Origin: a bacterium
GTDB taxonomy: Bacteria > B130-G9
DNA length: 64,000 nt
Direction: 5' to 3'
Assembly: GCA_035527515.1 (NCBI GenBank)
Contig: DATLAJ010000057.1
Coordinates: forward strand, 858-64,857
Shown here: positions 1-64,000 of the stretch, piece after piece
Layout of the letters: each line of letters begins with the position of its first letter
Position numbering within the stretch: the stretch's first letter is position 1
Notes under the pieces: generated by a model
What the model saw: the letters and a program-made list of their open reading frames with translations, nothing else
Told to the model about the DNA's origin: nothing
Database searches by the model: none
Position numbers and translations under genes: made by a program

Positions 1-2096
1 CCGAGCCGTTTTTGGACAAGAACCTCAATGGTGAATACGACGCGGGCGAGCCGTTCACGGACCAGAGCGACAATGGTCAGTGGGACGACGCGGAGCCGTT
101 TGTTGACACCAATGGTGACGGCGTCCGCAATCCCGCGGAGCCGTTCATCGATGAGAATGGCAATAACGCCCGAGACCGCTGCGTATTCTATTTCGGCGGG
201 GACGACGGTCGGCTATACGCCATGTACAGCGAGATATGCGAGGAGCCTTACGTTGACCGTGACGGCAATGGCGAATACACTGATGGCGAGACCTTCATTG
301 ACTGGAACGGAAACGGCAAGTGGGACAGGGTCAGGATGAAATGGTCGGTCGCAACCGGAGGCAAGATCACTTCCTCGCCCGTCGTTAATGTGCAGGAGCC
401 TTTCTGTGACCTAAACGGCAACAACTGGCATGATGCCGGCGAGCCCTTCCTGGACGTTTTTCAGGACCTTCAGTGGAACCCTGGCAGCGAGGAACCATAT
501 CAGGACCTCAACCGCAATGGCCGCTTCGACGGCGACTTTCCCGAGCCTTACATGGACGGAAATCACAATGGAAGGCATGATGGTGTTATGGTCTATGTCG
601 GCTCCCACGATGGCCGCATCTATGGCGTGAGCCAATCAGGCAAGGTGATGTGGACTTACCGCACGGGCAGCTGGATCTCCTCTTCACCCGCCGTCAGCGT
701 GGACGGCAAGGTCGTCTATTGCGGCTCGGACGACCATTACCTCTACGCAATCGACGGGGCGAACGGGTATCTGATCTGGCGTCGGTATCTCGGAAGTCCT
801 GTGCACGCCTCGCCCGCGGTTGGCATAAACGGCAACATCTACATTGGCTCAGACAGCCCCGATAACCGGCTCTTTGCCTTCGCCCCCGACGGCTCTCTGC
901 TTTGGAGTCGCTCGGTTGGGACGTGGGTCCACTCCTCGCCGGCAATCAGCGTTTACGGCGACATCTATTGCGGGACGTATTACGACGGTCCCGGCCAAGA
1001 GCAGCCTTTAGGTAAGCTCTTCTCGGTTATGTCTAACGGGCGTGAATCGGGCTTTACGGAAGACCCGAACTTGCAGGGCATCACGTTGGGCAGCTGGGTT
1101 CAGTCGTCTCCGATGCTCGACGCGGACGGCAATATCTACATGATTGGGGGGGACAACACGGTCTTCTCGCTCTCGATGGATGGCGTCATCATAGGCAGGA
1201 TGTTCATCCCGACCGGCAGCGATCAGTTCCCCCAGAAGGGCGAATACTGGATACGGCCCACGCCGGCCATAGGTCCGGACAGAACGCTTTACGTCGGCTG
1301 CTGGGACGGTGTGATGTATGCTCTCCAGAGAGATATCTATCCATCATCCGACGAGCCCAACATCCTCATTGCCGGCTATATGGACAGCGAGGTCTCCGCA
1401 TCAGCTGATAGTGTGCTAAAAGTCCGAGCGCTTGTTACCGATCCTGAGAACAACGTTGTGAACGTCTGGGTTCTCTACGAGGGCATCGACCTGGGATGGA
1501 CGCTGGAGCGAGAGGGCTATGACGACGTAGCAGATGCGATGATCTTCTCTAGTGAGTTCGTAATTCCCGCATCTTGCATCGACGCGACCAAGGCCTATGC
1601 TCTTCAGCTTGTAGCAGAGGATGCGGTCGGCAACAGGAGCCAGATGTGGCCCAACTTCTTCATAACTAAGGAAGGCCATCTGCCAGCCAGCCTCGCACCG
1701 GATTGGCGGAGAACTCGCGCCATGGCGATCGAGGGCGCCGAATACACGCGCGCGGCCGGCGACTCAGCACCAATTGTCCTCATGGCCGGCAATCCGTACA
1801 GCAGGGTAACGTACGAGACCGGTGGGCGACTGTGCGTTGCGGCGCTCGTGACCGACCCCGATGGTATCTACGACATCGCCTCGGTAAGATGGAAGTATCA
1901 TCCACTTGGCGTGTCGCAAGGCGTCGATATCACGCCTTACGCGATTTATGGTCTCTACAAAGACGCGGTGCTCTACTACTACAGCCTCCAAATCAACCCT
2001 GGTGTTGAGCCGATCGCTCTGGAGAACTACATACTGGCGGTTGACAAGGAAGGACATGCGAGCACTCAGTTCCCCGCGATTACCGTTGTGCCGTAG
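1..2096 (+). CDS. Secreted PQQ-like beta-propeller repeat protein with Ca-binding D-x-N-G-N-G/EPF repeats. It is 5' partial because the ORF runs off the window start.
   Basis: The frame is open to position 1 and the upstream codons read EPF, continuing the repeats. Repeated DxNGNGxxDxxEPF motifs resemble thrombospondin type-3 Ca-binding loops. Multiple YAIDGANGYLIW...SSPAV propeller blades resemble PQQ_2/BamB repeats. Confidence 0.6.
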   Translation, partial: EPFLDKNLNGEYDAGEPFTDQSDNGQWDDAEPFVDTNGDGVRNPAEPFIDENGNNARDRCVFYFGGDDGRLYAMYSEICEEPYVDRDGNGEYTDGETFIDWNGNGKWDRVRMKWSVATGGKITSSPVVNVQEPFCDLNGNNWHDAGEPFLDVFQDLQWNPGSEEPYQDLNRNGRFDGDFPEPYMDGNHNGRHDGVMVYVGSHDGRIYGVSQSGKVMWTYRTGSWISSSPAVSVDGKVVYCGSDDHYLYAIDGANGYLIWRRYLGSPVHASPAVGINGNIYIGSDSPDNRLFAFAPDGSLLWSRSVGTWVHSSPAISVYGDIYCGTYYDGPGQEQPLGKLFSVMSNGRESGFTEDPNLQGITLGSWVQSSPMLDADGNIYMIGGDNTVFSLSMDGVIIGRMFIPTGSDQFPQKGEYWIRPTPAIGPDRTLYVGCWDGVMYALQRDIYPSSDEPNILIAGYMDSEVSASADSVLKVRALVTDPENNVVNVWVLYEGIDLGWTLEREGYDDVADAMIFSSEFVIPASCIDATKAYALQLVAEDAVGNRSQMWPNFFITKEGHLPASLAPDWRRTRAMAIEGAEYTRAAGDSAPIVLMAGNPYSRVTYETGGRLCVAALVTDPDGIYDIASVRWKYHPLGVSQGVDITPYAIYGLYKDAVLYYYSLQINPGVEPIALENYILAVDKEGHASTQFPAITVVP

Positions 2097-2213
2097 CTCT
2101 TTGCACAGCGGCGGCCGTGACATCAACAGGTGTGGCGAGGGTTGACTTCGCGATGACCGGCGCCTGAGGTTGACGGTTCAACGATTAGCTTATCACAATG
2201 GAGGAATGAGCCG

Positions 2214-5200
2214 ATGTGCAGAAATCGAGTTTTGATAGGTATGTTTTTTGTCCTCTTGCCGCTTGTGGTTTCTCTCGCCCAGCCCGCGCAAGTTGGCGAG
2301 TTTCGGGCGACTCAGGCAAGCGGGCCCCTGCTGGTGCAACAGAGTGCCCAAGACATTTTGGCAGACATTGATTGGAACGAGGTTATCTCAGAGCTAGACG
2401 CAGGCTTCGAGCAGGAGCCCCCCCTAACTCTCGACCCCGCCGATGTCCTCTGGTATTTCAAGGCTGGCAACTGGATCGCCTGCAAGCCGCTCGTTGATGC
2501 AGACGGCTCGGTCTATTTCGGCTCTGGCGACGGCAACTTCTACGCGCTCGACTCCTCTGGTAATGAAACTTGGAGATACAACGTAGGGGCGCCAATAGTC
2601 GCCGATCCAACCTTCGACAATCAGGACAGAATCATCTTCGGAGCGCTCGATGGCGCCCTTTACTGCCTCAATAAGGATGGCACGTTTGTCTTCAGCTACT
2701 GGACCGAGGGTCCCATCTTCTCTACGGCTTCCGTCGATCTTGAGGGGAACATCTACTTCGGGTCGGACGACTTCTATGTCTATAAACTGGATTCATCCGG
2801 CGAAATTCTTGGCAGATTTAAGACGGGCGGCTGGGTCGATAGCAGGCCGACGTTTCTCTCCGACGGCCGGCTTTCATTCTCCTCTTATGATGGTGTGGTC
2901 TATGTAGTTGATCAGGGTCTGAACGAGCTCGCAAGATACGAGACTGATACTTGGCTCACTCGCGCCTTCAGTGTGGGGAACGACGACACCATCTACGCCG
3001 GCGGGATGGACGGCGTCCTATACGCCGTCGATCCGTCGGGCGCTCTCAAGTGGGAATTCGATACCGGTCGGGCCATCTTCTCGTCTCCGGTCGTAGTGGA
3101 TACGGGCGTGTTCTTTGGCAGTAATGGGGGTGTTTTCTACAGCGTTGACGTCGTCTCTGGAAACCAGAGGTGGAGGTATAGCATCTCATCGATCGAGATC
3201 ATCTCGAGTCCGCCGGCTCTCGGACCAGACAGTGCCGTTTATTTCGGCGTAAGCAACCACAAGGTTTACGGCCTTTCGCTGGCTTCTGAGCCTCCATGGT
3301 CTTTCGATACAGGCGTTGAGATCGACGGGACTGCATTGACCGGCAAGCCTATCCTGGGTGGTATCACAATGACGGACGACGGCGTCGCCTACTTCGGGAA
3401 CTGTGGAGGTGTTCTCTTCGCGGTCGATACGAACATGAGACGAACCTCTTTCCCAGACCGCCACTCTTTGGATGCCTGCGCGTTCGGCGCCTCCCCCGCA
3501 CGACTCGAAAGGCTCACGGATTCTCCCGTTCACTTCGACGGAGTAGAAATGAAGCGTGGGCGCCGTCTGCCGTCTGCTGAGCCCAACGCGGTCGATATGG
3601 CTCTCAAGACGATGTGTATGAGCCGTAAGTCTCTCGACAGGCCGACGGAGGGTTACTACGGCCCGTATCCCTACATCGAGAAGTGCGTCCTGAGTATAAC
3701 TGAAGAGGTCCTTGACGACGCTTTCGCTGGGCCGCCTTTCGCCAAGGAACTTACCGATCAGATTATGTTCGCGGACCAGGAGCTGCAGGAATACGTCCTG
3801 ACGGCTGCGTCGCCGCTTGGCCCCACTGTCCTACCCGCCAACTACGACCACTTCCTTTCCGACACGCCGCTTCAGGACGCGATCGTTCAGATTTATAGCC
3901 GCAATCACGAGACGCTTTCGCCCTCGCAACGTGACGAGCTGGCCGCGCAGGCCGGTCACCTCTCTTTAGAGCTCCGCAAGGCGATGGCCATGGTTCTCTT
4001 CGCGATGAACGACGCCTCCGCTAGGCTGGACAGCGCTTTTGCCGGAGTTACGCCCAACATGAGGAGCCAGATATACACCAACGTCCTGAACGCCTACGCG
4101 CTCTGTTACTACAATGGCTCGTTCCTGAGCGGCGTGTTTGACGAATGGCTTGACCACGTTGACTTCGAGCAGCTCTTGAATGCTGGCGCTACGCTTCTGT
4201 CCGGCGTCAGGCGCGCCGAGGACTTCTTCGGCAGTGTCTATGACTCGTCAACCGAGCCGATTCTCTTCAGGTTCGACACTCCCATCGGCTTCGTCATGGT
4301 GGGTGGAGCTGGGGAGAACCTCTTCGACAGCACCACGAACGGCGTGCGCGAGAGGAATGCGCTTTTAGTCGATATCGGCGGAAACGATGTTTATTATGGC
4401 CGAACGGCCGGTGCGGCTGGGGATGATACTCCGATTTCCGTCAGCATCGACCTCTCAGGGGACGACACTTACGAATCGGCCAGCGACGGCTGCCAGGGGT
4501 GGGGGCTCTTCGGGATCGGCGTTCTGATAGATGCTTTCGGGGACGACACGTATATCGCGCAGAACCACTGCCAGGGCGCGTCCACATTCGGGATCGGTGT
4601 TCTTCAGGACATGTATGGTGATGACATCTTTCTGGGCAAGGAGATGTCCCAGGGCGCCGCCGCATGTGGAATCGGGCTTCTGAGCAACGAATCGGGCAAC
4701 GACATCTACTTCTCGCCCGAGTACAGCCAGGGCTTCGGGTTCACGTTTGGCTCAGGTGTCCTTCGCGACAGGGAGGGCGATGATTACTACTTCATCGGTG
4801 GCACCGATGTCGATTTCAGAGAGGGCACGGCCGGCCAGGAACGCTACGTCTGCATGGGTCAGGGCTTCGGATTCGGTCCGCGACGCGATGAAGAGGGTTG
4901 GCAAGGCGCGGGCGGCATCGGCATTCTCACGGATGGCGCTGGCAATGACTACTACCTCGGCGACTACTTCGCTCAAGGTTCTAGCTACTGGTTCTCGACA
5001 GGTATCCTCGACGACAAGGCCGGCGACGACGTCTATGTGGCGAGGCGCTATTCTATCGGCGCAGGTATCCACAACAGCGTCGGCATTCTCGTTGACGAGG
5101 CGGGCAACGACGAATACTGGAGCTGGATAGTTGGGATCGGTCACGGGCTCGACGCCTCGGTCGGCATTGTGGTTGACGTGATGGGCGACGATTACTACTC

Positions 5201-5474
5201 CGCCAAGGGCTGGTATGCTATGGGCCACGGGGGCGACGGCGTTGGCGTCCTGCTCGACAATGCCGGCAATGACCTCTATAGCCAGATCGATGTTGCGTGC
5301 CTGGGGTATGCCGGACCTTACGATAGAGGGCTTCGCCGGCCGCTTGGGATATTCATCGACGCCGATGGCGAAGACGCCTACACAACGAAGGGAAACAACA
5401 GGTGCTGGGTGGCGGATGAGACCGGCGTGGGCATTGACATGTCCGGCGGAGATACCGGCTGCCTGATGCCGTGA
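2214..5474 (+). CDS. Large secreted protein of 1086 aa. It has an N-terminal signal peptide, PQQ-like beta-propeller blades, and a C-terminal domain of ~13 degenerate ~22-aa repeats ending in G[DN]DxY.
   Basis: The hydrophobic N-terminus MFFVLLPLVVSLAQPA reads as a signal peptide. Blades have the form YFGSxDGxxYAxD...W...SSP. Residues ~720-1080 show periodic GxGxLxDxxG(D/N)DxY(Y/F). An RBS-like ggagg lies upstream. Confidence 0.6.
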   Translation: MCRNRVLIGMFFVLLPLVVSLAQPAQVGEFRATQASGPLLVQQSAQDILADIDWNEVISELDAGFEQEPPLTLDPADVLWYFKAGNWIACKPLVDADGSVYFGSGDGNFYALDSSGNETWRYNVGAPIVADPTFDNQDRIIFGALDGALYCLNKDGTFVFSYWTEGPIFSTASVDLEGNIYFGSDDFYVYKLDSSGEILGRFKTGGWVDSRPTFLSDGRLSFSSYDGVVYVVDQGLNELARYETDTWLTRAFSVGNDDTIYAGGMDGVLYAVDPSGALKWEFDTGRAIFSSPVVVDTGVFFGSNGGVFYSVDVVSGNQRWRYSISSIEIISSPPALGPDSAVYFGVSNHKVYGLSLASEPPWSFDTGVEIDGTALTGKPILGGITMTDDGVAYFGNCGGVLFAVDTNMRRTSFPDRHSLDACAFGASPARLERLTDSPVHFDGVEMKRGRRLPSAEPNAVDMALKTMCMSRKSLDRPTEGYYGPYPYIEKCVLSITEEVLDDAFAGPPFAKELTDQIMFADQELQEYVLTAASPLGPTVLPANYDHFLSDTPLQDAIVQIYSRNHETLSPSQRDELAAQAGHLSLELRKAMAMVLFAMNDASARLDSAFAGVTPNMRSQIYTNVLNAYALCYYNGSFLSGVFDEWLDHVDFEQLLNAGATLLSGVRRAEDFFGSVYDSSTEPILFRFDTPIGFVMVGGAGENLFDSTTNGVRERNALLVDIGGNDVYYGRTAGAAGDDTPISVSIDLSGDDTYESASDGCQGWGLFGIGVLIDAFGDDTYIAQNHCQGASTFGIGVLQDMYGDDIFLGKEMSQGAAACGIGLLSNESGNDIYFSPEYSQGFGFTFGSGVLRDREGDDYYFIGGTDVDFREGTAGQERYVCMGQGFGFGPRRDEEGWQGAGGIGILTDGAGNDYYLGDYFAQGSSYWFSTGILDDKAGDDVYVARRYSIGAGIHNSVGILVDEAGNDEYWSWIVGIGHGLDASVGIVVDVMGDDYYSAKGWYAMGHGGDGVGVLLDNAGNDLYSQIDVACLGYAGPYDRGLRRPLGIFIDADGEDAYTTKGNNRCWVADETGVGIDMSGGDTGCLMP

Positions 5475-5544
5475 ATCGCCCTTCGGTGTTTAGGTGCTCA
5501 AGTCCCATCTCTGGTGCTTGCGAAGATAAGAAGGAGCTGACGCT

Positions 5545-6747
5545 ATGAAACAAGAAAGCCCGTTCACACCGGGTAGCCCGGTGCCCTATGAGTTCTTCGT
5601 TGGTCGGCAAAAGGAGATTGAAGAGATCCTCACCTCTGTCAGGCGGGCTGCATCCGGGAGGCAGCAGAACGTTTTCTTGGTCGGCGAAAGAGGGATAGGT
5701 AAGAGCTCGCTTGCCCACTACGTGAGAGACCTGGCTGTCAAACAGTACAACTTCCTGACCGTTCACGTTCTCTTGGGCGGAGTAACTACTCTAGAAGAAC
5801 TTGTCCGGAGGGTGTTCGAGCGAATCGCTAATGAAGCTCATGCTCGACGCTGGTTCGAGAAGATTAGCGATGTATTCGGGGGCCGCATACAACAAGTGGG
5901 GTTTTTTGCCGTTTCCCTAGGTTTCAATGCACCCGAGAGTGATCTATCTCACCTGGTTAGAGATTTTCCGGAGGCTATCAACAAAATCAACGAGAAGATA
6001 AAAGATAAAATAAAGGGCATTCTTGTCGTTCTGGACGACATAAACGGGATTTGCAAGAAGGACGATTTCGCAAATTGGTACAAAAGCTGTGTGGACCACA
6101 TAGCGCTCCATTATAGGGGTTTCCCCGTGCTCATCATGCCGGTCGCGATACCGGAGATCAGACTCAGGCTAGGGGAACAACAGCCTTCGCTTATGAGAGT
6201 TTTCAAGGTGGTGGAGATAGAAGGACTCTCTGATGATGAGGTGAGAGCCTTTTTAACGAGAGCATTTGAGAGTGTCGGCGTCAAGGCATCCAGCGAAGTG
6301 ATTGGGGTGATGGTCTCCTATTCAGGTGGGCTACCGATTGTCATGCAGGAGATCGGCGACGCCGTATTCACGGCGAACAAGGATGATCTCATAGACGAAG
6401 ACGACTCAATAAAGGGACTGATGACCGCCGCCGAGACAATGGGGCAGAAGTATCTCGAGCCGAGGGTCTATCAAGCAATTCGTAGCAAGCGTTATCGCTC
6501 AATCTTGCGAAAACTGGGGAGCCTGCGTCCCTTGGCCCATTTCAAGAAAGCAGAGATTCAAAGTAAGCTGAATGTAGATGAGAAGAAGGTTCTCCATAAC
6601 TTTCTGAGAAGGATGAGAGAATTAGGCGTCGTTCTTCAGGATAAGGAAAGGGAACGAGGCTGGTATAAGTTCACGAACCCTCTTTATCCGCTTTACATCT
6701 CGATGGAAGGAATCCGCTACCGCGAGCGCCCCCGGAATAGGAGATAA
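5545..6747 (+). CDS. P-loop NTPase (AAA+ / archaeal-type ATPase-like) with a C-terminal winged-helix-like region.
   Basis: Walker A is LVGERGIGKSSLAHYV and Walker B-like is ILVVLDDINGI. The gene is visibly AT-richer than its neighbours, and a GGAG RBS lies upstream. Confidence 0.5.
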   Translation: MKQESPFTPGSPVPYEFFVGRQKEIEEILTSVRRAASGRQQNVFLVGERGIGKSSLAHYVRDLAVKQYNFLTVHVLLGGVTTLEELVRRVFERIANEAHARRWFEKISDVFGGRIQQVGFFAVSLGFNAPESDLSHLVRDFPEAINKINEKIKDKIKGILVVLDDINGICKKDDFANWYKSCVDHIALHYRGFPVLIMPVAIPEIRLRLGEQQPSLMRVFKVVEIEGLSDDEVRAFLTRAFESVGVKASSEVIGVMVSYSGGLPIVMQEIGDAVFTANKDDLIDEDDSIKGLMTAAETMGQKYLEPRVYQAIRSKRYRSILRKLGSLRPLAHFKKAEIQSKLNVDEKKVLHNFLRRMRELGVVLQDKERERGWYKFTNPLYPLYISMEGIRYRERPRNRR

Positions 6748-6907
6748 TAGAGCAAAATGTCCATCACAGAGACACAGAGAGCACAGAGAAGAACCTAGCA
6801 GATCATGCAGCTGGCATCATGTTCTCTGAGCCTTTTGCGTTCATTAGTGGCGGCGCTCTCTTTCCTCTCTGCGCCCCTGTGGCGCAGGCTCAGAAATTGA
6901 AGGCATC

Positions 6908-7219
6908 TTGACTGAGGCGGCGAGAACGGGGTATAACCGAGGCGTGGAAGTCAGCGACGTCAGGGTTTATCCGTTCGAGTCTAAAGAGGGAGCGAGCCAG
7001 GTTCACGCCTACGCGGATGTAACCTTTGACGGGGAGCTCTTGGTCAAGGGCTTCAAGGTGGTGATCAAGCCCAATGGGGCGCTGTTCGTGGGCTATCCCT
7101 CCGCGAGGCAGCAGGGCGGCGAGTTTGTGCCGACCGTGGCCGCGCTTTCGCCCGAGCTGAGGAGCAAGATACGCGAGGCTGTCGTGGCCAAGTACAGGGA
7201 GTATTTTCCGAAGGAGTAG
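6908..7219 (+). CDS. spoVG: SpoVG family protein.
   Basis: The sequence DVRVYPFE...HAYADVTFDGELLVKGFKVVIKPNGALFVGYPSARQQGGEFVPTVAALSPELRSKIREAVVAKY matches the conserved SpoVG core (ITLD..FVIHDIRVI.G.NGLFVAMPS.R...GEF.DI.HPI....R..I). Confidence 0.8.
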   Translation: MTEAARTGYNRGVEVSDVRVYPFESKEGASQVHAYADVTFDGELLVKGFKVVIKPNGALFVGYPSARQQGGEFVPTVAALSPELRSKIREAVVAKYREYFPKE

Positions 7220-7297
7220 GCAATGCGCTGGCGCAGGCTAACGTCGAAAACAGATTGTGGGACGAGGTTTTAAGCACGGCTTGGAGGGTGAGGTGCC

Positions 7298-7666
7298 ATG
7301 TTCGAGTTGACCGTCAGGAGCTCGTTTGCGGCGGCCCATCGATTGCGGGAATACGACGGCAAGTGCGAGAACCTGCACGGGCATAACTGGGTGGTCGAGG
7401 TGCGGGTGCGGGCAGAATCGCTGAACGACATTGGGCTTGCGATAGACTTCAAGGACCTCAAGGCTGCGACTGACGCGGTTTTGGACCGCTTGGACCACAA
7501 GCTCCTAAACGATGTTGAGCCGTTCAAAGAGATGAACCCCTCAAGCGAGAACATCGCTCGGTGGATTTTTGAGTCTCTGAAGGAGCGTTTAGGCGGCCTA
7601 GTCGTCGGCCTGCGAGAGGTCTCGGTCTGGGAGAACCCCAATTGCTGCGCTACGTATTGGGAATGA
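7298..7666 (+). CDS. queD: 6-carboxy-5,6,7,8-tetrahydropterin synthase (QueD / PTPS family).
   Basis: It carries the CENLHGHNW zinc-binding CxxxHGH signature and the FAAAHRL motif. The length of 122 aa is typical. Confidence 0.8.
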   Translation: MFELTVRSSFAAAHRLREYDGKCENLHGHNWVVEVRVRAESLNDIGLAIDFKDLKAATDAVLDRLDHKLLNDVEPFKEMNPSSENIARWIFESLKERLGGLVVGLREVSVWENPNCCATYWE

Positions 7667-7667
7667 G

Positions 7668-8777
7668 ATGATGCACGAGGGCGCCCGCGAGTTGGACGAA
7701 AGGGCGATCCAGAGCTTCTTTTTCCGCTACCCTCAGATAGTCGAGTCGTTCCTTGTGAAAAAGCACCTGCCAGTCTCGGGCCTTGAGGCCACAAGGTGCG
7801 AAGACGCGTGCGCCTCAGGTAGAGTTGACCTTGCCTTCAGACAGAGAGCGAGCAACTCGATGGTTCTATTGGAGCTGCAATTGGGCCGCGCCAACAGGGA
7901 CCACTACGACCGGCTCGCCTCGTACGTCAACGACTACTCGGAGCGCTTCTCGTTCTCGCGGGTGATCGGCGTTCACTTTGCCGAGGCGTTTCCCAAAACG
8001 CTCCCTCGTTACAGCCCTCCGCTTTACAGGGTTCGTTTTGCCCCGAGCAAAGTGGCGAGACTGGCCGAGGAGCTCCAGGCCCAGGAGGAGAGGCTCTTGG
8101 GACTGAGTTGCCCAAAGCCGCCCGTCTCTGCCTTTGCCAGACTCTCATACCTCAACGGGTTCTTCGCATTTATGAGGAAGCGCACGTTCGCCACGTTCCG
8201 CGAGGTGGTCGAAAACGTTGCGAACCTCGCCAAGAACCCTCGTCAGATACGCAATCCCGAATACCGCGCGCGGCTCTGGGTGAAGTTTGGGGAGAGTTTT
8301 GGGCTTCTGATTCGGCAAGAGGGCAGGATAGTGCTGACGGAGCTGGGGAGGGCATACGCCGCCTCGCTGGACGCCTCGTTCCCGTGGGCGCTCACGGCTC
8401 GGCAGAGGCGGATACTGATCGCCGGGCTCTCTGCCGCTCGCTGCACAAACGGCCACAAGTTTGGCATTTTCTGCATCCTGAAAGCTGCGGAGCAATCGGA
8501 GGAGAGGGCGCTCGAGACGGCTGATTCGCAGATGCAGAGCTTCGTGTCGTTCTGCCGCTCCAGTCGCCGATGGGTGAGAGTCTCGCAGCGTGCGTCGTTT
8601 GTTTGGTATGGCAATTACGCTAGGGAGTTGGGGCTTTGCCCGGACAGCGGACTTTCGGGCGCAAGGCTTCAGCTGACCGCGTTCGGGCGAGAGGTCCTTG
8701 CGCTATTCTCGAGGCAGTTTGCGGCGTTTGAGATGGAGCGGCGATTGCTTTTGAGAGGGACAGGCGGTATCCTTTGA
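7668..8777 (+). CDS. Hypothetical protein with a possible PD-(D/E)xK-like nuclease fold at its N-terminus.
   Basis: This is a 369-aa ORF in the coding frame directly upstream of the array. The N-terminal GRVDLAF...VLLELQLG pattern loosely resembles restriction-endonuclease-like motifs. I could assign no confident family. Confidence 0.3.
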   Translation: MMHEGARELDERAIQSFFFRYPQIVESFLVKKHLPVSGLEATRCEDACASGRVDLAFRQRASNSMVLLELQLGRANRDHYDRLASYVNDYSERFSFSRVIGVHFAEAFPKTLPRYSPPLYRVRFAPSKVARLAEELQAQEERLLGLSCPKPPVSAFARLSYLNGFFAFMRKRTFATFREVVENVANLAKNPRQIRNPEYRARLWVKFGESFGLLIRQEGRIVLTELGRAYAASLDASFPWALTARQRRILIAGLSAARCTNGHKFGIFCILKAAEQSEERALETADSQMQSFVSFCRSSRRWVRVSQRASFVWYGNYARELGLCPDSGLSGARLQLTAFGREVLALFSRQFAAFEMERRLLLRGTGGIL

Positions 8778-8794
8778 GTAGGATGAGGCACAAC

Positions 8795-10048
8795 ATGTGG
8801 CTCTTAATAACGACTAAGACGACGCATTACTGGTGGGCCAACTACAGCTGCGCTGACGGGAAGAATTTCATGTTGGCGCTGGGTTTGCAGCGAGTTCTGC
8901 GCGTGGACGGCACCATCGGCGAATGGGACCCCGGAACGAGTCCGGAGCATCCGGACGGGGACCGCGAGTGGAAGGAGCACAAGCTGCTTCACTGCAAGGC
9001 CACCTCGAACTTCAGGGAGTACGCGCAGGGGAACAGGGGGCATGAGCGATTTAGGATTTCAGTCTCACAAACCGCGCGGCAGATCGAGTTCAAGGTCAGA
9101 CTTGAGTCTGTTTGGCCGCAGCCGATTCCCTTCCCGGTGCCGGTGCCTTTCCCGCAGCCAGTCCCTTTGCCGGAGCCGCCGGTCATACCGGTCACGCCGG
9201 TCACCCCAGTTACGCCGGTCACACCGGTCACACCAGTCACGCCGGTCGTGGAGCCGGGTGCGGAGCGGGTACCCACGGGGGTTCTGAGGCCGACTCCGTT
9301 AAAAGGGAAGTTCAAGGTCTATCTTCGGTCAAGAGCCCTGAATAGATACAAGCCTAGGCTCCCACGAGACGGGAACAGGGACATATATATACACGGACAG
9401 CCGCTCTGGGAACGGGAGGCCGAGGCGGCCTTTGAGCAACCGCCTGAGGCAACGATCAAGCTCCGTGATGTGCCGATCGGGTGGGCAGTGCTCGAGGTGT
9501 GGGCAGAAGATGACCACGGGCATGATCTCAGCAAGAAGAAGACGATGCAGGTGTTTGTGTATCCTGAGATCTGGTGCAGGCGTGCGCTGGTTCCGGTATT
9601 TGGTCCCCATCTTGGGTATCGGACGAGGTGGGTGCTGCTGCCGCCGAGGGCGGAGCTGCCGCCGGTCACGCCGTTGCCGGAAGGTCCGCAGCCGCTGGTG
9701 GAGCCGATTGTCGAGCCGATACTCCCCGACGAGAAGGGCGTCTATCACATCCGCGCCGCCCTCTGGAAGCAGTCCGACGGCTACTTCGTTGTCGGTAATC
9801 CTGAAGACCGCTACGACCCCAGCAAGATCAAGGACTACAAAGTCCAATCCGACTTCAAAGTCGATGAGCAGAGGTTGACCCCGGAAGACCAACCACTTAT
9901 ATCTTGCGGGCCCTGGCAGACGGGTACAGAGGACTCGCGTTGCGCTCTTCCGGAACACGAAAGCGAACGAATAGACGTCATTGTTCTGGAGCCTGCCGAG
10001 GTAAAAGCGCTCACTGACGAGGTGCTGCCCATTCAGAAGCTGAAATAA
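8795..10048 (+). CDS. Array gene A1, full length. It has a conserved N-terminal domain, a Pro-rich (PFPVPVPF / (PVT)6) linker, and a conserved C-terminal module with a Cys-bounded variable loop.
   Basis: ATG at 8795 is where homology with copy A2 begins (caacatgtggctcttaataacg). The stop is 4 nt before the RBS of B1. The C-terminal 170 aa are shared with the downstream cassettes A3', A4' and A5'. Confidence 0.65.
   Translation: MWLLITTKTTHYWWANYSCADGKNFMLALGLQRVLRVDGTIGEWDPGTSPEHPDGDREWKEHKLLHCKATSNFREYAQGNRGHERFRISVSQTARQIEFKVRLESVWPQPIPFPVPVPFPQPVPLPEPPVIPVTPVTPVTPVTPVTPVTPVVEPGAERVPTGVLRPTPLKGKFKVYLRSRALNRYKPRLPRDGNRDIYIHGQPLWEREAEAAFEQPPEATIKLRDVPIGWAVLEVWAEDDHGHDLSKKKTMQVFVYPEIWCRRALVPVFGPHLGYRTRWVLLPPRAELPPVTPLPEGPQPLVEPIVEPILPDEKGVYHIRAALWKQSDGYFVVGNPEDRYDPSKIKDYKVQSDFKVDEQRLTPEDQPLISCGPWQTGTEDSRCALPEHESERIDVIVLEPAEVKALTDEVLPIQKLK
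9178..9249 (+). repeat. In-frame 9-bp tandem repeat (ccggtcacg)n, about 7 units, encoding (PVT)n in A1.
   Basis: The repeat is read directly from the sequence and is absent from A2. Confidence 0.8.
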
Positions 10049-10058
10049 GGAGGTGGAA

Positions 10059-11441
10059 ATGACTTGGCTGCGACTGGCGATGGTCGTTCTGTTGTCCGCG
10101 GTATTTGCGTTGACGTCTTGCGCCGTAGGGCAAGCGGCTGATTATCCCTGGGTCTATTACTTCGAGAGGCCGGACTTCCCGCAGATACACTGTGCCTTCG
10201 CGGATACGGACGGGAGCGTGGTTGTCTCTACGGGAGACTGGCTTGACACTGGGTATGATTGGGTGACCGGGGATATCGTGTACTACTACCGCTCAGCGGG
10301 ACTGTATCGGATCATTTGCGGGACTGTTGAACCTATTGAGTGCCCTGCGAATACCTTTGTTCTCGACGCGGCCGTCGATTCAGAAGGCACGACTTGGCTG
10401 CTTATTGCGCATGGGCGTAATGGATATGTCGAGACCGGCAGTTTGGCCGGTCCGACTTGCGCAGACACGCTCGGGTCCGCTGTCGGTTATCGGAATTTCG
10501 GACTTTACCTCGAGAACTACAGGTTTGCGCGCCTCGAAGGGGCTACAGTGATTGAGGATAAGCAGATAACGGAGGCAGTGCCGACGACCCCTATCACAAT
10601 GTGTTGCGACCCGTGGGGGAGGGTGTATGTTTTCAGTTGGCGGTGGTCGGACAATAGGGATATTGAGGAGAGAAGGAGCTTTGTTTCTTGGTGGTCGGGC
10701 GGCAATCCGGATGACTTACACGTCTCCGAAATCTCGAACATCCTCCATGGCGCAAACATGGATTACTATGGGGCTCGTTATCCCGCCTTCGGGCCGGACG
10801 GTCTGGCCTACTTCGTTGTGGGGAACGCGTGGGACTTCGCAGCCTCCACAGAATACGCGGTCCTATGCCTTGACCCTAAAACTCAGTCTTGGGAGGTCTA
10901 CGACGAACAGGTCTGCAGCTTGCTAGGCTGCGCAATACGCTACTTCTGCGTGGATTCAATGAACGTCAAGTGGTTCGGGACAGAAGACGGGCTGGTTCGG
11001 TTTGATGGCCAGAGCTGGTCTCGGTACACAACGGGGAACACTGGGCTTCCTCACAATCTAGTGCGGCAAATTCAATACGATCAGGCCGAGGGAGTGTATT
11101 ATGTTGTCACGCAGGCCGACCCACAGTATCGGACAGCCTTCAGCGTTCTCTCCCCCGGAGGCCGACTTGTTGGGGGTCCTTTGTCGTCCCCGCGGGAAGG
11201 GCTCCCTTGGTACCTACCCCAGATTTACAGGGATGTGAGGGGAACGTGGTGGCTGCTGTTGCCTCCCAACTACAGGGCGACAACAACACCATACGATGTG
11301 TATGCGTACGACGGCCGGGGCGTGTTTCGTTGGGACAGCAGGGTCTCGTTCGATAGGCCAGACGTCCACATCGGATTCATCGGGAGCGACGCAGAGGGAC
11401 GCGACTTCTGTGTGGGGCCTACATGCGTGATGATCTGGTAG
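10059..11441 (+). CDS. Array gene B1. It is a beta-propeller lipoprotein (Reg_prop-like repeats) ending in CVMIW.
   Basis: An aaggagg RBS lies 6 nt upstream of ATG. The lipobox reads ALTSC. Motifs DYPWVYYF, NVKWFGTEDGLVRFDGQSW..TGNTGLPHN.VRQIQYD resemble two-component-regulator propeller repeats. The C-terminus is FCVGPTCVMIW. Confidence 0.65.
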   Translation: MTWLRLAMVVLLSAVFALTSCAVGQAADYPWVYYFERPDFPQIHCAFADTDGSVVVSTGDWLDTGYDWVTGDIVYYYRSAGLYRIICGTVEPIECPANTFVLDAAVDSEGTTWLLIAHGRNGYVETGSLAGPTCADTLGSAVGYRNFGLYLENYRFARLEGATVIEDKQITEAVPTTPITMCCDPWGRVYVFSWRWSDNRDIEERRSFVSWWSGGNPDDLHVSEISNILHGANMDYYGARYPAFGPDGLAYFVVGNAWDFAASTEYAVLCLDPKTQSWEVYDEQVCSLLGCAIRYFCVDSMNVKWFGTEDGLVRFDGQSWSRYTTGNTGLPHNLVRQIQYDQAEGVYYVVTQADPQYRTAFSVLSPGGRLVGGPLSSPREGLPWYLPQIYRDVRGTWWLLLPPNYRATTTPYDVYAYDGRGVFRWDSRVSFDRPDVHIGFIGSDAEGRDFCVGPTCVMIW

Positions 11442-11731
11442 GAGGATTGCTGGCCTTGGCTGAGAAGATTGACGTGAGTCGCGTGGTGACCGCGATCGTG
11501 TCGCGGATTCCGGAGTATCTTAGGACGTGCGAGGTTTGCCTTCGCACGCAGGACGACGTCACGGCTCAGGAGTCCACGCTGCTCTATGGGTCGAAGTTCT
11601 GGGCCGTGATGAATGACACCGACCGCGCTGGCAACATAACTGGGAAGCAGCGGCTGTTCCTGGAGATCGGCACGCCTCTTCAGTATTTCCTTGCGCACGA
11701 TAACGAGAGCGGCCAGCTTCAGAAGTTCAAC

Positions 11732-13129
11732 ATGTGGCTCTTAATAACGACTAAGACGACGCATTACTGGTGGGCCAACTACAGCTGCGCTGACGGGAAG
11801 AATTTCATGTTGGCGATGGGTTTTCAGCGAGTTCTGCGCGTGGACGGCACCATCGGCGAATGGGACCCCGGAACGAGTCCGGAGCATCCGGACGGGGACC
11901 GCGAGTGGAAGGAGCACAAGCTGCTTCACTGCAAGGCCACCTCGGACTTCAGGGAGTATGCACGGGGGAACAGGGGGCATGAGCGATTCAGGATTTCAGT
12001 CTCACAAACGGCGAGGGAGATCGAGTTCAAGGTCAGACTTGAGTCTATTTGGCCGCAGCCGATCCCCTTCCCGGTGCCAGTGCCTTTCCCGCAGCCGGTC
12101 CCTTTCCCGCAGCCGGTCCCTTTCCCGCAGCCGGTCCCTTTCCCGCAGCCGGTCCCTTTCCCACAGCCGGTCCCTTTGCCGCAGCCGGTCCCTTTCCCAC
12201 AGCCGGTCCCTTTCCCACAGCCGGTCCCTTTGCCGCAGCCGACCCCTTTGCTGGAGCCGACCCCTTTGCTGGAGCCGCCGGTCACGCCGGTCGTGGAGCC
12301 GGGTGGGGAGCGGGTACCCACGGGGGTCCTGAGGCCGACTCCGTTAAAGGGGAAGTTCAAGGTCTATCTTCGGTCAAGAGCCCTGAATAGATACAAGCCT
12401 GGACTCTCCCCGGACGGGAATAGGGACATATATAGACATGGACAGCCGCTCTGGGAGCGGGAGGCGGAGGCCCCCTTTGAGCAACCGCCTGAGGCAACGA
12501 TCAAGCTCCGTGATGTGCCGGTTGGTTGGGCAGTGCTCGAGGTGTGGGCGGAGGATGACCACGGGCATGATCTCAGCAAGAAGAAGACGATGCAGGTGTT
12601 TGTGTATCCTGAGATCTGGTGCAGGCGTGCGCTGGTTCCGGTACTTGGTCCCCATCTTGGGTATCGGACGAGGTGGTTTTTGCTGCCGCCGAGGGCGGAG
12701 CTGCCGCCCGTGACGCCGCTGCCGGAAGGTCCGCAGCCGCTTTTGGAGCCGATTGTGCAGCCGATACTCCCCGACGAGAAGGGCGGCTATCACATCCGCG
12801 CCGCCCTCTGGAAGCAGTCCGACGGCTACTTCGTTGTCGGTCCTGGGGGCTCCCGCTACGACCCCGCAACAATCACCGACTACAACGTCCAATCCGAATT
12901 CAGCGTCGATGCGCAAGAAGTGAGAGACTCGGAGGGCAATTTCTTGGGCTATTGCGGGCCGAACAATGAGGACCCAGTGACCGGCCAGCCGTCAGATAGG
13001 TGTGCAAACACTCTCCCGCAACACGAGAGCGAGCGAGTAGATGTGATCCAGCTCAAGCCCCTGGAAGTGAAAAGCCCCTTTCCAACGATCGTGTCCGATG
13101 AAAAGCTGATACAAGGAGGGAAGAAATGA
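11732..13129 (+). CDS. Array gene A2, full length. Its Pro-rich linker is expanded to ~12 PQPVPF repeats.
   Basis: ATG at 11732 is where homology with A1 begins. The reading frame is open upstream to 11423, but that stretch has no similarity to A1. An 18-bp in-frame tandem repeat runs 12085-12280. The stop TGA overlaps the ATG of B2. Confidence 0.6.
   Translation: MWLLITTKTTHYWWANYSCADGKNFMLAMGFQRVLRVDGTIGEWDPGTSPEHPDGDREWKEHKLLHCKATSDFREYARGNRGHERFRISVSQTAREIEFKVRLESIWPQPIPFPVPVPFPQPVPFPQPVPFPQPVPFPQPVPFPQPVPLPQPVPFPQPVPFPQPVPLPQPTPLLEPTPLLEPPVTPVVEPGGERVPTGVLRPTPLKGKFKVYLRSRALNRYKPGLSPDGNRDIYRHGQPLWEREAEAPFEQPPEATIKLRDVPVGWAVLEVWAEDDHGHDLSKKKTMQVFVYPEIWCRRALVPVLGPHLGYRTRWFLLPPRAELPPVTPLPEGPQPLLEPIVQPILPDEKGGYHIRAALWKQSDGYFVVGPGGSRYDPATITDYNVQSEFSVDAQEVRDSEGNFLGYCGPNNEDPVTGQPSDRCANTLPQHESERVDVIQLKPLEVKSPFPTIVSDEKLIQGGKK
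12085..12280 (+). repeat. In-frame 18-bp tandem repeat (ccgcagccggtccctttc)n, about 9 copies plus 2 variant units, encoding (PQPVPF)n.
   Basis: The repeat is read directly from the sequence. A1 has only ~2 units at the equivalent place. Confidence 0.85.
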
Positions 13130-14457
13130 AAAAACGGTCGCTGGTCATGCTGATTGCGCTGTGCGCGGTGATCGGTTCGCCGCCTTTTGGGCTGTCCCAG
13201 CAAGTAGATTACCCCTGGGTGCATTATTTCGACCGTCAGATAGGTTGCGTCTATGCCGACGCGGAATGGAACGTGCTCGTGTCCACCGGGGACTGGAACT
13301 ACACCACCGGCGACGGTACTGGGGCCATCACGTATTGGTATTTGTCCGACGGAGTGTTCAAGATTTGGGAGGGCGAGATTGACAAGATCGAGTTCCCCGC
13401 CGGCACCTTGGTCTTGGGTTTTGCGACCGATTCGGGGGGAACTACATGGGCGCTCTTCGGAGAAGGTCAGAACCACACGCAACACGCGGAGGATCTGCCC
13501 TGGAAGTGTCAGGCGACGGTCTTGGACTCCGTTTCCCGATCTCCGCTCATTGCCAATCCCAGGTTAGCACGCATCCAGGGAACAGGCATTGTCGTGGATA
13601 GTGAGCTGACCGCTTCGATCCCGGGGAAGCCGGTTGCCATCGTTTCGGACGTTTGGGGCACAGTCTTTGTGATCAGTTACCAGGTCAGTTACCGGGACGT
13701 TGACTCGGGTGGTGCGAGGTACTTCGTTTCTTGGTGGCCTGGGGCTGAGCCGGGCTCGCTCCGTATTCAAGAGGTCCCCCATGTTTTTGACTACGTCATC
13801 ACTTCGCGTCGACCGTCTTTTGGACCAGACGGCCTAATGTACCTGCTCGCGAGCAACACGGAGGGGATCTACTACGCTCGGTCTCCCTCTGGGGTGCTGG
13901 CGTTGGACCCCCAGGATGAGGAATGGTGTGTCTATTATGGAGGCGATAGGGCGATCTATTGCGTTTATGTGGATCAGTTTAACGTGAAGTGGTTCGGGAC
14001 TCAGGACGGCCTCTTCCGGTTGGATGCCGGAAACTGGGCCTCCTGGACGACCGCGAACAGCGGACTGCCCTATAACGGCGTGCGACAGATAACCTATGAC
14101 GAGATCGACAACGTGTATTACGTGGTCTCACAGTATTGCGACAGCGCAGTTGGAGACTGCTACGGAGCTTTCGCGGTGCTTTCCGGTGATGGGCAACGTG
14201 TCGGGCCACCGCTGAACCTCCCCGACTGCACCGATCTGTGGATACCGAAGGCGCACCGATCCGGAGCCACTTGGTACTTGATGCCTTATGTCATCTACGA
14301 CGTGATCTACTCTTATGATCACAGAAACGTACGAGCTTGGCACCTCCGGGATTGGGTCAGCGTTGGCGCCGACACGTTCGACTTATCCATCGGCCCGGTC
14401 GGGGACCGGCGCACCTTTCTTGCCCTGCACCTGTGCAGCTGCGTTATGATCTGGTAA
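13126..14457 (+). CDS. Array gene B2. It is a beta-propeller secreted protein (Reg_prop-like) ending in CVMIW.
   Basis: It starts with the signal peptide MKKRSLVMLIALCAVIG. The DYPWVHYF, NVKWFGTQDGLFRLD and LPYNGVRQITYDEIDNVYYVVS motifs are conserved with B1, B3 and B4. The C-terminus is LHLCSCVMIW. Confidence 0.65.
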   Translation: MKKRSLVMLIALCAVIGSPPFGLSQQVDYPWVHYFDRQIGCVYADAEWNVLVSTGDWNYTTGDGTGAITYWYLSDGVFKIWEGEIDKIEFPAGTLVLGFATDSGGTTWALFGEGQNHTQHAEDLPWKCQATVLDSVSRSPLIANPRLARIQGTGIVVDSELTASIPGKPVAIVSDVWGTVFVISYQVSYRDVDSGGARYFVSWWPGAEPGSLRIQEVPHVFDYVITSRRPSFGPDGLMYLLASNTEGIYYARSPSGVLALDPQDEEWCVYYGGDRAIYCVYVDQFNVKWFGTQDGLFRLDAGNWASWTTANSGLPYNGVRQITYDEIDNVYYVVSQYCDSAVGDCYGAFAVLSGDGQRVGPPLNLPDCTDLWIPKAHRSGATWYLMPYVIYDVIYSYDHRNVRAWHLRDWVSVGADTFDLSIGPVGDRRTFLALHLCSCVMIW

Positions 14458-14460
14458 CCG

Positions 14461-15015
14461 ATGAGCATCACGCAGGTGTTTGTGTATCCGGAGATACGAT
14501 GTGCAAAAAAGCTGGTATTCGAGCGTGATCCGCTTGGACTGGGATTTATCAGGATGAGGTGGAAGTTGCTGCCGCCGACAGAGCTGGTGCCGCCGGTGAC
14601 GCCGCTGCCGGAGGGTCCGCAGCCGGAGGTGGGACCGATTGTGCAGCCGATACTCCCCGACGAGAAGGGCGGCTATCACATCCGCGCCGCGCTCTGGAAG
14701 CAGTCCGACGGCTACTTCGTTGTCGGTCCTGGCGGCTCCCGCTACGACCCGGAAACCATCACCGGCTACAACGTCCAATCCGACTTCAGCGTCGATGAGC
14801 AAAAACTCGGCCGAATTGAGGATTCGGACAAGATCTGGCGGATGCTGTACTGCGGGCCAAACAACATGGATCAGAGATTTCACCCTCCGGAGCTTTCCAC
14901 CGACTGCGTCAACGCCATTCCTATATATGAAAGCGAGCGGATAGACGTTATTACATTGAAGCTTGAAGTAAAACCGCTCATTGACGAGGGCCTGCCCGTT
15001 AAGAAGCCGAAATAA
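14461..15015 (+). CDS. Array cassette A3'. It is a 5'-truncated copy of gene A containing the C-terminal module only (184 aa).
   Basis: ATG lies 4 nt after the B2 stop. It begins MSITQVFVYPEI, homologous to the internal KTMQVFVYPEIW of A1 and A2. It has its own variant of the CGP...C loop, and the gene-A N-domain and Pro linker are absent. Confidence 0.55.
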   Translation: MSITQVFVYPEIRCAKKLVFERDPLGLGFIRMRWKLLPPTELVPPVTPLPEGPQPEVGPIVQPILPDEKGGYHIRAALWKQSDGYFVVGPGGSRYDPETITGYNVQSDFSVDEQKLGRIEDSDKIWRMLYCGPNNMDQRFHPPELSTDCVNAIPIYESERIDVITLKLEVKPLIDEGLPVKKPK

Positions 15016-15041
15016 GGAGGTCGAAGACGACTAGGCTGGAA

Positions 15042-16421
15042 ATGGCCATTCTGGTTCTGCTGTCCGCGGTATTTGCGTTGACATCTTGCACTGTAGCGCA
15101 AGCAGGTGATTACCCCTGGGTGCATTACTTCGATACTCCCAGCTGCGCGGATCATCCTTCGATCCACTTCGCGTTCCCGGATGGCGAGGGCAATGTCATC
15201 GTGTCAACGGGTGACTGGGTCCCCGATTACTGGCCTAATGAGAAATACTATGACTACCGCCCGGGAGCTTTATACCGAGTGAATGAGGGGGTCAAGCAGA
15301 CAATCGACGCACCCGAGAACACGTATGTGCTTGACGCTGCCGTGGACGGTCAAGGCAGGACCTGGATTATATCTGCCGAGGCGAGCAGTTACCACGTGTA
15401 TTACCGGAACGGCCTGTGCGTTGAGGATAAGGGGTACCCTCTTCCCCAGAGTTTCGGCTATGGGCGATACCGATTCCCGGAGTCTCCCCTTGCCGAGGCC
15501 TACGGCGGTCTTGACAAGCCAGCCTTGGGAACGCTCCGGGCTGGGCGCTTTGTCCGACTTCCTGAAGTGACCGAGGCGATTCCCGGGACACCACGTGGGA
15601 TTTGCGTTGACGCTCAGGGTCACGTCTTCTTGATGACCTCGGAATGGGATCCTTGGGAGTTCACCGCATACTTCGTCTCGTGGTGGGGAGCCGAAGGGCC
15701 TGAATCACTTCGAACTCTCGACCTGTGGCAGATCATTCCGAACTCCTGGCTTCGAGATTATCCGCAGTTTGCTCCGGATGGCGTCGCATATCTTCTCATC
15801 GTGTATAATGCGGGCGGTCCGGGGGCTGGTTACGACTACGCCCTTCTCCGCCTCGATCCTAAGACCGGCGAGTATTGTGTTTACCGGAATACCGATTATG
15901 CGTATCTTGACTCCGAAGTTCGATGCTTCTACATAGACCCAATGGGCATCATCTGGCTCGGCACCGAAGATGGCCTTGTTCGTTTCGATGGGCAGACGTT
16001 GAGTCGTTGGACGACTGAAAACAGCGGCCTTCCCTATAATGCCGTCAGGCAAATCGTGTACGATGAGATCGATGACGTCTATTATGTGATCTCAGAAAAG
16101 GATATCGGTTGGGACACCTCTATGCTATTCAGCATGCTGTCACCGGTGGGCGACGCGATAGGTGCCCCTTTTATCCTACCTACGGTCGCAAACCGACTCT
16201 TTCAATTCTCCAAGGTGTTTCGTGACGGCAGAGGCGTGTTCTGGCTCTGTCCCTATGAGGCGAGCAGGGCTTACTCCTATGACCATGAACGAGTCATGCA
16301 GTGGTACGCAGCCGACTGGATGGAGCTCGTGAGCAACGTCCACTACGTCGGCTCGACTGCTTCAGGCCGGACATTCTGCGTAGCGGGAGGATACGGCGCC
16401 TCGTGCGTGATGATCTGGTAG
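15042..16421 (+). CDS. Array gene B3. It is a beta-propeller lipoprotein ending in CVMIW.
   Basis: It shares the signal-peptide motif AILVLLSAVFALTSC with B4. The ATG of B4 reads ACG here, so the start shifts to 15042. Reg_prop-like motifs are present and the C-terminus is GASCVMIW. Confidence 0.6.
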   Translation: MAILVLLSAVFALTSCTVAQAGDYPWVHYFDTPSCADHPSIHFAFPDGEGNVIVSTGDWVPDYWPNEKYYDYRPGALYRVNEGVKQTIDAPENTYVLDAAVDGQGRTWIISAEASSYHVYYRNGLCVEDKGYPLPQSFGYGRYRFPESPLAEAYGGLDKPALGTLRAGRFVRLPEVTEAIPGTPRGICVDAQGHVFLMTSEWDPWEFTAYFVSWWGAEGPESLRTLDLWQIIPNSWLRDYPQFAPDGVAYLLIVYNAGGPGAGYDYALLRLDPKTGEYCVYRNTDYAYLDSEVRCFYIDPMGIIWLGTEDGLVRFDGQTLSRWTTENSGLPYNAVRQIVYDEIDDVYYVISEKDIGWDTSMLFSMLSPVGDAIGAPFILPTVANRLFQFSKVFRDGRGVFWLCPYEASRAYSYDHERVMQWYAADWMELVSNVHYVGSTASGRTFCVAGGYGASCVMIW

Positions 16422-16435
16422 CGGAGAAGAAGAGG

Positions 16436-16963
16436 ATGCAGGTGCTTGTGTACCCGCAGATTAGGTGCAGGCGTGCGCTAGTTCCGGTATTTGGTCCTCA
16501 TCTTGGGTGGCGCACGAGGTGGGTTCTGCTGCCGCCGAGAGAGAAGGTGCCGCCCGTGACGCCGCTGCCGGAGGGTCCGCATCCGGTGGTGGGGCCGATT
16601 GTGCACCCGACACCCCCGGACGAGGAGGGCGTCACCACAATCGAGGCCGCGCTCTGGAAGCAGTCCGACGGCTACTTCAAGGGCGATAGATACGACCCCG
16701 CCGGCATCACTGGCTACTGGTACCAGAGGTTTCACTTCAGCGTCGATGAGGAATGGCTGAATGCGGATGCACACAGAGACCGTGGTGATCCCTTGATCGC
16801 GTGCGGGCCAAATGACGGCGAACCGGGGGGGGAAGGCCTGTGCGGCCTTCCGGAGCATGAGAGCGAGCGGATAGACGTTATTACCCTCAAGCGCGCCCCG
16901 ATAATAGCCCTCACTGACGAGGCGCAGCCCGTTAAGAAGCTGAAAAAAGGCGGTCGAAGATGA
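16436..16963 (+). CDS. Array cassette A4'. It is a 5'-truncated gene A C-terminal module (175 aa).
   Basis: ATG at 16436 lies 15 nt after the B3 stop. It begins MQVLVYPQIRCRRALVPVFGPHLGWRTRW and carries a variant CGPNDGEPGGEGLC loop. Its stop overlaps the ATG of B4. Confidence 0.55.
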   Translation: MQVLVYPQIRCRRALVPVFGPHLGWRTRWVLLPPREKVPPVTPLPEGPHPVVGPIVHPTPPDEEGVTTIEAALWKQSDGYFKGDRYDPAGITGYWYQRFHFSVDEEWLNADAHRDRGDPLIACGPNDGEPGGEGLCGLPEHESERIDVITLKRAPIIALTDEAQPVKKLKKGGRR

Positions 16964-18327
16964 CTAGGCTGGAAATGGCCATTCTGGTTCTGCTGTCCGC
17001 GGTATTTGCGTTGACATCTTGCACTGTAGCGCAAGCAGGTGATTACCCCTGGGTGCATTACTTCAAGCCGCCTGATATGCGGCAAGTCCACTGCGCGTTT
17101 GCTGACGCCGAGGGGAACGTGATCGCTGCTACTGGTGACTGGAATTACAGCACATACAACTGGGGCACCGGGGATACCACCTATTGGTATCTGTCCGATG
17201 GGATATTCCAGATTCGCGAGGGAGACATAGAGGCCGTGCAGTGCCCGGCGTCCACATTCGTCCTGGACTGCGCGACAGATTCTGCCGGAAGGACGTGGGT
17301 GTTGTTCGCCGAAGGTCATGATTATAGGCAACACGTGTGGGATCCCTGGCGGTCTGCTGCGCTGAGAGGTCCTTGTGCGGCATCCGACGTGGGCTATAGG
17401 CACTTTCGCTGGCCGACCGGTATGTGGTCGTATCTAACCGACTATAGGCTGGCTACAATCGAGGAAGGCGGCTTGCGAGAGCAGCGTGAGCTATTGGACA
17501 GAGTGCCGGCCGAACCGGTCGTAATGGCAGCCGACCCTCAGGGCCGGATATACGTCATGAGTTGCGAGGACTGTGACGACCGCATTGCTGATTTCTTCAT
17601 TTCTTGGTGGTCTGGACATGACTCCAGTTGCATACGTACAATATGTTTGTGGGATCTTATTCCAGATTCCTGGGCCGCTGACTATCCTAAGTTCGGTCCA
17701 GACGATCTTGTGTACTTCCTCATAAGGATCGCGGCCGGAGATGCGAACTCTAGGTTCGCCGTGCTCTGCCTTGATCCAGAGACTGAGGAGTATGAGATTT
17801 GGAGGGCCTCCGATTACGCATTTCTCGATTCGGAGGTCTATTGCTTCTACGTGGACCAGTTCAACGTTAAGTGGTTTGGGACCGACGATGGCTTGGTTCG
17901 GTTTGACGGCGAGACCTGGATGCGCTTCGCGTCGGAAAACAGCCCACTGCCTTACGATCGGATTAAACAGATCCAATATGATGAGATCGACTATGTCTAT
18001 TACATCGTCTCGGCAGCAGAGGATTGGAGAGAACATCCAGACGACTACGTGGCGCTCAGTGTATTCTCCCCAACGGGGCGGGCGATATATGAGCCATCGT
18101 ATATGCCCGGGGGACCGTTGCTGCGGCGCGGATCAGGCAACATATGGTATCTCATGCCGGGCTGGGATGATGATCTAGTTTACGTCTATGATCACGTGAG
18201 ACTCAGCGAATTCAGCTTGCGAGATTGGGTGGACGTCCCGGAATACTCCGCTTGGGATTTCGCCATATCTCCTACGACCTTAGGGCAGACATTTTTTGCT
18301 AATGACTACTGCGTAATGATCTGGTAG
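16960..18327 (+). CDS. Array gene B4. It is a beta-propeller lipoprotein ending in CVMIW.
   Basis: It starts MTRLEMAILVLLSAVFALTSC. About 110 nt of its 5' end are near-identical to B3. Reg_prop-like motifs are present and the C-terminus is ANDYCVMIW. Confidence 0.6.
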   Translation: MTRLEMAILVLLSAVFALTSCTVAQAGDYPWVHYFKPPDMRQVHCAFADAEGNVIAATGDWNYSTYNWGTGDTTYWYLSDGIFQIREGDIEAVQCPASTFVLDCATDSAGRTWVLFAEGHDYRQHVWDPWRSAALRGPCAASDVGYRHFRWPTGMWSYLTDYRLATIEEGGLREQRELLDRVPAEPVVMAADPQGRIYVMSCEDCDDRIADFFISWWSGHDSSCIRTICLWDLIPDSWAADYPKFGPDDLVYFLIRIAAGDANSRFAVLCLDPETEEYEIWRASDYAFLDSEVYCFYVDQFNVKWFGTDDGLVRFDGETWMRFASENSPLPYDRIKQIQYDEIDYVYYIVSAAEDWREHPDDYVALSVFSPTGRAIYEPSYMPGGPLLRRGSGNIWYLMPGWDDDLVYVYDHVRLSEFSLRDWVDVPEYSAWDFAISPTTLGQTFFANDYCVMIW

Positions 18328-18335
18328 CGAAGACG

Positions 18336-18650
18336 ATGCAGGTGTTTGTGTATCCTGAGATCTGGTGCAGGCGTGCGCTGGTTCCGGTATTTGGTCCCCA
18401 TCTTGGGTATCGGACGAGGTGGGTGCTGCTGCCGCCGAGAGAGAAGGTGCCGCCCGTGACGCCGCTGCCGGAGGGTCCGCATCCGGTGGTGGGGCCGATT
18501 GTGCACCCGACACCCCCGGACGAGGAGGGCGTCACCACAATCGAGGCCGCGCTTTGGAAGCAGTCCGACGGCTACTTCAAGGGCGATAGATACGACCCCG
18601 CCCTGGTTGCCCGGCATCCTACGGATCAGCACATTGTTCGGCTCAATTGA
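18336..18650 (+). pseudogene. Array cassette A5'. It is a terminal, doubly truncated remnant of the gene A C-terminal module.
   Basis: The first ~105 nt are 100% identical to A1 at 9541-9650. Homology to A4' ends abruptly at 18603 after GDRYDPA, and the frame then runs into unrelated sequence and stops at 18650. The Cys loop and the ESERIDVI end are missing. Confidence 0.5.
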
Positions 18651-19053
18651 CACGTTTACCACAGAACTATGCCATACGTTAATCAATGAGGCCAAAGAGA
18701 GCTCCTGCGGTAGTTGGCGATGCGTAATCCTTGACCTGGAGGCCGAGGTGATGTAAATACACCATGTGTTTTTCGGGCAGCGATTGAGGCAAACTTCTAC
18801 GGATTGGTCACGAACAGGAACGAGCGTTCAAAGCGGGAATCTCTCACTTCTTTTCGCCCCGTTTCCGCTGGCGCAAACTCCTCCCAAGAAAAGACTTGAA
18901 CGCTGTGAGAAATAAGGTATGTTAGAACAGGCTGTATCGACAGCAGATTGATAAGTTTACATATTCTGAGGCTATATAGATGGGCGAACCGCCCTGAGTC
19001 GCGGAGCTGCGACTGATGGGTGGAGTGTCTCGTTATTTTATGGAGGACCGCAA

Positions 19054-22000
19054 ATGTCATTGAGATGGGTCACGATCGTATGTTCGGTGTTCGTCTTTGT
19101 CATCGTTGGTTTGACCGTGTGCCGTGCTGGCGAATGGTCGGACTATGAGATCACACAGGATACAACTTGGGACCCGAGCGAGAACCCAATTGTCCTGATG
19201 CGTGATCTTACTATCCACAAGGTGAATCCTGATGATCCTAGCGACAGAGTTAAGCTGACGATCAATCCTGGGGTTGTAGTAAAGCTTGCCTCACACGTTG
19301 ACATATTTGTTGAGGGGCTTGTGGTCGCGGAGGAGGCGCTTTTTACCTCGATAAATGACGACAGCACGCCTGACGGAGCGTGGGAGGACAGTTCAGGAAC
19401 GCCACAGATAGGTGATTGGAACTCTGTCCACATCTACAACTACAATGCCATCTTCTCGGGCTGCACGTTTCGCTACGGCAAGTCAATAGAGATCGATGAT
19501 TGCTCGCCCACTTTTTACGGCAACCTGATCGAGCAATTCAGTCGATATGGTCTGTATATTGTTGCCCAGGACACGCTTGTCAGCCCGGTCATCGAGTGCA
19601 ACAAGATATTTGACATCGGCGAGCCTTACACCGATGACAATCCTGAGAACGGGAAGTTCGACCCCGGCCAGGAGGAGTATCAAGACCTCGACATGAACGA
19701 CCAGTATGACGCTGGCATCGGCATCTATTGCTACACACCACCTTTCTATTTTGGCCCGTGCGTTCCGCTGATTCGGTTCAACCAGATTGTTATGAGCACC
19801 GATCGCAGCGTCGCTCGGGGCAGCTTGCCAATAGTGTTTGAGAACACTCTGCCGATCATGCTCGACGTCGGGGGCTCACCGGAGAATCCGGTCCCTGATG
19901 GTAACCTGATTCGGCAAAGGGCGGATGATGACCGCTTCGTCTCGGCCATCGGCATAAAGGGCTATGTCAAGCCTGGCGAGCTGGACGATGATACCGGCGC
20001 TTACAAATACGTGGACTACTTCCTCCCGCTCGTTGACGACAGAGCGGTGGCCTCGGACCAGGTCTCGCCGACAAACCAACATCTCCCCTACATAGTTCTG
20101 GAAGACCTCGTCATCGCCGATGGCTGCGACCTATCCGTGCCGCCCAATTGCGTTGTCAAGTTCAGCGCGGACACGAGCGTCGAGATTCTGGGGACGATCG
20201 AGACCTCCAACCTGTCCGCATCCCGCAGCTATTTCACATCGCTTCATAACGACGTTTACGGGCTGAGGGTGCCTGGCAGCAACAGCCACCCCGCTCCTGG
20301 CGACTGGTATCAGTTCAGGATTTGCTGCGAGGATTGCCTGATCCAGAACAGCAACTTCAGCTACGGGACGTTCGTCAAGATCGATCAGTGCTGTCCGACA
20401 ATCATCAACAACACGGTCTCCAACTTCTATCTTTATGGTCTTTATGTATATGCCGAGTCGCACGCAGCAAAGCCGGAAATATCGCGAAACGTGATACAGG
20501 ACTGCGGCCACGTGGTCGATGCGGCAAGCGGCATTTACGAGGGCGGTGGCATCTGCCTCGAGACGGGGCGCGATTATTTGGGCCCGTGCGAGCCGACGCT
20601 TCAGGGCAACAGGCTGCTTAGTAATCATGGCTATCCATTGACGCTTCTTGGGACGTGCGACCCTGTTTACATCAACAACACCTTGATGGGCAACTCCTAC
20701 CGAGCCGTCGCGATAGGCGGGACTATACGCGGCCGGGGAGCGACGTGGGATGATGTAACCGGCTATCACTATCCTTACGTGGTCATAGACCCCGTGGTGG
20801 TGGCGGGAGGCTACAGGGCCGCCAACGGGCTTTCTACTGCCATCATCTCGAGCGACACGCTTGATGGCATCCTGGACACCCTCGTTGACGAGACCGCCGA
20901 CTGGAAGGCGAACGTCCTGACTGGCTCGATGCTGACTCCCAACACCGACCGGCCCGAACAGTTCGAGATAGTGTCCAACACCAGAACCTCGATTGTGGTT
21001 GGCTCCGACGTGTCCGGCATCGCCCAAGGCGGAGACCCCTACGAGTTCGTCGTGAAGGATACGGTCGTGGAAGTCCCTCTTGGAACGATAGTCAAGTTCG
21101 CCAAGGGGATGAGCATTTATGTGAAGGGTCAGCTCGAGCTCAACGGCACGACCCGCGACAGAGTCTATTTCACCTCTTTCAATGACGATTCCGCCGGCGG
21201 CTCCGTTCTTCTGTCGGGCTCAACGCCGATGCCTCAGCCGGGCGATTGGGAATACTTCAAGGTCGAGAACGACAACAACAAGATCGAGGAATGCATCTTC
21301 AAATACGGCACTTCGATCTACATAGATAGCTGCTCGCCGTTGCTCCAGCACAACGCCATCGCGATGTTCTCACGGGCGGGTATCCACTGCTACGCGCACA
21401 GCGCGAAGGCCTCGCCCTCCATCCTCAACAATGCGATCATGTGCAATCGCAATGGCGTTCGTTGTGAGACGGACACTGGGTTTACCGATCCCAATGGCGC
21501 GATGCCGATGATCCACTCCAATGACATCGTCAGCAACGAGGAGTATGGGGTCGTGAACCTCCAAGAGGGGGCAGAGATCGACGCCGTGCTCAACTGGTGG
21601 GGCGCCGTCGATGGCCCATCGGGAGATGCACCCGGAAGCGGAGACGGCATATATGACGTGTCCCTCTACAAACCATTCCAGGGCGAGCCCAACTTCGAGG
21701 CCGATTCGGCCCCTCCGGTGTTCTCGGATGTGTTCCCTGCGCCGTATTCGGTCGATGTGCAGACGACCACTATCATCATGTTGACGGTTACGGACGTCGG
21801 CAAGGGCATTGACACTAATTCTGTCTCGATAAAGGTCGATCATGGCGACGGTGAGGGCTTCGTGTCCGTGATGAAGGACGGCGAAGACCTCCACTACAAC
21901 GGGGGCTATGTGAGCCGCGAGAACGTCGCGAACGGCTACCGTTACAGCTATGTTCCCGGACGGTCATTCGCCGCAAACAGGCAGGTGTGCGTCAAGATGC

Positions 22001-24594
22001 AGATCGGCGATCTCGAGCTCTGCCCCAACAAGGCTCAATACACCTTCTGCTTCTGGACTGGTAGAAACATTGGGCTCACCTTTGGCCGAGTGGAGCCTGA
22101 GATCGGAACGGTCAAGACGCAGTTCACATACAGCGTTGACTTCTTCGACAGGGACCTTGCGGCTCCCGCATCTGCGCTGCTCTATATAGACAACATGCCA
22201 CGCAGCATGAGCCTCGTGGCGGGCGACCCGTGGGAGGGAACATACTCATACACCACGTCGTTGAAGGTCGGCTATCACACCTTCTACTTCGAGTTTGAGG
22301 GCGGCGGTGGCGCTGGCACGGTGCGGCTGCCCGAGCTCGGCGACGTGCCGCCATACTTCTACGGTCCGACTGTCCTATCGGAGGATACGACCAACACCTG
22401 GCCGATGTTCAGGCACGACCCCGTTCACAGCGGCAGGTCCCCGATCGCTGCGACCTCCGCACCGACGCTCAACTGGAGCTTCACCGCGGGCGATTACATT
22501 ATCTCCTCACCCGTGGTCGATGCTGACAACACCGTCTATTTCGGATGCTATGACGGCAACGTTTATGCAATGAACACTGATGGGACGGTCAAGTGGGCTG
22601 CCAGCACTGGGGATTACATCGCCAGCACGCCCGTCATCGACGAAAACGGGAACCTATACGTCGGCTCGGGCGACCATTATTTCTACAGCTTCAATCCGGA
22701 CGGCTCGCTCAACTGGACCTATAAGACCGGCGGCGAGATCGACTCTTCGCCTACAATAGGGATTGATGGAAATATCTACTTCGGGTGCGACGACGGTTAC
22801 CTGTACTCGATGACGTCAGACGGCAACCTGCGCTGGCAGTTCCACACTGGCGGCTGGGTAACGTCCTCGCCGGCGATATGGTTCGACGGGACGGTCTTTT
22901 TCGGCTCGGACGACAACAAACTCTACGCAGTCCGGCACGACGGCAACCTGCGCTGGAGCTATAATACTGGCGCGGTAATTACCTCATCGCCGGTCGTTGG
23001 ACCTGACGAGACGGCCTATGTCGGCGCTGGCTACCAGATACTCGCCATCAACTCCGACGGGACACTGAAGTGGCGCGTCAATGCCGACAACATTGTTCAC
23101 TCCTCGCCCGCGCTTTCTGATGACGGCGTGCTCTATGTCGGCTCCTATGACCACAACCTCTACGCAATAGAGACGTCAACGGGCACGGTCAATTGGACCT
23201 ACGTTGCCAACAACGTGATCCATACCTCCCCCGCGATCGACGCCAACGGGGACATCCTGTTCGGCTCCCACGACGGGAACCTCTACTGCCTGGGCAAGGA
23301 CGGGTCGCTACTGTGGCGCTTCTACGACCCGTTGAGGCCGGGATATGGCTTCAACGTCCACAGCTCGCCCGCAATCGGCCCGGACGGCAGCGTTTATTTC
23401 GGCTCCGAGGAGAAGCTCTATGCGCTGGCGGAGCTGCCCGTTCTCAACACGGCGCCCACGCTCTCCGATGCGTCTTGCGCGCCTTCAGGCAAGAGCACAA
23501 CTCGATATACGTTCAAGATCCACTACTTCGACCGCGAGCAGGAGCCGCCATCGGTGGCAAAGGTAATCGTGGACGACGCCGAGTATGCGCTCGCATTCGA
23601 TTCCGGGGAGGCGGCAGACGGCTACTACTCCGCTCGCATAATGCTCACGCCCGGGGAACACACCCACTACTACCTGTTCGCCGATGCGACAAGCAAGACG
23701 ACAAGGTATCCCGCGGTCGGCTCAATCGATGGCCCAAACATCGAGGAGGGTTCGCCAGGAACACCGCCGTTCACCCGCTCCGCGCCTCCAACAGTCTGGA
23801 TGGCCGGTTATTTCGGCTCTCACGTCTCTCAGCGGCTTGGCGGCAAGCTGCACGTTGTGGCCTATTGCACCGACCCGGACGACGACATCGCACGGGTTGA
23901 ACTGTGCTACGACGGCGAGCCACTTGTCCCACTCAACGACGATGGCCAGTCTCAGGACGGTCTCGCTGGAGATGGGGTTTACGGCTGTTTCGTCGATGTT
24001 GAGCCGGGCTATCCTGCCGGCTGCTACCTATTGGAGGTGGTGGCGACCGACGCCGAGGGCAACACGAGCAACGTCTGGCCCTATGTCACGATCGATGATT
24101 ATCCGCGGTTCGACCTCCCGGGACTTGCAGGCGTATCGTCCGCGGCAGTCTCGAACAGCGAGGTCATGCCGGTCGGCGGCAAGCCCGCATCGAATCTGAG
24201 CCTCAACCTACAGAACTACATCCTAGATTCAATACGCGGGGTCACCAGCCGAGATGTCGGCCCTGAGCCAGAGATACTCATGGCCGGCTATGGCAACTGC
24301 AAGATCGACCAGAATACGGGTGGCACGCTCTTTTTGAACGTCATAGTTAATGATCCAGATGGCCTCTCGAACATCGCCTCGGTCGAGGCGCACAGATCGC
24401 TTCAGGACCATGGTGATTTCTCGTTTGGCGGCGTCGAACTCAGCCGGCTTACTGCTGATGGACAGAGAGGCTACTACGGGGCGAACTGCCATATTGCTGG
24501 CGGCGAGCGAGGCCATCATCTAATAGAGGTCCAGGTGGCCGACAAGGACGGTAATTACAGCACATTCTTCCCGTACCTTGTCGTGACCCAATAG
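19054..24594 (+). CDS. Giant (1846 aa) secreted surface protein. It has a signal peptide, a right-handed beta-helix-like region (PbH1-like NNT/ISxN repeats), Ca-binding DxNxNG motifs, an 8-10 blade PQQ-like beta-propeller, and C-terminal Ig-like/CARDB-like segments.
   Basis: The N-terminus IVCSVFVFVIVGLTVCRA reads as a signal peptide. The EPYTDDNPENGKFDPGQEEYQDLDMNDQYDAG motif is shared with the proteins at 1-2096. Blades at residues ~1120-1480 have the form SSPVVDADNTVYFGCYDGNVYAMNTDGTVKW. An AT-rich promoter-like region lies upstream. Confidence 0.6.
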   Translation: MSLRWVTIVCSVFVFVIVGLTVCRAGEWSDYEITQDTTWDPSENPIVLMRDLTIHKVNPDDPSDRVKLTINPGVVVKLASHVDIFVEGLVVAEEALFTSINDDSTPDGAWEDSSGTPQIGDWNSVHIYNYNAIFSGCTFRYGKSIEIDDCSPTFYGNLIEQFSRYGLYIVAQDTLVSPVIECNKIFDIGEPYTDDNPENGKFDPGQEEYQDLDMNDQYDAGIGIYCYTPPFYFGPCVPLIRFNQIVMSTDRSVARGSLPIVFENTLPIMLDVGGSPENPVPDGNLIRQRADDDRFVSAIGIKGYVKPGELDDDTGAYKYVDYFLPLVDDRAVASDQVSPTNQHLPYIVLEDLVIADGCDLSVPPNCVVKFSADTSVEILGTIETSNLSASRSYFTSLHNDVYGLRVPGSNSHPAPGDWYQFRICCEDCLIQNSNFSYGTFVKIDQCCPTIINNTVSNFYLYGLYVYAESHAAKPEISRNVIQDCGHVVDAASGIYEGGGICLETGRDYLGPCEPTLQGNRLLSNHGYPLTLLGTCDPVYINNTLMGNSYRAVAIGGTIRGRGATWDDVTGYHYPYVVIDPVVVAGGYRAANGLSTAIISSDTLDGILDTLVDETADWKANVLTGSMLTPNTDRPEQFEIVSNTRTSIVVGSDVSGIAQGGDPYEFVVKDTVVEVPLGTIVKFAKGMSIYVKGQLELNGTTRDRVYFTSFNDDSAGGSVLLSGSTPMPQPGDWEYFKVENDNNKIEECIFKYGTSIYIDSCSPLLQHNAIAMFSRAGIHCYAHSAKASPSILNNAIMCNRNGVRCETDTGFTDPNGAMPMIHSNDIVSNEEYGVVNLQEGAEIDAVLNWWGAVDGPSGDAPGSGDGIYDVSLYKPFQGEPNFEADSAPPVFSDVFPAPYSVDVQTTTIIMLTVTDVGKGIDTNSVSIKVDHGDGEGFVSVMKDGEDLHYNGGYVSRENVANGYRYSYVPGRSFAANRQVCVKMQIGDLELCPNKAQYTFCFWTGRNIGLTFGRVEPEIGTVKTQFTYSVDFFDRDLAAPASALLYIDNMPRSMSLVAGDPWEGTYSYTTSLKVGYHTFYFEFEGGGGAGTVRLPELGDVPPYFYGPTVLSEDTTNTWPMFRHDPVHSGRSPIAATSAPTLNWSFTAGDYIISSPVVDADNTVYFGCYDGNVYAMNTDGTVKWAASTGDYIASTPVIDENGNLYVGSGDHYFYSFNPDGSLNWTYKTGGEIDSSPTIGIDGNIYFGCDDGYLYSMTSDGNLRWQFHTGGWVTSSPAIWFDGTVFFGSDDNKLYAVRHDGNLRWSYNTGAVITSSPVVGPDETAYVGAGYQILAINSDGTLKWRVNADNIVHSSPALSDDGVLYVGSYDHNLYAIETSTGTVNWTYVANNVIHTSPAIDANGDILFGSHDGNLYCLGKDGSLLWRFYDPLRPGYGFNVHSSPAIGPDGSVYFGSEEKLYALAELPVLNTAPTLSDASCAPSGKSTTRYTFKIHYFDREQEPPSVAKVIVDDAEYALAFDSGEAADGYYSARIMLTPGEHTHYYLFADATSKTTRYPAVGSIDGPNIEEGSPGTPPFTRSAPPTVWMAGYFGSHVSQRLGGKLHVVAYCTDPDDDIARVELCYDGEPLVPLNDDGQSQDGLAGDGVYGCFVDVEPGYPAGCYLLEVVATDAEGNTSNVWPYVTIDDYPRFDLPGLAGVSSAAVSNSEVMPVGGKPASNLSLNLQNYILDSIRGVTSRDVGPEPEILMAGYGNCKIDQNTGGTLFLNVIVNDPDGLSNIASVEAHRSLQDHGDFSFGGVELSRLTADGQRGYYGANCHIAGGERGHHLIEVQVADKDGNYSTFFPYLVVTQ

Positions 24595-24618
24595 AAGGCC
24601 CTAGGGCCGCTGGATAGG

Positions 24619-27387
24619 TTGTCATCTTTCAGCGGGGGCCCACGCCGAAACAACCGACCTAGTGCGGTCAGGTCGGCGCTCGGGCCTATGCTGTTCCTGC
24701 TGGCGTTCTTCACCTATCTGAAGACCCTCTGCCCCACTATCTATGTCGGCGACAGCGGGGAGCTCGTCACGGCCGCAAGCTGCCTGGGCATACCTCATCC
24801 GCCGGGCTACCCGATCTTCGTTATCTTGATCAGGCTCACAAGCATTGTCTTCCCGTTTGGCTCGCTCGCCGAACGGTGTGCCCTCGCCTCGGCGCTGTTC
24901 GGGGCGGCGAGTGTGTTCGTTCTCTTCAGAATCTGCCTTTGCGTATCCGAAAGCGATCGCCGTAATAACCCGCCGCCACGCTTCGCTGTCCTGGGCTCGA
25001 CGATAGCTGCCGTTGCCTTCACATTCTCCCTCACTTTCTGGTCGCAGACAACGATCGCAGAGGTCTATGCGCTTACTCTTCTGATGATTCTCTTGATACT
25101 CTATCTCGTTGTGCTGTGGCAGCGTGAACCAGATGGAAAGAGGGACCACAGGTTGCTCCTTGCCGCTGCGTTCATAGGCGGCCTGGGGCTGTCGAGCCAC
25201 CACACAGTCGCCCTAATCCTCGCAGCGCTAGTCGTCTATGTAATATACAGATCCCCCCGACTGCTCCGAAACAGCGGCGTAGTCTTCGGCGCAACGGTGC
25301 TCGGCGTTCTCGGGGCATCGGCCTACCTCTATCTCGCGTTCCGCGCCTCGACCAACCCACCGCTCAACTGGGGCATGCCAGAGACGCTCTCGCGATTTTG
25401 GGACCATATCCTACGCCGCGAATACGGCAGTTCGAGTCACACTGAGCGAACGTTCGCCCTTGTCATCAAACAGCTGGGCTTCTACGCTTCCATGCTCGTC
25501 AGACAGTTCACGCCGCTGGGCGTCATCCTCTCGGCAATCGGGCTCGCAGCTGCGGTCCGACGCCGAAACAAGGCGCTGCTCATGCTTCTTGCGTGCTTCT
25601 TGCTCAGCAGCCTGTTCTTCATCCTATATACCAATTACAGGCTCATCCCCCGCGACAAGTCCCTAGTCGAGGTCTTCTTCATCCCATCCTTCGCCGTCGC
25701 CGCCATCTTCCTCGCCCTCGGCGCCTCATCCGTGCTGCGGAAGGTTTGTGACCTGATAAAGTCGCGCAGCATGTCCGCTGTTGCGGCCATCGCCTTAGCG
25801 GTCTTGGTGTGTGCGCTGCCGTTGTTTGCCAACTACTTCTACAACGACAAGAGCCGCAACTTCCTCACATACGACTACGGCGTCAACGTCATTAAATGCT
25901 TGCCAAGCGACGACGCCATCGTTTTCGTTGACCGGGACATGGAGGTCTTCACGCTGCTCTTTCTGAAGGATGTCGAGCGCACCTGTCCAAACATCGAAGT
26001 AATCGACCGCTCAGGCATCTTGAGGCGTGATTTTTACGTCAAGGACATGAGGCTGATGCCCGAAAAGCAGCGCCAGGTCGCTCAGTTGCAGGCGGAGCAT
26101 CGGCTGTTTGGGGAGGAGACGAGGCCTATATGCTACGTGCCGGGCGTCGATCTCGGCGGCATCAAGGAGTTCAAGCTCAAGCCGGTCGGCGTCGCAACGC
26201 TGCTCGTTCCGGCCAAAGATGCGGGCGAGTTCTCTGAACGTGAGCGAGATGTGCCCGATACTCTCGTCAGCAGGAGCCTCGAAGACCCCACCATCTTCAA
26301 GGACTACACGTCTCGGTGCGTGGCCATGGTTTGGCAGCTACAGCTCGGCGACTCTTACTACTGGCAGGGCGATCGCGACAAGGGGAAGAGGTTATGGAGC
26401 GATTCAAGCAGGACTGCGGGGGACATTATGATCCTGCACACAATGCTGGCGGAGAAGGCTGTTGGCTGCGGAGAGACACAAGTTGCAATAGAAGAGTACA
26501 AAAAGATCGCAGATATCAGGCCCCAAGACCAGCTCGTCCGCATGAACCTCGGCATGTTGCTCGAGCGCGAGGGGAGGCTTCGCGAGGCGCTCGACGCGTT
26601 TGACAGCGTGCGCCGGGCAGACCCCACGTTCCTGCCAGCCCTCAAAGCCTGCGTCAACATCGAGGTCAGGCTCAAAAACTTCAAGAAAGCGATAGGGACG
26701 GCGAACCAGATCGCAAAGCTAGCGCCTCGCGACCCGAACTCGCTTCGCAATCTTGGCATCGTGCACGAGCTTGCCGGCGAATACCAGGAGTCGCTCGCTG
26801 CGTATCGGCGTTCTGTGGCGGTGAGTCCCACGTTTGCTCTGGCCTACGCGGATATAGCGCTTCTTCAGGAGAAGATGGGGGATGAAGACGCGGCAAGAGA
26901 TGCGATGCGGCGTGCGCTTGCGCTCGATCCTGACCTTCCGACGAGGGATGCGCGGTTGAGTCAGAGCAGCTTGGCCGTGGAGCTGCTGGCAGAGGGCGAG
27001 GCGTCAGGGACGGAGGACCTTGAGAGCCTTTCGGCTGATCAGCTCCAGAGGAGGATGAGAGCCCTCGTCGCTGCCAAGCGTTATTCGCTGGCGATTGAGG
27101 TGTGCAAGCGCCTTGCACAGCTCAGGCCTAACAGCCCGCAACCGATGGTTGAGATGGGAATGCTGCTCGACCAGACTGGCAGGTTGCCGCAGGCCGAGGC
27201 GGCGTTCAAGAAGGCGCTTTCGATCGATCCTGATTCTGTCGAGGCGCACAATGCGCTTGGCGTCGTCTATGCTAAGCGCAAGCAATACAAAGATGCGCGG
27301 CGCGAGTGGGAGGCGGCGCTTAAGCTGAAGCCGGATTCCGCGGGCACGCTGAGCAATCTCAAGCAGCTCGAGCAGCTCGGGTATTAA
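24619..27387 (+). CDS. DUF2723-type polytopic membrane protein (putative glycosyltransferase, PMT/ArnT-like) with C-terminal TPR repeats.
   Basis: The N-terminus TIYVGDSGELVTAASCLGIPHPPGYPIF is typical of the DUF2723 family. There are about 11 TM segments. The C-terminal 350 aa contain multiple TPR-like units (AxxxLGxxYxxxGxYxEA). Confidence 0.55.
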   Translation: MSSFSGGPRRNNRPSAVRSALGPMLFLLAFFTYLKTLCPTIYVGDSGELVTAASCLGIPHPPGYPIFVILIRLTSIVFPFGSLAERCALASALFGAASVFVLFRICLCVSESDRRNNPPPRFAVLGSTIAAVAFTFSLTFWSQTTIAEVYALTLLMILLILYLVVLWQREPDGKRDHRLLLAAAFIGGLGLSSHHTVALILAALVVYVIYRSPRLLRNSGVVFGATVLGVLGASAYLYLAFRASTNPPLNWGMPETLSRFWDHILRREYGSSSHTERTFALVIKQLGFYASMLVRQFTPLGVILSAIGLAAAVRRRNKALLMLLACFLLSSLFFILYTNYRLIPRDKSLVEVFFIPSFAVAAIFLALGASSVLRKVCDLIKSRSMSAVAAIALAVLVCALPLFANYFYNDKSRNFLTYDYGVNVIKCLPSDDAIVFVDRDMEVFTLLFLKDVERTCPNIEVIDRSGILRRDFYVKDMRLMPEKQRQVAQLQAEHRLFGEETRPICYVPGVDLGGIKEFKLKPVGVATLLVPAKDAGEFSERERDVPDTLVSRSLEDPTIFKDYTSRCVAMVWQLQLGDSYYWQGDRDKGKRLWSDSSRTAGDIMILHTMLAEKAVGCGETQVAIEEYKKIADIRPQDQLVRMNLGMLLEREGRLREALDAFDSVRRADPTFLPALKACVNIEVRLKNFKKAIGTANQIAKLAPRDPNSLRNLGIVHELAGEYQESLAAYRRSVAVSPTFALAYADIALLQEKMGDEDAARDAMRRALALDPDLPTRDARLSQSSLAVELLAEGEASGTEDLESLSADQLQRRMRALVAAKRYSLAIEVCKRLAQLRPNSPQPMVEMGMLLDQTGRLPQAEAAFKKALSIDPDSVEAHNALGVVYAKRKQYKDARREWEAALKLKPDSAGTLSNLKQLEQLGY

Positions 27388-27468
27388 GGCCCAAATCGCG
27401 CAGCCCCGGCGGACGAATGTTGCAGGCAATTACGGCAGCTGGGGCCGAGCACAGAGAAATCTCCCCGC

Positions 27469-27903
27469 TCACTCAATAAATAGGTTGACGCGGGTCTTGC
27501 CCTTCTCGTCCTCGATCTCGATGATGTTCTCGTCCTCGAGGTCATCCAGATGCGCCACGAGCGCCTCAATGTCTATGTCGAGTCCCTCGATCTTGGTCTT
27601 GCCCGCCTTGGAAAGGAACTTCCCACCGAGTTTGGCCAGCGACAGCGGAAGCTTGATGTTCACCTTGGGCTTCTCCTGGTCGCCCTCAAAGACCTGTATC
27701 CGTAGCTTCTTGCCCTTGAGCGATTTTTTGTCTTTAACCTTGACGGCTCCAGCGGAACTTGTGCCCGTCGTGAAGTGAACCGCGCCGCCTCCAACGGATT
27801 TCAGCAGCCCAGCCGCATCGTCCGCAGATATCTTGCCGTCCTCGACCATCTTCAGGATGCGCATGCGCTCCTCGTGAACGGAATCCTGGTTCTCAATTGC
27901 CAT
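27469..27903 (-). CDS. Hypothetical acidic 144-aa protein with an N-terminal SHOCT-like motif ILKMVEDGKISADDAAGLL.
   Basis: The ORF has good coding appearance and lies between the membrane protein and gatB. I could assign no confident family. Confidence 0.35.
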   Translation of the reverse strand: MAIENQDSVHEERMRILKMVEDGKISADDAAGLLKSVGGGAVHFTTGTSSAGAVKVKDKKSLKGKKLRIQVFEGDQEKPKVNIKLPLSLAKLGGKFLSKAGKTKIEGLDIDIEALVAHLDDLEDENIIEIEDEKGKTRVNLFIE

Positions 27904-27915
27904 CTTTCTCTCCCT

Positions 27916-29412
27916 CTATTTGTTATTCTCCACAATTACTTCTCTAACGAGGCGATTGATAGTCTCGGGATCAGCCTGCCCCTTGGTGCGCTTCATCACC
28001 TGCCCAACGAAGAACCCGAGCACGTTGAGCTTGCCCTTCTTTATCTTCGCAAGGAGGTCCGGCCTTGAATCGGCGACCTCGCGGATTATGTCGCAGATGA
28101 GGCCCTCGTCCGAAACCGTTGACAGATTCTGTTCGGTGACGATCGTCTTGGGAGCTTTGCCCGTCTCGAGGACCTGCTCGAAGACATCCTTCGCGATCTT
28201 GCCGCTGATCTTGCCGTCCTTAACCAGGGCGAGAAGCTCGGCCAGATGTTCGGGCGATACTGGGCACTCATTGATGCTGATGTTGCGCTCTTTGACGACC
28301 CGGAGAACTGATCCCATGACCCAATTGCTGACCGCTTTGCCGTCGCCGTGAAGCGAGGCGGCTTTCTCGAAGTAGTCCGCGACCTCCTGGCTGGCCGTGA
28401 GGACAGAGGCGTCGTAGTCGGAAATGCCATACTGCTCGATCAGTCGCCGGCGCTTTGCATCCGGGAGCTCCGGCAGCGTCCGCCCTATCTCCGCTGTCCA
28501 CTCGTCGTTCGCGTCGAGAAAGACCAGGTCAGGCTCCGGGAAATACCTGTAGTCGTGTGACTCCTCCTTGCTCCTCATCAGGAAAGTCCTGCCTGAGGCG
28601 GCATTGAACCCATAGGTCGCCTGCTCGACTGCCCCACCGGCCTCGATGACGTCCTGGTGCCGCATCATCTCGTATTCAAGCGCGCGCTTGGCGAACCTGA
28701 ACGAGTTGAGGTTCTTGATCTCGCATCTGGTCCCCAGGCTGCCGTCCTCGTTGCGAAGTGATATGTTCGCATCGCACCTGAGGCTGCCCTCCTCCATGTT
28801 GCAGTCGCTCACGCCGCAGTATCGCATGATCGTCCTGAGTTTCAGCAGGTATTGTCGGGCCTCCTCTGGGCTTTCGAGGTCTGGCTCGCTCACTACCTCA
28901 ATGAGAGGCACGCCGCAGCGGTTGAAATCGATCAGGCTTGTCCCCTCGAGGTTGACCTGCTCGTTATGCAGCGACTTGCCAGAGTCCTCCTCGAGGTGGA
29001 GGCGGTTTATGCGGATGCGTTTCTGCCTGACGTTTCCCGCCTCGTCCTGAACATCGATGCTTATGTAGCCGTCTGTCGCGAGCGGCAGCTCGAACTGCGT
29101 GATCTGAAAGCCTTTCGGGAGATCAGGATAGAAATAGTTCTTGCGGGCAAACTGGCTCCGTGGACTTATCTTGCAGTTGAGGGCGAGGGCCGCCTTGATC
29201 GCCAGCTCAACTGCCCTTTTGTTGAGAACGGGAAGCACGCCCGGCAGACCCAGGCAAACCGGACAGGTGTTGGAGTTTGGCTTGGCGCCGAACTGGGTGC
29301 TGCACGAGCAGAATATCTTGCTCGCGGTTTTGAGCTGGACATGAACCTCGATACCGACGACGGGTTTGGGTTTCATGGCAATAGATTCTATGGTGCGGGG
29401 CTTAAAGTTCAA
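27916..29412 (-). CDS. gatB: Aspartyl/glutamyl-tRNA(Asn/Gln) amidotransferase subunit B.
   Basis: The N-terminus VVGIEVHVQLKTASKIFCSCSTQFGAKPNSNTCPVCLGLPGVLPVLN and the C-terminal GatB/YqeY domain are present. The true start may be the internal MKPKP at ~29376. Confidence 0.85.
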   Translation of the reverse strand: MNFKPRTIESIAMKPKPVVGIEVHVQLKTASKIFCSCSTQFGAKPNSNTCPVCLGLPGVLPVLNKRAVELAIKAALALNCKISPRSQFARKNYFYPDLPKGFQITQFELPLATDGYISIDVQDEAGNVRQKRIRINRLHLEEDSGKSLHNEQVNLEGTSLIDFNRCGVPLIEVVSEPDLESPEEARQYLLKLRTIMRYCGVSDCNMEEGSLRCDANISLRNEDGSLGTRCEIKNLNSFRFAKRALEYEMMRHQDVIEAGGAVEQATYGFNAASGRTFLMRSKEESHDYRYFPEPDLVFLDANDEWTAEIGRTLPELPDAKRRRLIEQYGISDYDASVLTASQEVADYFEKAASLHGDGKAVSNWVMGSVLRVVKERNISINECPVSPEHLAELLALVKDGKISGKIAKDVFEQVLETGKAPKTIVTEQNLSTVSDEGLICDIIREVADSRPDLLAKIKKGKLNVLGFFVGQVMKRTKGQADPETINRLVREVIVENNK

Positions 29413-29484
29413 GGTCTCCCGCAGCCCCCGAAATGAGATTGACTGTTATCGGTCTAGAACGTTGATTACCAGGGACAACACAGA

Positions 29485-31953
29485 TCAGCGCCGGCGCGTC
29501 GATAAAACTGGCTTTATATGCCAGATATCCTGCGCGTACTCCCGGATGGAGCGGTCGCTCGAGAACTTGCCCATCCGGGCCACGTTCAGTATCGCCTTCT
29601 TCGTCCAAGTGGCGACATCAGCGAACGTTTCCGAGGCACGGCGCTGCGCCTCGAGATAGGACGGGAAGTCGGCGAGGTGGTAGTATCTGTCGTTGTGGTC
29701 AAGAAGGTTGTGAAATACCCACCTAAACAGGCCGGGTTCGTTGGCCGAGAACATGTCACCGTTGATCGAATCCAACACTCTCTTGACATCCGGATTCGTC
29801 TGGTAGTGCTCCCGCGGGTTATATGACCTTTCCCGGTCTAGCCTCTGAACGTCAGCGATTTTCAGGCCAAAAATGAAGATGTTGTCCTCTCCAACCTCCT
29901 CCCGAATCTCTATGTTCGCTCCGTCCAGCGTGCCGATGGTCAGCGCCCCGTTCAGCGCGAACTTCATGTTCCCTGTGCCCGAGGCCTCCATGCCGGCGGT
30001 AGATATCTGCTCGCTCAGGTCGGTCGCTGGCACGATCACCTCAGCGAGCGAGACGCGGTAGTCAGGGACGAAGGCGACTTTTAGAAGGCCATCTACCCTC
30101 GGGTCATTGTTGATGACGCGCGCCACGTTGTTTATGAGCTTGATGATCATCTTGGCAACCCAGTATCCGGGCGCGGCCTTGCCGGCGAAAACGAACGTGC
30201 GAGGGACGGCGGGGACCTTTCGGTCTTCCACGAGGATCAAATACTCGCGAATAATATGCAGGACATTCAGTAGCTGGCGCTTGTATTCGTGAATCCGCTT
30301 TGCCTGCACGTCGAACAGGGAGTTCGCGTTCACCACGACAGAGGTAGTGTCCTTGATCACCTTCGCTAGCCTCTCCTTGTTGGCAAGCTTGACTCGTCGG
30401 AATCGCTCCTGAAACCCCGCGTCGTCTGCGCAGGGCTCGAGCCTGGCTAGCTGGTCGAGGTCCTTGATCCAATCATCGCCAATCCGCTCCGTGATCAGGT
30501 CTGCCAGCCCGGGGTTCGCAAGTTTCAGCCACCGACGAGGCGTTATTCCGTTGGTCTTGTTGTTGAACTTCTCTGGCCATATCTCGTAGAAGTCGGGGAA
30601 GAGAACTGTCCTGACGAGTCCCGAATGAAGGGCGGAGACGCCATTGACGGAATGGCTTCCGATTGTGGCGAGATGCGCCATTCGAACCTGCTTTTGCTCG
30701 CCCTCCTCGACAATCGATGTTCGGCGGAGTTTGTCCACATCGCCGGGGTAGAGTGTGGCGATGTCATCCAGGAAACAGCGGTTTATCTCATAGATGATCT
30801 GTAGGTGGCGTGGCAGAACTCGTTCGAACAACGCGACAGGCCACCTCTCGAGCGCCTCTGGCAGCAGAGTGTGGTTTGTGTAGGCCATTGTCCTGCAAGT
30901 GACGTCCCACGCGCTTTCCCATGGCACCGATTTCTCGTCAACAAGTATCCGCATAAGCTCCGCAACTGCCAACGCAGGGTGCGTGTCGTTAAGCTGGATG
31001 GCGACCTTTTCGGGGAACATCTCGAAGGATGCGTGTGCGATCTCGTATCTCCTGACGATGTCCCTGACCGCGCACGCTACAAGGAAATACTCCTGTATGA
31101 GTCGCAATTCGCGGCCCTCGGCCTTGGCATCTGAGGGATACAGAACTTTCGACACGGTCTCGGAGCCGATCTTCTGCTCGACCGCCTTGAAGTAGTCCCC
31201 ATCGTTGAATATCTCCATGTCGAACTCCTGAGAGGCGCGGGCGGAGTAAAGCCTGAGGCAGTTGACAGTTTCACCTCCGTAACCGGCTATTGGCATGTCG
31301 TAGGGCACGCCGATGATGAGCTGCCAATCCAGCCACATCGGGTTGTCGGCGCCATCTTTGGCCCGATAGTTCTCGACCCGGCCGTAGATTGGCACGGGGC
31401 AGGCCTTGCCGTATCGCTCGAGCTCCCACGGCGTCTTGTAGGCAAGCCAGCTGTCTGGCTTCTCCTTCTGATACCCGTCGGCTATCTCCTGCCTGAACAG
31501 CCCATATTCATAGTTGATACCATAGCCGTAGCCCGGTAAGTCGAGCGTCGCCAGAGAATCAAGAAAACAAGCCGCCAGCCGGCCGAGCCCGCCATTGCCG
31601 AGCGCAGCGTCGAACTCACTGTTCTCAACCGCTAGAGGGTCTGCGCCGAGCTTGAGAATGACATCTTGGCAGATGTCGGAGAGACCCAGATTGCAGAGGT
31701 TATTGCCAAGTGAGCGGCCCATGAGGAACTCGGCGGAAAGGTAGTGCACCCTTTTGGCGTCGGCCTTACTGTGGCGTAGTCTGGTCTTGAGCATCCTATC
31801 GACGAGCAGGTCCCTGACGGCAAGAGAGACGGCCCAAAAAAAGTCTTTTGCTCGTGCCTCCTTGAGAGCCTTGCCCAGAGAAAACTTGATATGCTGTCGA
31901 ACTGACCGCTCAAACGCCGCAGCTGATACTTCACTTCTCACGTCCGTTATCAT
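29485..31953 (-). CDS. glgP: Glycogen/alpha-glucan phosphorylase.
   Basis: The PLP-site region EASGTGNMKFALNGALTIGTLDGANIEI is present. The protein is 822 aa with typical family motifs throughout. Confidence 0.85.
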   Translation of the reverse strand: MITDVRSEVSAAAFERSVRQHIKFSLGKALKEARAKDFFWAVSLAVRDLLVDRMLKTRLRHSKADAKRVHYLSAEFLMGRSLGNNLCNLGLSDICQDVILKLGADPLAVENSEFDAALGNGGLGRLAACFLDSLATLDLPGYGYGINYEYGLFRQEIADGYQKEKPDSWLAYKTPWELERYGKACPVPIYGRVENYRAKDGADNPMWLDWQLIIGVPYDMPIAGYGGETVNCLRLYSARASQEFDMEIFNDGDYFKAVEQKIGSETVSKVLYPSDAKAEGRELRLIQEYFLVACAVRDIVRRYEIAHASFEMFPEKVAIQLNDTHPALAVAELMRILVDEKSVPWESAWDVTCRTMAYTNHTLLPEALERWPVALFERVLPRHLQIIYEINRCFLDDIATLYPGDVDKLRRTSIVEEGEQKQVRMAHLATIGSHSVNGVSALHSGLVRTVLFPDFYEIWPEKFNNKTNGITPRRWLKLANPGLADLITERIGDDWIKDLDQLARLEPCADDAGFQERFRRVKLANKERLAKVIKDTTSVVVNANSLFDVQAKRIHEYKRQLLNVLHIIREYLILVEDRKVPAVPRTFVFAGKAAPGYWVAKMIIKLINNVARVINNDPRVDGLLKVAFVPDYRVSLAEVIVPATDLSEQISTAGMEASGTGNMKFALNGALTIGTLDGANIEIREEVGEDNIFIFGLKIADVQRLDRERSYNPREHYQTNPDVKRVLDSINGDMFSANEPGLFRWVFHNLLDHNDRYYHLADFPSYLEAQRRASETFADVATWTKKAILNVARMGKFSSDRSIREYAQDIWHIKPVLSTRRR

Positions 31954-32044
31954 CTCCGCTCATTGTATGACTAACAAGCCGCATTCACTACAGACCACCT
32001 GTATGCGCTGTCGGCGCCCATTGCCGCTCGTCAGTCAAGCAGCC

Positions 32045-32896
32045 CTATTCGAAGGCCTTGACCGCCTCGTCAACAGTTTCGAAAGACTCGCAGATTCTGT
32101 GCATTCTGACTACCTCAAACAGGGCGCGGACCGCCTTGGTCATCCCTGCTATCTTCAGGTCGCCTCCTCTCGCGTTCAATATCCTCAAACAGGAAAGAAA
32201 AGCGCCCAGCCCAGAACTATCGACAAAATCGAGGTTCCCGATGTCTAGAACAACTTGGCCGCTCTCGTTCAGGATTGGCAAGATATCCCGCTTGAACTCT
32301 TCAACATTACTCGCCTCCAGAGAGCGTCCTGGCAGCTTTACAACAGAAACATCTCCGACCTTCTCAACCTTCAGTTCCATTACTATTGCTCCTTGGCTGA
32401 ATTTCCTGCGATTCTGTTTTTTCTGACCGTCGTTCCTATATTTAGCCAGAACAATGCAGTTCCGACCATCCTTTCCCCGCAAATACATCACCTTATCTAC
32501 GCTGTGTTCGATGATGTAAAGCCCGTAACCGCCCTCACGACCCTTGTCCAACATCGGCAACTGCTGGGGCTCGGGGTGAAACTCGACGCCCCAGTGATAT
32601 AACTTCATCACAACCCGATCAGCATAGGTGTCAGCTGATATCTCAATGCGCCCATCGGTGCGCCCATTATACGCATGCCTGATGATATTGCTCGTGGTCT
32701 CAGTCAAAGCTAGTTCAAGCAAGTTGGTAGCTTCCTCATCGAGCACAGAGGCATCACAGACGTGTCGGACGAAGTCGCGGACCGCGGCCAGCTCAGCAAG
32801 GTCGCTGGTTACTTTTTTCTCTGCATGAGATAAGAGCTCAGGTTCCTGTCGGTTCTGACTGCTGACAGCGTTTGACATCTTGCCCAAACGTTTCAA
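32045..32896 (-). CDS. Fusion protein. The N-terminal part is an anti-sigma-factor serine kinase (RsbW/SpoIIAB-like HATPase_c). The C-terminal part is a STAS anti-sigma-factor antagonist domain (RsbV/SpoIIAA-like).
   Basis: The N-box is TTSNIIRHAY and the G-box is GGYGLYII. These are followed in the same ORF, with no stop, by MELKVEKVGDVSVVKL...LDFVDSSGLGAFL (STAS with the conserved DSSG phospho-Ser motif). Confidence 0.6.
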   Translation of the reverse strand: MKRLGKMSNAVSSQNRQEPELLSHAEKKVTSDLAELAAVRDFVRHVCDASVLDEEATNLLELALTETTSNIIRHAYNGRTDGRIEISADTYADRVVMKLYHWGVEFHPEPQQLPMLDKGREGGYGLYIIEHSVDKVMYLRGKDGRNCIVLAKYRNDGQKKQNRRKFSQGAIVMELKVEKVGDVSVVKLPGRSLEASNVEEFKRDILPILNESGQVVLDIGNLDFVDSSGLGAFLSCLRILNARGGDLKIAGMTKAVRALFEVVRMHRICESFETVDEAVKAFE

Positions 32897-32972
32897 CTCT
32901 TAATGCCTTCCCTTACCTTGTGAGACCAGTGCAAAAAACAGCAAGCCCTAAAAACCGCTACCCGCCAAGAGT

Positions 32973-34292
32973 TCAAGACTCATTATCAATCTTATCAAAC
33001 GGCGTTTCCGAGTCAACGCTTATATCTCGATCGCTTCCAGCGTCTCTCATACGCCGGTTAATGAACTCATTGGCAGCATCAAGCCAGTGCGCCAGCATAT
33101 TGCATAGATCAACAAAACCCGCGCAGCGCCGGGCGGCCTTAAGGGCGTTTGCGAGCGCGCGTGGGACATAGCGCACGAGTTCAGACTCGCCTCGCTGCCC
33201 AACCAAGGATACATAGGTGCCTGCCGCCTTGAGGCATCTTTGGACCGCGCACACACAAAGCGCCCTGCTCAAGCCAAGCCGGCGCAGAGTGTTACGAGGC
33301 CTTGCCGGCAGTAGCGAGAAATAATGGTCAAAGAGCTCCTGTTGATCGTCACGCTCAAGCGGCACGTAAGGGTCAAAGATGAGCGAGGCAATGTCGTAGA
33401 GAATCGGGCCTAGCCGCGCATCCTGAAAATCGATCACATGAGGCCTGGCGTTTCTAATCATGAGGTTGCGCGAGTGGTAGTCGCGGTGCGTAAAGACCAG
33501 TTCCTGGCTCATCATCTCCCTGCATATCGCCTGGAAGTCTCTCTCGATGATGCTTCTTTCCGACCGGCTTAACTTTCTCCGTAGCACGATGTGCGAGAAT
33601 GAGTCTAAGAAGCTGTTCAACTCCCATAAGAATCGATCGGCTGAGAATGAGTAGCTGTAGGCCGTGCAGTCTCGGGGGACTTCCGGGGGCGGAAACTGCA
33701 TGTAAACGAGATATTCGATAGCGGTTCGGTAGATGTCCTTGACGTTCTCCGTGCCGGCCTGGCCGATCAGATCGAAAAGCCTCGTATCCCCCAGGTCCTC
33801 TATGACAAGAAAGCCCAGGTGGTGGATGGCGAGATACATTTTCGGCACTGGCACACCACAGTTTTCGATGTAGCGCCCAACATCCACGATGATGCGGCTT
33901 GCTCTAGCCGAGCCATTGCCCGGCAGCAACATTGCGATTAGGGAGCATTCCTGAGGCCTGTCCAGGCCGCCGAAATCCTGGCCCAGTTCTGCGGCTTCGG
34001 AGCAGCTTTGGAGAAACCGTTGAGCCTTCTCCGTATCGGCAAACTCTAACCTGAAGAACTGTCTGGTCGAGACATCGCCTCTTAGTTTGGTGAGGACAAG
34101 GCCTGCGGTAGCGTCAGCAACCTGCTCGATGTGGGGTGGAAACGTTGAGTGCTTCGACATCACCGTTGGACAGGCACAAGAGAATACTTGTCTTGTCCAC
34201 AGAGGAGCTGCCGTAGGCACAAGAACATGGCGGCGCTTGAGGTCACCCCGTGACCCTGGGCGCCGCCAGCATCCACATCCTCGGTTGCGCAA
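32973..34292 (-). CDS. Phosphotransferase enzyme family (APH/ChoK-like kinase fold) protein.
   Basis: It carries the Brenner/catalytic motifs FTHRDYHSRNLMI and VIDFQDARLGPILYDIASL. The protein is 439 aa with an unassigned N-terminal ~120 aa. Confidence 0.55.
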   Translation of the reverse strand: MRNRGCGCWRRPGSRGDLKRRHVLVPTAAPLWTRQVFSCACPTVMSKHSTFPPHIEQVADATAGLVLTKLRGDVSTRQFFRLEFADTEKAQRFLQSCSEAAELGQDFGGLDRPQECSLIAMLLPGNGSARASRIIVDVGRYIENCGVPVPKMYLAIHHLGFLVIEDLGDTRLFDLIGQAGTENVKDIYRTAIEYLVYMQFPPPEVPRDCTAYSYSFSADRFLWELNSFLDSFSHIVLRRKLSRSERSIIERDFQAICREMMSQELVFTHRDYHSRNLMIRNARPHVIDFQDARLGPILYDIASLIFDPYVPLERDDQQELFDHYFSLLPARPRNTLRRLGLSRALCVCAVQRCLKAAGTYVSLVGQRGESELVRYVPRALANALKAARRCAGFVDLCNMLAHWLDAANEFINRRMRDAGSDRDISVDSETPFDKIDNES

Positions 34293-34316
34293 ATCCGCAC
34301 AAGATATGACCTGCTC

Positions 34317-34589
34317 TTAGGTAAGAGCCTCCTGCAGCTTTGAGCCTGCTTTGAACTTAGCCTTCTTCGAAGCTGGAATGGTCATTGGTTTCTTGGTGTT
34401 GGGATTGAAACCTTTGCGAGCCTTCTGCTTCTTGACCATGAAGGTGCCAAATCCAATGAAAGTCACCTTATCGTTGCCTTTGAGCGTGTCAATGATTCCG
34501 TCTAGCAAAGCGGTCAACGCGGCATCTGCCTGTCCCTTGGTAATGTTCGCCTTGGCTGCCATGTGGTTAACAGCGTCCTTACGATTCAT
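34317..34589 (-). CDS. hup: HU family nucleoid-associated DNA-binding protein.
   Basis: It carries the characteristic HU arm motifs MNRKDAVNHMAAKANITKGQADAALTALLDGIIDTLKGNDKVTFIGFGTFMVKKQKARKGFNPNTKKPMTIPASKKAKFKAGSKL. I chose the internal Met as the start; the ORF is open to 34610. Confidence 0.8.
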   Translation of the reverse strand: MNRKDAVNHMAAKANITKGQADAALTALLDGIIDTLKGNDKVTFIGFGTFMVKKQKARKGFNPNTKKPMTIPASKKAKFKAGSKLQEALT

Positions 34590-35076
34590 GCTCTCACCTC
34601 CTTCCGTCAAATAACTCCAAATCCTTTAGTTCATCTTTACACAAAGATCGAACCAATTGACTTAAACATATACGGCATGTTGCCCATTTACAACCTATAT
34701 GCAACCATTTTAGCAACGAAGATGTCTCTAAAGACGAATTATGTCAAGCTCTTGTTAGAGAATTTTTCGTAATAGCTTTCGCTTCGGCTGGTTGGGCAAG
34801 AGCTGGCCTAACACAAATCCCACCTTTCCCAAGCCATAAAGCGATAAAGCCGTCCTATCAAGGCCGAGGAGTACAGGAGTTTTCGTAATCACTCGATTTG
34901 GGCGCTTTGATGCTCGCAGTCAGGGCTTGGATTAGGGGTCATGCGCTACAAAACCTCAACAATCTGAGAATCGGCGTCGATGAAATTCGACGGCCATGCC
35001 TGAATGCCCCAAAGGGGCATAATTTGAGTAGCCGCAGGTGCAACCTGCGGATCGAAATGGGCGACAACCAAGAAAT

Positions 35077-35123
35077 CCCCTCGCCATCCGCCAATCGCAA
35101 AGCGATTGGCGGATGGCGAGGGT
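35077..35123. other. Perfect ~20-bp inverted repeat (cctcgccatccgccaatcgc aaa gcgattggcggatggcgagg), preceded by two smaller perfect hairpins at 35004-35020 and 35032-35050.
   Basis: It is read directly from the sequence in the 800-nt hup / GT2 intergenic region. No T-tract follows, so it is not a canonical intrinsic terminator. Confidence 0.6.
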
Positions 35124-35431
35124 AGCTAGGAGCAGTGTAGTCGGCTATATACCCCGCGTTTCACACGGGGCTACTCACGTGGTCCCCTTTCAGGGGACTC
35201 AAGCAATAGCCACCAGAACTGCATCCCACTTCCTTCATGCCCTGAAGCCCACCATATAGCCACACACCCCGTCAACCAGCACAGGGAAATACGAAAACTC
35301 CTGCGAGGAGTATCGAGACTTTTGTCTGCTGCCAACCGTTGACAACCAACCGGACTAGGCTTAGATTGGGGCGTCCAATTGCGTGTCCAGGTATTTGGCT
35401 CAATTCTCACATTGAAGGTTCTTTTTAACTT

Positions 35432-36304
35432 GTGACCAACGAAGATGTTTACGTCAGCATAATCGTTCCCGCCTACAACGAGGCCGGCGCCATTGAGACC
35501 GACCTCGAGGCGATAATCGCCGCGATGGACTCTTCACGTTACACATACGAGGTGATCGTGGTCGATGACGGCTCAACGGATGGGACGGGCGATTTGGCGG
35601 AGGCCATGGGCGTTACGGTTCTTCGCCATCCGGAGAATAAGGGCGTAGGAGTAGCACGAACCAACGGCGTCAGGGCCGCCTCGGGCGAGATCATAGTCAT
35701 GACGGACGCAGACAACACGTATCCGAACGAAGACATTCCGAGACTGTTGGAGCTTATGGACCGCTACGACATGGTCATCGGCGCCAGAACAAACGAGGCG
35801 GGAACGGTCCCATGGCTCAGAAAACCTGTCAAGGAAATAATCCGCAGGCTTGCTGAATACATCACGTCTGAGCACATCGAGGACCTCAACTCGGGCTTCA
35901 GGGCGATGAGGAAGGACGTCGTCATGAGATACCTCAACATCACACCGGAAGGTCATTCCTGGGTGGGAACGATGACCCTGGCGTTTCTGAGCGAGAAGCG
36001 CGACGTCGCGTTCATCCCGATCGACTACTGGCCCAGAACGGGCAGATCGACTTTCCACCCCATTGCGGACACCTACGGCTACCTGATGTTCATTATGAAG
36101 ACCATCATGTATTTCAAGCCGCTGAAGGTCTTTGTCCCACTCTCGGTCTTGTTCTTGACGCTTGGAGTCATCAAGGGCCTTTACGACTCGTTCATCCTGC
36201 ACGACTTCAAAGAGTCGGAGATAGTCATCCTACTAACCGGCGTCATCATCGGCGTGCTCGGCCTCCTCGCGGACCTGGTCGTCAAGCTGCACAAGGGCGC
36301 CTGA
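35432..36304 (+). CDS. GT2 family glycosyltransferase (polyprenyl-phosphate sugar synthase-like) with C-terminal TM helices.
   Basis: It carries the motifs VSIIVPAYNEAGAIE...YEVIVVDDGSTDGT and DAD. The C-terminal hydrophobic segment is typical of DPM/GtrB-like enzymes. Confidence 0.7.
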   Translation: MTNEDVYVSIIVPAYNEAGAIETDLEAIIAAMDSSRYTYEVIVVDDGSTDGTGDLAEAMGVTVLRHPENKGVGVARTNGVRAASGEIIVMTDADNTYPNEDIPRLLELMDRYDMVIGARTNEAGTVPWLRKPVKEIIRRLAEYITSEHIEDLNSGFRAMRKDVVMRYLNITPEGHSWVGTMTLAFLSEKRDVAFIPIDYWPRTGRSTFHPIADTYGYLMFIMKTIMYFKPLKVFVPLSVLFLTLGVIKGLYDSFILHDFKESEIVILLTGVIIGVLGLLADLVVKLHKGA

Positions 36305-36613
36305 CCGGCATCCTGCGCCGCAGAAGGCCCCCCCCGACACGAGACGTAAAGGAGTGTATTGCCTCGGGGACAGCCACAGCGTGTCCCCGAACCCCTCCGC
36401 TGCTTCTGTGCCATGCGCTCGCTCTTTTCGCTTGAAGCAAGGTCATATAGTCGGCACTATCGTGGAGATGCGATTTTGATGGCACAAACACAACTCGGAG
36501 GCAAATATGATGAGGAGTCAAGACGCGATCGCCGATAAGCGCCGAGCATGAAGGGCTCGGAGAAATACTCGATCGAGACCAAGCGTTCCGCTGAGAAAGA
36601 AAGGAGTTGGCAA

Positions 36614-36940
36614 ATGACAAGGCACCAATTCGCTGTAGTGATAGAAAAAGATAAGGATGGCTGGTTCGCAATGTGTCCTGACCTCCAGGGCTGCTACACC
36701 CAAGGGGATACTTACGAGGAAGCCCTCGAGAACATCAAGGACGCCATCCGGCTACACGTTGAGGACAGGATAGAGATAGAAGTCTCTATGTCGGACGAAG
36801 ACCTGATCGAGCAGCGCCGTGATGAGCCTCCCGTCCGTTTAGGGAATTCCTGGCTGAGAGGAAGGAGGGGCGACGGGCCAGCCTCGAAGAACCGTGATTC
36901 GCGGTTCAGCTATACCGATTCAAAGCCCGAAGTGTTTTAG
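36614..36940 (+). CDS. HicB-like (UPF0150) antitoxin-family protein, apparently orphan.
   Basis: The sequence FAVVIEKDKDGWFAMCPDLQGCYTQGDTYEEALENIKDAIRLHVE is a canonical HicB N-domain. An aaggag RBS lies 7 nt upstream of ATG 36614. No HicA-like ORF is adjacent. Confidence 0.6.
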   Translation: MTRHQFAVVIEKDKDGWFAMCPDLQGCYTQGDTYEEALENIKDAIRLHVEDRIEIEVSMSDEDLIEQRRDEPPVRLGNSWLRGRRGDGPASKNRDSRFSYTDSKPEVF

Positions 36941-37615
36941 CAACGAGGCAAAAAGGGTGGATAGGAACGCGAGGAGCAGAAAGCCAAATCCCACATTTAT
37001 GGCCACCTTCTGTTTGCGCATCCAGAGCCTATAGAGGGCAGTCGGGGTGATGTTATCTGTGCCCCCTCCTGAGCCACCGTAAATTATGGGATGATACCTG
37101 TCCTCCATTTTGATTCGTTCCTGCCAGCCCCACATAAGCATCAGGCCTGCAAACAAGCCGATTAAGGCTGAGTAAAGCTCCAGTACAAAGCTAAATTTGG
37201 GCGAGGGCCATGCATAGAAATGCCAGAAAGACAACACGGATGAGCATGCAAGAAAACTGAGAAGCGCAAGGCTGAACAACTGAGCATGGATGAAGCGTAC
37301 TCGCAGTAACCATGAGATGGTCGCACCAATGAGTTTTGCTGCAGTCTGGGTGCAATCTCTGGGACCCACCTTGAACCTGAGCGCTTTCTGATCAGATTCA
37401 GACAGATTCACCCAAGGTAAGTTTGAATTCCCGCCTCCGCTATGAATGCGTTGGACCAGAATATACCTCCTCCGACCATTCCAGTGGAGCTTCAGTGCTC
37501 TGTCTTGACGCAGGCTTTGTTCACCAGGCGGCGTTCGTATGATGCACCACCTTGGGGGAAGCTCTTCCGATGACCTCTGTACTCTGGCGATTTCAACTGT
37601 GATTCTTGATTGCAT
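36920..37615 (-). CDS. Hypothetical membrane protein of 231 aa with 3-4 predicted C-terminal TM helices.
   Basis: Only the ORF and the hydrophobic segments FSLALLSFLACSSVL and LIGLFAGLMLMWGW are visible. No family was recognised. Confidence 0.3.
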   Translation of the reverse strand: MQSRITVEIARVQRSSEELPPRWCIIRTPPGEQSLRQDRALKLHWNGRRRYILVQRIHSGGGNSNLPWVNLSESDQKALRFKVGPRDCTQTAAKLIGATISWLLRVRFIHAQLFSLALLSFLACSSVLSFWHFYAWPSPKFSFVLELYSALIGLFAGLMLMWGWQERIKMEDRYHPIIYGGSGGGTDNITPTALYRLWMRKQKVAINVGFGFLLLAFLSTLFASLLKHFGL

Positions 37616-37716
37616 ATATATTCCTCGATAGGCAATTTAATCTTTGCTGCGAAGTCCGACAAGCTAAGAATGAACTTACTTTCGTGTCTTCTGCCTTTTC
37701 CCTGTAAGATGAGCTT

Positions 37717-37956
37717 ATGAAGACAACTCGTTACTTTGAAGAGCAGGTTCTGCGAAAACGGCCCTATATCAGGCTAGAATGGTGCGTTCAAGCGATTCGC
37801 GAGCCGATTCACCGGTCAGTTCAGCCGGACGGGCGCATTCGGTGCTTTACATTTGTGCCTGAAGTAGGCAAGTACTTGAGGGTGGTCACGCTTGAAGACG
37901 GAGAGACGATCCTCAACGCCTTTTTTGACCGAAGGTTTCGGGAGGATGGAAGTTGA
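37717..37956 (+). CDS. DUF4258-family small protein (putative toxin of a DUF4258/DUF2283 pair).
   Basis: It is 79 aa and overlaps the next gene by 4 nt (ATGA). The pairing with a DUF2283-like gene is characteristic. Confidence 0.45.
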   Translation: MKTTRYFEEQVLRKRPYIRLEWCVQAIREPIHRSVQPDGRIRCFTFVPEVGKYLRVVTLEDGETILNAFFDRRFREDGS

Positions 37957-38180
37957 AGCTCCATTATTATGAAGAGACCGACTCGCTCTACATTGACCTG
38001 AGCGAGAGGCCGGGCGCCGAATCGAAAGAGGTGGCGCCGGGCGTGGTCCTGGATTTTGACGGGGAGGGGCGTCTGGTTGGTATCGACGTCGATCACGCGA
38101 GCGAGGTCATAGACCTGTCGCGGCTTGAGATAGAGTCGCTGCCCGTCGGCTCGGTGGCGATGAAGGGGGCAAGCAGCTAG
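37953..38180 (+). CDS. DUF2283-family small protein (putative antitoxin partner).
   Basis: The sequence MKLHYYEETDSLYIDLSERP...VVLDFDGEGRLVGIDVDHAS matches the YDxExDxLYI...D.D..G.lvGIEi signature. Confidence 0.5.
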   Translation: MKLHYYEETDSLYIDLSERPGAESKEVAPGVVLDFDGEGRLVGIDVDHASEVIDLSRLEIESLPVGSVAMKGASS

Positions 38181-38406
38181 GGATCGAGGGCGGTTCGTGA
38201 ACCGCCCCTACGGCAGGGATCCGGCGTTCCTGTCACCCAACCTCCCGGTAACCACATCACGAGCCGAAGCAGACCGTTCTGCCTCGCCGTCAGATTGCGC
38301 AGCAATATGTCGGCCCATGCTTCGAAAATCGCGGAGGGGGGGCGGGGGACGAGCGATTGCGTCCCCCGATCTAATCAATCACACCATAGAATTGTAGAGT
38401 GATTGG

Positions 38407-38745
38407 CTATCCGCCGACTATCTCGTTTAGTCCCTCGATTAGCTGCTCCATCTGCTCAGGAGACAGCGAATCTACTAGATCGCCGATTCGCTCGACCGAA
38501 AACGTTCGGACCTGGCTTATCTTGGCCCAAGACGGCTTGGGCAGCTTCGATGGGTCCAGGGCGAGCGTTAAGGGGAAGCCTGCTCGTTGAGGCTGGCTGG
38601 TTATCGCCATCGCGATGACGGTGCCCGAACGTTCATTGAACACATCGTGGCTGATTATTATGACCGGGCGTTTTCCGCCTTGTTCACGTCCCCGGACGGG
38701 GTTGAGGTCGGCCCACCGTATCTCTCCCCTTAGTATTCGGGCCAT
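38407..38745 (-). CDS. mazF: MazF/PemK-family type II toxin (mRNA interferase).
   Basis: It carries the family motifs [27 protein letters not shown] and AMAITSQ. The protein is 112 aa. Confidence 0.7.
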
Positions 38746-38972
38746 CGAGCCAGCTCCTCGAACAGACCTTCCTCTGCTATCGCCTGTTCAGCGACCGGGT
38801 CCAGCTTCGCGCACTCCTGCGCGAGGCGCGTGCGCTCCAGACGGTTGAGCTTATCCTCAATTGCCTCTTGAATTGCCCTGCTCCGACTGGGGAAAACCCG
38901 GTTCTTGACGAGATGGTCGAGGCGCTTGAGCGTCTTTTTGTTGATACTGATTGCGACTTTTGCAGTTTGCAT
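38730..38972 (-). CDS. Ribbon-helix-helix (CopG/MazE-like) antitoxin.
   Basis: It is 80 aa, overlaps the toxin start by 16 nt, and has an N-terminal [18 protein letters not shown] beta-strand/helix pattern. Confidence 0.55.
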
Positions 38973-39202
38973 ATCTCACCTCCAGTATTACCATAAGTCA
39001 TACTGGAGATGCTGTCAACATTGGCATAATCTATGCCGGTCAGCTCGCACGTGGAATAAGAAGATAAGAACGCGAAGTGACTTATTGGACACCCTCTTGA
39101 TGGCCGTTAGCTACGACGCGAGCCTATCAAGATATTATGGCGAGATGCCTCAAACCAGAGCGGTCTCGAGATGCGATGCTGACGCTAGCCCTGCGGCGAG
39201 CC

Positions 39203-41410
39203 CTAGGGGAAGGCAAAGTATCTGCCAGGGTGCTCGGTGGGGAACATGAGAGGGACTTTGCCCAGCGGCGTGTCACTTCTCAGCGCTGGCCCAAGCTGCG
39301 TTGACCAAGGCGGAAGCGTGAGCCGCGAACTCGAGATTAAGCCCTGCGATTGCACAAGCTGCGCCTCGCGGATTGGAACGCTGCGACCCCTGTCGAGAAC
39401 TGTAACGCGAACCTCGTCGATGTGGCCAGCGAGCAGCCACTTCTCGTTTTGCTCGAGGCGCACGGTGGCCTCGGTCGCCTCGAAGCTAGCTGGAAGCGTG
39501 AGCAGGGTGTGGGAGTTGTTTGAAATGAGCTCGAGTTGCGCGGTGACGTTTTCCAGTGGTCTATCAGCGACGATATCGAGCCGGTCGATCAGGCCCACAT
39601 CGGTATCAAGGGGCAACCGAACCTGGTCGCCCGGAGATGTGCTGTCAGCGAATCTTGCATGCACCACGTCGTGACGCAGGTTCAAGTAGGACCGCTGACG
39701 AGCGAGCACGCGGGCCGAGAGGTCTGGGAGCTCCAGAGCCTTTTGACCATCGAACGCAAAAGCCCGAACAGACATCCCAGCCGGGATGGATTTGTATTGA
39801 AAGCTGCTCACCCAGTCACTGAAGGGCAGAGAATCGACGCGTTTGCCATATTCCGCACGTATTGGCGCCCGTATGTTCCAGCAAGATGAGCTCCTGTCGA
39901 TTAGGGACTTGTCGCGGAAGACGATGAGAACGAGAGTGTTGTCCGGGACCTCAGGCTGCGCCGCCACAATCGCCTTGGGAAGACGAGCACACTCGCTCGC
40001 CTCATCGACAAACATCGCGAAGAGCTTCAGGAAGCCGGCCATGTAGGCGCCCACTAATAGTAGGACAATCCCAACGATCAAGAACTTGAGCGGAGCGCGA
40101 GACATTCTCGGTGAAAGCCGTCGGCGCAAAGCGCATCTTGTCGCAACGGCGGCGGCCGCGACAAGGGCGATGGCATACCTTGTGGTCGCGGTGCTCGCGC
40201 TCGAGGCCCCCTGGGCGAAAAAATCGGTCCAACCTGCCCGAATCAGCGCGAACACCCAATAGATTACTGAGGCGGCTATCACCCAATCGAGAGCTGCGGA
40301 GAGCATGGAGCGTCTTTGGCGGTCGAGAATCGTCTCCGGCAGCAGCACAAGAAGATAAGCCATCAGGCCCGCGACGCCAAACGAGCAGAGCAAGACGCGA
40401 TGGTGGCCAACCCCCGCAAGGGGGAACGCCAAAGCTGGCGTGATAGCTATCCATAACACCAGGAAGAGCGTCAACCTCCAATTGGCCCTGAAACCCACGT
40501 AAAGGATGATCACGGCTACTACGCAGAGCAGGGGTGAGAACTTCAGCGGGAATACGTTTGTGTAGAGGATTGTGGGCAGCCTCCTAATGGCCTGGAGGAA
40601 CGTGAGTTCCCTTACGCACGCGAAGTAGTAGTTGTTGATGACGACGTTCGTGCTGAGCAACAGCGCTCTGAGGCCGAGAAGGGCGGCAGCCATGACCCAC
40701 AGCGGCAGATTGACCTTCAAAAGGCGTCGGAAGAGACTTCTTCTGCCCTTTTCCTCTCTCCATATCAGTTCGTAGATCAATAGCAGAAGCGGCATGAAGA
40801 TCGCGGACTCGTAGAAGAGAAAGCTGGCTGCGTATGTAATGCAGGCTAGGACAATCCTGGTGCGAGATGGGCTCTTGCGGTAGCCGGGTCCCACAAGCCA
40901 GAACGTAAGAAGCGCAAACAGCGCTGAGTTGAGGCCCTGTATCTGTGACATCCAGAACACAGGCTCGACGTGGCATGTCATCACGGCAAATATCAGCGAG
41001 CCGAGCGCCCCTACGAGAAAAGATCGGGACAGCGCCTCGAGGCTCAGAAATACCAGAAGGCATATCATGGCATAGACGGCAGAGTTGATCGCCCTGGGCA
41101 AGACTGTGTTTGTCCCGAACAGCTTATACTCGGTCGCCTGCATCATTGCGGCTAGCGGCCGGTAGTACTGCGATCCGTAATGCCTCTGGAGAACGACTGG
41201 ATAGTGCGCTATCTGCCCCCAAGTCTGCGGTCTGAAGGACACCCAGCTCTCTGTCAAGTAGTATGCTTTCAGACCCGAGGCGGTCATCGCGATCGGAAGC
41301 AGCACGATCGCGACAATGAACCATCGCCTGGCTTTGGCGCCCGGCGATTGAAGTCTGTCAGGCCAGAACTGCACGCGCTCTCCGATCTCAACAGAGTTTT
41401 CTTGCCGCAC
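39203..41410 (-). CDS. Large polytopic membrane protein. It may be a GT39/ArnT-like or DUF2079-like glycosyltransferase with a C-terminal periplasmic domain.
   Basis: The N-terminal ~430 aa contain about 12 TM segments and the C-terminal ~300 aa are soluble. It has a GTG start, and the upstream region contains paired 38-nt repeats. Confidence 0.35.
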   Translation of the reverse strand: MRQENSVEIGERVQFWPDRLQSPGAKARRWFIVAIVLLPIAMTASGLKAYYLTESWVSFRPQTWGQIAHYPVVLQRHYGSQYYRPLAAMMQATEYKLFGTNTVLPRAINSAVYAMICLLVFLSLEALSRSFLVGALGSLIFAVMTCHVEPVFWMSQIQGLNSALFALLTFWLVGPGYRKSPSRTRIVLACITYAASFLFYESAIFMPLLLLIYELIWREEKGRRSLFRRLLKVNLPLWVMAAALLGLRALLLSTNVVINNYYFACVRELTFLQAIRRLPTILYTNVFPLKFSPLLCVVAVIILYVGFRANWRLTLFLVLWIAITPALAFPLAGVGHHRVLLCSFGVAGLMAYLLVLLPETILDRQRRSMLSAALDWVIAASVIYWVFALIRAGWTDFFAQGASSASTATTRYAIALVAAAAVATRCALRRRLSPRMSRAPLKFLIVGIVLLLVGAYMAGFLKLFAMFVDEASECARLPKAIVAAQPEVPDNTLVLIVFRDKSLIDRSSSCWNIRAPIRAEYGKRVDSLPFSDWVSSFQYKSIPAGMSVRAFAFDGQKALELPDLSARVLARQRSYLNLRHDVVHARFADSTSPGDQVRLPLDTDVGLIDRLDIVADRPLENVTAQLELISNNSHTLLTLPASFEATEATVRLEQNEKWLLAGHIDEVRVTVLDRGRSVPIREAQLVQSQGLISSSRLTLPPWSTQLGPALRSDTPLGKVPLMFPTEHPGRYFAFP

Positions 41411-41501
41411 AGTAAACTAACACTGTGCGTAGTATCAGTCTCCATAGGGAGTTATGACAGTCAAGAGTTTTCTTGCCGCACAGCAAACTAACACTGTGCG
41501 T
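41393..41501. repeat. Two 38-nt direct repeats (agagttttcttgccgcacag[t/c]aaactaacactgtgcgt) separated by 33 nt. Each contains a 7-bp inverted repeat (cgcacag...ctgtgcg).
   Basis: The repeats are read directly from the sequence. The first copy overlaps the GTG start of the 39203-41410 gene. Confidence 0.7.
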
Positions 41502-42187
41502 GGCGCTCCGCAATCTCCCCGCGACCAGAGAATCTCACTCTTACCCAGGCGGGAAATCACGCTAAAGGTCAATGACAATCCAGGTGGGAGATGTTCTACT
41601 GAGTCGCGTGTCAGCGTGCCTCTTGCGTCTGGCAACCAAAAATGGTCGGGGCGGGAACGCCACCGGGAGGCTTTGTCCCCGCCCCTAAAACCACAAACCA
41701 AAAGGAGGGTAACACGCCGCATGAATCTCCGGGGCGGGAAACCCACGCGGTTTAATGAGGCTATCTAATCCTGAAACAAATGTGGGTGCCAGTTGGTTTC
41801 GTGGCGCATTAGTTTTCTTGCCACGGGCGCCGTATCTGCCGCTAGGACGTCCATGGATGGCGGGCTGGCATGTTTGGGTGTTGGGTGGTTTGGAGTGCGG
41901 TGGCTTGACACCGCTTTGGCTCGCCGCGGCCTGACGCGGCGTGCGCTCTGTTAAGGAGCTATGGTTTACTGTCATCTCGGCCGCGTTTCAACGCGGTTGA
42001 GTTAAAGGCGGACGTTCGAGACAAAGGCTATACGAGCCGGCCCTATGATGCCCACTACGGCTCTGGGGACAGCCTTTTCAATCCGGGGTCAACCCCAGGA
42101 GGTTGGGAACCTTGACACGATATTTCGCTCGGCGATAATAGCCCACGTTGATGCGTGGCTTGTTGACTGCCTTACTCTACAGGGGTT

Positions 42188-43321
42188 TTGAAGGAATTGC
42201 ACACTGTTACTAAGGCTTATGTAAGCTTGGGTGCGCTTGAACACAATTTGTCCCAGGCCCGCTTCTTGGTCGGCGAGTCGGTAGAGATAATGCCGGTGGT
42301 CAAGGCTAACGCTTATGGGCACGGGATGCTTCCGATCTGCGACAGGCTCCATGCAGTCGGTATTGGCACGTTTGGCGTGGCAACAATAGACGAGGGGATA
42401 TGCCTAAAAGAGCATATCCCGAGCGCAACGGTCGTTCTTCTTGGTGGCTCGCTGCCAGAGCAGGCTGAGGCGGTGATCCAGGCTGGGCTGGTGCCGGTAA
42501 TTTACGACCTTGACCAGGCTTATGCGCTTGACTGTGAGGCGAGGCGCAAGGATAAGGATGTGCCTGTCCACCTCAAGATCGACACAGGCATGATGCGACT
42601 TGGGGTGCGTTATGACGAGGGGCTGGCGTTTCTCGAGAGACTCCAGACTCTTCACAGGTTAGCCGTAGTGGGGCTGATGACACACCTTGCGACTGCCGAT
42701 GCCCAGGACAGCAGCTTCGCGATGCTCCAGCTCGACCGGTTCGATAGTTTTCTGGCGTCCTCTGGCCTTCGCAACCAGGCCATGGTGCATGCGGCCAACA
42801 GCGCGGCGACCATGAAGCACTCACGGTCGCATTATGACATGGTTCGGCCTGGCCTCATGCTCTACGGGCTTTCTCCAACTGGCGCGACGCCGCCGGGCGT
42901 TACGCTTAAGGCTGTGCTGAGGCTGACGTCGAGGGTTCTGAGGGTGGCACGCATGAGGCCGGGAGAGAGCGTTGGGTATGGGCGAAAGTTTTTAGCGAAG
43001 AGGAACATGCAGATTGCGATCGTGCCGCTCGGCTATGCGGACGGCTATTGCCATCGGCTTTCAGGGCGGGCGGAGGTGCTCATCCGGGGCGTCCGGTCGC
43101 CGGTGATCGGCGCTGTCTCAATGGACATGATCGCGGTTGAGATCAAGGAGCACTGCGAGGCCTCGCTGGGCGACGAGGTGGTCATCATTGGCCGGCAAGG
43201 CACGGAGTCGATCAGTGTGAACGAGCTGGCCTTTCTAGCAGAGACGATACCCTACGAGATTCTCTGTGGGCTTGGCGACAGGATCGACAGAGTCTTCGTC
43301 GAACAGACTTGGAATGAATAG
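42188..43321 (+). CDS. alr: Alanine racemase.
   Basis: It carries the PLP-site motif MPVVKANAYGHG. The protein is 377 aa with a TTG start. Confidence 0.8.
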   Translation: MKELHTVTKAYVSLGALEHNLSQARFLVGESVEIMPVVKANAYGHGMLPICDRLHAVGIGTFGVATIDEGICLKEHIPSATVVLLGGSLPEQAEAVIQAGLVPVIYDLDQAYALDCEARRKDKDVPVHLKIDTGMMRLGVRYDEGLAFLERLQTLHRLAVVGLMTHLATADAQDSSFAMLQLDRFDSFLASSGLRNQAMVHAANSAATMKHSRSHYDMVRPGLMLYGLSPTGATPPGVTLKAVLRLTSRVLRVARMRPGESVGYGRKFLAKRNMQIAIVPLGYADGYCHRLSGRAEVLIRGVRSPVIGAVSMDMIAVEIKEHCEASLGDEVVIIGRQGTESISVNELAFLAETIPYEILCGLGDRIDRVFVEQTWNE

Positions 43322-43892
43322 GCCAGCTGCCCGGACAACGCAATCCGTCTCGCGACCATCCATGATGCAGGTCTCGATGCTGACGGCACTGGCCGTCGCA
43401 TTCAGGGCCGCGGAGCTCTTCATCCCCACGCCTCTGCCGTGGCTTCGCCTCGGTCTTGCAAACGTTGTGATCTTGATAGTGCTAGTCTCGTTCGGGGTGA
43501 GGGCCGCGCTTCTGGTCAACGTCGCGAGGATATTGCTTGCTTCCTTCGTCATCGGGACGTTTCTGTCGCCTGGGTTCTGGCTAAGCCTGTGTGCCGGCGT
43601 TGTATCATGCCTCTCGATGGCAGTTGTGTGGTATTGTTTCGGAGGGTGGCTCTCTTATGTCGGAACAAGTGTGGTTGGGGCATATTTTCACACTATGTCG
43701 CAGTTCTTCGTTGCATATCTGATATTCGTGAGACACGTGGCAATACTGAAGCTGATGCCATACTTCCTCCTGTTCTCACTTGGCACTGGAGCTTTGACCG
43801 GGGTTGCTGCGACGGCAATCCTCGTGTGGGCGAGGCGCCACGGCGTCCTGACCCCGCGAGCTTTTGATCACAGATCGGCTAACAGATGCTGA
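43314..43892 (+). CDS. Gx-transporter family (formerly heptaprenyl diphosphate synthase component I-like) small membrane protein.
   Basis: It has 4-5 TM helices and the LGLANVVILIVLVSFG, LLASFVIGTFLSPGF pattern. Its ATG overlaps the alr stop. The start is uncertain, with alternatives at 43266 and 43362. Confidence 0.4.
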   Translation: MNRPAARTTQSVSRPSMMQVSMLTALAVAFRAAELFIPTPLPWLRLGLANVVILIVLVSFGVRAALLVNVARILLASFVIGTFLSPGFWLSLCAGVVSCLSMAVVWYCFGGWLSYVGTSVVGAYFHTMSQFFVAYLIFVRHVAILKLMPYFLLFSLGTGALTGVAATAILVWARRHGVLTPRAFDHRSANRC

Positions 43893-45028
43893 GAATCCTT
43901 CAGGTCTATAAAGATTACTGTCCGCCGATATTCGGTGGGATCGAGAAGCATATCGCCCTCTTGTGCAACAGGCTTTCGAGGGTTGCCAATGTCGATGTGC
44001 TGGTCGCGAATCGGGGGTTACGGACTGAACTTGAGGTCATAGACGGCATCGAGGTTACAAAGGTTGGAGAGCTCGGGCGGTTCCTTTCCGCACCGGTCTC
44101 CCTCCCATTTGGCTATTATTTGGGCCGAAAGCGATATGACATCCTTCATTTCCATCTTCCAAATCCAACAGCGGTCATCTCATATCTGATCGTTCGGCCT
44201 ACGGGCAAAGTAGTCGTTACGTGGCACAGCGACATAGTTCGGCAGGCCAAGTTCCTGCCCTTCTATCGGCCATTCTTGGTGAGGTTCTTGCAGGTCTGCG
44301 ATGTGGTCTTGCCCACGTCTGAGCGTTATGCGCGGTCTTCAGCGTATCTTTCGAGCTTCATGACCAAATGCCATCCGATCCCGCTCGGCATCGATGTGTC
44401 TCACTTCTCCCTGACGGATAAGGTCGCCCAGAAGGTCAAGGAGCTGAGAGCGAGATTCGGCGACCGCATAGTCCTATTTGTGGGGCTTCTCCGCTACTAC
44501 AAGGGGCTGAAGTTTCTGATCGATGCGATGCGCCTCGTTGATGCGAGGCTTTTGATTGTCGGCGACGGCCCGATGCGGGCAGAGCTTGAGAGCCACAGCA
44601 GGTCGCACGAGTTGGTCGAGAAGGTCTTTTTTGTGGGCGAGGTTGATGAGGCCAGCCTGCCAGCTTACTACCACAGCTGTGATGTCTTCTGCCTGCCGTC
44701 GATCTACAGGAGCGAGGCGTTTGGGGTGTCGCAGCTTGAGGCGATGGCCTGTGGCAAGCCGGTCGTAAGCACGGCGCTAGATACGGGCGTCGCGGAGGTC
44801 AATCTCGACGGCATCAGTGGTCTTGTTGTGCCGCCGATGGATTCGCAGTCGCTTGCGCGCGCTATTGGTCTGCTCCTATCGGATAAGGCGCTCGCGGCTC
44901 GGTTAGGCGGATTCGCCAAAGCGAGGGTATTGGAACAGTTCACGGCGGACCGAATGGCTCGGTCCGTGCTCTCGATCTACAATCGGCTGCTCATGCAGAA
45001 GCAGTCAGGAGCGGGGGACAGTGTCTAG
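43886..45028 (+). CDS. GT4 family glycosyltransferase (glycosyl transferase group 1).
   Basis: The C-terminal motif reads FVGLLRYYKGLKFLIDAM...FCLPSIYRSEAFGVSQLEAMACGKPVVST, an EX7E-like region. Confidence 0.7.
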   Translation: MLRILQVYKDYCPPIFGGIEKHIALLCNRLSRVANVDVLVANRGLRTELEVIDGIEVTKVGELGRFLSAPVSLPFGYYLGRKRYDILHFHLPNPTAVISYLIVRPTGKVVVTWHSDIVRQAKFLPFYRPFLVRFLQVCDVVLPTSERYARSSAYLSSFMTKCHPIPLGIDVSHFSLTDKVAQKVKELRARFGDRIVLFVGLLRYYKGLKFLIDAMRLVDARLLIVGDGPMRAELESHSRSHELVEKVFFVGEVDEASLPAYYHSCDVFCLPSIYRSEAFGVSQLEAMACGKPVVSTALDTGVAEVNLDGISGLVVPPMDSQSLARAIGLLLSDKALAARLGGFAKARVLEQFTADRMARSVLSIYNRLLMQKQSGAGDSV

Positions 45029-45575
45029 CACCTCCGGGGCGAACCATCAGGTTATTGCCTATGCACTTTTGGTCGTGTCGGCTCTCACTGTCCAGACGGC
45101 GATACTGCATTTCTCGCCGTTTGAGATGGTGTTTGTTGATCTGGGTCTGATAGTTGTCATTTGGACTGGCATGGTCAGAGGGGCACGGGCAGGCATGAGC
45201 GTTGGCTTCATCGCGGGTCTGCTCGAGGATTGCCTTTCTGGCTGTGCGCTAGGCACGAACGCACTTGTGAAGACACTAATTGGTGTATTCTGTGGCCTTC
45301 TGGGCCAGAGACTGCTGCCGAACAGCCCTGTGGCACACCTGCTGGCGCTGTTTACCTGCTCGCTCCTCAACTATATTCTGTTATATGTGCTCCAGATGAC
45401 CGTATCTCCGTCTAGCATCGACCCCGGAAGATTCGCAATGCTGATGATCGCTGGTGTGCTCTCCACAACTGTTCTGGGGATGATCGTTTTCCGGGCTCTT
45501 TCAAAAAATAGGTTCTTCAAGCCTCCCCGCGTCCCGGAGGACGTGATAGACCAGGGCTCGCTAAGTGCCGATTGA
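45021..45575 (+). CDS. mreD: Rod shape-determining protein MreD-like membrane protein.
   Basis: It is a 184-aa polytopic membrane protein immediately upstream of, and overlapping, mrdA-rodA. The hydrophobic pattern matches MreD. No mreBC is found upstream. Confidence 0.45.
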   Translation: MSSTSGANHQVIAYALLVVSALTVQTAILHFSPFEMVFVDLGLIVVIWTGMVRGARAGMSVGFIAGLLEDCLSGCALGTNALVKTLIGVFCGLLGQRLLPNSPVAHLLALFTCSLLNYILLYVLQMTVSPSSIDPGRFAMLMIAGVLSTTVLGMIVFRALSKNRFFKPPRVPEDVIDQGSLSAD

Positions 45576-47382
45576 CCTTGGCGAGGACGCAAGCCTCTTG
45601 AGGCGGCTGCGGCGGAAGTCCGGCCTTGTCTTCATAGCATTCGTCATTTTCTCAACTCTGATAGCTGCCAGGTTGTGGTTCCTTCAAGTAGTGAAGGCTG
45701 ACTACTACGAAGAGTTGAGCGAGCAGAACAGGATACGGATCGTCGTGGACGAGGCGCTGAGGGGATTGATTCTCGATAGAGAAGGACGGCAATTGGTGGG
45801 CAACAGGCCGTCATTCGACGTTCTTGTCGATAGCGTTCGCCGCGCTGCCCTTGATAGTTTGAAGGCGTTCTCGCGAATGGCGGGAATACCTGAGCACAAC
45901 ATCGTCCAAGTCTCTCGAGGCAAGATGCGTGGACACACCGTTAGGGCCGTGCAAGATGTTAGTTTCAAGGCCCTCTCCGTTCTCGAGGAGCACAGGGTTG
46001 ACCTCCCTGGCCTTGAGGTAGCGATTCGGCCCAAGCGGCGCTTCATAGACCCCACGCTTGCGTGTCATCTCGTCGGATACCTGGGTGAGGCAACCAAGGC
46101 CGAGATAGAGCGGTCCGGGGGCCGCATCAAGCTGGGAGACAAAATGGGACGCTCAGGTATCGAGCTTTTCATGGATGAATGCTTGAGGGGCTCCGATGGG
46201 CGGCGCCTGGTGGAGACGAACGCAATGGGTCGGATTCTGAGGACACTTAAACGGGCGGAGGTGCCCGTTGCCGGCAGCAACGTCGTTCTCACCTTGGACT
46301 TGGAGCTTCAATCCGCGATTGAAAAGCTCTTTGATGCTAAGAAGGGTGCTGTTGTTGTGATGAACCCGAGGACAGGAGGGATTCTGGCCATGGTCTCCAG
46401 GCCCGCGTTCGACCTTGCCGCCTTCGAGTGTCAGATATCCCCGGACGATTGGCAAAAACTGAGGGACGATCCGGATGCGCCCATGAACAACAGATGTGTT
46501 GCAGGTCAGTATCCCCCGGGCTCCACGTTCAAAGTCTTCGTGGGCCTCGCCGCGCTTCAGTCACAAGCCATAACGACGGATGACCAGTTTGAGTGCACAG
46601 GCGTGATGAAATTGGGCGACGGGGAGTTTCATTGCTGGAAGAAGGAGGGGCACGGGGAGCTCTCAATCAGCCCTGCCATCGTCCATTCGTGCAACATATT
46701 CTTCTATAAAACTGCGCTTGCATGCGGGATAGGCCCCATTGCCAACATGGCGAGAGAGTTTGGGTTTGGAAGCCCGACCGGCCTCGAGGTCTTGCACGAG
46801 CGAGGCGGATACATCCCGACTGCCCAAGATTTCCTAAACTATTGGCCGGGCGACGTCGTCGCGGCCTCGATTGGGCAGGGGAGGATTCTGGTAACGCCTC
46901 TGCAAATGGCGGTCGCGTTGTGCGCCCTTGTCAACGGAGGACATGTCCTCAGGCCGTTTGTCGTCTGGCGCACGGAGTCCCCGGACGGAGAGGTTCTCAA
47001 GCGGTTCGGGCCGCGCGTCGTGGGTCATGTCTCGGTTGATGCACGATACATCAAGCTAGTTCGGGACGCGCTGTTCGGCGTCGTCAACCGGCAGGGAGGG
47101 ACAGGCTGGCGAGCGAGGCTGGATTTCCCGAAAATAGCGGGCAAAACTGGCACCGCCCAGGTTGTTCAGCGAGTTGACGACGAGGAGACGATTCTCGAGG
47201 ACATACCCTACGACAGACGGCCTCATTCGTGGTTTATGGGATATGCCCCGGCGGATGAGCCCGAGATAGCCTTCGCTGTCTTGGTCGAACATGGTGGCGC
47301 AGGAGGCCAAGCGGCTGCGGTCTTAGCCAAGAAGATCGTTGCTGCGGCGTTTCGGGAGTATGATTTGGAGGGCGAGCACTGA
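45565..47382 (+). CDS. mrdA: Penicillin-binding protein 2 (peptidoglycan D,D-transpeptidase).
   Basis: The STFK, SCN and KTGTA motifs are present, with an N-terminal TM segment and a PBP dimerisation domain. Confidence 0.85.
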   Translation: MPIDLGEDASLLRRLRRKSGLVFIAFVIFSTLIAARLWFLQVVKADYYEELSEQNRIRIVVDEALRGLILDREGRQLVGNRPSFDVLVDSVRRAALDSLKAFSRMAGIPEHNIVQVSRGKMRGHTVRAVQDVSFKALSVLEEHRVDLPGLEVAIRPKRRFIDPTLACHLVGYLGEATKAEIERSGGRIKLGDKMGRSGIELFMDECLRGSDGRRLVETNAMGRILRTLKRAEVPVAGSNVVLTLDLELQSAIEKLFDAKKGAVVVMNPRTGGILAMVSRPAFDLAAFECQISPDDWQKLRDDPDAPMNNRCVAGQYPPGSTFKVFVGLAALQSQAITTDDQFECTGVMKLGDGEFHCWKKEGHGELSISPAIVHSCNIFFYKTALACGIGPIANMAREFGFGSPTGLEVLHERGGYIPTAQDFLNYWPGDVVAASIGQGRILVTPLQMAVALCALVNGGHVLRPFVVWRTESPDGEVLKRFGPRVVGHVSVDARYIKLVRDALFGVVNRQGGTGWRARLDFPKIAGKTGTAQVVQRVDDEETILEDIPYDRRPHSWFMGYAPADEPEIAFAVLVEHGGAGGQAAAVLAKKIVAAAFREYDLEGEH

Positions 47383-47415
47383 GACGAGTGAGTTGGAACG
47401 TGGGACTTTGGTTTA

Positions 47416-48510
47416 GTGTTAGATAGACGCCTCGTCCAGAACATCAATTGGTGGCTGGTACTGGTTGCTGTGGCGCTCTCCCTAATTGGGGTCGCGACGA
47501 TCTACGCGGCGACCAGCGACGTCGAATCGCAGGCAAACATGGCTTACAGGAGCCAGATAAGGTGGCTTGTGTTGGGTCTAGTAGCCATGACGGTTACGAT
47601 GTTCGTGGATTACAATCGCCTGATAAAGGCCGCATATCAGATCCAACTTGCCGCCTCGCTAGTTCTCGTCGCTGTCCTCCTGTTTGCAGAACCGATCGCG
47701 GGCTCCAAACGATGGCTCGACCTCGGCTTTGTGAAGTTTCAGCCGTCCGAGCTCGCCAAGATCACCACTGTCCTCGCACTTGTGAAGCTGTTCTCATCGG
47801 AGCGACTACGCGGGCGCCCCTGGCTACAGATACTCGGAGGCCTCGTCATTGTGGCAGTGCCCGCCGCACTCATCGTCAAGCAGCCCGACTTCGGCACCGC
47901 AGTAACTTTCCTCATACCGTTCATCGTCTTGGCGTTCGTGGCGCAGCGCCGCCTCTGGCCTATCATTTTCACAGTTCTCGCTGGGGCGTTGTCGGCCTTA
48001 CCGGGCTGGTTCTTTCTCAAGCACTACCAGCGCCGGCGCATCATCGCATTCATAGACCCCTCCTACGACGAACTCGGGTCAGGCTACCAGGCGATACAGT
48101 CCAAGATAGCAGTCGGGTCGGGCGGTGTGGTCGGGAAGGGGTTTGGCAAGAGCACTCAGGTCAGGCTCCACTTTCTACCCGCGCAGCACACTGACTTCGT
48201 CTTCTCGGTGCACGCTGAGGAGCAGGGCTTTCTTGGCTCCCTACTCGTGGTCGGGCTCTTCATGTTACTTGTGGGGATCGCCTTCTCCATCGCGAGGCAC
48301 GCCAAGAACCGAGCCGGACTACTGCTGGCAGTCGGCTGCGCCTCGTTGATCGCAGGGCAGTTTCTCGTCAACGTCGCGATGGTCATAGGCGTTCTGCCGA
48401 TAACCGGCCTTCCATTGCCCTTCATGAGCTACGGCGGCTCGTCGCTTACTGCTCTGTTTGTCATGCTTGGCCTCCTAGAGAGCGTTCAGATGCGCAGGTT
48501 CGCCTTCTAA
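47416..48510 (+). CDS. rodA: Peptidoglycan glycosyltransferase RodA (SEDS family).
   Basis: The N-terminus is INWWLVLVAVALSLIGVATIY. It has 10 TM helices and the C-terminal PLPFMSYGGSS motif. Confidence 0.85.
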   Translation: MLDRRLVQNINWWLVLVAVALSLIGVATIYAATSDVESQANMAYRSQIRWLVLGLVAMTVTMFVDYNRLIKAAYQIQLAASLVLVAVLLFAEPIAGSKRWLDLGFVKFQPSELAKITTVLALVKLFSSERLRGRPWLQILGGLVIVAVPAALIVKQPDFGTAVTFLIPFIVLAFVAQRRLWPIIFTVLAGALSALPGWFFLKHYQRRRIIAFIDPSYDELGSGYQAIQSKIAVGSGGVVGKGFGKSTQVRLHFLPAQHTDFVFSVHAEEQGFLGSLLVVGLFMLLVGIAFSIARHAKNRAGLLLAVGCASLIAGQFLVNVAMVIGVLPITGLPLPFMSYGGSSLTALFVMLGLLESVQMRRFAF

Positions 48511-48571
48511 GAGCTGCGCCATGTCCAGGCGCCATGCAAGAACCTGGATACAAAAACGCCCGATTGCGCGG

Positions 48572-48880
48572 TCAGGTTGTCTGCGCCTCGATATCTTGCC
48601 GCATAGCGTCGAGAATCTCCGCCAGTGCGTCTCCGGCCTCAGGAGCACCAATCCCATACGACTTCAGAATGGCGCGGGCCTCGTCGTGATAGCCGCTTGT
48701 GGCCGGTGCGAGGTCTTCGATCGTCTCGACCAGACGCGACACGAGCGCGATGCGCCTCGCCAGGAATGCGTCTGCGCCGAGCGCCTGATGTGTGAGAAAC
48801 TGCCAGTGCCCCCTAAAGCTCCTCCACTCGTCAATCGCATCGTCGATCTTATTGAGAGCGTCCCGCGGATCATTGGGCAT
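48572..48880 (-). CDS. Hypothetical small protein.
   Basis: It is a 102-aa ORF on the opposite strand between rodA and the wbqC-like gene. No motif was recognised. Confidence 0.2.
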   Translation of the reverse strand: MPNDPRDALNKIDDAIDEWRSFRGHWQFLTHQALGADAFLARRIALVSRLVETIEDLAPATSGYHDEARAILKSYGIGAPEAGDALAEILDAMRQDIEAQTT

Positions 48881-48981
48881 AATAGTCTCTTTTTACCGGT
48901 TTTAAGTTCAGAGCACAATAAGAAGCGCTCGGCCAGCAAATCCTGTTGACCATCACCGGCGCAGCACATAACCTAAGTTGC

Positions 48982-49704
48982 ATGAGGGCTGTGATACTCC
49001 AGCCGGGATATCTGCCTTGGATAGGCTTTTTTGACCTGGCGGCGAAATCGGACATCTTCGTGATCTTGGACTGCGTCCAGTTCGACAAGCGCTCGTGGCG
49101 CAACCGTAATCGGATTCGGACGGAGACGGGCTGGCAGTGGTTAACTGTGCCGGTGCTAACGAAGGGCAGGTTCACGCAGCGTGTTGACGAGACGATGATC
49201 GACAACACGCGGAATTGGGCGCACAAGCACCTCGCTGCGATCAGGACCTGCTATGCGAGGGCGCCCTATCTGAAGGAGTTTTGGCCGCTGCTTGACGAGG
49301 CGCTCGGCCGGAAGTGGGCCAGATTGCTGGACCTCGACATGTATCTAATCAAGATGCTCGACCGTGCTTTTGAGCTGGGCACGAACTACGTGATGGCGTC
49401 AACCTTATCGCCGGCCGACAAGAAGGCGGACCTGATCCTTGAGATATGCAAGATGGTTGGCGCTGACCACTACCTGAACGGGGACATGGGACGCACATAC
49501 CTGGCGCCTGAGCCGTTTGAGGCCAACGAGATCAAGCTGGAGTTTCACAATTACACGCATCCGATCTATCGTCAGTGTTATGATGGTTTCGAGTCGCACA
49601 TGTCGGCCATTGACCTGCTCTTGAACTGCGGCGCAGATGCAACGCAATACCTCCTGAGGCCAGATGAGGCGCCAGAAGAACGTGTTATAGGTCCCGCGAG
49701 GTGA
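48982..49704 (+). CDS. WbqC-like family protein.
   Basis: The sequence MRAVILQPGYLPWIGFFDL...FVILDCVQFDKRSWRNRNRIRTETGWQWLTVPV is a canonical WbqC N-terminus. Confidence 0.7.
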   Translation: MRAVILQPGYLPWIGFFDLAAKSDIFVILDCVQFDKRSWRNRNRIRTETGWQWLTVPVLTKGRFTQRVDETMIDNTRNWAHKHLAAIRTCYARAPYLKEFWPLLDEALGRKWARLLDLDMYLIKMLDRAFELGTNYVMASTLSPADKKADLILEICKMVGADHYLNGDMGRTYLAPEPFEANEIKLEFHNYTHPIYRQCYDGFESHMSAIDLLLNCGADATQYLLRPDEAPEERVIGPAR

Positions 49705-51233
49705 CGAAGTTCAAGGTCTGTCTGGTTGCTCTTTACAACACCGAGCTCTCGGGCGTTCGATACATTCATTCGTTGTTGAAGTCGAAGGGGTTTGACGCCT
49801 CGATCATTTTCTTCAAGCGGCTGAACATAAACGACGGAACGCCTCCGACCGACAAGGAGCTTGCGCTGTTCACCGGCCTTCTCGCGCGCATCAAGCCGGA
49901 CCTTTTGGGCATCAGCATCGGGTGCTCGACGTTCCGCAACACGGCGGTCGAGCTGACCAAGCGAGCCCGAAGCGAGGTAAATTGCCCTATCGTCTGGGGA
50001 GGCGTGCACGTAACAGTTACCGCGGACCGGACGCTTTCAGAGCACGACATGCTCGTGATCGGCGAGGGCGAGGGCGCTATGCTCGATCTCTCGCAGCGGC
50101 TCGAAAGCGGCGAGAGCATAGCTGACATCAAGAACTTATGGCTTAGGCAGAACGGCAGCGAGGTAAAGAATCCTGTCCGGCCACCGATTCAGGACCTCGA
50201 CTCGCTTCCATTCCACGACTTCACGAATGACGGCAAGTTTTTTATTAACGCCGACCAGCTGTTTGAGTTCGACCCGCTCGTTAAGGAACACGATCTCTAC
50301 CAGATAATGACTACCCGCGGCTGCCCGTTTGACTGCACATACTGCGCAAACAGCGTCTATCACCGCCTTTACAAGGGGATGGGCAAGACCGTCCGCACGC
50401 GGTCTGTCCCGAACGTGATAGAAGAGCTCAACTACGCCCTGGAGATGCTGCCCGAGATAAAACAGATCGCCTTCTACGATGATGTGTTTGGATTGGACCT
50501 TGATTGGACGCGGGAGTTTTGCGAGCAATACAAGGCCAAGGTCGGCATTCCATACTGGGTCTATGTCCACCCTAAGACCGTAACGGAGGAGCTCGTCCGG
50601 ATGCTCAAGGACAGCGGCCTCGTTTACGCGGACATGGGCGTTCAGAGTGGCTCGCAGCGTGTTCGGAACCAATACTTCAAGCGGATGGACACGAACGAGG
50701 ACGTTCAGAGAGCTATGTCCATCCTCAGCAAGCTGAAGGTTAAACCGCGGCTTGATTTCATCATGGACAACCCTTTCGAGAACTCCCAGGACAAGCAGGA
50801 GATGCTCGACCTTCTCTTGAGCTTCAAACGCCCGTTCGAGTTTCGCCTTTATTCGCTGGCCTATTTCCCCGGCGTTGAGCTGACGCAGATGGCGCTAGAC
50901 CGCAGTTTCATAACGGAAAGCGACGTCGAAGATATCGCCTGCAAGACCATGACCCAGTGGTTCGTCTCGTCCAATTTCAAACGCTCCAAGGAGGACGTCT
51001 TCTTCAACAGCCTCGTCTCTTTGACGGGCAAGTCCTTCGTGCCCAGGTCTCTCATCCGCGCTCTTTCCAGGGTTAGCCTGCTGCGACAATTCCCCACGCC
51101 TCTGGTCATTCTATCGACGGTCGCAAACGTGATCCGCTTCTTCTGGACTGGGACGAAACTTGCTCTGAAGGGCGAGGTCTCCTTTGCGATGATCAGAAAG
51201 CACGTCAAGTTCGTTCTCACCGTCAACAGATGA
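49701..51233 (+). CDS. B12-binding domain radical SAM protein.
   Basis: The N-terminal cobalamin-binding region is followed by the CPFDCTYCAN (CxxxCxxC) motif. The GTG start overlaps the wbqC-like stop. Confidence 0.7.
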   Translation: MTKFKVCLVALYNTELSGVRYIHSLLKSKGFDASIIFFKRLNINDGTPPTDKELALFTGLLARIKPDLLGISIGCSTFRNTAVELTKRARSEVNCPIVWGGVHVTVTADRTLSEHDMLVIGEGEGAMLDLSQRLESGESIADIKNLWLRQNGSEVKNPVRPPIQDLDSLPFHDFTNDGKFFINADQLFEFDPLVKEHDLYQIMTTRGCPFDCTYCANSVYHRLYKGMGKTVRTRSVPNVIEELNYALEMLPEIKQIAFYDDVFGLDLDWTREFCEQYKAKVGIPYWVYVHPKTVTEELVRMLKDSGLVYADMGVQSGSQRVRNQYFKRMDTNEDVQRAMSILSKLKVKPRLDFIMDNPFENSQDKQEMLDLLLSFKRPFEFRLYSLAYFPGVELTQMALDRSFITESDVEDIACKTMTQWFVSSNFKRSKEDVFFNSLVSLTGKSFVPRSLIRALSRVSLLRQFPTPLVILSTVANVIRFFWTGTKLALKGEVSFAMIRKHVKFVLTVNR

Positions 51234-51357
51234 CGGCTGAAGTGGTCTTATGTCCCTTAGCAGTTCGGAGTTGCCGTTTGTGCCTGCAAAGCCTCTTGGC
51301 AGAGGTGTGGGTCTTTTTTCTATTCCGAAGTTCTGACTGAGTTAGGGGGATCTAGTA

Positions 51358-54300
51358 TTGAATAAGCAGTTCGTTCACCTTCACGTCCACACAGATTACA
51401 GCGTCCTCGACGGGATGTGCGCAATCGACAAGCTCGTCAGCAAGGCGCTAGAGTGGAAGATGCCCGCAATCGCGATAACAGACCACGGCAACCTGTTCGG
51501 GGCGATCGAGTTTTATCAGGCATGCACCGCCGCTGGCATAAAGCCGATAATCGGCTGTGAGGTCTATGTTGCGCCTCGTGGGATGTCGGACCGGGACAGC
51601 CAGATGGACAGGCAGACCGAGACCTCGCACCTTGTGCTCTTGGCGAGGGACTTCGAGGGTTACCTGAACCTCGCCAAGCTCTCATCCGAGGCATACATCA
51701 ACGGCTTTTTTTACAAACCCAGGATCGATAAGAGGCTATTGGAGCAGCACTCATCGGGGCTAATTGGGCTCGCCGCCTGCGCCAAGGGCGAGGTGAGTCG
51801 GTTTCTCAAGCGCAGCGAGCACAGCAAGGCGCGGGCGGCCGCGGCCTACTATCAAGACCTCTTCGGCCCGGGCAACTTCTTCATCGAGATAATGAATAAC
51901 TGCGCCGTTCAGAGGGAGCTGATGGGCCGGCAGGTCGCGCTGGCAAGGGAGATGAACATCCCGCTGGTTGCGACGAACGACTGCCATTACGTTGAGAAGA
52001 ACGACGCCAGGGCCCACGATGCTCTGCTTGCATTGCAGCAGAAGAAGAAGGTCGTGGACGAGGACCGGCTCAAGTTCCCGACCGAGGAGTTCTACTTCAA
52101 GTCGCCGGGGCAGATGTTTAGCGAGTTCGCGGAGTTTGCTGATGCTCTTGAGAACACGGTGCGGGTGGCCGAGATGTGTGAGGATAACATCCTGGCGCCG
52201 GCATTGGGCCGGTATCTCACGCCGGAGTTCAAGGTCCCCAACAGCTATGATCTCGACAGCTATCTAGTGCATCTGGTGAGCGACGGCCTGAACAGAAGAT
52301 TGGCTGCGCAGAAGGAGCGGATGAGCGCGGAGGAGCTCGAGCGACTCGCAAGAGAATATCGCGAGCGCCTTGAGATGGAGATGGGCGTGATACGTGAGAC
52401 CAAGTTTGCTGGCTATTTTCTGATCGTCTGGGATTTTATTCGTTTCGCTCGCGAGCAAGGCATCTCGGTTGGCCCTGGCCGAGGCTCTGCTGTTGGCAGC
52501 CTGGTCTGTTACTGTCTTGGCATCACCGACATCGACCCGATCAAGTATGGCCTGTTGTTCGAGCGCTTCCTGAACCCGGAGCGGATCGGGATGCCGGACA
52601 TTGACATCGATCTCTGTCAGGAGCGTCGGGAGGAGGTTTTCAAGTACCTTCGAGACAAGTATGGCGAGCAAAACGTGGCACAGATAATCGTGTTCCACAA
52701 GTTCAAGACCGATTCGGTGATCTTGGACATGGCGCGGGTGCTATCGATCCCTTCTCAGAAGGCAAGCCTTGTCAAATCACTTATCCCGCCGGGCATGAAG
52801 TTGGAGGACGCCATTGAACAGGTGCCAGGCCTTGAGGCCTCGATGAGGGAGGACCCGCAGGTAGCCCAGCTAGTCGATATGGGGCGGAGGCTAGATGGCC
52901 TGACGAGGCACGTTGGCAAACACGCCTGCGGCGTCGTCATCTCGCCCAAGCCGCTCTCGGAGACCATCCCGCTCTATAAGCCATCGGATAAAGACGAGAT
53001 AATGACGCAGTTCCACATGGAATCGATCGGGGAGCTTGGGCTTCTGAAGATGGACCTCTTGGGGCTGAAGACACTAACCATGATCACAAGGTGTGTCGCC
53101 CTGGTCGAGGAGAGCCGTGGTATCAAGATCGACATCACTCAGATTCCGCTCGACGACAAGGACACGCTCGGGCTCTTTGTGTCGGCCGACACTATGGGGG
53201 TGTTCCAGTTCGAGAGCTCCAGCATGAGAAACCTTCTGAAACAAATAAAGCCAGATTGCTTCGAGGACCTCGTCGCCTGCAATGCTCTTCATCGCCCCGG
53301 CCCCATGAAGTCCGGGATGGTTGAGGATTACGCAGAGCGCAAACATCGCCGGCAGAAGATCGACTACCTGGGGTTTGACCAGCTGAAGGATGTCCTGGCC
53401 GAGACGAACGGCGTTGTTGTCTATCAGGAGCAGGCAATGCTCATCTCCAACGTGATCGCTGGTTTCACCTATGGTCAGGCGGACGTACTCCGCAGGGCAA
53501 TGGGCAAGAAGAAGATGAAGGAGATGGAGTCGATGCGCAAGAAGTTCGTCTCTGGCGCCGTGGAGCGCGGGACGGACGAGAGGCGCGCTGACAAGCTGTT
53601 CGACCTTTTGGCTGGCTTTGCCGAATACGGCTTCAACAAGTCTCACTCGACAGCCTACGCCTACCTCGCCTATCAGTGCGCCTACCTAAAGGCGCACTAT
53701 CTCCCTGAGTTCGTGGCGGGCATCCTGAGCATCAACCGCGGCGACTATGCATCCTTGCGCTCAAAGCTGGCCGAGCGCCGCGGGCTGGGCATAACGCTTC
53801 TTCCGCCGGACATCAACAGAAGCAAGGCCGACTTCTCGGTCGTCGAGGGCTCGATCCTCTTTGGCCTATCCGCTATCAAGGGGATCGGCCAGGGAGTCGT
53901 CTCGGAGATTATCGCCGCCCGCGATGAGGCCGGCCCGTTCAAGTCAATGATCGATTTCTGCAAGAGAGCGCCTCAAGGGGTTGCTAAGCGGAACGTCCTT
54001 GAGAGGCTCATTCAGGCCGGCGCCCTTGACAGTTTCGGGCTATCGAGAGCGCAGCACACAAAGATGATTGACGCCGCGCTGAGCCTTACCGCGGCGTCCC
54101 GCGACGAGCAGGAGAGTGGGCAGCAGACGCTCTTTGGTGGGATGCAGGTCGGAGCTAAGGACGCGTCGGAGATCGCTCCGCCAGAGGTCCCGGATTGGGA
54201 TATTGACGAGCTTCTCGCCAAGGAGCACCAGGTGCTGGAGGCGTATCTCTCTGGCCACCCCCTGGAGAGATATGCCTCGCTCCTCAAGAAGTTCACGGTG

Positions 54301-54873
54301 CGGCCGATAACGGAGGTTATCGAAAACGCCGGGTCGCTCAAGCCGGGCGAACGTGTTCGACTTGCGGGCGTGGTCATCGAGAAGACTATCAAGACGACGA
54401 GAAACAAGGAGAGAATGGCCATCGTGCTCGTTGAAGACCTCACTGGTCTGTTCCGGGTCGTGGTTTTCCCCAACCTTTACAGGCAGATAGCGGGGCGCTT
54501 AAGCGAATCGGTTCCGCTGTCCATAACCGGGACAGTGAAGGTCGGGAGCTCTGAGAACGATGAGGGCGACACTGTCGAGATATTCGCCGACGAGATATTC
54601 CCGCTGGATAGGCTTAGAGAGCGGTTCCTCCAGGAGATAAGAGTCAAGCTCACATCGCGGCTTGTCAATCAAGAGCAGCTGAGGCTTTTGCAGGATGTCG
54701 TCAGGAGCTACCCCGGCCAGTGCGCCTTGTCCATTCAGATGGAGCAGCTCGAGAGCAACGGGATCGATTCAGTCGTCATCCTGACCGGCGAGAGCTATCG
54801 CGTCTCACCGTCCGAGGCGTTCCTCGAGCGGCTCAAAGGTATTGGCTCGGTCATTGAGACCATCGAGATATAA
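51358..54873 (+). CDS. dnaE: DNA polymerase III alpha subunit.
   Basis: The PHP domain is HLHVHTDYSVLDG. The polymerase core motifs GRGSAVGSLVCYCLGITDIDP and PDIDIDL are present, and there is an OB-fold tail. The protein is 1171 aa. Confidence 0.9.
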   Translation: MNKQFVHLHVHTDYSVLDGMCAIDKLVSKALEWKMPAIAITDHGNLFGAIEFYQACTAAGIKPIIGCEVYVAPRGMSDRDSQMDRQTETSHLVLLARDFEGYLNLAKLSSEAYINGFFYKPRIDKRLLEQHSSGLIGLAACAKGEVSRFLKRSEHSKARAAAAYYQDLFGPGNFFIEIMNNCAVQRELMGRQVALAREMNIPLVATNDCHYVEKNDARAHDALLALQQKKKVVDEDRLKFPTEEFYFKSPGQMFSEFAEFADALENTVRVAEMCEDNILAPALGRYLTPEFKVPNSYDLDSYLVHLVSDGLNRRLAAQKERMSAEELERLAREYRERLEMEMGVIRETKFAGYFLIVWDFIRFAREQGISVGPGRGSAVGSLVCYCLGITDIDPIKYGLLFERFLNPERIGMPDIDIDLCQERREEVFKYLRDKYGEQNVAQIIVFHKFKTDSVILDMARVLSIPSQKASLVKSLIPPGMKLEDAIEQVPGLEASMREDPQVAQLVDMGRRLDGLTRHVGKHACGVVISPKPLSETIPLYKPSDKDEIMTQFHMESIGELGLLKMDLLGLKTLTMITRCVALVEESRGIKIDITQIPLDDKDTLGLFVSADTMGVFQFESSSMRNLLKQIKPDCFEDLVACNALHRPGPMKSGMVEDYAERKHRRQKIDYLGFDQLKDVLAETNGVVVYQEQAMLISNVIAGFTYGQADVLRRAMGKKKMKEMESMRKKFVSGAVERGTDERRADKLFDLLAGFAEYGFNKSHSTAYAYLAYQCAYLKAHYLPEFVAGILSINRGDYASLRSKLAERRGLGITLLPPDINRSKADFSVVEGSILFGLSAIKGIGQGVVSEIIAARDEAGPFKSMIDFCKRAPQGVAKRNVLERLIQAGALDSFGLSRAQHTKMIDAALSLTAASRDEQESGQQTLFGGMQVGAKDASEIAPPEVPDWDIDELLAKEHQVLEAYLSGHPLERYASLLKKFTVRPITEVIENAGSLKPGERVRLAGVVIEKTIKTTRNKERMAIVLVEDLTGLFRVVVFPNLYRQIAGRLSESVPLSITGTVKVGSSENDEGDTVEIFADEIFPLDRLRERFLQEIRVKLTSRLVNQEQLRLLQDVVRSYPGQCALSIQMEQLESNGIDSVVILTGESYRVSPSEAFLERLKGIGSVIETIEI

Positions 54874-54939
54874 CGCCGAATTAGCATTCCCGGCCGCGCA
54901 CCGCACCTTGCGGGTCGCTCATCTGCTACGGGCGCTGGC

Positions 54940-57294
54940 ATGAGCCGAGCCAGACCGATAACTGCTCTCGCCCAGGACCTGGCTGTCCTGGGCTGTCTCC
55001 TCGTTATGCCGGTGTTAATGACACCTCAAGCCGCACAGCCCTTTGTTCGGCCCAAGTGGTTGGCTCTGGAACTGGCCTCTTTCGCTGTTCTCGTCCTGTC
55101 TGCATTTGACAGGCGGAGACGCTCTGCGCCGCTCATGGCCGCTCCGCTCGACCTGTGTGCCCTACTGCTTCTACTCGCGCTTGGCCTCGCCTCGGCAAGG
55201 TCTCTCGGAACATGGACAGGATTGCAGTCTCCCGCTCACATACTCGCACTTTGGGTCATATACCGGACCGTTGCGCAGGGGAACCTGTCTCACGAGCCTC
55301 GAAAGCTCTTTACCGTGGCGCTTGCCCCGGCGCTTTTCTTGTCGCTCGGTGCCATTGCAGCGGTTTTTCTGCGCGATCAATCAGCCTCGCTTCTTAGCGC
55401 TGCGCTGCTGGGTCACGGCAATTACGCTGGGCAGTGGGGCGTGCTCATCCTGCCGATCTCAGCTGCGCTATTCCTGTCGGTTTCTGGCAAAGCCAAGACC
55501 CTCCTTGCCGGCATCGCTTCCGGACTCATCTTGAGCTATCTTCTCATCTCAAACTGCCGAGGGGCGTGGGTCGCTCTGGCGGCAGCGACAGCTCTCGTGT
55601 TGCCTCTTCGGCGAGCCCGGCGAGCATTGAGAGCGACCTCCGGAAAGCGACTCCTGGCGCTGGGCGCGATCGCTGCCTTATCACTCTTATTCTCCGTCAA
55701 GGCTGGCTTCTTAGGCGATCGGCTGCGCTCTTCTTTCGGGCCCAGCGACACGGGTATGAAGTTCAGAAAGCTCACCTGGAAAAGCACACTAAACATGATA
55801 GCGTCCGAGCCACTCCTAGGCGTTGGCTCCGACAGCTTTGCCGCCTATTACCCGCTCTATCGCTCGGACAAGGAGCGATCGCTGTTTACGGAGAGAAGGT
55901 TCGTTAAAAGCCCTCACAACAGCTACCTACTTGCAGCGGCAGAGGCGGGCCCCCTGGGTCTTTTTGCGATCATCTTCTTGGCCGGTGCGGCCCTTCGAGT
56001 GTCGCTTGCATCGGTCAATCGTGCGGCTGATGAGGACCGGATGTTGAGAGCAGGGGCGGCGGTGGCGGTCTGCGGAACGCTCATTCACACTGCCTTCAGC
56101 TTCAATCTGGAGAGTCCGGCCCCGGCGTTTTACTTCTGGGTGTTGGCGGGCGTTCTGTCCTCGCGAGCGAGGTCGGACAGCGCGTGTAGGCCAGCTTCTC
56201 GCCGAAGGCAGGCTACAGGCTTGGGTCTCATACTGCTGGCTGCCGCGTTTTTGGGCACGGTATCTTTCGTTGACGCTGAAAGGATCGTGGCCTCAGCTGA
56301 CGCACGGGCCGGCTCATCGGACAAGCAAGCCGGGGACCTTGCCCGGGCCGAAGAGAGCTTCCGCGCATCGCTGCGACTGTGGCCCGAATCGGCCAACACG
56401 TGCCAGCTGTTAGCAAGGGTGATGATGCAGAAGGGCGATCTGGATGCCTGCCGGAAACTCAACGAACAGGCGCTCGATGTCTGGCCCTACTTCCGGGACT
56501 CGCTGCTGGACCTCGGCCTCGTAAACTGGCGGCAAAATAGGCTTGAGGAGGCGGAGATGTTCATGAGGAAGGCGCTCGATGTCGATCCTGCCTTTATGAG
56601 GGGTCGCATCGCCCTGGGCAACCTATTCGCCTCGCATGGGGACTATGGCTCTGCGATCGAGCAATACAAGTGTGCTCTTGGCCGCAGATGGTCGCGAGAG
56701 CAGGCGCTCTACTACATCGCGGCCGCCAATGCGGCCCAGGGAAAGATGCAAGAGGCACTGCTGGCGGCGGAGAAAGTAGCCTCGAGCAAGCTACTGTTTC
56801 TCGACAAACAACTCACGGCCTCGATAACGGCGGAGACTATCCTGACCACACTATCCCCCGGAGAGAAGTCCTTTTATATTGTCGCAAGGGACCGCGACCT
56901 GTGGCCCGTCTGGAAGAGCAAGACGCCGGGCAGAGCTCGGATTGAGGCATCTCCGCCCACAGTCAAGCTGTTGGTACCCTCGGACGGTGTAACCATTCGC
57001 ACCCGATCGGACGGCGGAATTATAGAGCTCCGGTTCAGGAGGGTGAAGGACTCCCGCGTTCAGGTCTATTCGCTTGCCGTGGACGAACACGGCGTCGAGC
57101 AATCGTTCGATTTCCTTGCCGATGCCGAGTTCCACTCGAAGGCGCTCGCTCTTTATGGTCAGATTCTGGCCGCTCTGGGCGAGACTGACGAGGCAAAACA
57201 GATGCTGCGCGATGCGCTCAGGATAGACCCAAGCAATGCCCAGGCCCGCCAATCGCTGTCCGCAGAACAACAAGCACATGAGACGAGGGATTGA
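54940..57294 (+). CDS. O-antigen ligase (Wzy_C) family membrane protein with a C-terminal TPR-repeat domain.
   Basis: The Wzy_C signature ISNCRGAWVALAAATALVL...SPHNSYLLAAAEAGPLG and about 10 TM helices are present. TPR-like repeats follow in residues ~470-620. Confidence 0.6.
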   Translation: MSRARPITALAQDLAVLGCLLVMPVLMTPQAAQPFVRPKWLALELASFAVLVLSAFDRRRRSAPLMAAPLDLCALLLLLALGLASARSLGTWTGLQSPAHILALWVIYRTVAQGNLSHEPRKLFTVALAPALFLSLGAIAAVFLRDQSASLLSAALLGHGNYAGQWGVLILPISAALFLSVSGKAKTLLAGIASGLILSYLLISNCRGAWVALAAATALVLPLRRARRALRATSGKRLLALGAIAALSLLFSVKAGFLGDRLRSSFGPSDTGMKFRKLTWKSTLNMIASEPLLGVGSDSFAAYYPLYRSDKERSLFTERRFVKSPHNSYLLAAAEAGPLGLFAIIFLAGAALRVSLASVNRAADEDRMLRAGAAVAVCGTLIHTAFSFNLESPAPAFYFWVLAGVLSSRARSDSACRPASRRRQATGLGLILLAAAFLGTVSFVDAERIVASADARAGSSDKQAGDLARAEESFRASLRLWPESANTCQLLARVMMQKGDLDACRKLNEQALDVWPYFRDSLLDLGLVNWRQNRLEEAEMFMRKALDVDPAFMRGRIALGNLFASHGDYGSAIEQYKCALGRRWSREQALYYIAAANAAQGKMQEALLAAEKVASSKLLFLDKQLTASITAETILTTLSPGEKSFYIVARDRDLWPVWKSKTPGRARIEASPPTVKLLVPSDGVTIRTRSDGGIIELRFRRVKDSRVQVYSLAVDEHGVEQSFDFLADAEFHSKALALYGQILAALGETDEAKQMLRDALRIDPSNAQARQSLSAEQQAHETRD

Positions 57295-57336
57295 GCCTTG
57301 TGTGTCCGTCCTGTGATCTCTCGGCCTGACCTGCGC

Positions 57337-58704
57337 TCAGAAGGTGTCCTTGAGCGTGGCGACGCTCATCCCGATGTCTATGAGCCAGCCAATAGCGAAA
57401 AACAGTATCAATGATGCGGCCACAATCGCTCGCCTCTTGGCCAGCCGGTCTGAACCCGCCCTCCTGACGTCCGAGAGTATCTCCTTTCGCCTCAGGATTG
57501 CATACGCTGCGAAGCAGCAAAGAAAAGGCAGGAGCGGATACCGCTGGCGATAGAATAGGAAAGCCACGAATGCGATGGCGCTAAAGTAGCCGAAAAGGAC
57601 AAGTATGAGTTTGAGGTAGAGGTTCTCTTTTTTCATATACACGAAGCCGATCACGGCAAGGGGCAGCAGGAGCAGAAACGGCAGGCCCATGTATGGTCCG
57701 GCGAGGGGAAGCAGCCATTTGGGCACAATGCCATAGTAGCCCTGACGAAGGTTCACGAAGAACGTCCGCTCCAGCGAGTATAGGTTCCACTGCATCCTGA
57801 CGCCCTTGAAGACGAACAGGTGCGGGTTATGAAATATCCATTTGAGCGCGAGCTTCTGGCAGACCTTGCCCAGCTTGAGCTCGTCTATGTGACCATTTCG
57901 GTCCGTCGCCAGCCTGTCCGCCTCATCCTCGCCCGGCTCATCCGACAAGTTGCGAATGATGTAGTAGATACCTGAGTGGTTGTGCTGAAAGAAATCCCAG
58001 CCGACCTTGGTGTTAATTGGGACGAAGGCGTCGAGAACGACGTAGTTGCGGATAGTCCACGGAACGACCGTGGCCAGCATCAGCAGCGTTACGAGGATGC
58101 TTTTTTTGATCATCTCCCTGTCTCGTTTGAAGATGAGAAAGAAGCCGATAACTAGCGGCAGGTAGAATAAACTGATGCTGCGCACAAGAGCGGCAATGCC
58201 AAAGAGTAGGCCTGCGGCGACGAGGCTCGGCCACGAGGCGCCCTTGAGCGTCCGCACAAAGAGGAGCATCGCCAGCAGAAAGAAGAATAGGAAGACGGTC
58301 TCAGTTTGCATTAGGTCGGCGAACTGGACAGACTGGGGGTAGAAGGCGAGTATCCATGCGCCGAGTTTGGCCACCCTTTGGCCGAACATGTGCACGCCGA
58401 GCAGGTATGCAAGGACGACGCTGAGCGCCCCAAGCACAGCCTGAATCAACCTAACCGCGAAAAAACTGTGGCCGAAGAGCCAATATACGCCGGCGAGGAA
58501 GAAGGAGTATCCCGGTGGGATAAACGCCCGGTAGCCGCGCTGCTGAACGCAGAGAAACCCCTTGCCAGCAAGCATTGACCGGGCCGCATAGTCGTAGCCG
58601 TTCATCTCGTGAACGAGCTTCACGTCGGTGTGAATAAAAACGAGCAAGAGCCGCACGATCAGCGAGGCCAAAAAGAGCCAAAGCACCGCCCTATTCTTGA
58701 CCAC
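57337..58704 (-). CDS. Glycosyltransferase family 39 / ArnT-like polytopic membrane protein.
   Basis: The protein has 12-13 TM helices. The N-terminal DxD-like loop HTDVKLVHEMNGYDYAAR and the general architecture fit PMT_2. Confidence 0.5.
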   Translation of the reverse strand: MVKNRAVLWLFLASLIVRLLLVFIHTDVKLVHEMNGYDYAARSMLAGKGFLCVQQRGYRAFIPPGYSFFLAGVYWLFGHSFFAVRLIQAVLGALSVVLAYLLGVHMFGQRVAKLGAWILAFYPQSVQFADLMQTETVFLFFFLLAMLLFVRTLKGASWPSLVAAGLLFGIAALVRSISLFYLPLVIGFFLIFKRDREMIKKSILVTLLMLATVVPWTIRNYVVLDAFVPINTKVGWDFFQHNHSGIYYIIRNLSDEPGEDEADRLATDRNGHIDELKLGKVCQKLALKWIFHNPHLFVFKGVRMQWNLYSLERTFFVNLRQGYYGIVPKWLLPLAGPYMGLPFLLLLPLAVIGFVYMKKENLYLKLILVLFGYFSAIAFVAFLFYRQRYPLLPFLCCFAAYAILRRKEILSDVRRAGSDRLAKRRAIVAASLILFFAIGWLIDIGMSVATLKDTF

Positions 58705-59169
58705 TCGTAGCTCCCAGTGTCAATCCGTTGCTCAACTGTTCATCCGCCCAGCCGTTGTCAATGCTTGATGGAGCGAGATTCTTAGCCTCCCATGGCTCCC
58801 GTTTGACATGGGACCCCGCCGGCGCTGAGGCGAGCGGCACGAGTTGGGCGCAGGCCGGTATGTTACAACTGGCGGACTATGTGCGTCGATGTCGATATGG
58901 TATGAAAACACATTCTGATTACACGTCAATCAGGCTCAGTTTTCAAGCGCAACGCGGCATAGCTTCGACCCATTAACGACGGCGGTAACATGCGTTCCTC
59001 ACGGGTCAACGGAGGGGCTTCGTCTAGGCTGCTCGCTCTCTATCGTTGGGCGTTGTCGCGGCGGCCATGATTGGATTTTGTGAACACCTTTGAGTTACAG
59101 CCACATGCTGGTATTCTCTGAAACGGTCTATTGCGAATCTGCCTTTTTGGTTGATCGGGAGATACGAGA

Positions 59170-61332
59170 TTGCAGGGCAAAAAAATACTCGTTACGGGCG
59201 GAGCGGGCTACCTCGGCTGCCTGCTCTGTCCGCTACTCATTGAGCGAGGCGCCCAGATCCGGGTCTTTGACCGGCTCTATTTTGGCGAGAGCGGCCTGCT
59301 GAGCGTTTTGCAGCGGGACAGTTTCGAGCTAGTCAAGGGGGACGTGCGGTCGATAGAGAAGTTCCCTTGGCTTCTGGACGATGTTTGGGCGGTAGTGCAT
59401 TTGGCGAGTTTGGCGAACGACCCATCTTGCGACCTCTCGCCGACTATGGCCGAGCAGATCAATCACGTAGGGACAGTGAAGCTCGCTCAGATGGCACAGT
59501 CGCGGGGGGTCGAGCGGTTTGTTTTCGCGTCATCTGCGAGCGTTTATGGGGCGTGTGGTGACAAGTTAGTGAGCGAGGTGTCGCCGCTTTCGCCGGTCTC
59601 GCTTTACGCCAGGCTCAAGATCAAATCGGAGCGGGCGCTTTTGGGGATGTCGGACGAGCACTTCGCCGTCACGGTGCTTCGGCAGGCGACGCTCTATGGG
59701 TATTCACCGAGGATGCGTTTTGACCTCGCGATCAACCTGATGACGCTGAGCGCAGTTGAGAAGCACGAGATAATCGTGATGGGCGGCGGCGCACAGTGGC
59801 GGCCGTTTCTGCACGTGAGGGATGCGGCGATTGCGATTGCGACTGTTCTTTCCGCCGAGCGGAATTTGGTGGATTCCGAGGTCTTCAACGTTGGCTCAAA
59901 CGAGCATAATTTCATGATTCGGGACCTGGCGGAGATAGTGGCCGCGGAGGTTCCCGGGACTAGGATTAAGGTTGCGCCGGACGACGCCGATAGGAGGTCA
60001 TATCGAGTTAGGTTCGACAGGATCAAGGAAAGGCTCGATTACAGGGCCAGCTTGTCGCCAGCTGAAGGGGTGAGTGAGATCGTAACGGCGATGCGGGAAG
60101 ACCGTCTGTCCGAGCCTTACAGCAGCAGATACTTCAACGTCATACACTTGAAGCACTTGATGAACATCCCCGTCGCTGAGGGTGGCGAGACTTCGAGGAC
60201 CACCATGCTCAAGAACCGGCTGCCGGCGATCAGCAGCTCGGACAGGGAAAGGCTTTCGGACCGGCTGAAGAGCGTGGCCGACGGCCAACTTGGAGACCCG
60301 ATCGGTGGTTTCGAGAGCTCGCTGCGCGAGACGTTCGAGGTCTCGGCGGCGCTATTGCTGCACTCGCACTACCTCGCTCTTCTAGGGGCTTTCTCGCTTC
60401 TGGACCGCAGTTCATTCAAGCGCATTATCGTCCATCCCTTTGCGGATGCGAGGGTCTATGCCGCCGCCTCGCAGCTGGGGTTGAGCCCGATAATCTGCGA
60501 GATCGATGAGCGGACGCTGTGCTTTGACCTGGCCAAGCTTGAACAGCACGTAGAGAAGGGTGTTTCGGCCATCGTGGCTGGTTCCATACTCGACGTGCCT
60601 GAACCGCTGGAGACGCTCCAGTCGATGGCGGACGAGGCGCGGTGCGCGCTGATTGTTGACGCACACAATCTTTTGGGCGCGACCGTTCTTGACAGAGACA
60701 TCGCGTCTTATGGGTCGGTTGCGGTGCTTGACTTTGGGGTCGATCAGACCGTAACCACGCTTGGCGGCGGTGCCATGTTGCTGGACGATCCGTCACTGAA
60801 AGAGCGGGTTTGGGACTTTCTCGCATGTCGTCTAGCTGAGGGTCCCCAACCGTTTGTGCAGAGGCAGCTGGGGCTAGCCCCGCTCTCTGCAATGCTGGGG
60901 GCATCGAACCTCGAGCGGCTGTACGACACAGCGGCAACCTGTCGCAACTTGCAGGCCGTGTATGACGAGCTGCTATCGGATTCCCCCTATGTCCGGACCG
61001 CTCATCCGCTCGAGGGAACACAGCGATCAGGCAGCCGCTATCCCGTGTTCGTTGATTTTCACAAACTAACCCTTGATGCGTGGCGGGTCGAGCAGCTGAT
61101 GATAGCGGAGAAGGTCGAGGCCTCCCGACCGGGAGATTGTGCGGTCCAGATGGCGATCGCAAGGTCGCGCGGCCAGACCAGGAAGCGGCCAACCAATATC
61201 TCACCAGTGGCGGCGGGATTGCTCTCTCAGCTCATCTTTCTCCCACTTTACTCGGGTATGACAGCCGACGACGTTGCCGATGCCGCCCAGGCTTTGCTGA
61301 AGCTGATAAGCTACTTCGTTCGCTCAGAATGA
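59170..61332 (+). CDS. Two-domain protein. The N-terminal part is an NAD-dependent epimerase/dehydratase (SDR). The C-terminal part is a DegT/DnrJ/EryC1-like aminotransferase-fold domain.
   Basis: The Rossmann motif VTGGAGYLG and a YxxxK-like region are present. The C-terminal ~370 aa resemble the PLP-dependent sugar aminotransferase fold, but the position of the Schiff-base Lys reads DFGVDQTVTT (Gln). Confidence 0.5.
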   Translation: MQGKKILVTGGAGYLGCLLCPLLIERGAQIRVFDRLYFGESGLLSVLQRDSFELVKGDVRSIEKFPWLLDDVWAVVHLASLANDPSCDLSPTMAEQINHVGTVKLAQMAQSRGVERFVFASSASVYGACGDKLVSEVSPLSPVSLYARLKIKSERALLGMSDEHFAVTVLRQATLYGYSPRMRFDLAINLMTLSAVEKHEIIVMGGGAQWRPFLHVRDAAIAIATVLSAERNLVDSEVFNVGSNEHNFMIRDLAEIVAAEVPGTRIKVAPDDADRRSYRVRFDRIKERLDYRASLSPAEGVSEIVTAMREDRLSEPYSSRYFNVIHLKHLMNIPVAEGGETSRTTMLKNRLPAISSSDRERLSDRLKSVADGQLGDPIGGFESSLRETFEVSAALLLHSHYLALLGAFSLLDRSSFKRIIVHPFADARVYAAASQLGLSPIICEIDERTLCFDLAKLEQHVEKGVSAIVAGSILDVPEPLETLQSMADEARCALIVDAHNLLGATVLDRDIASYGSVAVLDFGVDQTVTTLGGGAMLLDDPSLKERVWDFLACRLAEGPQPFVQRQLGLAPLSAMLGASNLERLYDTAATCRNLQAVYDELLSDSPYVRTAHPLEGTQRSGSRYPVFVDFHKLTLDAWRVEQLMIAEKVEASRPGDCAVQMAIARSRGQTRKRPTNISPVAAGLLSQLIFLPLYSGMTADDVADAAQALLKLISYFVRSE

Positions 61333-61521
61333 GTGGACGCGTTTTGGGCCTGGCCGAGACGGCCGTTGGCTCTCACCGGACGAGTATGCTGCATACCAGC
61401 CACGTTGAGGCACCGCTTTCGGGTGATTGACTCACCCCGGGCGTCTTATTATAATTTAGCGGCAGAATCATAATAACGATCAGCGCAATTACAAAATTTT
61501 TAATAAGCGAAAGTGGCAACA

Positions 61522-61761
61522 ATGAAGAGAGCGAGTGGGAATTATATCACTATTTCAAGAACTGGGGGTGAAGAGTGCCATGCCTTCGTGCCCTACCCGC
61601 TGCCTCCGAAGCCACCTCTTGAGATTGATGGCGATCTCCAGGACCTAATTGATCGCGCCCTGCTTGCGCTGGGCCGCCTCGACTACAGGTGCAGCGATTG
61701 TCCCTCGGCGTCAGAAATAATTGGACACGTCATTGAAGTTGCGTCTGCTCCTTGTATGTAA
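61522..61761 (+). pseudogene. Fic-family protein N-terminal fragment (truncated remnant).
   Basis: HAFVPYPLPPKPPLEIDGDLQDLIDRALLALGRLD matches the conserved Fic N-terminal motif (fIP..LP...L...l..a..ALgrLdG). The ORF stops after ~80 aa, with no Fic core (HPFx[DE]GNGR). It sits beside an AT-rich patch. Confidence 0.45.
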
Positions 61762-61892
61762 CCGAAAGGACATAGACTACCCGCCTTCGAGGCACGTCAA
61801 CGTGGTGTTCAAGAAGGCCCGAAGGCTGACAGGCCAGTCCGAGAGACGGCGAAGCTGGGATTTGAAGCAGACGAAAGTGGAGGTAATCACCG

Positions 61893-62648
61893 ATGAAATG
61901 CCCACATTGCGGAATCGAGATCTACTGGGGACAGCGGGGGGCATGTAAAAGTCAGCAAGTCCTCGTTGTTGCGGGTGCCCCCTGGGTTGTTGAGGCTCAG
62001 TGTTGTCCTGCTTGCAGTGAGCCGATCCTACAACTTAGTATTCAAGTGAGAGGTACTAGCCAGTCGCTCCATCGAGATCTGAGTGGGGAGACGAGAACGA
62101 AGATCACAGAGGAGACGCGGCCGCCAGAAATAATAGAAGCGGTAAATGGGAGGCTGCTCTTGTATCCAAAGGGGCGGTTTCGGGAGGCGTGCCCCGAAGA
62201 GGTGCCCGCCGAGGTCGCAGCGGACTACAACGAGGCGTGCAAGGTCATAGATATCAGCCCAACCGCAGCGGCCGCTCTCGCGAGGCGTTGTATGCAGTTC
62301 ATCCTTGTGAAGGCGGGAGGTGCTCCTGAGAAGAAAATGGTCAAAGACAAGTCGGGTGGACAGAGAGAAGTGGATAGCACGCTCTTTGATCAGATAGGAT
62401 TTGTTATCAACAACAAGAGGGCGCCGGAATGGGTGCTTGAACAGCTCCAGCCCACGAGAAAGGTCGGGAATTTCGCGGCTCATGCCAAAAAGGATGTAAC
62501 GGGACAGATCCTCAGGACAGAGCCAGACGAGGCCGAGTGGACGCTTGAGGTACTCAAGACACTGTTTGATTTCTACTATGTGGCTCCCGCAAAGGCCAAA
62601 CAACGGCTATTGGCAGTGGAAAAGAAACAACAGAAGGCAGAAAAGTGA
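61893..62648 (+). CDS. Hypothetical protein with an N-terminal zinc-ribbon (CPHCG...C..C) and a C-terminal DUF4145-like domain.
   Basis: Paired Cys motifs MKCPHCG and CCPACS are present. The C-terminal VGNFAAHAKKD...LFDFYYVAP resembles the DUF4145 R.GN.AAH signature. Confidence 0.4.
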   Translation: MKCPHCGIEIYWGQRGACKSQQVLVVAGAPWVVEAQCCPACSEPILQLSIQVRGTSQSLHRDLSGETRTKITEETRPPEIIEAVNGRLLLYPKGRFREACPEEVPAEVAADYNEACKVIDISPTAAAALARRCMQFILVKAGGAPEKKMVKDKSGGQREVDSTLFDQIGFVINNKRAPEWVLEQLQPTRKVGNFAAHAKKDVTGQILRTEPDEAEWTLEVLKTLFDFYYVAPAKAKQRLLAVEKKQQKAEK

Positions 62649-64000
62649 CAAGTAGTAGCGAGAACGAACTGACGGTCGAGGGGCTGAGGCCCGAGCTGAA
62701 ACGGACGCACTACTGCGGAGACCTCTCGCAGAGCGACGTCGGCAAACAGGTTGTTGTCAACGGGTGGGTGCATAAGGTTCGGGACCTCGGTGGGCTTGTG
62801 TTCGTCGATTTGCGGGACAGAAGCGGCATCGTTCAGCTCGCGGTTGACGTGCAACAAAGGCCCGAGCTGGCGGAGAGATGCAAACAGCTGCGCTCGGAGT
62901 TCGTGGTCTCGGCCGCTGGCAAGGTTGAGCTCAGGCCCCAGGAGACCAAAAGGGATGAGGCGGGCGCGGGAGCGATCGAGGTTCGGCTCGAGTCGCTAGC
63001 CCTTTTCTCAAGAGCCGATGTTCCGCCTTTCGTGATACAGGACGATGTCAAAGCGAAGGACGAGCTTCGGCTGAGGTATCGCTACCTCGACCTAAGGCGT
63101 CCCGTGATGGCCAAGCGGCTGACGACCCGCCACGTCGCGATGCAGGAGACGAGGCGCGTGCTGTCCGAGGCGGGCTTCCTTGAGGTCGAGACGCCCTTTT
63201 TGATAAGAAGCACCCCCGAGGGGGCGCGCGATTACCTGGTCCCGAGCCGTGTCAGGCAGGGCAGTTTCTACGCGCTTCCACAGTCGCCTCAGCTGCTAAA
63301 GCAGCTCCTGATGGTGGGTGGCATCGACCGCTATTTTCAGATCGCACGCTGCTTTCGGGACGAAGATTTAAGGGCTAATCGGCAGCCTGAGTTCACTCAG
63401 ATAGACATCGAGATGTCGTTTGGCGACGAGTCCGACGTTTTCGACGTAGCGGAACGGGTAGTTTGCGCCGTTTACAAGAAAGTCCTTGGCGTCGAGATGA
63501 CCCGTCCGTTTCTGACCATGACATTCGATGAGGCGATGAGTCTGTATGGGTCTGACTGCCCTGACGTTCGGTATGAACTGAAGTTGAGTGATGTTACAGA
63601 GCGATTCCGGGACAGCAGTTTCGTCCCATTTGCCGAAGCTGTGGGAGCGGGAGAGCGCGTCGTGGGCTTGTGCGTCCCGGGTGGGTCTGGCTATTCCCGG
63701 AAGGTCATCGATTCTCTATCGGCAATTGTGCGTCCGCTCGGTGTCTTTGGACTTGTGTGGGTCAAGTTGAGCCCGGACGGGGTCAAGAGCTCTATGAAGA
63801 AGGAGACCGGGGGGTCATTCGCCGAAAGCCTTATCCAGAGCATAGGCGCCAAGCAGGGAGACATGCTGCTTTTGGGTTCGGGACCCAGGCTGAAGCTTCA
63901 GACTGCGATGGGTCGGCTGCGGCAGCATCTTGCGCGGGAGGCGAAGCTCATCCCAGAGGGTAGATACGTCCCGCTGTGGGTTACAGAGTTTCCGCTGTTC
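62644..64000 (+). CDS. aspS: Aspartyl-tRNA synthetase, 3' partial.
   Basis: It has a GTG start. The N-terminal OB-fold reads RTHYCGDL...GWVHKVRDLGGLVFVDLRDRSGIVQ. Class II motifs FYALPQSPQ and RCFRDEDLRANRQPEFTQID are present. The ORF runs off the window end. Confidence 0.85.

Follow-up and report, generated by a model that had tools for sequence, protein, structure and literature searches.

In-frame proline-rich minisatellites in the linker of an orphan protein encoded by a bacterial tandem two-gene cassette array

The window analyzed here, a 64,000-nucleotide stretch of a bacterial contig, contains a series of alternating A and B genes in the order A1-B1, A2-B2, A3'-B3, A4'-B4, A5'. The first two A genes carry tandem repeats within the region encoding a proline-rich linker. 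The genes and repeat features were delimited as follows.

8795..10048, forward strand: gene A1, 417 aa from MWLLITTK (ORFs, alignment)
9116..9178, forward strand: remnant of 18-bp units in A1 (Tandem Repeats Finder [TRF], 3.5 copies, 73% matches; codon register)
9179..9247, forward strand: 9-bp array in A1, VIP-(VTP)6 (TRF, 7.7 copies, 80% matches)
10053..11441, forward strand: B1, cassette partner gene, ~450 aa, with a lipoprotein-type signal (LTSC) and the C terminus CVMIW
11423..13129, forward strand: gene A2, longest ORF 568 aa, with alternative starts TTG 11456 and ATG 11609
12053..12277, forward strand: 18-bp coding minisatellite in A2 (TRF score 304, codon register, shuffle control)
12083..12162, forward strand: perfectly periodic 80-nt tract in A2, 4 identical CCTTTCCCGCAGCCGGTC units
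13126..18650, forward strand: remaining cassette array, comprising B2, A3, B3, A4, B4, and the A5 remnant
14461-15015, forward strand: A3, C block only (alignment, ORFs)
16436-16963, forward strand: A4, C block only (alignment, ORFs)
18336-18650, forward strand: A5 remnant (alignment, ORFs)

A1 comprises an N block, a 47-aa proline-rich linker, a middle block, and a C block. Its start was set by the syntenic ortholog P0001 (contig L001), which begins MWLLITTK directly after a 369-aa gene, and an interpretation of A1 as a 5'-truncated gene was rejected on the same grounds. A2 is organized as a cassette leader, a pre-N segment, an N block, an 83-aa proline-rich linker, a middle block, and a C block, the N-terminal block of A spanning ~107 aa. 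GC content by codon position looks coding over the 5' part of A2 (11447-11731), the A2 leader is homologous to the cassette leaders of locus L019, and the A2 ortholog of a sister species (species 2) begins at MNDTD. No proline-rich repeat was found by TRF in the remainder of the array (13126-18650, B2 to A5). Two weak, short, and unrelated TRF rows lie in that interval, at 14163-14188 (score 36) and 14586-14604 (score 31). The B proteins are 443-462 aa long with a signal peptide, and gave just weak Reg_prop and PorZ-like matches in Pfam/NCBIfam. A scan for promoters and terminators returned nothing exceeding chance.

Protein A belongs to a very rare family, represented 22 times in a set of 1.84 billion cluster representatives. 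No Pfam or NCBIfam family matches A at E ≤ 0.1, the longer full-length forms encoded elsewhere (P0010, 1338 aa; P0020, 1097 aa) have no Pfam match, and sequence searches of PADLOC, PHROGs, and PDB with A, B, and P0010 returned no matches. An initial homologue search was swamped by proline-rich low-complexity proteins, and the search with the repeat removed yielded just five relatives and no further alleles. No match came from scanning metagenome contigs for the exact upstream flank or from looking up B1 and the 557-aa start variant of A2 as identical sequences, viral contigs contained no relative of A, and no mention of the sample accessions was found in the literature. One pairing of an A-tail type with a B type is conserved across organisms, locus L022 has the cassette order bigA-B-A'-B, and the A-B system seems to be limited to a Coatesbacteria-like candidate lineage. 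AlphaFold2 models of A1 (7 sequences, pLDDT 36.6) and of the middle plus C-terminal part of A2 (9 sequences, pLDDT 47.8) were too poor for a fold search; a view of A as folded domains joined by a rod would rest on the conservation blocks and on composition.

At the DNA level, TRF recovered the 18-bp array of A2 at 12053-12267 (11.9 copies, 89% matches, score 304, consensus CCGCAGCCGGTCCCTTTC) and an overlapping row at 12226-12277 made up of 2.9 copies of CCCTTTGCTGGAGCCGAC, for ~12 units overall. The highest TRF score in each of 20 dinucleotide-preserving shuffles of the whole window was 36-54, and the A2 units are thus arranged head to tail with a DNA identity beyond chance. A1 keeps ~3 units of the 18-bp type and has a 9-bp (VTP) array, consensus CCGGTCACA, in place of the rest. 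An earlier note, made from the DNA sequence alone, had described in-frame 18-bp and 9-bp repeats in these genes and suggested a TRF run on the window; that run recovered the A2 array together with both the 18-bp and the 9-bp arrays of A1, and codon register and shuffles agree that the repeats are real. The A2 array exists where the note placed it, except that it starts ~30 nt upstream of the claimed 12085, and of the roughly nine perfect or near-perfect copies described, only the four in the 80-nt tract are identical in DNA, the remaining units of this tandem array varying at 1-3 sites.

Translated in the A frame, the A2 array encodes (PFPQPV/PLPQPV)n followed by PLPQPT, PLLEPT, and PLLEPP, with a full register of PFPVPV, (PFPQPV)x4 (identical DNA), PFPQPV, PLPQPV, PFPQPV x2, PLPQPT, PLLEPT, PLLEPP, VTP, VVE. 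The register of A1 is PFPVPV, PFPQPV, PLPEP, VIP, (VTP)x6, VVE, and every variable column among its VTP units is a third codon position. All repeat unit lengths (18, 9, and 36 bp) are multiples of 3, and the units lie in the A frame. The large difference in linker length seen by the earlier note holds and arises because a different unit expanded in each paralogue (47 aa and 43% Pro in A1; 83 aa and 47% Pro in A2). Proline occupies alternate positions in both linkers, giving each a central (X-Pro)n character, and both arrays sit between conserved blocks of the orphan protein. The array is a predicted spacer between these blocks, and our reading of its role goes no further.

Homologues differ at the linker position. 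P0001, P0002, and P0010 have a short, non-repetitive segment there, while an unrelated EKIDV...CEVCLRSQ segment occupies this position in P0020 and P0025, an element that serves as linker in these two proteins and as cassette leader in A2 and L019. Because the distant homologues have a short non-repetitive segment at this position, the repeats are classed as a putative lineage-specific spacer. The sister-species ortholog (L018, L023) has its own homogenized unit, PQPVPL, in four identical copies of CCGCAGCCAGTCCCTTTG (L), as compared to CCGCAGCCGGTCCCTTTC (F) in the window, and additionally carries an expanded 12/36-bp PVVEPILERIVE repeat. Such species-specific homogenization of units points to concerted evolution. 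The unit types expanded at the linker position in different genes (PFPQPV, VTP, and PVVEPILE) are mutually unrelated, and the linker may mark a site in protein A that tolerates any length or sequence, delimiting the conserved blocks of the family. Between A1 and A2, dS is 0.078 upstream of the linker and 0.358 downstream.

Gene A is real and under purifying selection (dN/dS ~0.2). Comparison of A2 with its species-2 ortholog gave, at a dS of about 0.45-0.56, a dN/dS of 0.19 in the N block and of 0.24 downstream of the linker. The A frame runs unbroken into the conserved blocks on either side of the linker in all homologues, and the indels observed in the A2 and sister-species arrays are all whole multiples of 3. 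A non-coding repeat or pseudogene was rejected on dN/dS, codon-position GC, and frame continuity. These observations, together with the restriction of indels to multiples of 3, also make it exceedingly improbable that A1 and A2 are untranslated pseudogenes or silent cassettes whose repeats reflect neutral non-coding slippage, an explanation that would accommodate the absence of a known domain in A and the fact that the array has no stop codon in several frames of either strand (ORFs 11958-12332, 12049-12390, and 11926-12360).

Copy number was compared among short-read assemblies from JGI and ENA, two sets that may share samples: the other assemblies are identical to the window over up to 18.8 kb apart from 1-2 fewer perfect A2 units, and the 12083-12162 tract is the sole site at which they depart from it. 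JGI contig L002 has an A2 array identical in sequence to that of the window (unit string aaaabcbbdef in both). The ENA/MEGAHIT contig L006 (47.9 kb) aligns to the window with 0 mismatches over 18,795 nt and a single 18-nt gap, passing straight through the A2 array with one unit fewer (aaabcbbdef), and the array of L010 is two units shorter than that of the window (aabcb...). Contigs L007, L013, and L010, from two further samples, break within the array, and L007 has two odd substitutions close to its end. The VTP array of A1 is identical in five assemblies. In the sister species, the array of L024 is shorter than those of L023 and L018 by precisely one 36-bp unit, on a background of 6 SNPs in 4.5 kb. 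The L018 array contains a stretch of N, which was considered as a sign of a longer array and rejected, as the sequences on either side of it overlap each other by 37 nt when aligned to L023. The earlier note had allowed that the repeats themselves might be assembly artefacts. This origin was rejected given the identical A2 array in the separate contig L002, the independence of the JGI and ENA/MEGAHIT assemblies, and the similar array in a related species. Its proposal of in-frame gain and loss of units agrees with the differences among paralogues, species, and near-identical assemblies of A2 and of the sister species, but finds no counterpart in the invariant A1 array. Slippage-driven variation in array length is likely on this evidence.

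The A2/A1 feature is a genuine coding minisatellite in the linker of an orphan protein, probably amplified unit by unit. The ancestor would have been a short proline-rich segment, roughly PFPQPV-PLPEP-PVTP-VVEP, amplified one unit at a time, most plausibly by slippage during replication or by unequal recombination among units of identical DNA. Expansion would then have affected a different unit in each gene: PFPQPV (18 bp) in A2, VTP (9 bp) in A1, and both PQPVPL and a 12/36-bp unit in the sister-species ortholog. Since each unit is a multiple of 3, gain or loss would never shift the frame and would be tolerated, spacer length alone changing, in 6-aa steps in A2. With proline at roughly every second position, the linker most likely forms an extended, polyproline-II (PPII)-like, non-globular rod separating the N-terminal block from the middle and C-terminal blocks; at ~0.31 nm per residue, this rod would measure about 15 nm in A1 and about 26 nm in A2. 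The A2 array, with its DNA-identical units, would be currently unstable, and the A1 VTP array appears to have decayed at synonymous sites and become stable; the stability of an array whose units differ at third positions fits a slippage process that depends on DNA identity between units. Slippage as the mechanism, PPII as the conformation, the role as a spacer, and whatever adaptive value length changes may have are inferences.

Several other explanations of the repeat must be weighed against this one. The array may be real but fixed in length, with the 1-2-unit and 36-bp differences produced by short-read collapse or mis-joining, and with only the paralogue and species differences being real, and old. 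All of the copy-number differences do fall within perfectly periodic tracts of ~70-80 nt (80 nt in A2), where collapse and breakage are also expected; two contigs terminate in the array, contig ends being error-prone, the odd substitutions in L007 lie by such an end, the N run of L018 falls in the array with flanks that overlap on L023, and the JGI contig agrees exactly with the window. However, the final k of the k141 assemblies exceeds the 80-nt tract, as do typical read lengths by our assumption, and therefore a spanning k-mer should resolve it. In addition, L006 has the shorter allele with no other difference in 18.8 kb, a span that includes the highly similar stretches of A1 and A2, L023 and L024 are distinct strains separated by a clean single-unit indel, and species-specific homogenization of units shows turnover after the species split. 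We consider a fixed length unlikely, although it carries an appreciable share of our doubt.

Two of the remaining explanations concern what the array is for. It could be a valency device, with PxPxPx units acting as docking or adhesive motifs whose copy number sets avidity rather than distance, for example as a PPII ligand for a B beta-propeller or as an amphipathic PPII surface like that of prolamin proline-rich repeats. The unit protein sequence is strongly conserved, VTP units vary only synonymously, and PQPVP[FL] is retained in two species; a PPII helix has three residues per turn, and the 6-residue period would place V and F on two of its faces and Q on the third. Against this, three unrelated unit types grew at one position in different genes and the farther homologues have no Pro repeat, which argues for a requirement of composition or length rather than of a specific motif, and there is no known partner, leaving a role in valency improbable. 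Alternatively, the repeat might act at the DNA level as a recombination hot spot bounding the exchange of N- and C-terminal cassettes by gene conversion, with its coding merely tolerated. The rise in A1-A2 dS across the linker does suggest a conversion-tract boundary near the repeat, and the family is mosaic at the linker, as the dual use of the EKIDV...CEVCLRSQ element illustrates. Yet the synonymous-only variation of VTP units implies selection on the encoded peptide, the A3 to A5, L019, and L022 loci recombine without such a repeat, and no chimeric allele was observed, and we find a hot spot more doubtful still.

The coding minisatellite favored here is, by itself, of little import, and would gain significance only if the A-B system proves to be a diversification locus. 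A speculative extension, which we hold to be rather improbable, is that the linker minisatellite is one of three stacked diversification layers in an undescribed A + B two-gene cassette system, a contingency element rather than a passive spacer, the other two layers being a tandem arrangement of A-B cassettes that includes orphan C-terminal modules, and gene conversion or mosaicism at the position of the linker. If this were true, A-B might resemble an effector/partner locus or one of antigenic variation, with reach or valency adjusted through the repeat. As a practical matter, the A2 array could mark micro-heterogeneity among strains of an uncultured lineage, with the warning that short-read assemblies break, or may mis-count units, precisely at this array.

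Comparison with characterized systems places the repeat more firmly than the locus around it. The earlier note likened the linker to TonB-like, cell-wall-spanning, or stalk regions, and these analogies fall away on inspection of A, in which no signal peptide or membrane segment was found (maximum 19-residue Kyte-Doolittle hydropathy 1.1-1.3 for A1 and A2), no Pfam or NCBIfam match such as TonB_C was obtained, no LPXTG motif was seen in the translations, and the C termini are charged (…IQKLK, …IQGGKK). The TonB tract is not known as a DNA-identical unstable array. [quoted passage not shown] A shares (X-Pro)n composition with TonB and TolA, and the TonB rod is expected to set the distance between two functional ends (PMC5413942). 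In contrast to these proteins, A has neither an N-terminal membrane anchor nor a detected TonB_C domain, and is not homologous to them.

Among alleles of Bordetella pertactin, the main difference is the loss or gain of entire GGxxP and PQP units (PMC3766922). The pertactin (GGxxP)n/(PQP)n tracts resemble the A linker as in-frame, proline-rich tandem units in a coding gene, with a similar PQP peptide flavor. Pertactin is a secreted autotransporter with repeats in surface loops under immune selection, whereas A lacks an export signal and has its repeat between conserved blocks, the polymorphism of which is deduced from assemblies alone. The serine-aspartate repeat (R) region of staphylococcal ClfA/Sdr proteins also has an 18-bp coding unit in frame, as in A2, with strain-variable copy number and a stalk length that matters for display. 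A signal peptide and an LPXTG anchor are features of ClfA/Sdr and of the Gram-positive proline-rich wall-spanning proteins; in A, neither the signal peptide nor the C-terminal sorting signal of a wall-anchored surface protein was seen, and the residue composition of A is unlike that of the R region.

For the surrounding array, as opposed to the repeat, polymorphic toxin loci with orphan C-terminal and immunity modules (CDI, Rhs) are the nearest analogue: in the A-B loci, a full-length A gene is followed by its partner gene, after which come A cassettes that lack their 5' part, each paired with a further partner (window, L022). In contrast to toxin loci, no toxin, delivery, or immunity domain was detectable in A or P0010 (Pfam, NCBIfam, PADLOC, PHROGs, and PDB). 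At 450 aa, the secreted lipoprotein-like B does not correspond to a small immunity protein, and the A tails vary but remain homologous to one another instead of being unrelated domains. In-frame, proline-rich minisatellites that alter linker length are well known, and the A2/A1 repeat is an ordinary coding minisatellite of this slippage-prone kind; the cassette array around it is more unusual than the repeat itself.

Units of 18 bp were arranged head-to-tail at 12047–12298 in A2, which together with A1 forms a pair of neighbouring paralogues of the orphan gene A. Tandem Repeats Finder (TRF), the check proposed in the earlier note, recovered this array as well as arrays in A1.

Tandem repeats reported by TRF in A1 and A2
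12053–12267, A2: 18-bp array, 11.9 copies, 89% matches, score 304, consensus CCGCAGCCGGTCCCTTTC
12226–12277, A2: overlapping row, CCCTTTGCTGGAGCCGAC, 2.9 copies
9116–9178, A1: 18-bp array at the equivalent place to the A2 array, 3.5 copies, 73% matches
9179–9247, A1: 9-bp array, 7.7 copies

No TRF score elsewhere in the 64-kb window exceeded 99, and shuffling the window 20 times with dinucleotides preserved gave top scores of 36–54; the repeat observation itself is real. Read in the coding register, the A2 linker (83 aa, 47% Pro) is PFPVPV, PFPQPV ×4 (identical in DNA), PFPQPV, PLPQPV, PFPQPV ×2, PLPQPT, PLLEPT, PLLEPP, VTP, VVE, and the A1 linker (47 aa, 43% Pro) is PFPVPV, PFPQPV, PLPEP, VIP, (VTP)6, VVE. 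TRF and the coding register bore out the earlier description of in-frame repeats in both genes with small corrections, namely that the A2 array begins ∼30 nt earlier than described and that only four of its units are perfect, forming an 80-nt perfectly periodic tract (12083–12162). A second small in-frame 12-bp repeat (9690–9720 in A1, 12733–12765 in A2; 2.6–2.8 copies), encoding PLVEPIVEPIL, was present in the C-terminal block of both paralogues and resembles the PxVE/PILE unit expanded in the linker of a sister species (species 2).

The repeats lie within tandem two-gene A–B cassettes (plus strand, 8.8–18.7 kb; array 8795–18650) of a bacterial chromosome. An NCBI third-party MAG labelled only "bacterium" contains a protein identical (100%) to its GatB; among named relatives, Candidatus Coatesbacteria comes next, at 80% identity.

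The A genes of the array and the gene upstream of it
7668–8777: 369-aa protein, weak NucS_C-like nuclease match
8795–10048, plus strand: A1, paired with B1
11423–13129, plus strand: A2, paired with B2
14461–15015, plus strand: A3, C-terminal block only, paired with B3
16436–16963, plus strand: A4, C-terminal block only, paired with B4
18336–18650, plus strand: A5, truncated remnant, C-terminal block only

The partner protein B (∼450 aa) carries a lipoprotein-type signal (LTSC) and weak Reg_prop/PorZ-like propeller matches; its paralogues share only 34–41% identity, and every copy ends in CVMIW (3′ ends of B2, B3, and B4 at 14457, 16421, and 18327; terminal DNA, read for B1 and B4, TGCGTGATGATCTGGTAG and TGCGTAATGATCTGGTAG). 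The A2 ORF opens at an ATG (11423) located 19 nt upstream of the B1 stop (junction 11421–11441), and the same B/A overlap, with a GTG start, occurs at 12083 of a third-species locus (L019), which suggests that A2 is translationally coupled to B1. JGI contig L002 starts exactly at the repeated B/A junction. A distant locus (L022, 1386–6784) carries bigA-B-A′-B; the tail of its large A is 72% identical to that of A1, and the B that follows shares 69% identity with B1 and no more than 40% with B2, B3, or B4, so A-tail type and B type may be paired. This pairing is not kept at other loci, as L018 (species 2) combines an A2-type A with a B most similar to B4 and B1. L022 also contains a perfect 41-nt direct repeat (8489–8573, 2.1 copies) at the 3′ end of its second B gene, with a unit length that is not a multiple of 3.

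Upstream of the array (5545–8777) are a STAND-like AAA ATPase (5545–6747; AAA_16, weak BrxD and SngB matches), SpoVG, a PTPS-like gene, and the 369-aa gene; the latter two also adjoin the array in L019, and the 369-aa gene alone does so in L001, L018, and L023. Very large secreted proteins (694+, 1086, and 1846 aa) with PQQ-like β-propeller and β-helix matches flank the array at 12–5474 and 19054–24594, the 1846-aa gene being a conserved downstream neighbour in L018, L019, and L023.

Protein A had no match in Pfam, NCBIfam, PADLOC, PHROGs, or PDB-sequence searches, and no hydrophobic segment was found in it. Members of the family are very scarce: a profile search of 1.84 billion cluster representatives found 22 proteins. 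Two of these, P0010 (1338 aa) and P0020 (1097 aa), carry the A module as the C terminus of a large protein without known domains, the N-terminal part of which is absent from the window. Coding-like codon-position GC and dN/dS against the L018 ortholog of 0.19 (N block) and 0.24 (post-linker part; dS ∼0.45–0.56) indicate that A is a real gene. A1 starts with MWLLITTK (ATG 8795, GAGG just before), as does its syntenic ortholog P0001 of L001, immediately after a homologue of the 369-aa gene. Start candidates for A2, which has an extra in-frame 5′ part, are 11423, 11456, and 11609.

Family alignment placed the repeats between two conserved blocks, the upstream one ending ...IEFKVRLES[IV]W and the downstream one beginning around ...KGKFKVYLRSRALNR. 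At this position P0001, P0002, and P0010 have a short nonrepetitive segment (...LPEAHALPPLEELWKQVPKYQRVGE...) and P0020 and P0025 an unrelated EKIDV...CEVCLRSQ element, indicating that the Pro repeats are specific to this lineage and fill the position of A most tolerant of length and sequence variation, i.e., a linker. Two AlphaFold models scored poorly (pLDDT 36.6 and 47.8) and gave no confirmation of folded domains on either side of it. The A2 5′ leader (11456–11545; AEKIDVSRVVTAIVSRIPEYLRTCEVCLRTQ) is homologous both to the EKIDV...CEVCLRSQ leader of the short A cassettes of L019 and to the P0020/P0025 segment that occupies the place of the Pro repeats, and the 5′ part also resembles the pre-N region of P0010. 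This gives A2 the appearance of a recombinant mosaic, and the linker that of a recombination-prone position in the family. Between A1 and A2, DNA identity is 95–97% just 5′ of the linker and ∼92% just 3′ of it, and dS is 0.078 upstream (8795–9115 versus 11732–12052) versus 0.358 downstream (9245–10045 versus 12290–13126), suggesting that the N-terminal block underwent gene conversion recently and that a boundary of the converted region lies close to the repeat.

Different units have been expanded in different copies. A2 has the 18-bp unit expanded and a single VTP, and A1 has the 9-bp unit expanded and a single PFPQPV. In the species-2 ortholog (MAG contig L018, metagenome contigs L023 and L024) the unit is CCGCAGCCAGTCCCTTTG (PQPVPL), homogenised in four identical copies (TRF, 6.8 copies, 96% matches), and, in place of the lone PVVEP of the window, an expanded 12/24/36-bp repeat encodes PVVEPVLEPVVEPILERIVEPVLEPILERIVEP. 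Homogeneity within a species combined with divergence between species, as these units show, is the hallmark of concerted evolution through slippage or unequal exchange. In A1 the array is stable, with the same segment sequence in five assemblies; its six VTP units vary at third codon positions only, and an array so conserved as protein and degenerate as DNA should resist slippage.

The same locus was recovered from other assemblies by exact protein look-up (ENA and JGI assemblies are possibly from the same samples). Contig L002 matches the window without any difference. A 47.9-kb contig (L006/L012, ENA ERZ27256828) aligned to 1–18795 with 0 mismatches and one 18-nt gap, i.e., one perfect A2 unit fewer; L010 (ERZ27256834) has two fewer and ends within the array; and in ERZ27256827 one of two contigs (L007, L013) ends and the other starts inside it. 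Among the species-2 contigs, L024 is missing exactly one 36-bp unit that L023 and L018 have, on a background of 6 SNPs in 4.5 kb. Array length cannot be read from the run of N in L018, as the sequences on either side of it overlap by 37 nt when placed on L023. L007 differs from the window by two substitutions near its end (∼12200–12247, in the A2 array; unit 7, CCG for CCA; unit 9, CCGTTG for CCTTTG), which may stem from a minor allele or from errors at the contig end.

Such copy-number differences may reflect collapse or breakage by short-read assemblers, as every one falls in a perfectly periodic tract. However, at 80 nt the tract is within k = 141, L006 shows no other flaw over a locus rich in paralogous repeats, and L023 and L024 are distinct strains, so that at least some of the differences are probably real. 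The proposal of slippage-driven length variation was largely supported by paralogues, species, and assemblies, at assembly rather than read level, and did not extend to the invariant A1 array.

A slippage-generated coding minisatellite is the best-supported reading. It would encode an (X-Pro)n spacer, probably extended and polyproline-II-like, a geometry that advances ∼0.31 nm per residue; predicted lengths are ∼15 nm for A1 and ∼26 nm for A2, or ∼1.9 nm per A2 unit. Both this conformation and any functional meaning of spacer length are suggested by analogy with the Pro-rich rod of TonB (PMC5413942). The expansion of three unrelated units at the same position, together with distant homologues that have no repeats, argues for a role of length or composition rather than a specific binding motif. 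The repeat is of modest interest, its kind being already well known, and the surrounding cassette family is worth separate study.

The likeness to TonB-like, cell-wall-spanning, or stalk regions raised in the earlier note was unsupported: searches of A for a membrane anchor, TonB_C domain, signal peptide, and sorting signal found none, so A was rejected both as a TonB relative (no anchor or TonB_C domain) and as a wall-anchored surface protein (no signal peptide or sorting signal). Only the layout of the A–B array recalls polymorphic-toxin loci with orphan modules; no toxin or immunity domain is detectable in it, and B is a large secreted protein. At the level of the repeat, the SD-repeat region of staphylococcal Clf/Sdr proteins is likewise built of 18-bp units, as in A2. 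In its behaviour the repeat is comparable to the (GGxxP)n and (PQP)n regions of pertactin, where alleles are distinguished by whole units (PMC3766922).

Follow-up and report, generated by a model that had tools for sequence, protein, structure and literature searches.

A probable recent stop-codon loss joining the kinase and STAS genes of a bacterial partner-switching module

A single open reading frame in the 64,000-nucleotide stretch of bacterial DNA analyzed here (the window) encodes an RsbW-like kinase followed by a complete STAS domain, and we conclude that it is very probably a genuine and recent fusion of a two-gene partner-switching module, kinase then STAS, brought about by the loss of a single stop codon. 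[quoted passage not shown] TAG serves as an ordinary stop in this genome: of 20 large ORFs, 6 terminate with it, the fused ORF among them. The locus provides a clean natural example of the birth of a gene fusion, one stop-codon base joining two in-frame, translationally linked genes, and the split and fused alleles, at 90-95% identity, form a natural pair with which to probe the role of tethering in a partner switch.

Domains and predicted structure of the fused protein

The N-terminal domain (residues 21-153; 32438..32836, minus strand) is identified as a GHKL serine kinase of the RsbW/SpoIIAB type by Pfam, alignment, structure model, and Foldseek alike. Pfam HATPase_c_2 (PF13581) matches residues 30-152 (E 1.2e-22; 80.8 bits, cutoff 27.4), and a Foldseek search of the PDB returns RsbW (6m37_C, E 4e-9, target TM 0.86), SpoIIAB (1th8_A, target TM 0.78), and the RsbW domain of Rv1364c (3ke6); the scores for the NCBIfam RsbW and SpoIIAB equivalogs NF003144 (45.1 vs 145), TIGR01924 (36.6 vs 155), and TIGR01925 (17.3 vs 135) all fall well short of their cutoffs. 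The N-box (E66TTSN70IIRHAY, with E66 at 32699-32701 and N70 at 32687-32689, minus strand) and the G2-box (G122GYGLYII, with G122-G125 at 32522-32533, minus strand) are both in place, and E66, N70, G123, and G125 are invariant across ~160 family members. The Glu and Asn of the N-box serve in Mg-ATP binding and catalysis. The G1-box position is occupied by His101 (32594-32596, minus strand), in the alignment column where RsbW ('ADEGDSF') and SpoIIAB ('RDEGVGI') have Asp; the G1-box Asp (DxGxG), which contacts adenine in GHKL proteins, is thus absent. Across the family, however, the position is His in 90 members, Asp in 56, and Tyr in 15, and since His is the majority state we regard His101 as characteristic of the family, not as a defect. 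We considered and rejected a pseudokinase: with His common in the family, and the N-box, G2-box, and acceptor serine invariant, there are no grounds for asserting that activity has been lost. Use of ATP by the window kinase is putative, His101 standing in place of the adenine-contacting Asp.

The C-terminal domain (residues 173-283; 32048..32380, minus strand) is an RsbV/SpoIIAA-like STAS domain by HMMs, structure model, and Foldseek. Pfam STAS (PF01740) matches residues 176-278 (E 8.9e-17; 61.2 bits against a cutoff of 22.6); the general anti-sigma factor antagonist model TIGR00377 is passed (57.5 vs 53.45), and the NCBIfam SpoIIAA equivalog is failed (50 vs 115). Foldseek finds RsbV (6m36_B, target TM 0.81), TM1442 (0.76), and SpoIIAA (1til_B, 0.68). 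The putative phospho-acceptor, placed by alignment, is Ser227 (32216-32218, minus strand) in the motif D226-S227-S228-GLG; all 82 family members with a STAS domain have this serine, which corresponds in alignment to the SpoIIAA serine that was changed to Ala in PDB 1TID to trap the kinase complex. An AlphaFold2 model of the whole protein (mean pLDDT 74) has folded domains at 21-153 and 176-282, with disorder predicted at 110-122, the ATP-lid, and at 157-172, the linker; the secondary structure over 176-282 fits the SpoIIAA/RsbV fold of four strands and four helices, and a helix (228-241) starts directly after S227. The first-pass annotation had read the ORF as an RsbW-like kinase and a complete STAS domain in one polypeptide, and had singled out the N-box IIRHAY, the G-box GGYGLYII, and the DSSGLG serine. 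The single ORF, the Pfam HMMs, AlphaFold2, and Foldseek agree with this reading, each motif is present, and the STAS fold of the C-terminal domain is borne out by structure prediction.

Origin and reality of the fusion

In every relative 73-95% identical to the window, the syntenic locus has two genes, one for a kinase of 157-177 aa and one for a STAS protein of 111 aa, within a gene order common to the window and its close relatives (HU, APH-like kinase, kinase, STAS, glycogen phosphorylase), and the closest database relatives of the fused protein, at 74-94% identity, match its kinase half only. Loci L001 and L004 share 93% DNA identity with the window over 4.7 kb, and L002 and L003 share 86%. 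The window junction reads AAA AAA CAG AAT CGC AGG AAA TTC AGC CAA GGA GCA ATA GTA ATG, and that of L001 and L004 reads AGG AAA TAG GAT CGC AGG AAA TGC AGC CAA GGA GCA ATA GTA ATG; the segment CAAGGAGCAATAGTA before the ATG is common to both, and four further substitutions lie near the stop-codon change. Codon 161 of the fused ORF (CAG, Gln161; 32414..32416, minus strand) thus occupies the position at which the kinase gene of L001 and L004 stops, with TAG. Because the spacer is in frame and stop-free, the linker QNRRKFSQGAIV (residues 161-172; 32381..32416, minus strand; pLDDT ~28) is the old stop codon plus the old 33-nt spacer. The Shine-Dalgarno sequence of the former STAS gene (AAGGAG; 32389..32394, minus strand) is retained 8 nt upstream of an internal ATG (Met173; 32378..32380, minus strand), which in relatives initiates the separate 111-aa STAS gene.

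In the 90% cluster, each of the seven distinct kinase-only proteins (90-95% identity) has RNDSQRK followed by the stop at its end, which argues that TAG is ancestral and CAG derived. A T-to-C change on the coding strand would have turned the kinase's TAG stop into CAG (Gln161), and since no further stop interrupts the in-frame 33-nt spacer, translation runs on into the STAS gene; the product would be kinase(1-160)-QNRRKFSQGAIV-STAS(173-283). In L002 and L003 the spacer has one extra base, so that the tail of the kinase is shifted into another frame overlapping the STAS start, while the Shine-Dalgarno sequence and ATG are kept; what is conserved in the spacer is therefore its function in starting translation, not a coding frame. 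We also entertained programmed read-through or selected in-frame spacing, as kinase and STAS share a frame, with one stop between them, at 32 of 69 split loci, but loci were ranked by tblastn score, which favors in-frame ones, and we attribute the excess to this selection artefact.

With a stop at codon 161 in all close relatives, a single base decides whether the fusion exists at all, and a sequencing or assembly artefact (a true TAG misread as CAG) would dispose of it. We regard this as improbable in the extreme. The exact fused protein is on record in 6 contigs; one ENA assembly (L027) and two Logan assemblies (L028 and L029, from runs SRR8554643 and SRR8554511), are 100% identical to the window over 5.2-6.9 kb, CAG included, and the fused allele is also found in JGI metagenomes and an NCBI MAG. 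The recurrence of the same fused allele in independent assemblies makes a random assembly or base-calling error very unlikely, and CAG is accompanied by the four nearby substitutions, unlike a random base-call error; the earlier claim that no stop separates the domains is sound on the same grounds. All sightings of the fused allele nevertheless represent one clonal sequence. A candidate for a second, diverged fused allele (P0174) proved to be the same sequence with its TTG start written as L, and there is therefore no sign that the fusion has persisted through divergence. One STAS protein at least 90% identical to that of the window is labelled Candidatus Coatesbacteria, the sole clue to taxonomy.

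The first-pass annotation had suggested that the fusion might be a self-inhibited intramolecular module released by a phosphatase; an old, selected, lineage-specific device of this kind, in which a tethered substrate inhibits its own kinase, would gain from the kinase-STAS fusions of other lineages, some apparently ancient (those of the ~650-700 aa clade), from the reported action of Rv1364c on its own STAS domain, and from a predicted flexible linker, 9 residues longer than in natural fusions, that would make docking plausible. Rv1364c and the database fusions were already known, however; in the window the fusion is a recent TAG-to-CAG stop loss limited to one clonal allele, relatives 90-95% identical are all split, and the linker is an unmodified intergenic spacer, Shine-Dalgarno sequence and ATG included, in which no optimization can be seen. 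The suggestion of a designed switch is thus unsupported, and we consider it quite unlikely. A neutral or mildly deleterious read-through lesion, in which the kinase simply acquires a C-terminal extension and the module either works through free STAS or decays, is possible though on balance doubtful: the very recent date of the event, the retention of the internal Shine-Dalgarno sequence and ATG, and the single clonal allele all suit it, but both domains are fully intact, natural fusions in the same order are tolerated or selected elsewhere, and the strain is abundant enough to have been assembled from several samples.

Relatives and known partner switches

A profile search of 1.84 billion representatives yielded 568 clusters at E <= 1e-30. 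Among the best 150 of the 568, ~40 are PP2C-kinase-STAS proteins (many of 650-700 aa), ~11 consist of kinase and STAS alone, with lengths of 255-291 aa, and the rest are PP2C-kinase proteins without STAS. Because a fused profile favors fused matches, a metagenome scan gives a fairer picture: 80 metagenome loci plus the genome locus L005, minus three without a STAS match, left 78 loci at 37-63% identity, of which 70 are split, 3 fused (L036, L068, and L005), and 5 STAS-only or truncated. In 50 of 73 cases the kinase forms the C-terminal part of an ORF that also encodes PP2C, most of the others being cut by a contig end. Taken with the 70 split loci, these PP2C-kinase ORFs indicate that the family norm is a [sensor/REC]-PP2C-kinase gene followed by a separate STAS gene, and the clade of the window, with its stand-alone kinase, is a reduced version of that family. 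At two loci, L026 and L033, the module is preceded by an Hpt protein and a REC-PP2C. The architecture of P0003-P0011 and L036, ~50% identical to the window protein, is PP2C-kinase-STAS. Apparent full-length fusions in Acidobacteriota, Melioribacteraceae, and others from a genome scan turned out on ORF analysis to be split genes, L005 alone being fused. Covalent PP2C-kinase-STAS and kinase-STAS fusions, as predicted from their sequences, recur in the family. The novelty attached to the fusion by the first-pass annotation therefore does not survive the search for homologs: together with Rv1364c, hundreds of clusters in databases make a kinase fused to its substrate an already known architecture.

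In Bacillus the antagonist, kinase, and sigma factor are separate proteins, with genes in that order. The window protein resembles RsbW/RsbV and SpoIIAB/SpoIIAA in both folds, the N-box Glu and Asn, the G2-box, and the DSSGLG motif; it differs in the order of kinase then STAS, in the lack of a sigma gene, and in the replacement of the G1-box Asp by His.

Rv1364c (MursiF) of Mycobacterium tuberculosis unites sensor, PP2C, GHKL kinase, and antagonist domains in one protein, and reportedly adds phosphate to its own STAS domain and removes it again (PMC7693655). As in the window protein, an RsbW-type kinase is followed directly by an RsbV-type STAS in a single polypeptide and in the same order. 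The window protein, in contrast, has neither sensor nor PP2C and is only 283 aa long, the relationship between the two is remote and detected by fold only, and a recent stop-codon loss in the window stands against an established architecture in Rv1364c.

The HsbR/HsbA system of Pseudomonas aeruginosa and CrsR/CrsA of Shewanella consist of a REC-PP2C-kinase and a separate STAS protein (PMC6482189), a layout shared with the wider family (L026, L033, and most metagenome relatives). The window kinase differs from HsbR in standing alone, without REC or PP2C, and in being fused to its STAS, and the neighboring genes concern glycogen and glucose-6-phosphate, as opposed to flagella or biofilm for HsbR/HsbA. 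HsbA has the non-sigma partners FlgM and the cyclase HsbD (PMC6482189), with which the missing sigma gene beside the window module would fit. In Synechocystis, the partner-switching pair Slr1861/Ssr1600 and SigC couple carbon status to growth (PMC12329169). Compared at the domain level, this system is a precedent for partner switches in carbon metabolism; unlike the window it has separate proteins and a sigma output, and no link to glycogen phosphorylase has been reported for it.

Possible mechanism, internal start, and gene neighborhood

By analogy with the RsbW/RsbV, SpoIIAB/SpoIIAA, and Rv1364c paradigms, from which we infer phosphorylation of Ser227, the kinase domain would use ATP to phosphorylate the tethered serine, within one chain or between the two chains of a kinase dimer; unphosphorylated STAS would bind and occupy the kinase, phospho-STAS would release it, and a PP2C phosphatase encoded elsewhere would reset the switch. 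The tether, a predicted disordered linker of ~20 residues, would raise the local concentration of STAS and fix part of the pool at a ratio of 1:1. With the STAS ribosome-binding site and ATG intact inside the ORF, internal initiation probably still yields free STAS, and a strict 1:1 stoichiometry therefore cannot be assumed. The output is probably something other than a neighboring sigma factor, and the downstream genes point to control, direct or indirect, of glycogen catabolism.

Other fused genes carry traces of the same internal start. Of 66 fused proteins of the family, 63 have Met as the first residue of STAS, whereas the columns on either side vary, and this Met extends to the deep ~650-700 aa clade, whose members share <50% identity among themselves. 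In all of the independent fused lineages with DNA, a small sample of six (the window, L005, L036, L068, L114, and L115), the STAS ATG is preceded at a distance of 5-16 nt by an SD-like motif; the corresponding frequencies are 63 of 72 at genuinely separate STAS genes, 2 of 39 at other in-frame Met codons, and 10.4% of all codon positions. This pattern points to an internal start from which free STAS may still be made by fused genes. Alternatively, the Met at the STAS start could be structurally entrenched, or the fusions could be repeated and recent.

Downstream of the fusion, 91 nt away on the same strand, lies a glycogen phosphorylase gene (29485..31953, minus strand), the candidate output; no terminator-like site was found in the 91-nt gap. 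Neither a sigma-factor nor a PP2C gene, hidden or otherwise, is present among the ORFs of at least 150 aa in the 64-kb window, in keeping with what the first inspection had reported, and the window protein itself, which begins ~20 residues before the kinase domain, has no match to the PP2C domain (PF07228). In diverged lineages, too, glycogen phosphorylase adjoins the module, in L026 and L033 (followed by G6PD and OpcA) and in L032, and it is convergent with the module in L114; among metagenome relatives grouped at 90% identity, 10 of 43 informative clusters also show the adjacency. When the first ORF downstream was classified with Pfam at 50 loci, phosphorylase came up 9 times, G6PD 4, NTP_transferase 2, and alpha-amylase once, and no sigma factor was found, the single Sigma70_r4_2 match being a LuxR/GerE-type protein. 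The module thus recurs beside genes for glycogen and glucose-6-phosphate catabolism, which makes for a candidate link. None of the papers searched connects partner switching with glycogen phosphorylase.

A broader proposal would make the kinase/STAS family, whether or not PP2C is present, a switch for glycogen catabolism in place of a sigma factor, with STAS or kinase acting directly on phosphorylase or on the glgP-zwf-opcA operon, two products from each fused gene (the tethered fusion and, through a conserved internal Shine-Dalgarno sequence and ATG, free STAS), and the split and fused states toggled by single stop changes. We hold this only tentatively and think it rather unlikely to prove right as a whole; were it true, the strain of the window would have been caught in the act of switching from the split to the fused state. 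Two comparative observations, the near-universal internal start codon of fused genes and the placement beside glycogen phosphorylase or G6PD, might lead to a metabolic function of partner switches, apart from sigma factors, in poorly studied phyla, and it is the internal-start and glycogen-phosphorylase leads that we consider most worth following.

On the upstream side, the fusion is preceded by an APH-fold kinase gene (32973..34292, minus strand; 395 aa in public gene calls), a distant relative of AmgK-like sugar kinases scoring far below the curated cutoff, which is syntenic only within the close clade.

The junction and the G1 box of the fused kinase-STAS gene

Around the codon at which the fused kinase-STAS reading frame (window 32045-32896, minus strand) has lost its stop, the window reads GAC GGT CAG AAA AAA CAG AAT and L001, a syntenic relative with separate kinase and STAS genes, reads GAC AGT CAG AGG AAA TAG GAT. 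The 18 nt that span the lost stop (window 32411-32428, minus strand) contain 5 nucleotide differences from L001, and since the two loci diverge by only about 7% over their whole length, the changes are locally clustered at the junction.

In the family alignment, His101 of the kinase domain (window 32594-32596) stands where GHKL kinases have the Asp of the G1 box, a residue in contact with adenine. Histidine is the majority residue at this position (H 90, D 56, Y 15) in the PP2C-linked kinase family as a whole. Broken down by architecture, the majority is Asp in fused proteins (D 43, H 17, Y 6) but His in proteins without the fusion (H 72, D 13, Y 9, A 1).

Genes flanking the module

Upstream of the module lies an APH-fold gene (32973-34292, minus strand) that is distantly related to the MurNAc/GlcNAc anomeric kinase AmgK, scoring 102 bits against the AmgK model (cutoff 550), and that may encode a sugar kinase; its synteny with the module is confined to the close clade. 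Farther away, window 38404-39007 is 92.5% identical to positions 2042-2645 of a second syntenic relative, L002, where an RHH_1 antitoxin and a PemK toxin are encoded, and the window segment is likely to be a toxin-antitoxin pair conserved between the two. Neither the 231-residue ORF at 36920-37615 nor the 735-residue ORF at 39203-41410 (both minus strand) matched any family in Pfam or NCBIfam.

Large repeat proteins and an uncharacterised gene block

On the plus strand, the window encodes three very large PQQ/beta-propeller proteins (12-2096, 2214-5474, and 19054-24594), the largest of which has 1846 residues and also contains beta-helix and DUF1565 regions; the ORF at 19054-24594 is followed by a gene for a TMEM260-like O-mannosyltransferase-TPR protein (24619-27387). 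An AAA_16/STAND-like NTPase gene (5545-6747) directly precedes eight consecutive plus-strand ORFs (7668-18327) of 369, 424, 462, 568, 443, 184, 459, and 455 residues, in which Pfam recognized essentially no family, the sole match being a Reg_prop repeat in 15042-16421. These eight ORFs are an uncharacterised, operon-like block.

Irregularities in related loci

Many genes in four related loci (L026, L030, L031, and L033, from ENA ERZ250395xx "contig_" assemblies), including those for phosphorylase, G6PD, and PP2C-kinase/STAS, are split into neighbouring fragments, a pattern suggestive of long-read assemblies prone to frameshifts; calls of split or fused genes at these four loci cannot be relied upon. 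In L032 (NCBI GCA_030841365.1), the STAS ORF (604-1161, protein P0017) carries, immediately ahead of its final helix, an in-frame segment of about 70 residues from the N-terminus of glycogen phosphorylase, and a phosphorylase gene lies 19 nt downstream; the segment is either genuinely inserted or a product of chimeric assembly. In L099, the kinase stop and the STAS ATG are separated by a spacer (about 2810-2915) with two tandem copies of a 42-nt unit, and because each copy harbors a hairpin (GCGCACA...TGTGCGC), the repeat resembles a small REP-like insertion.
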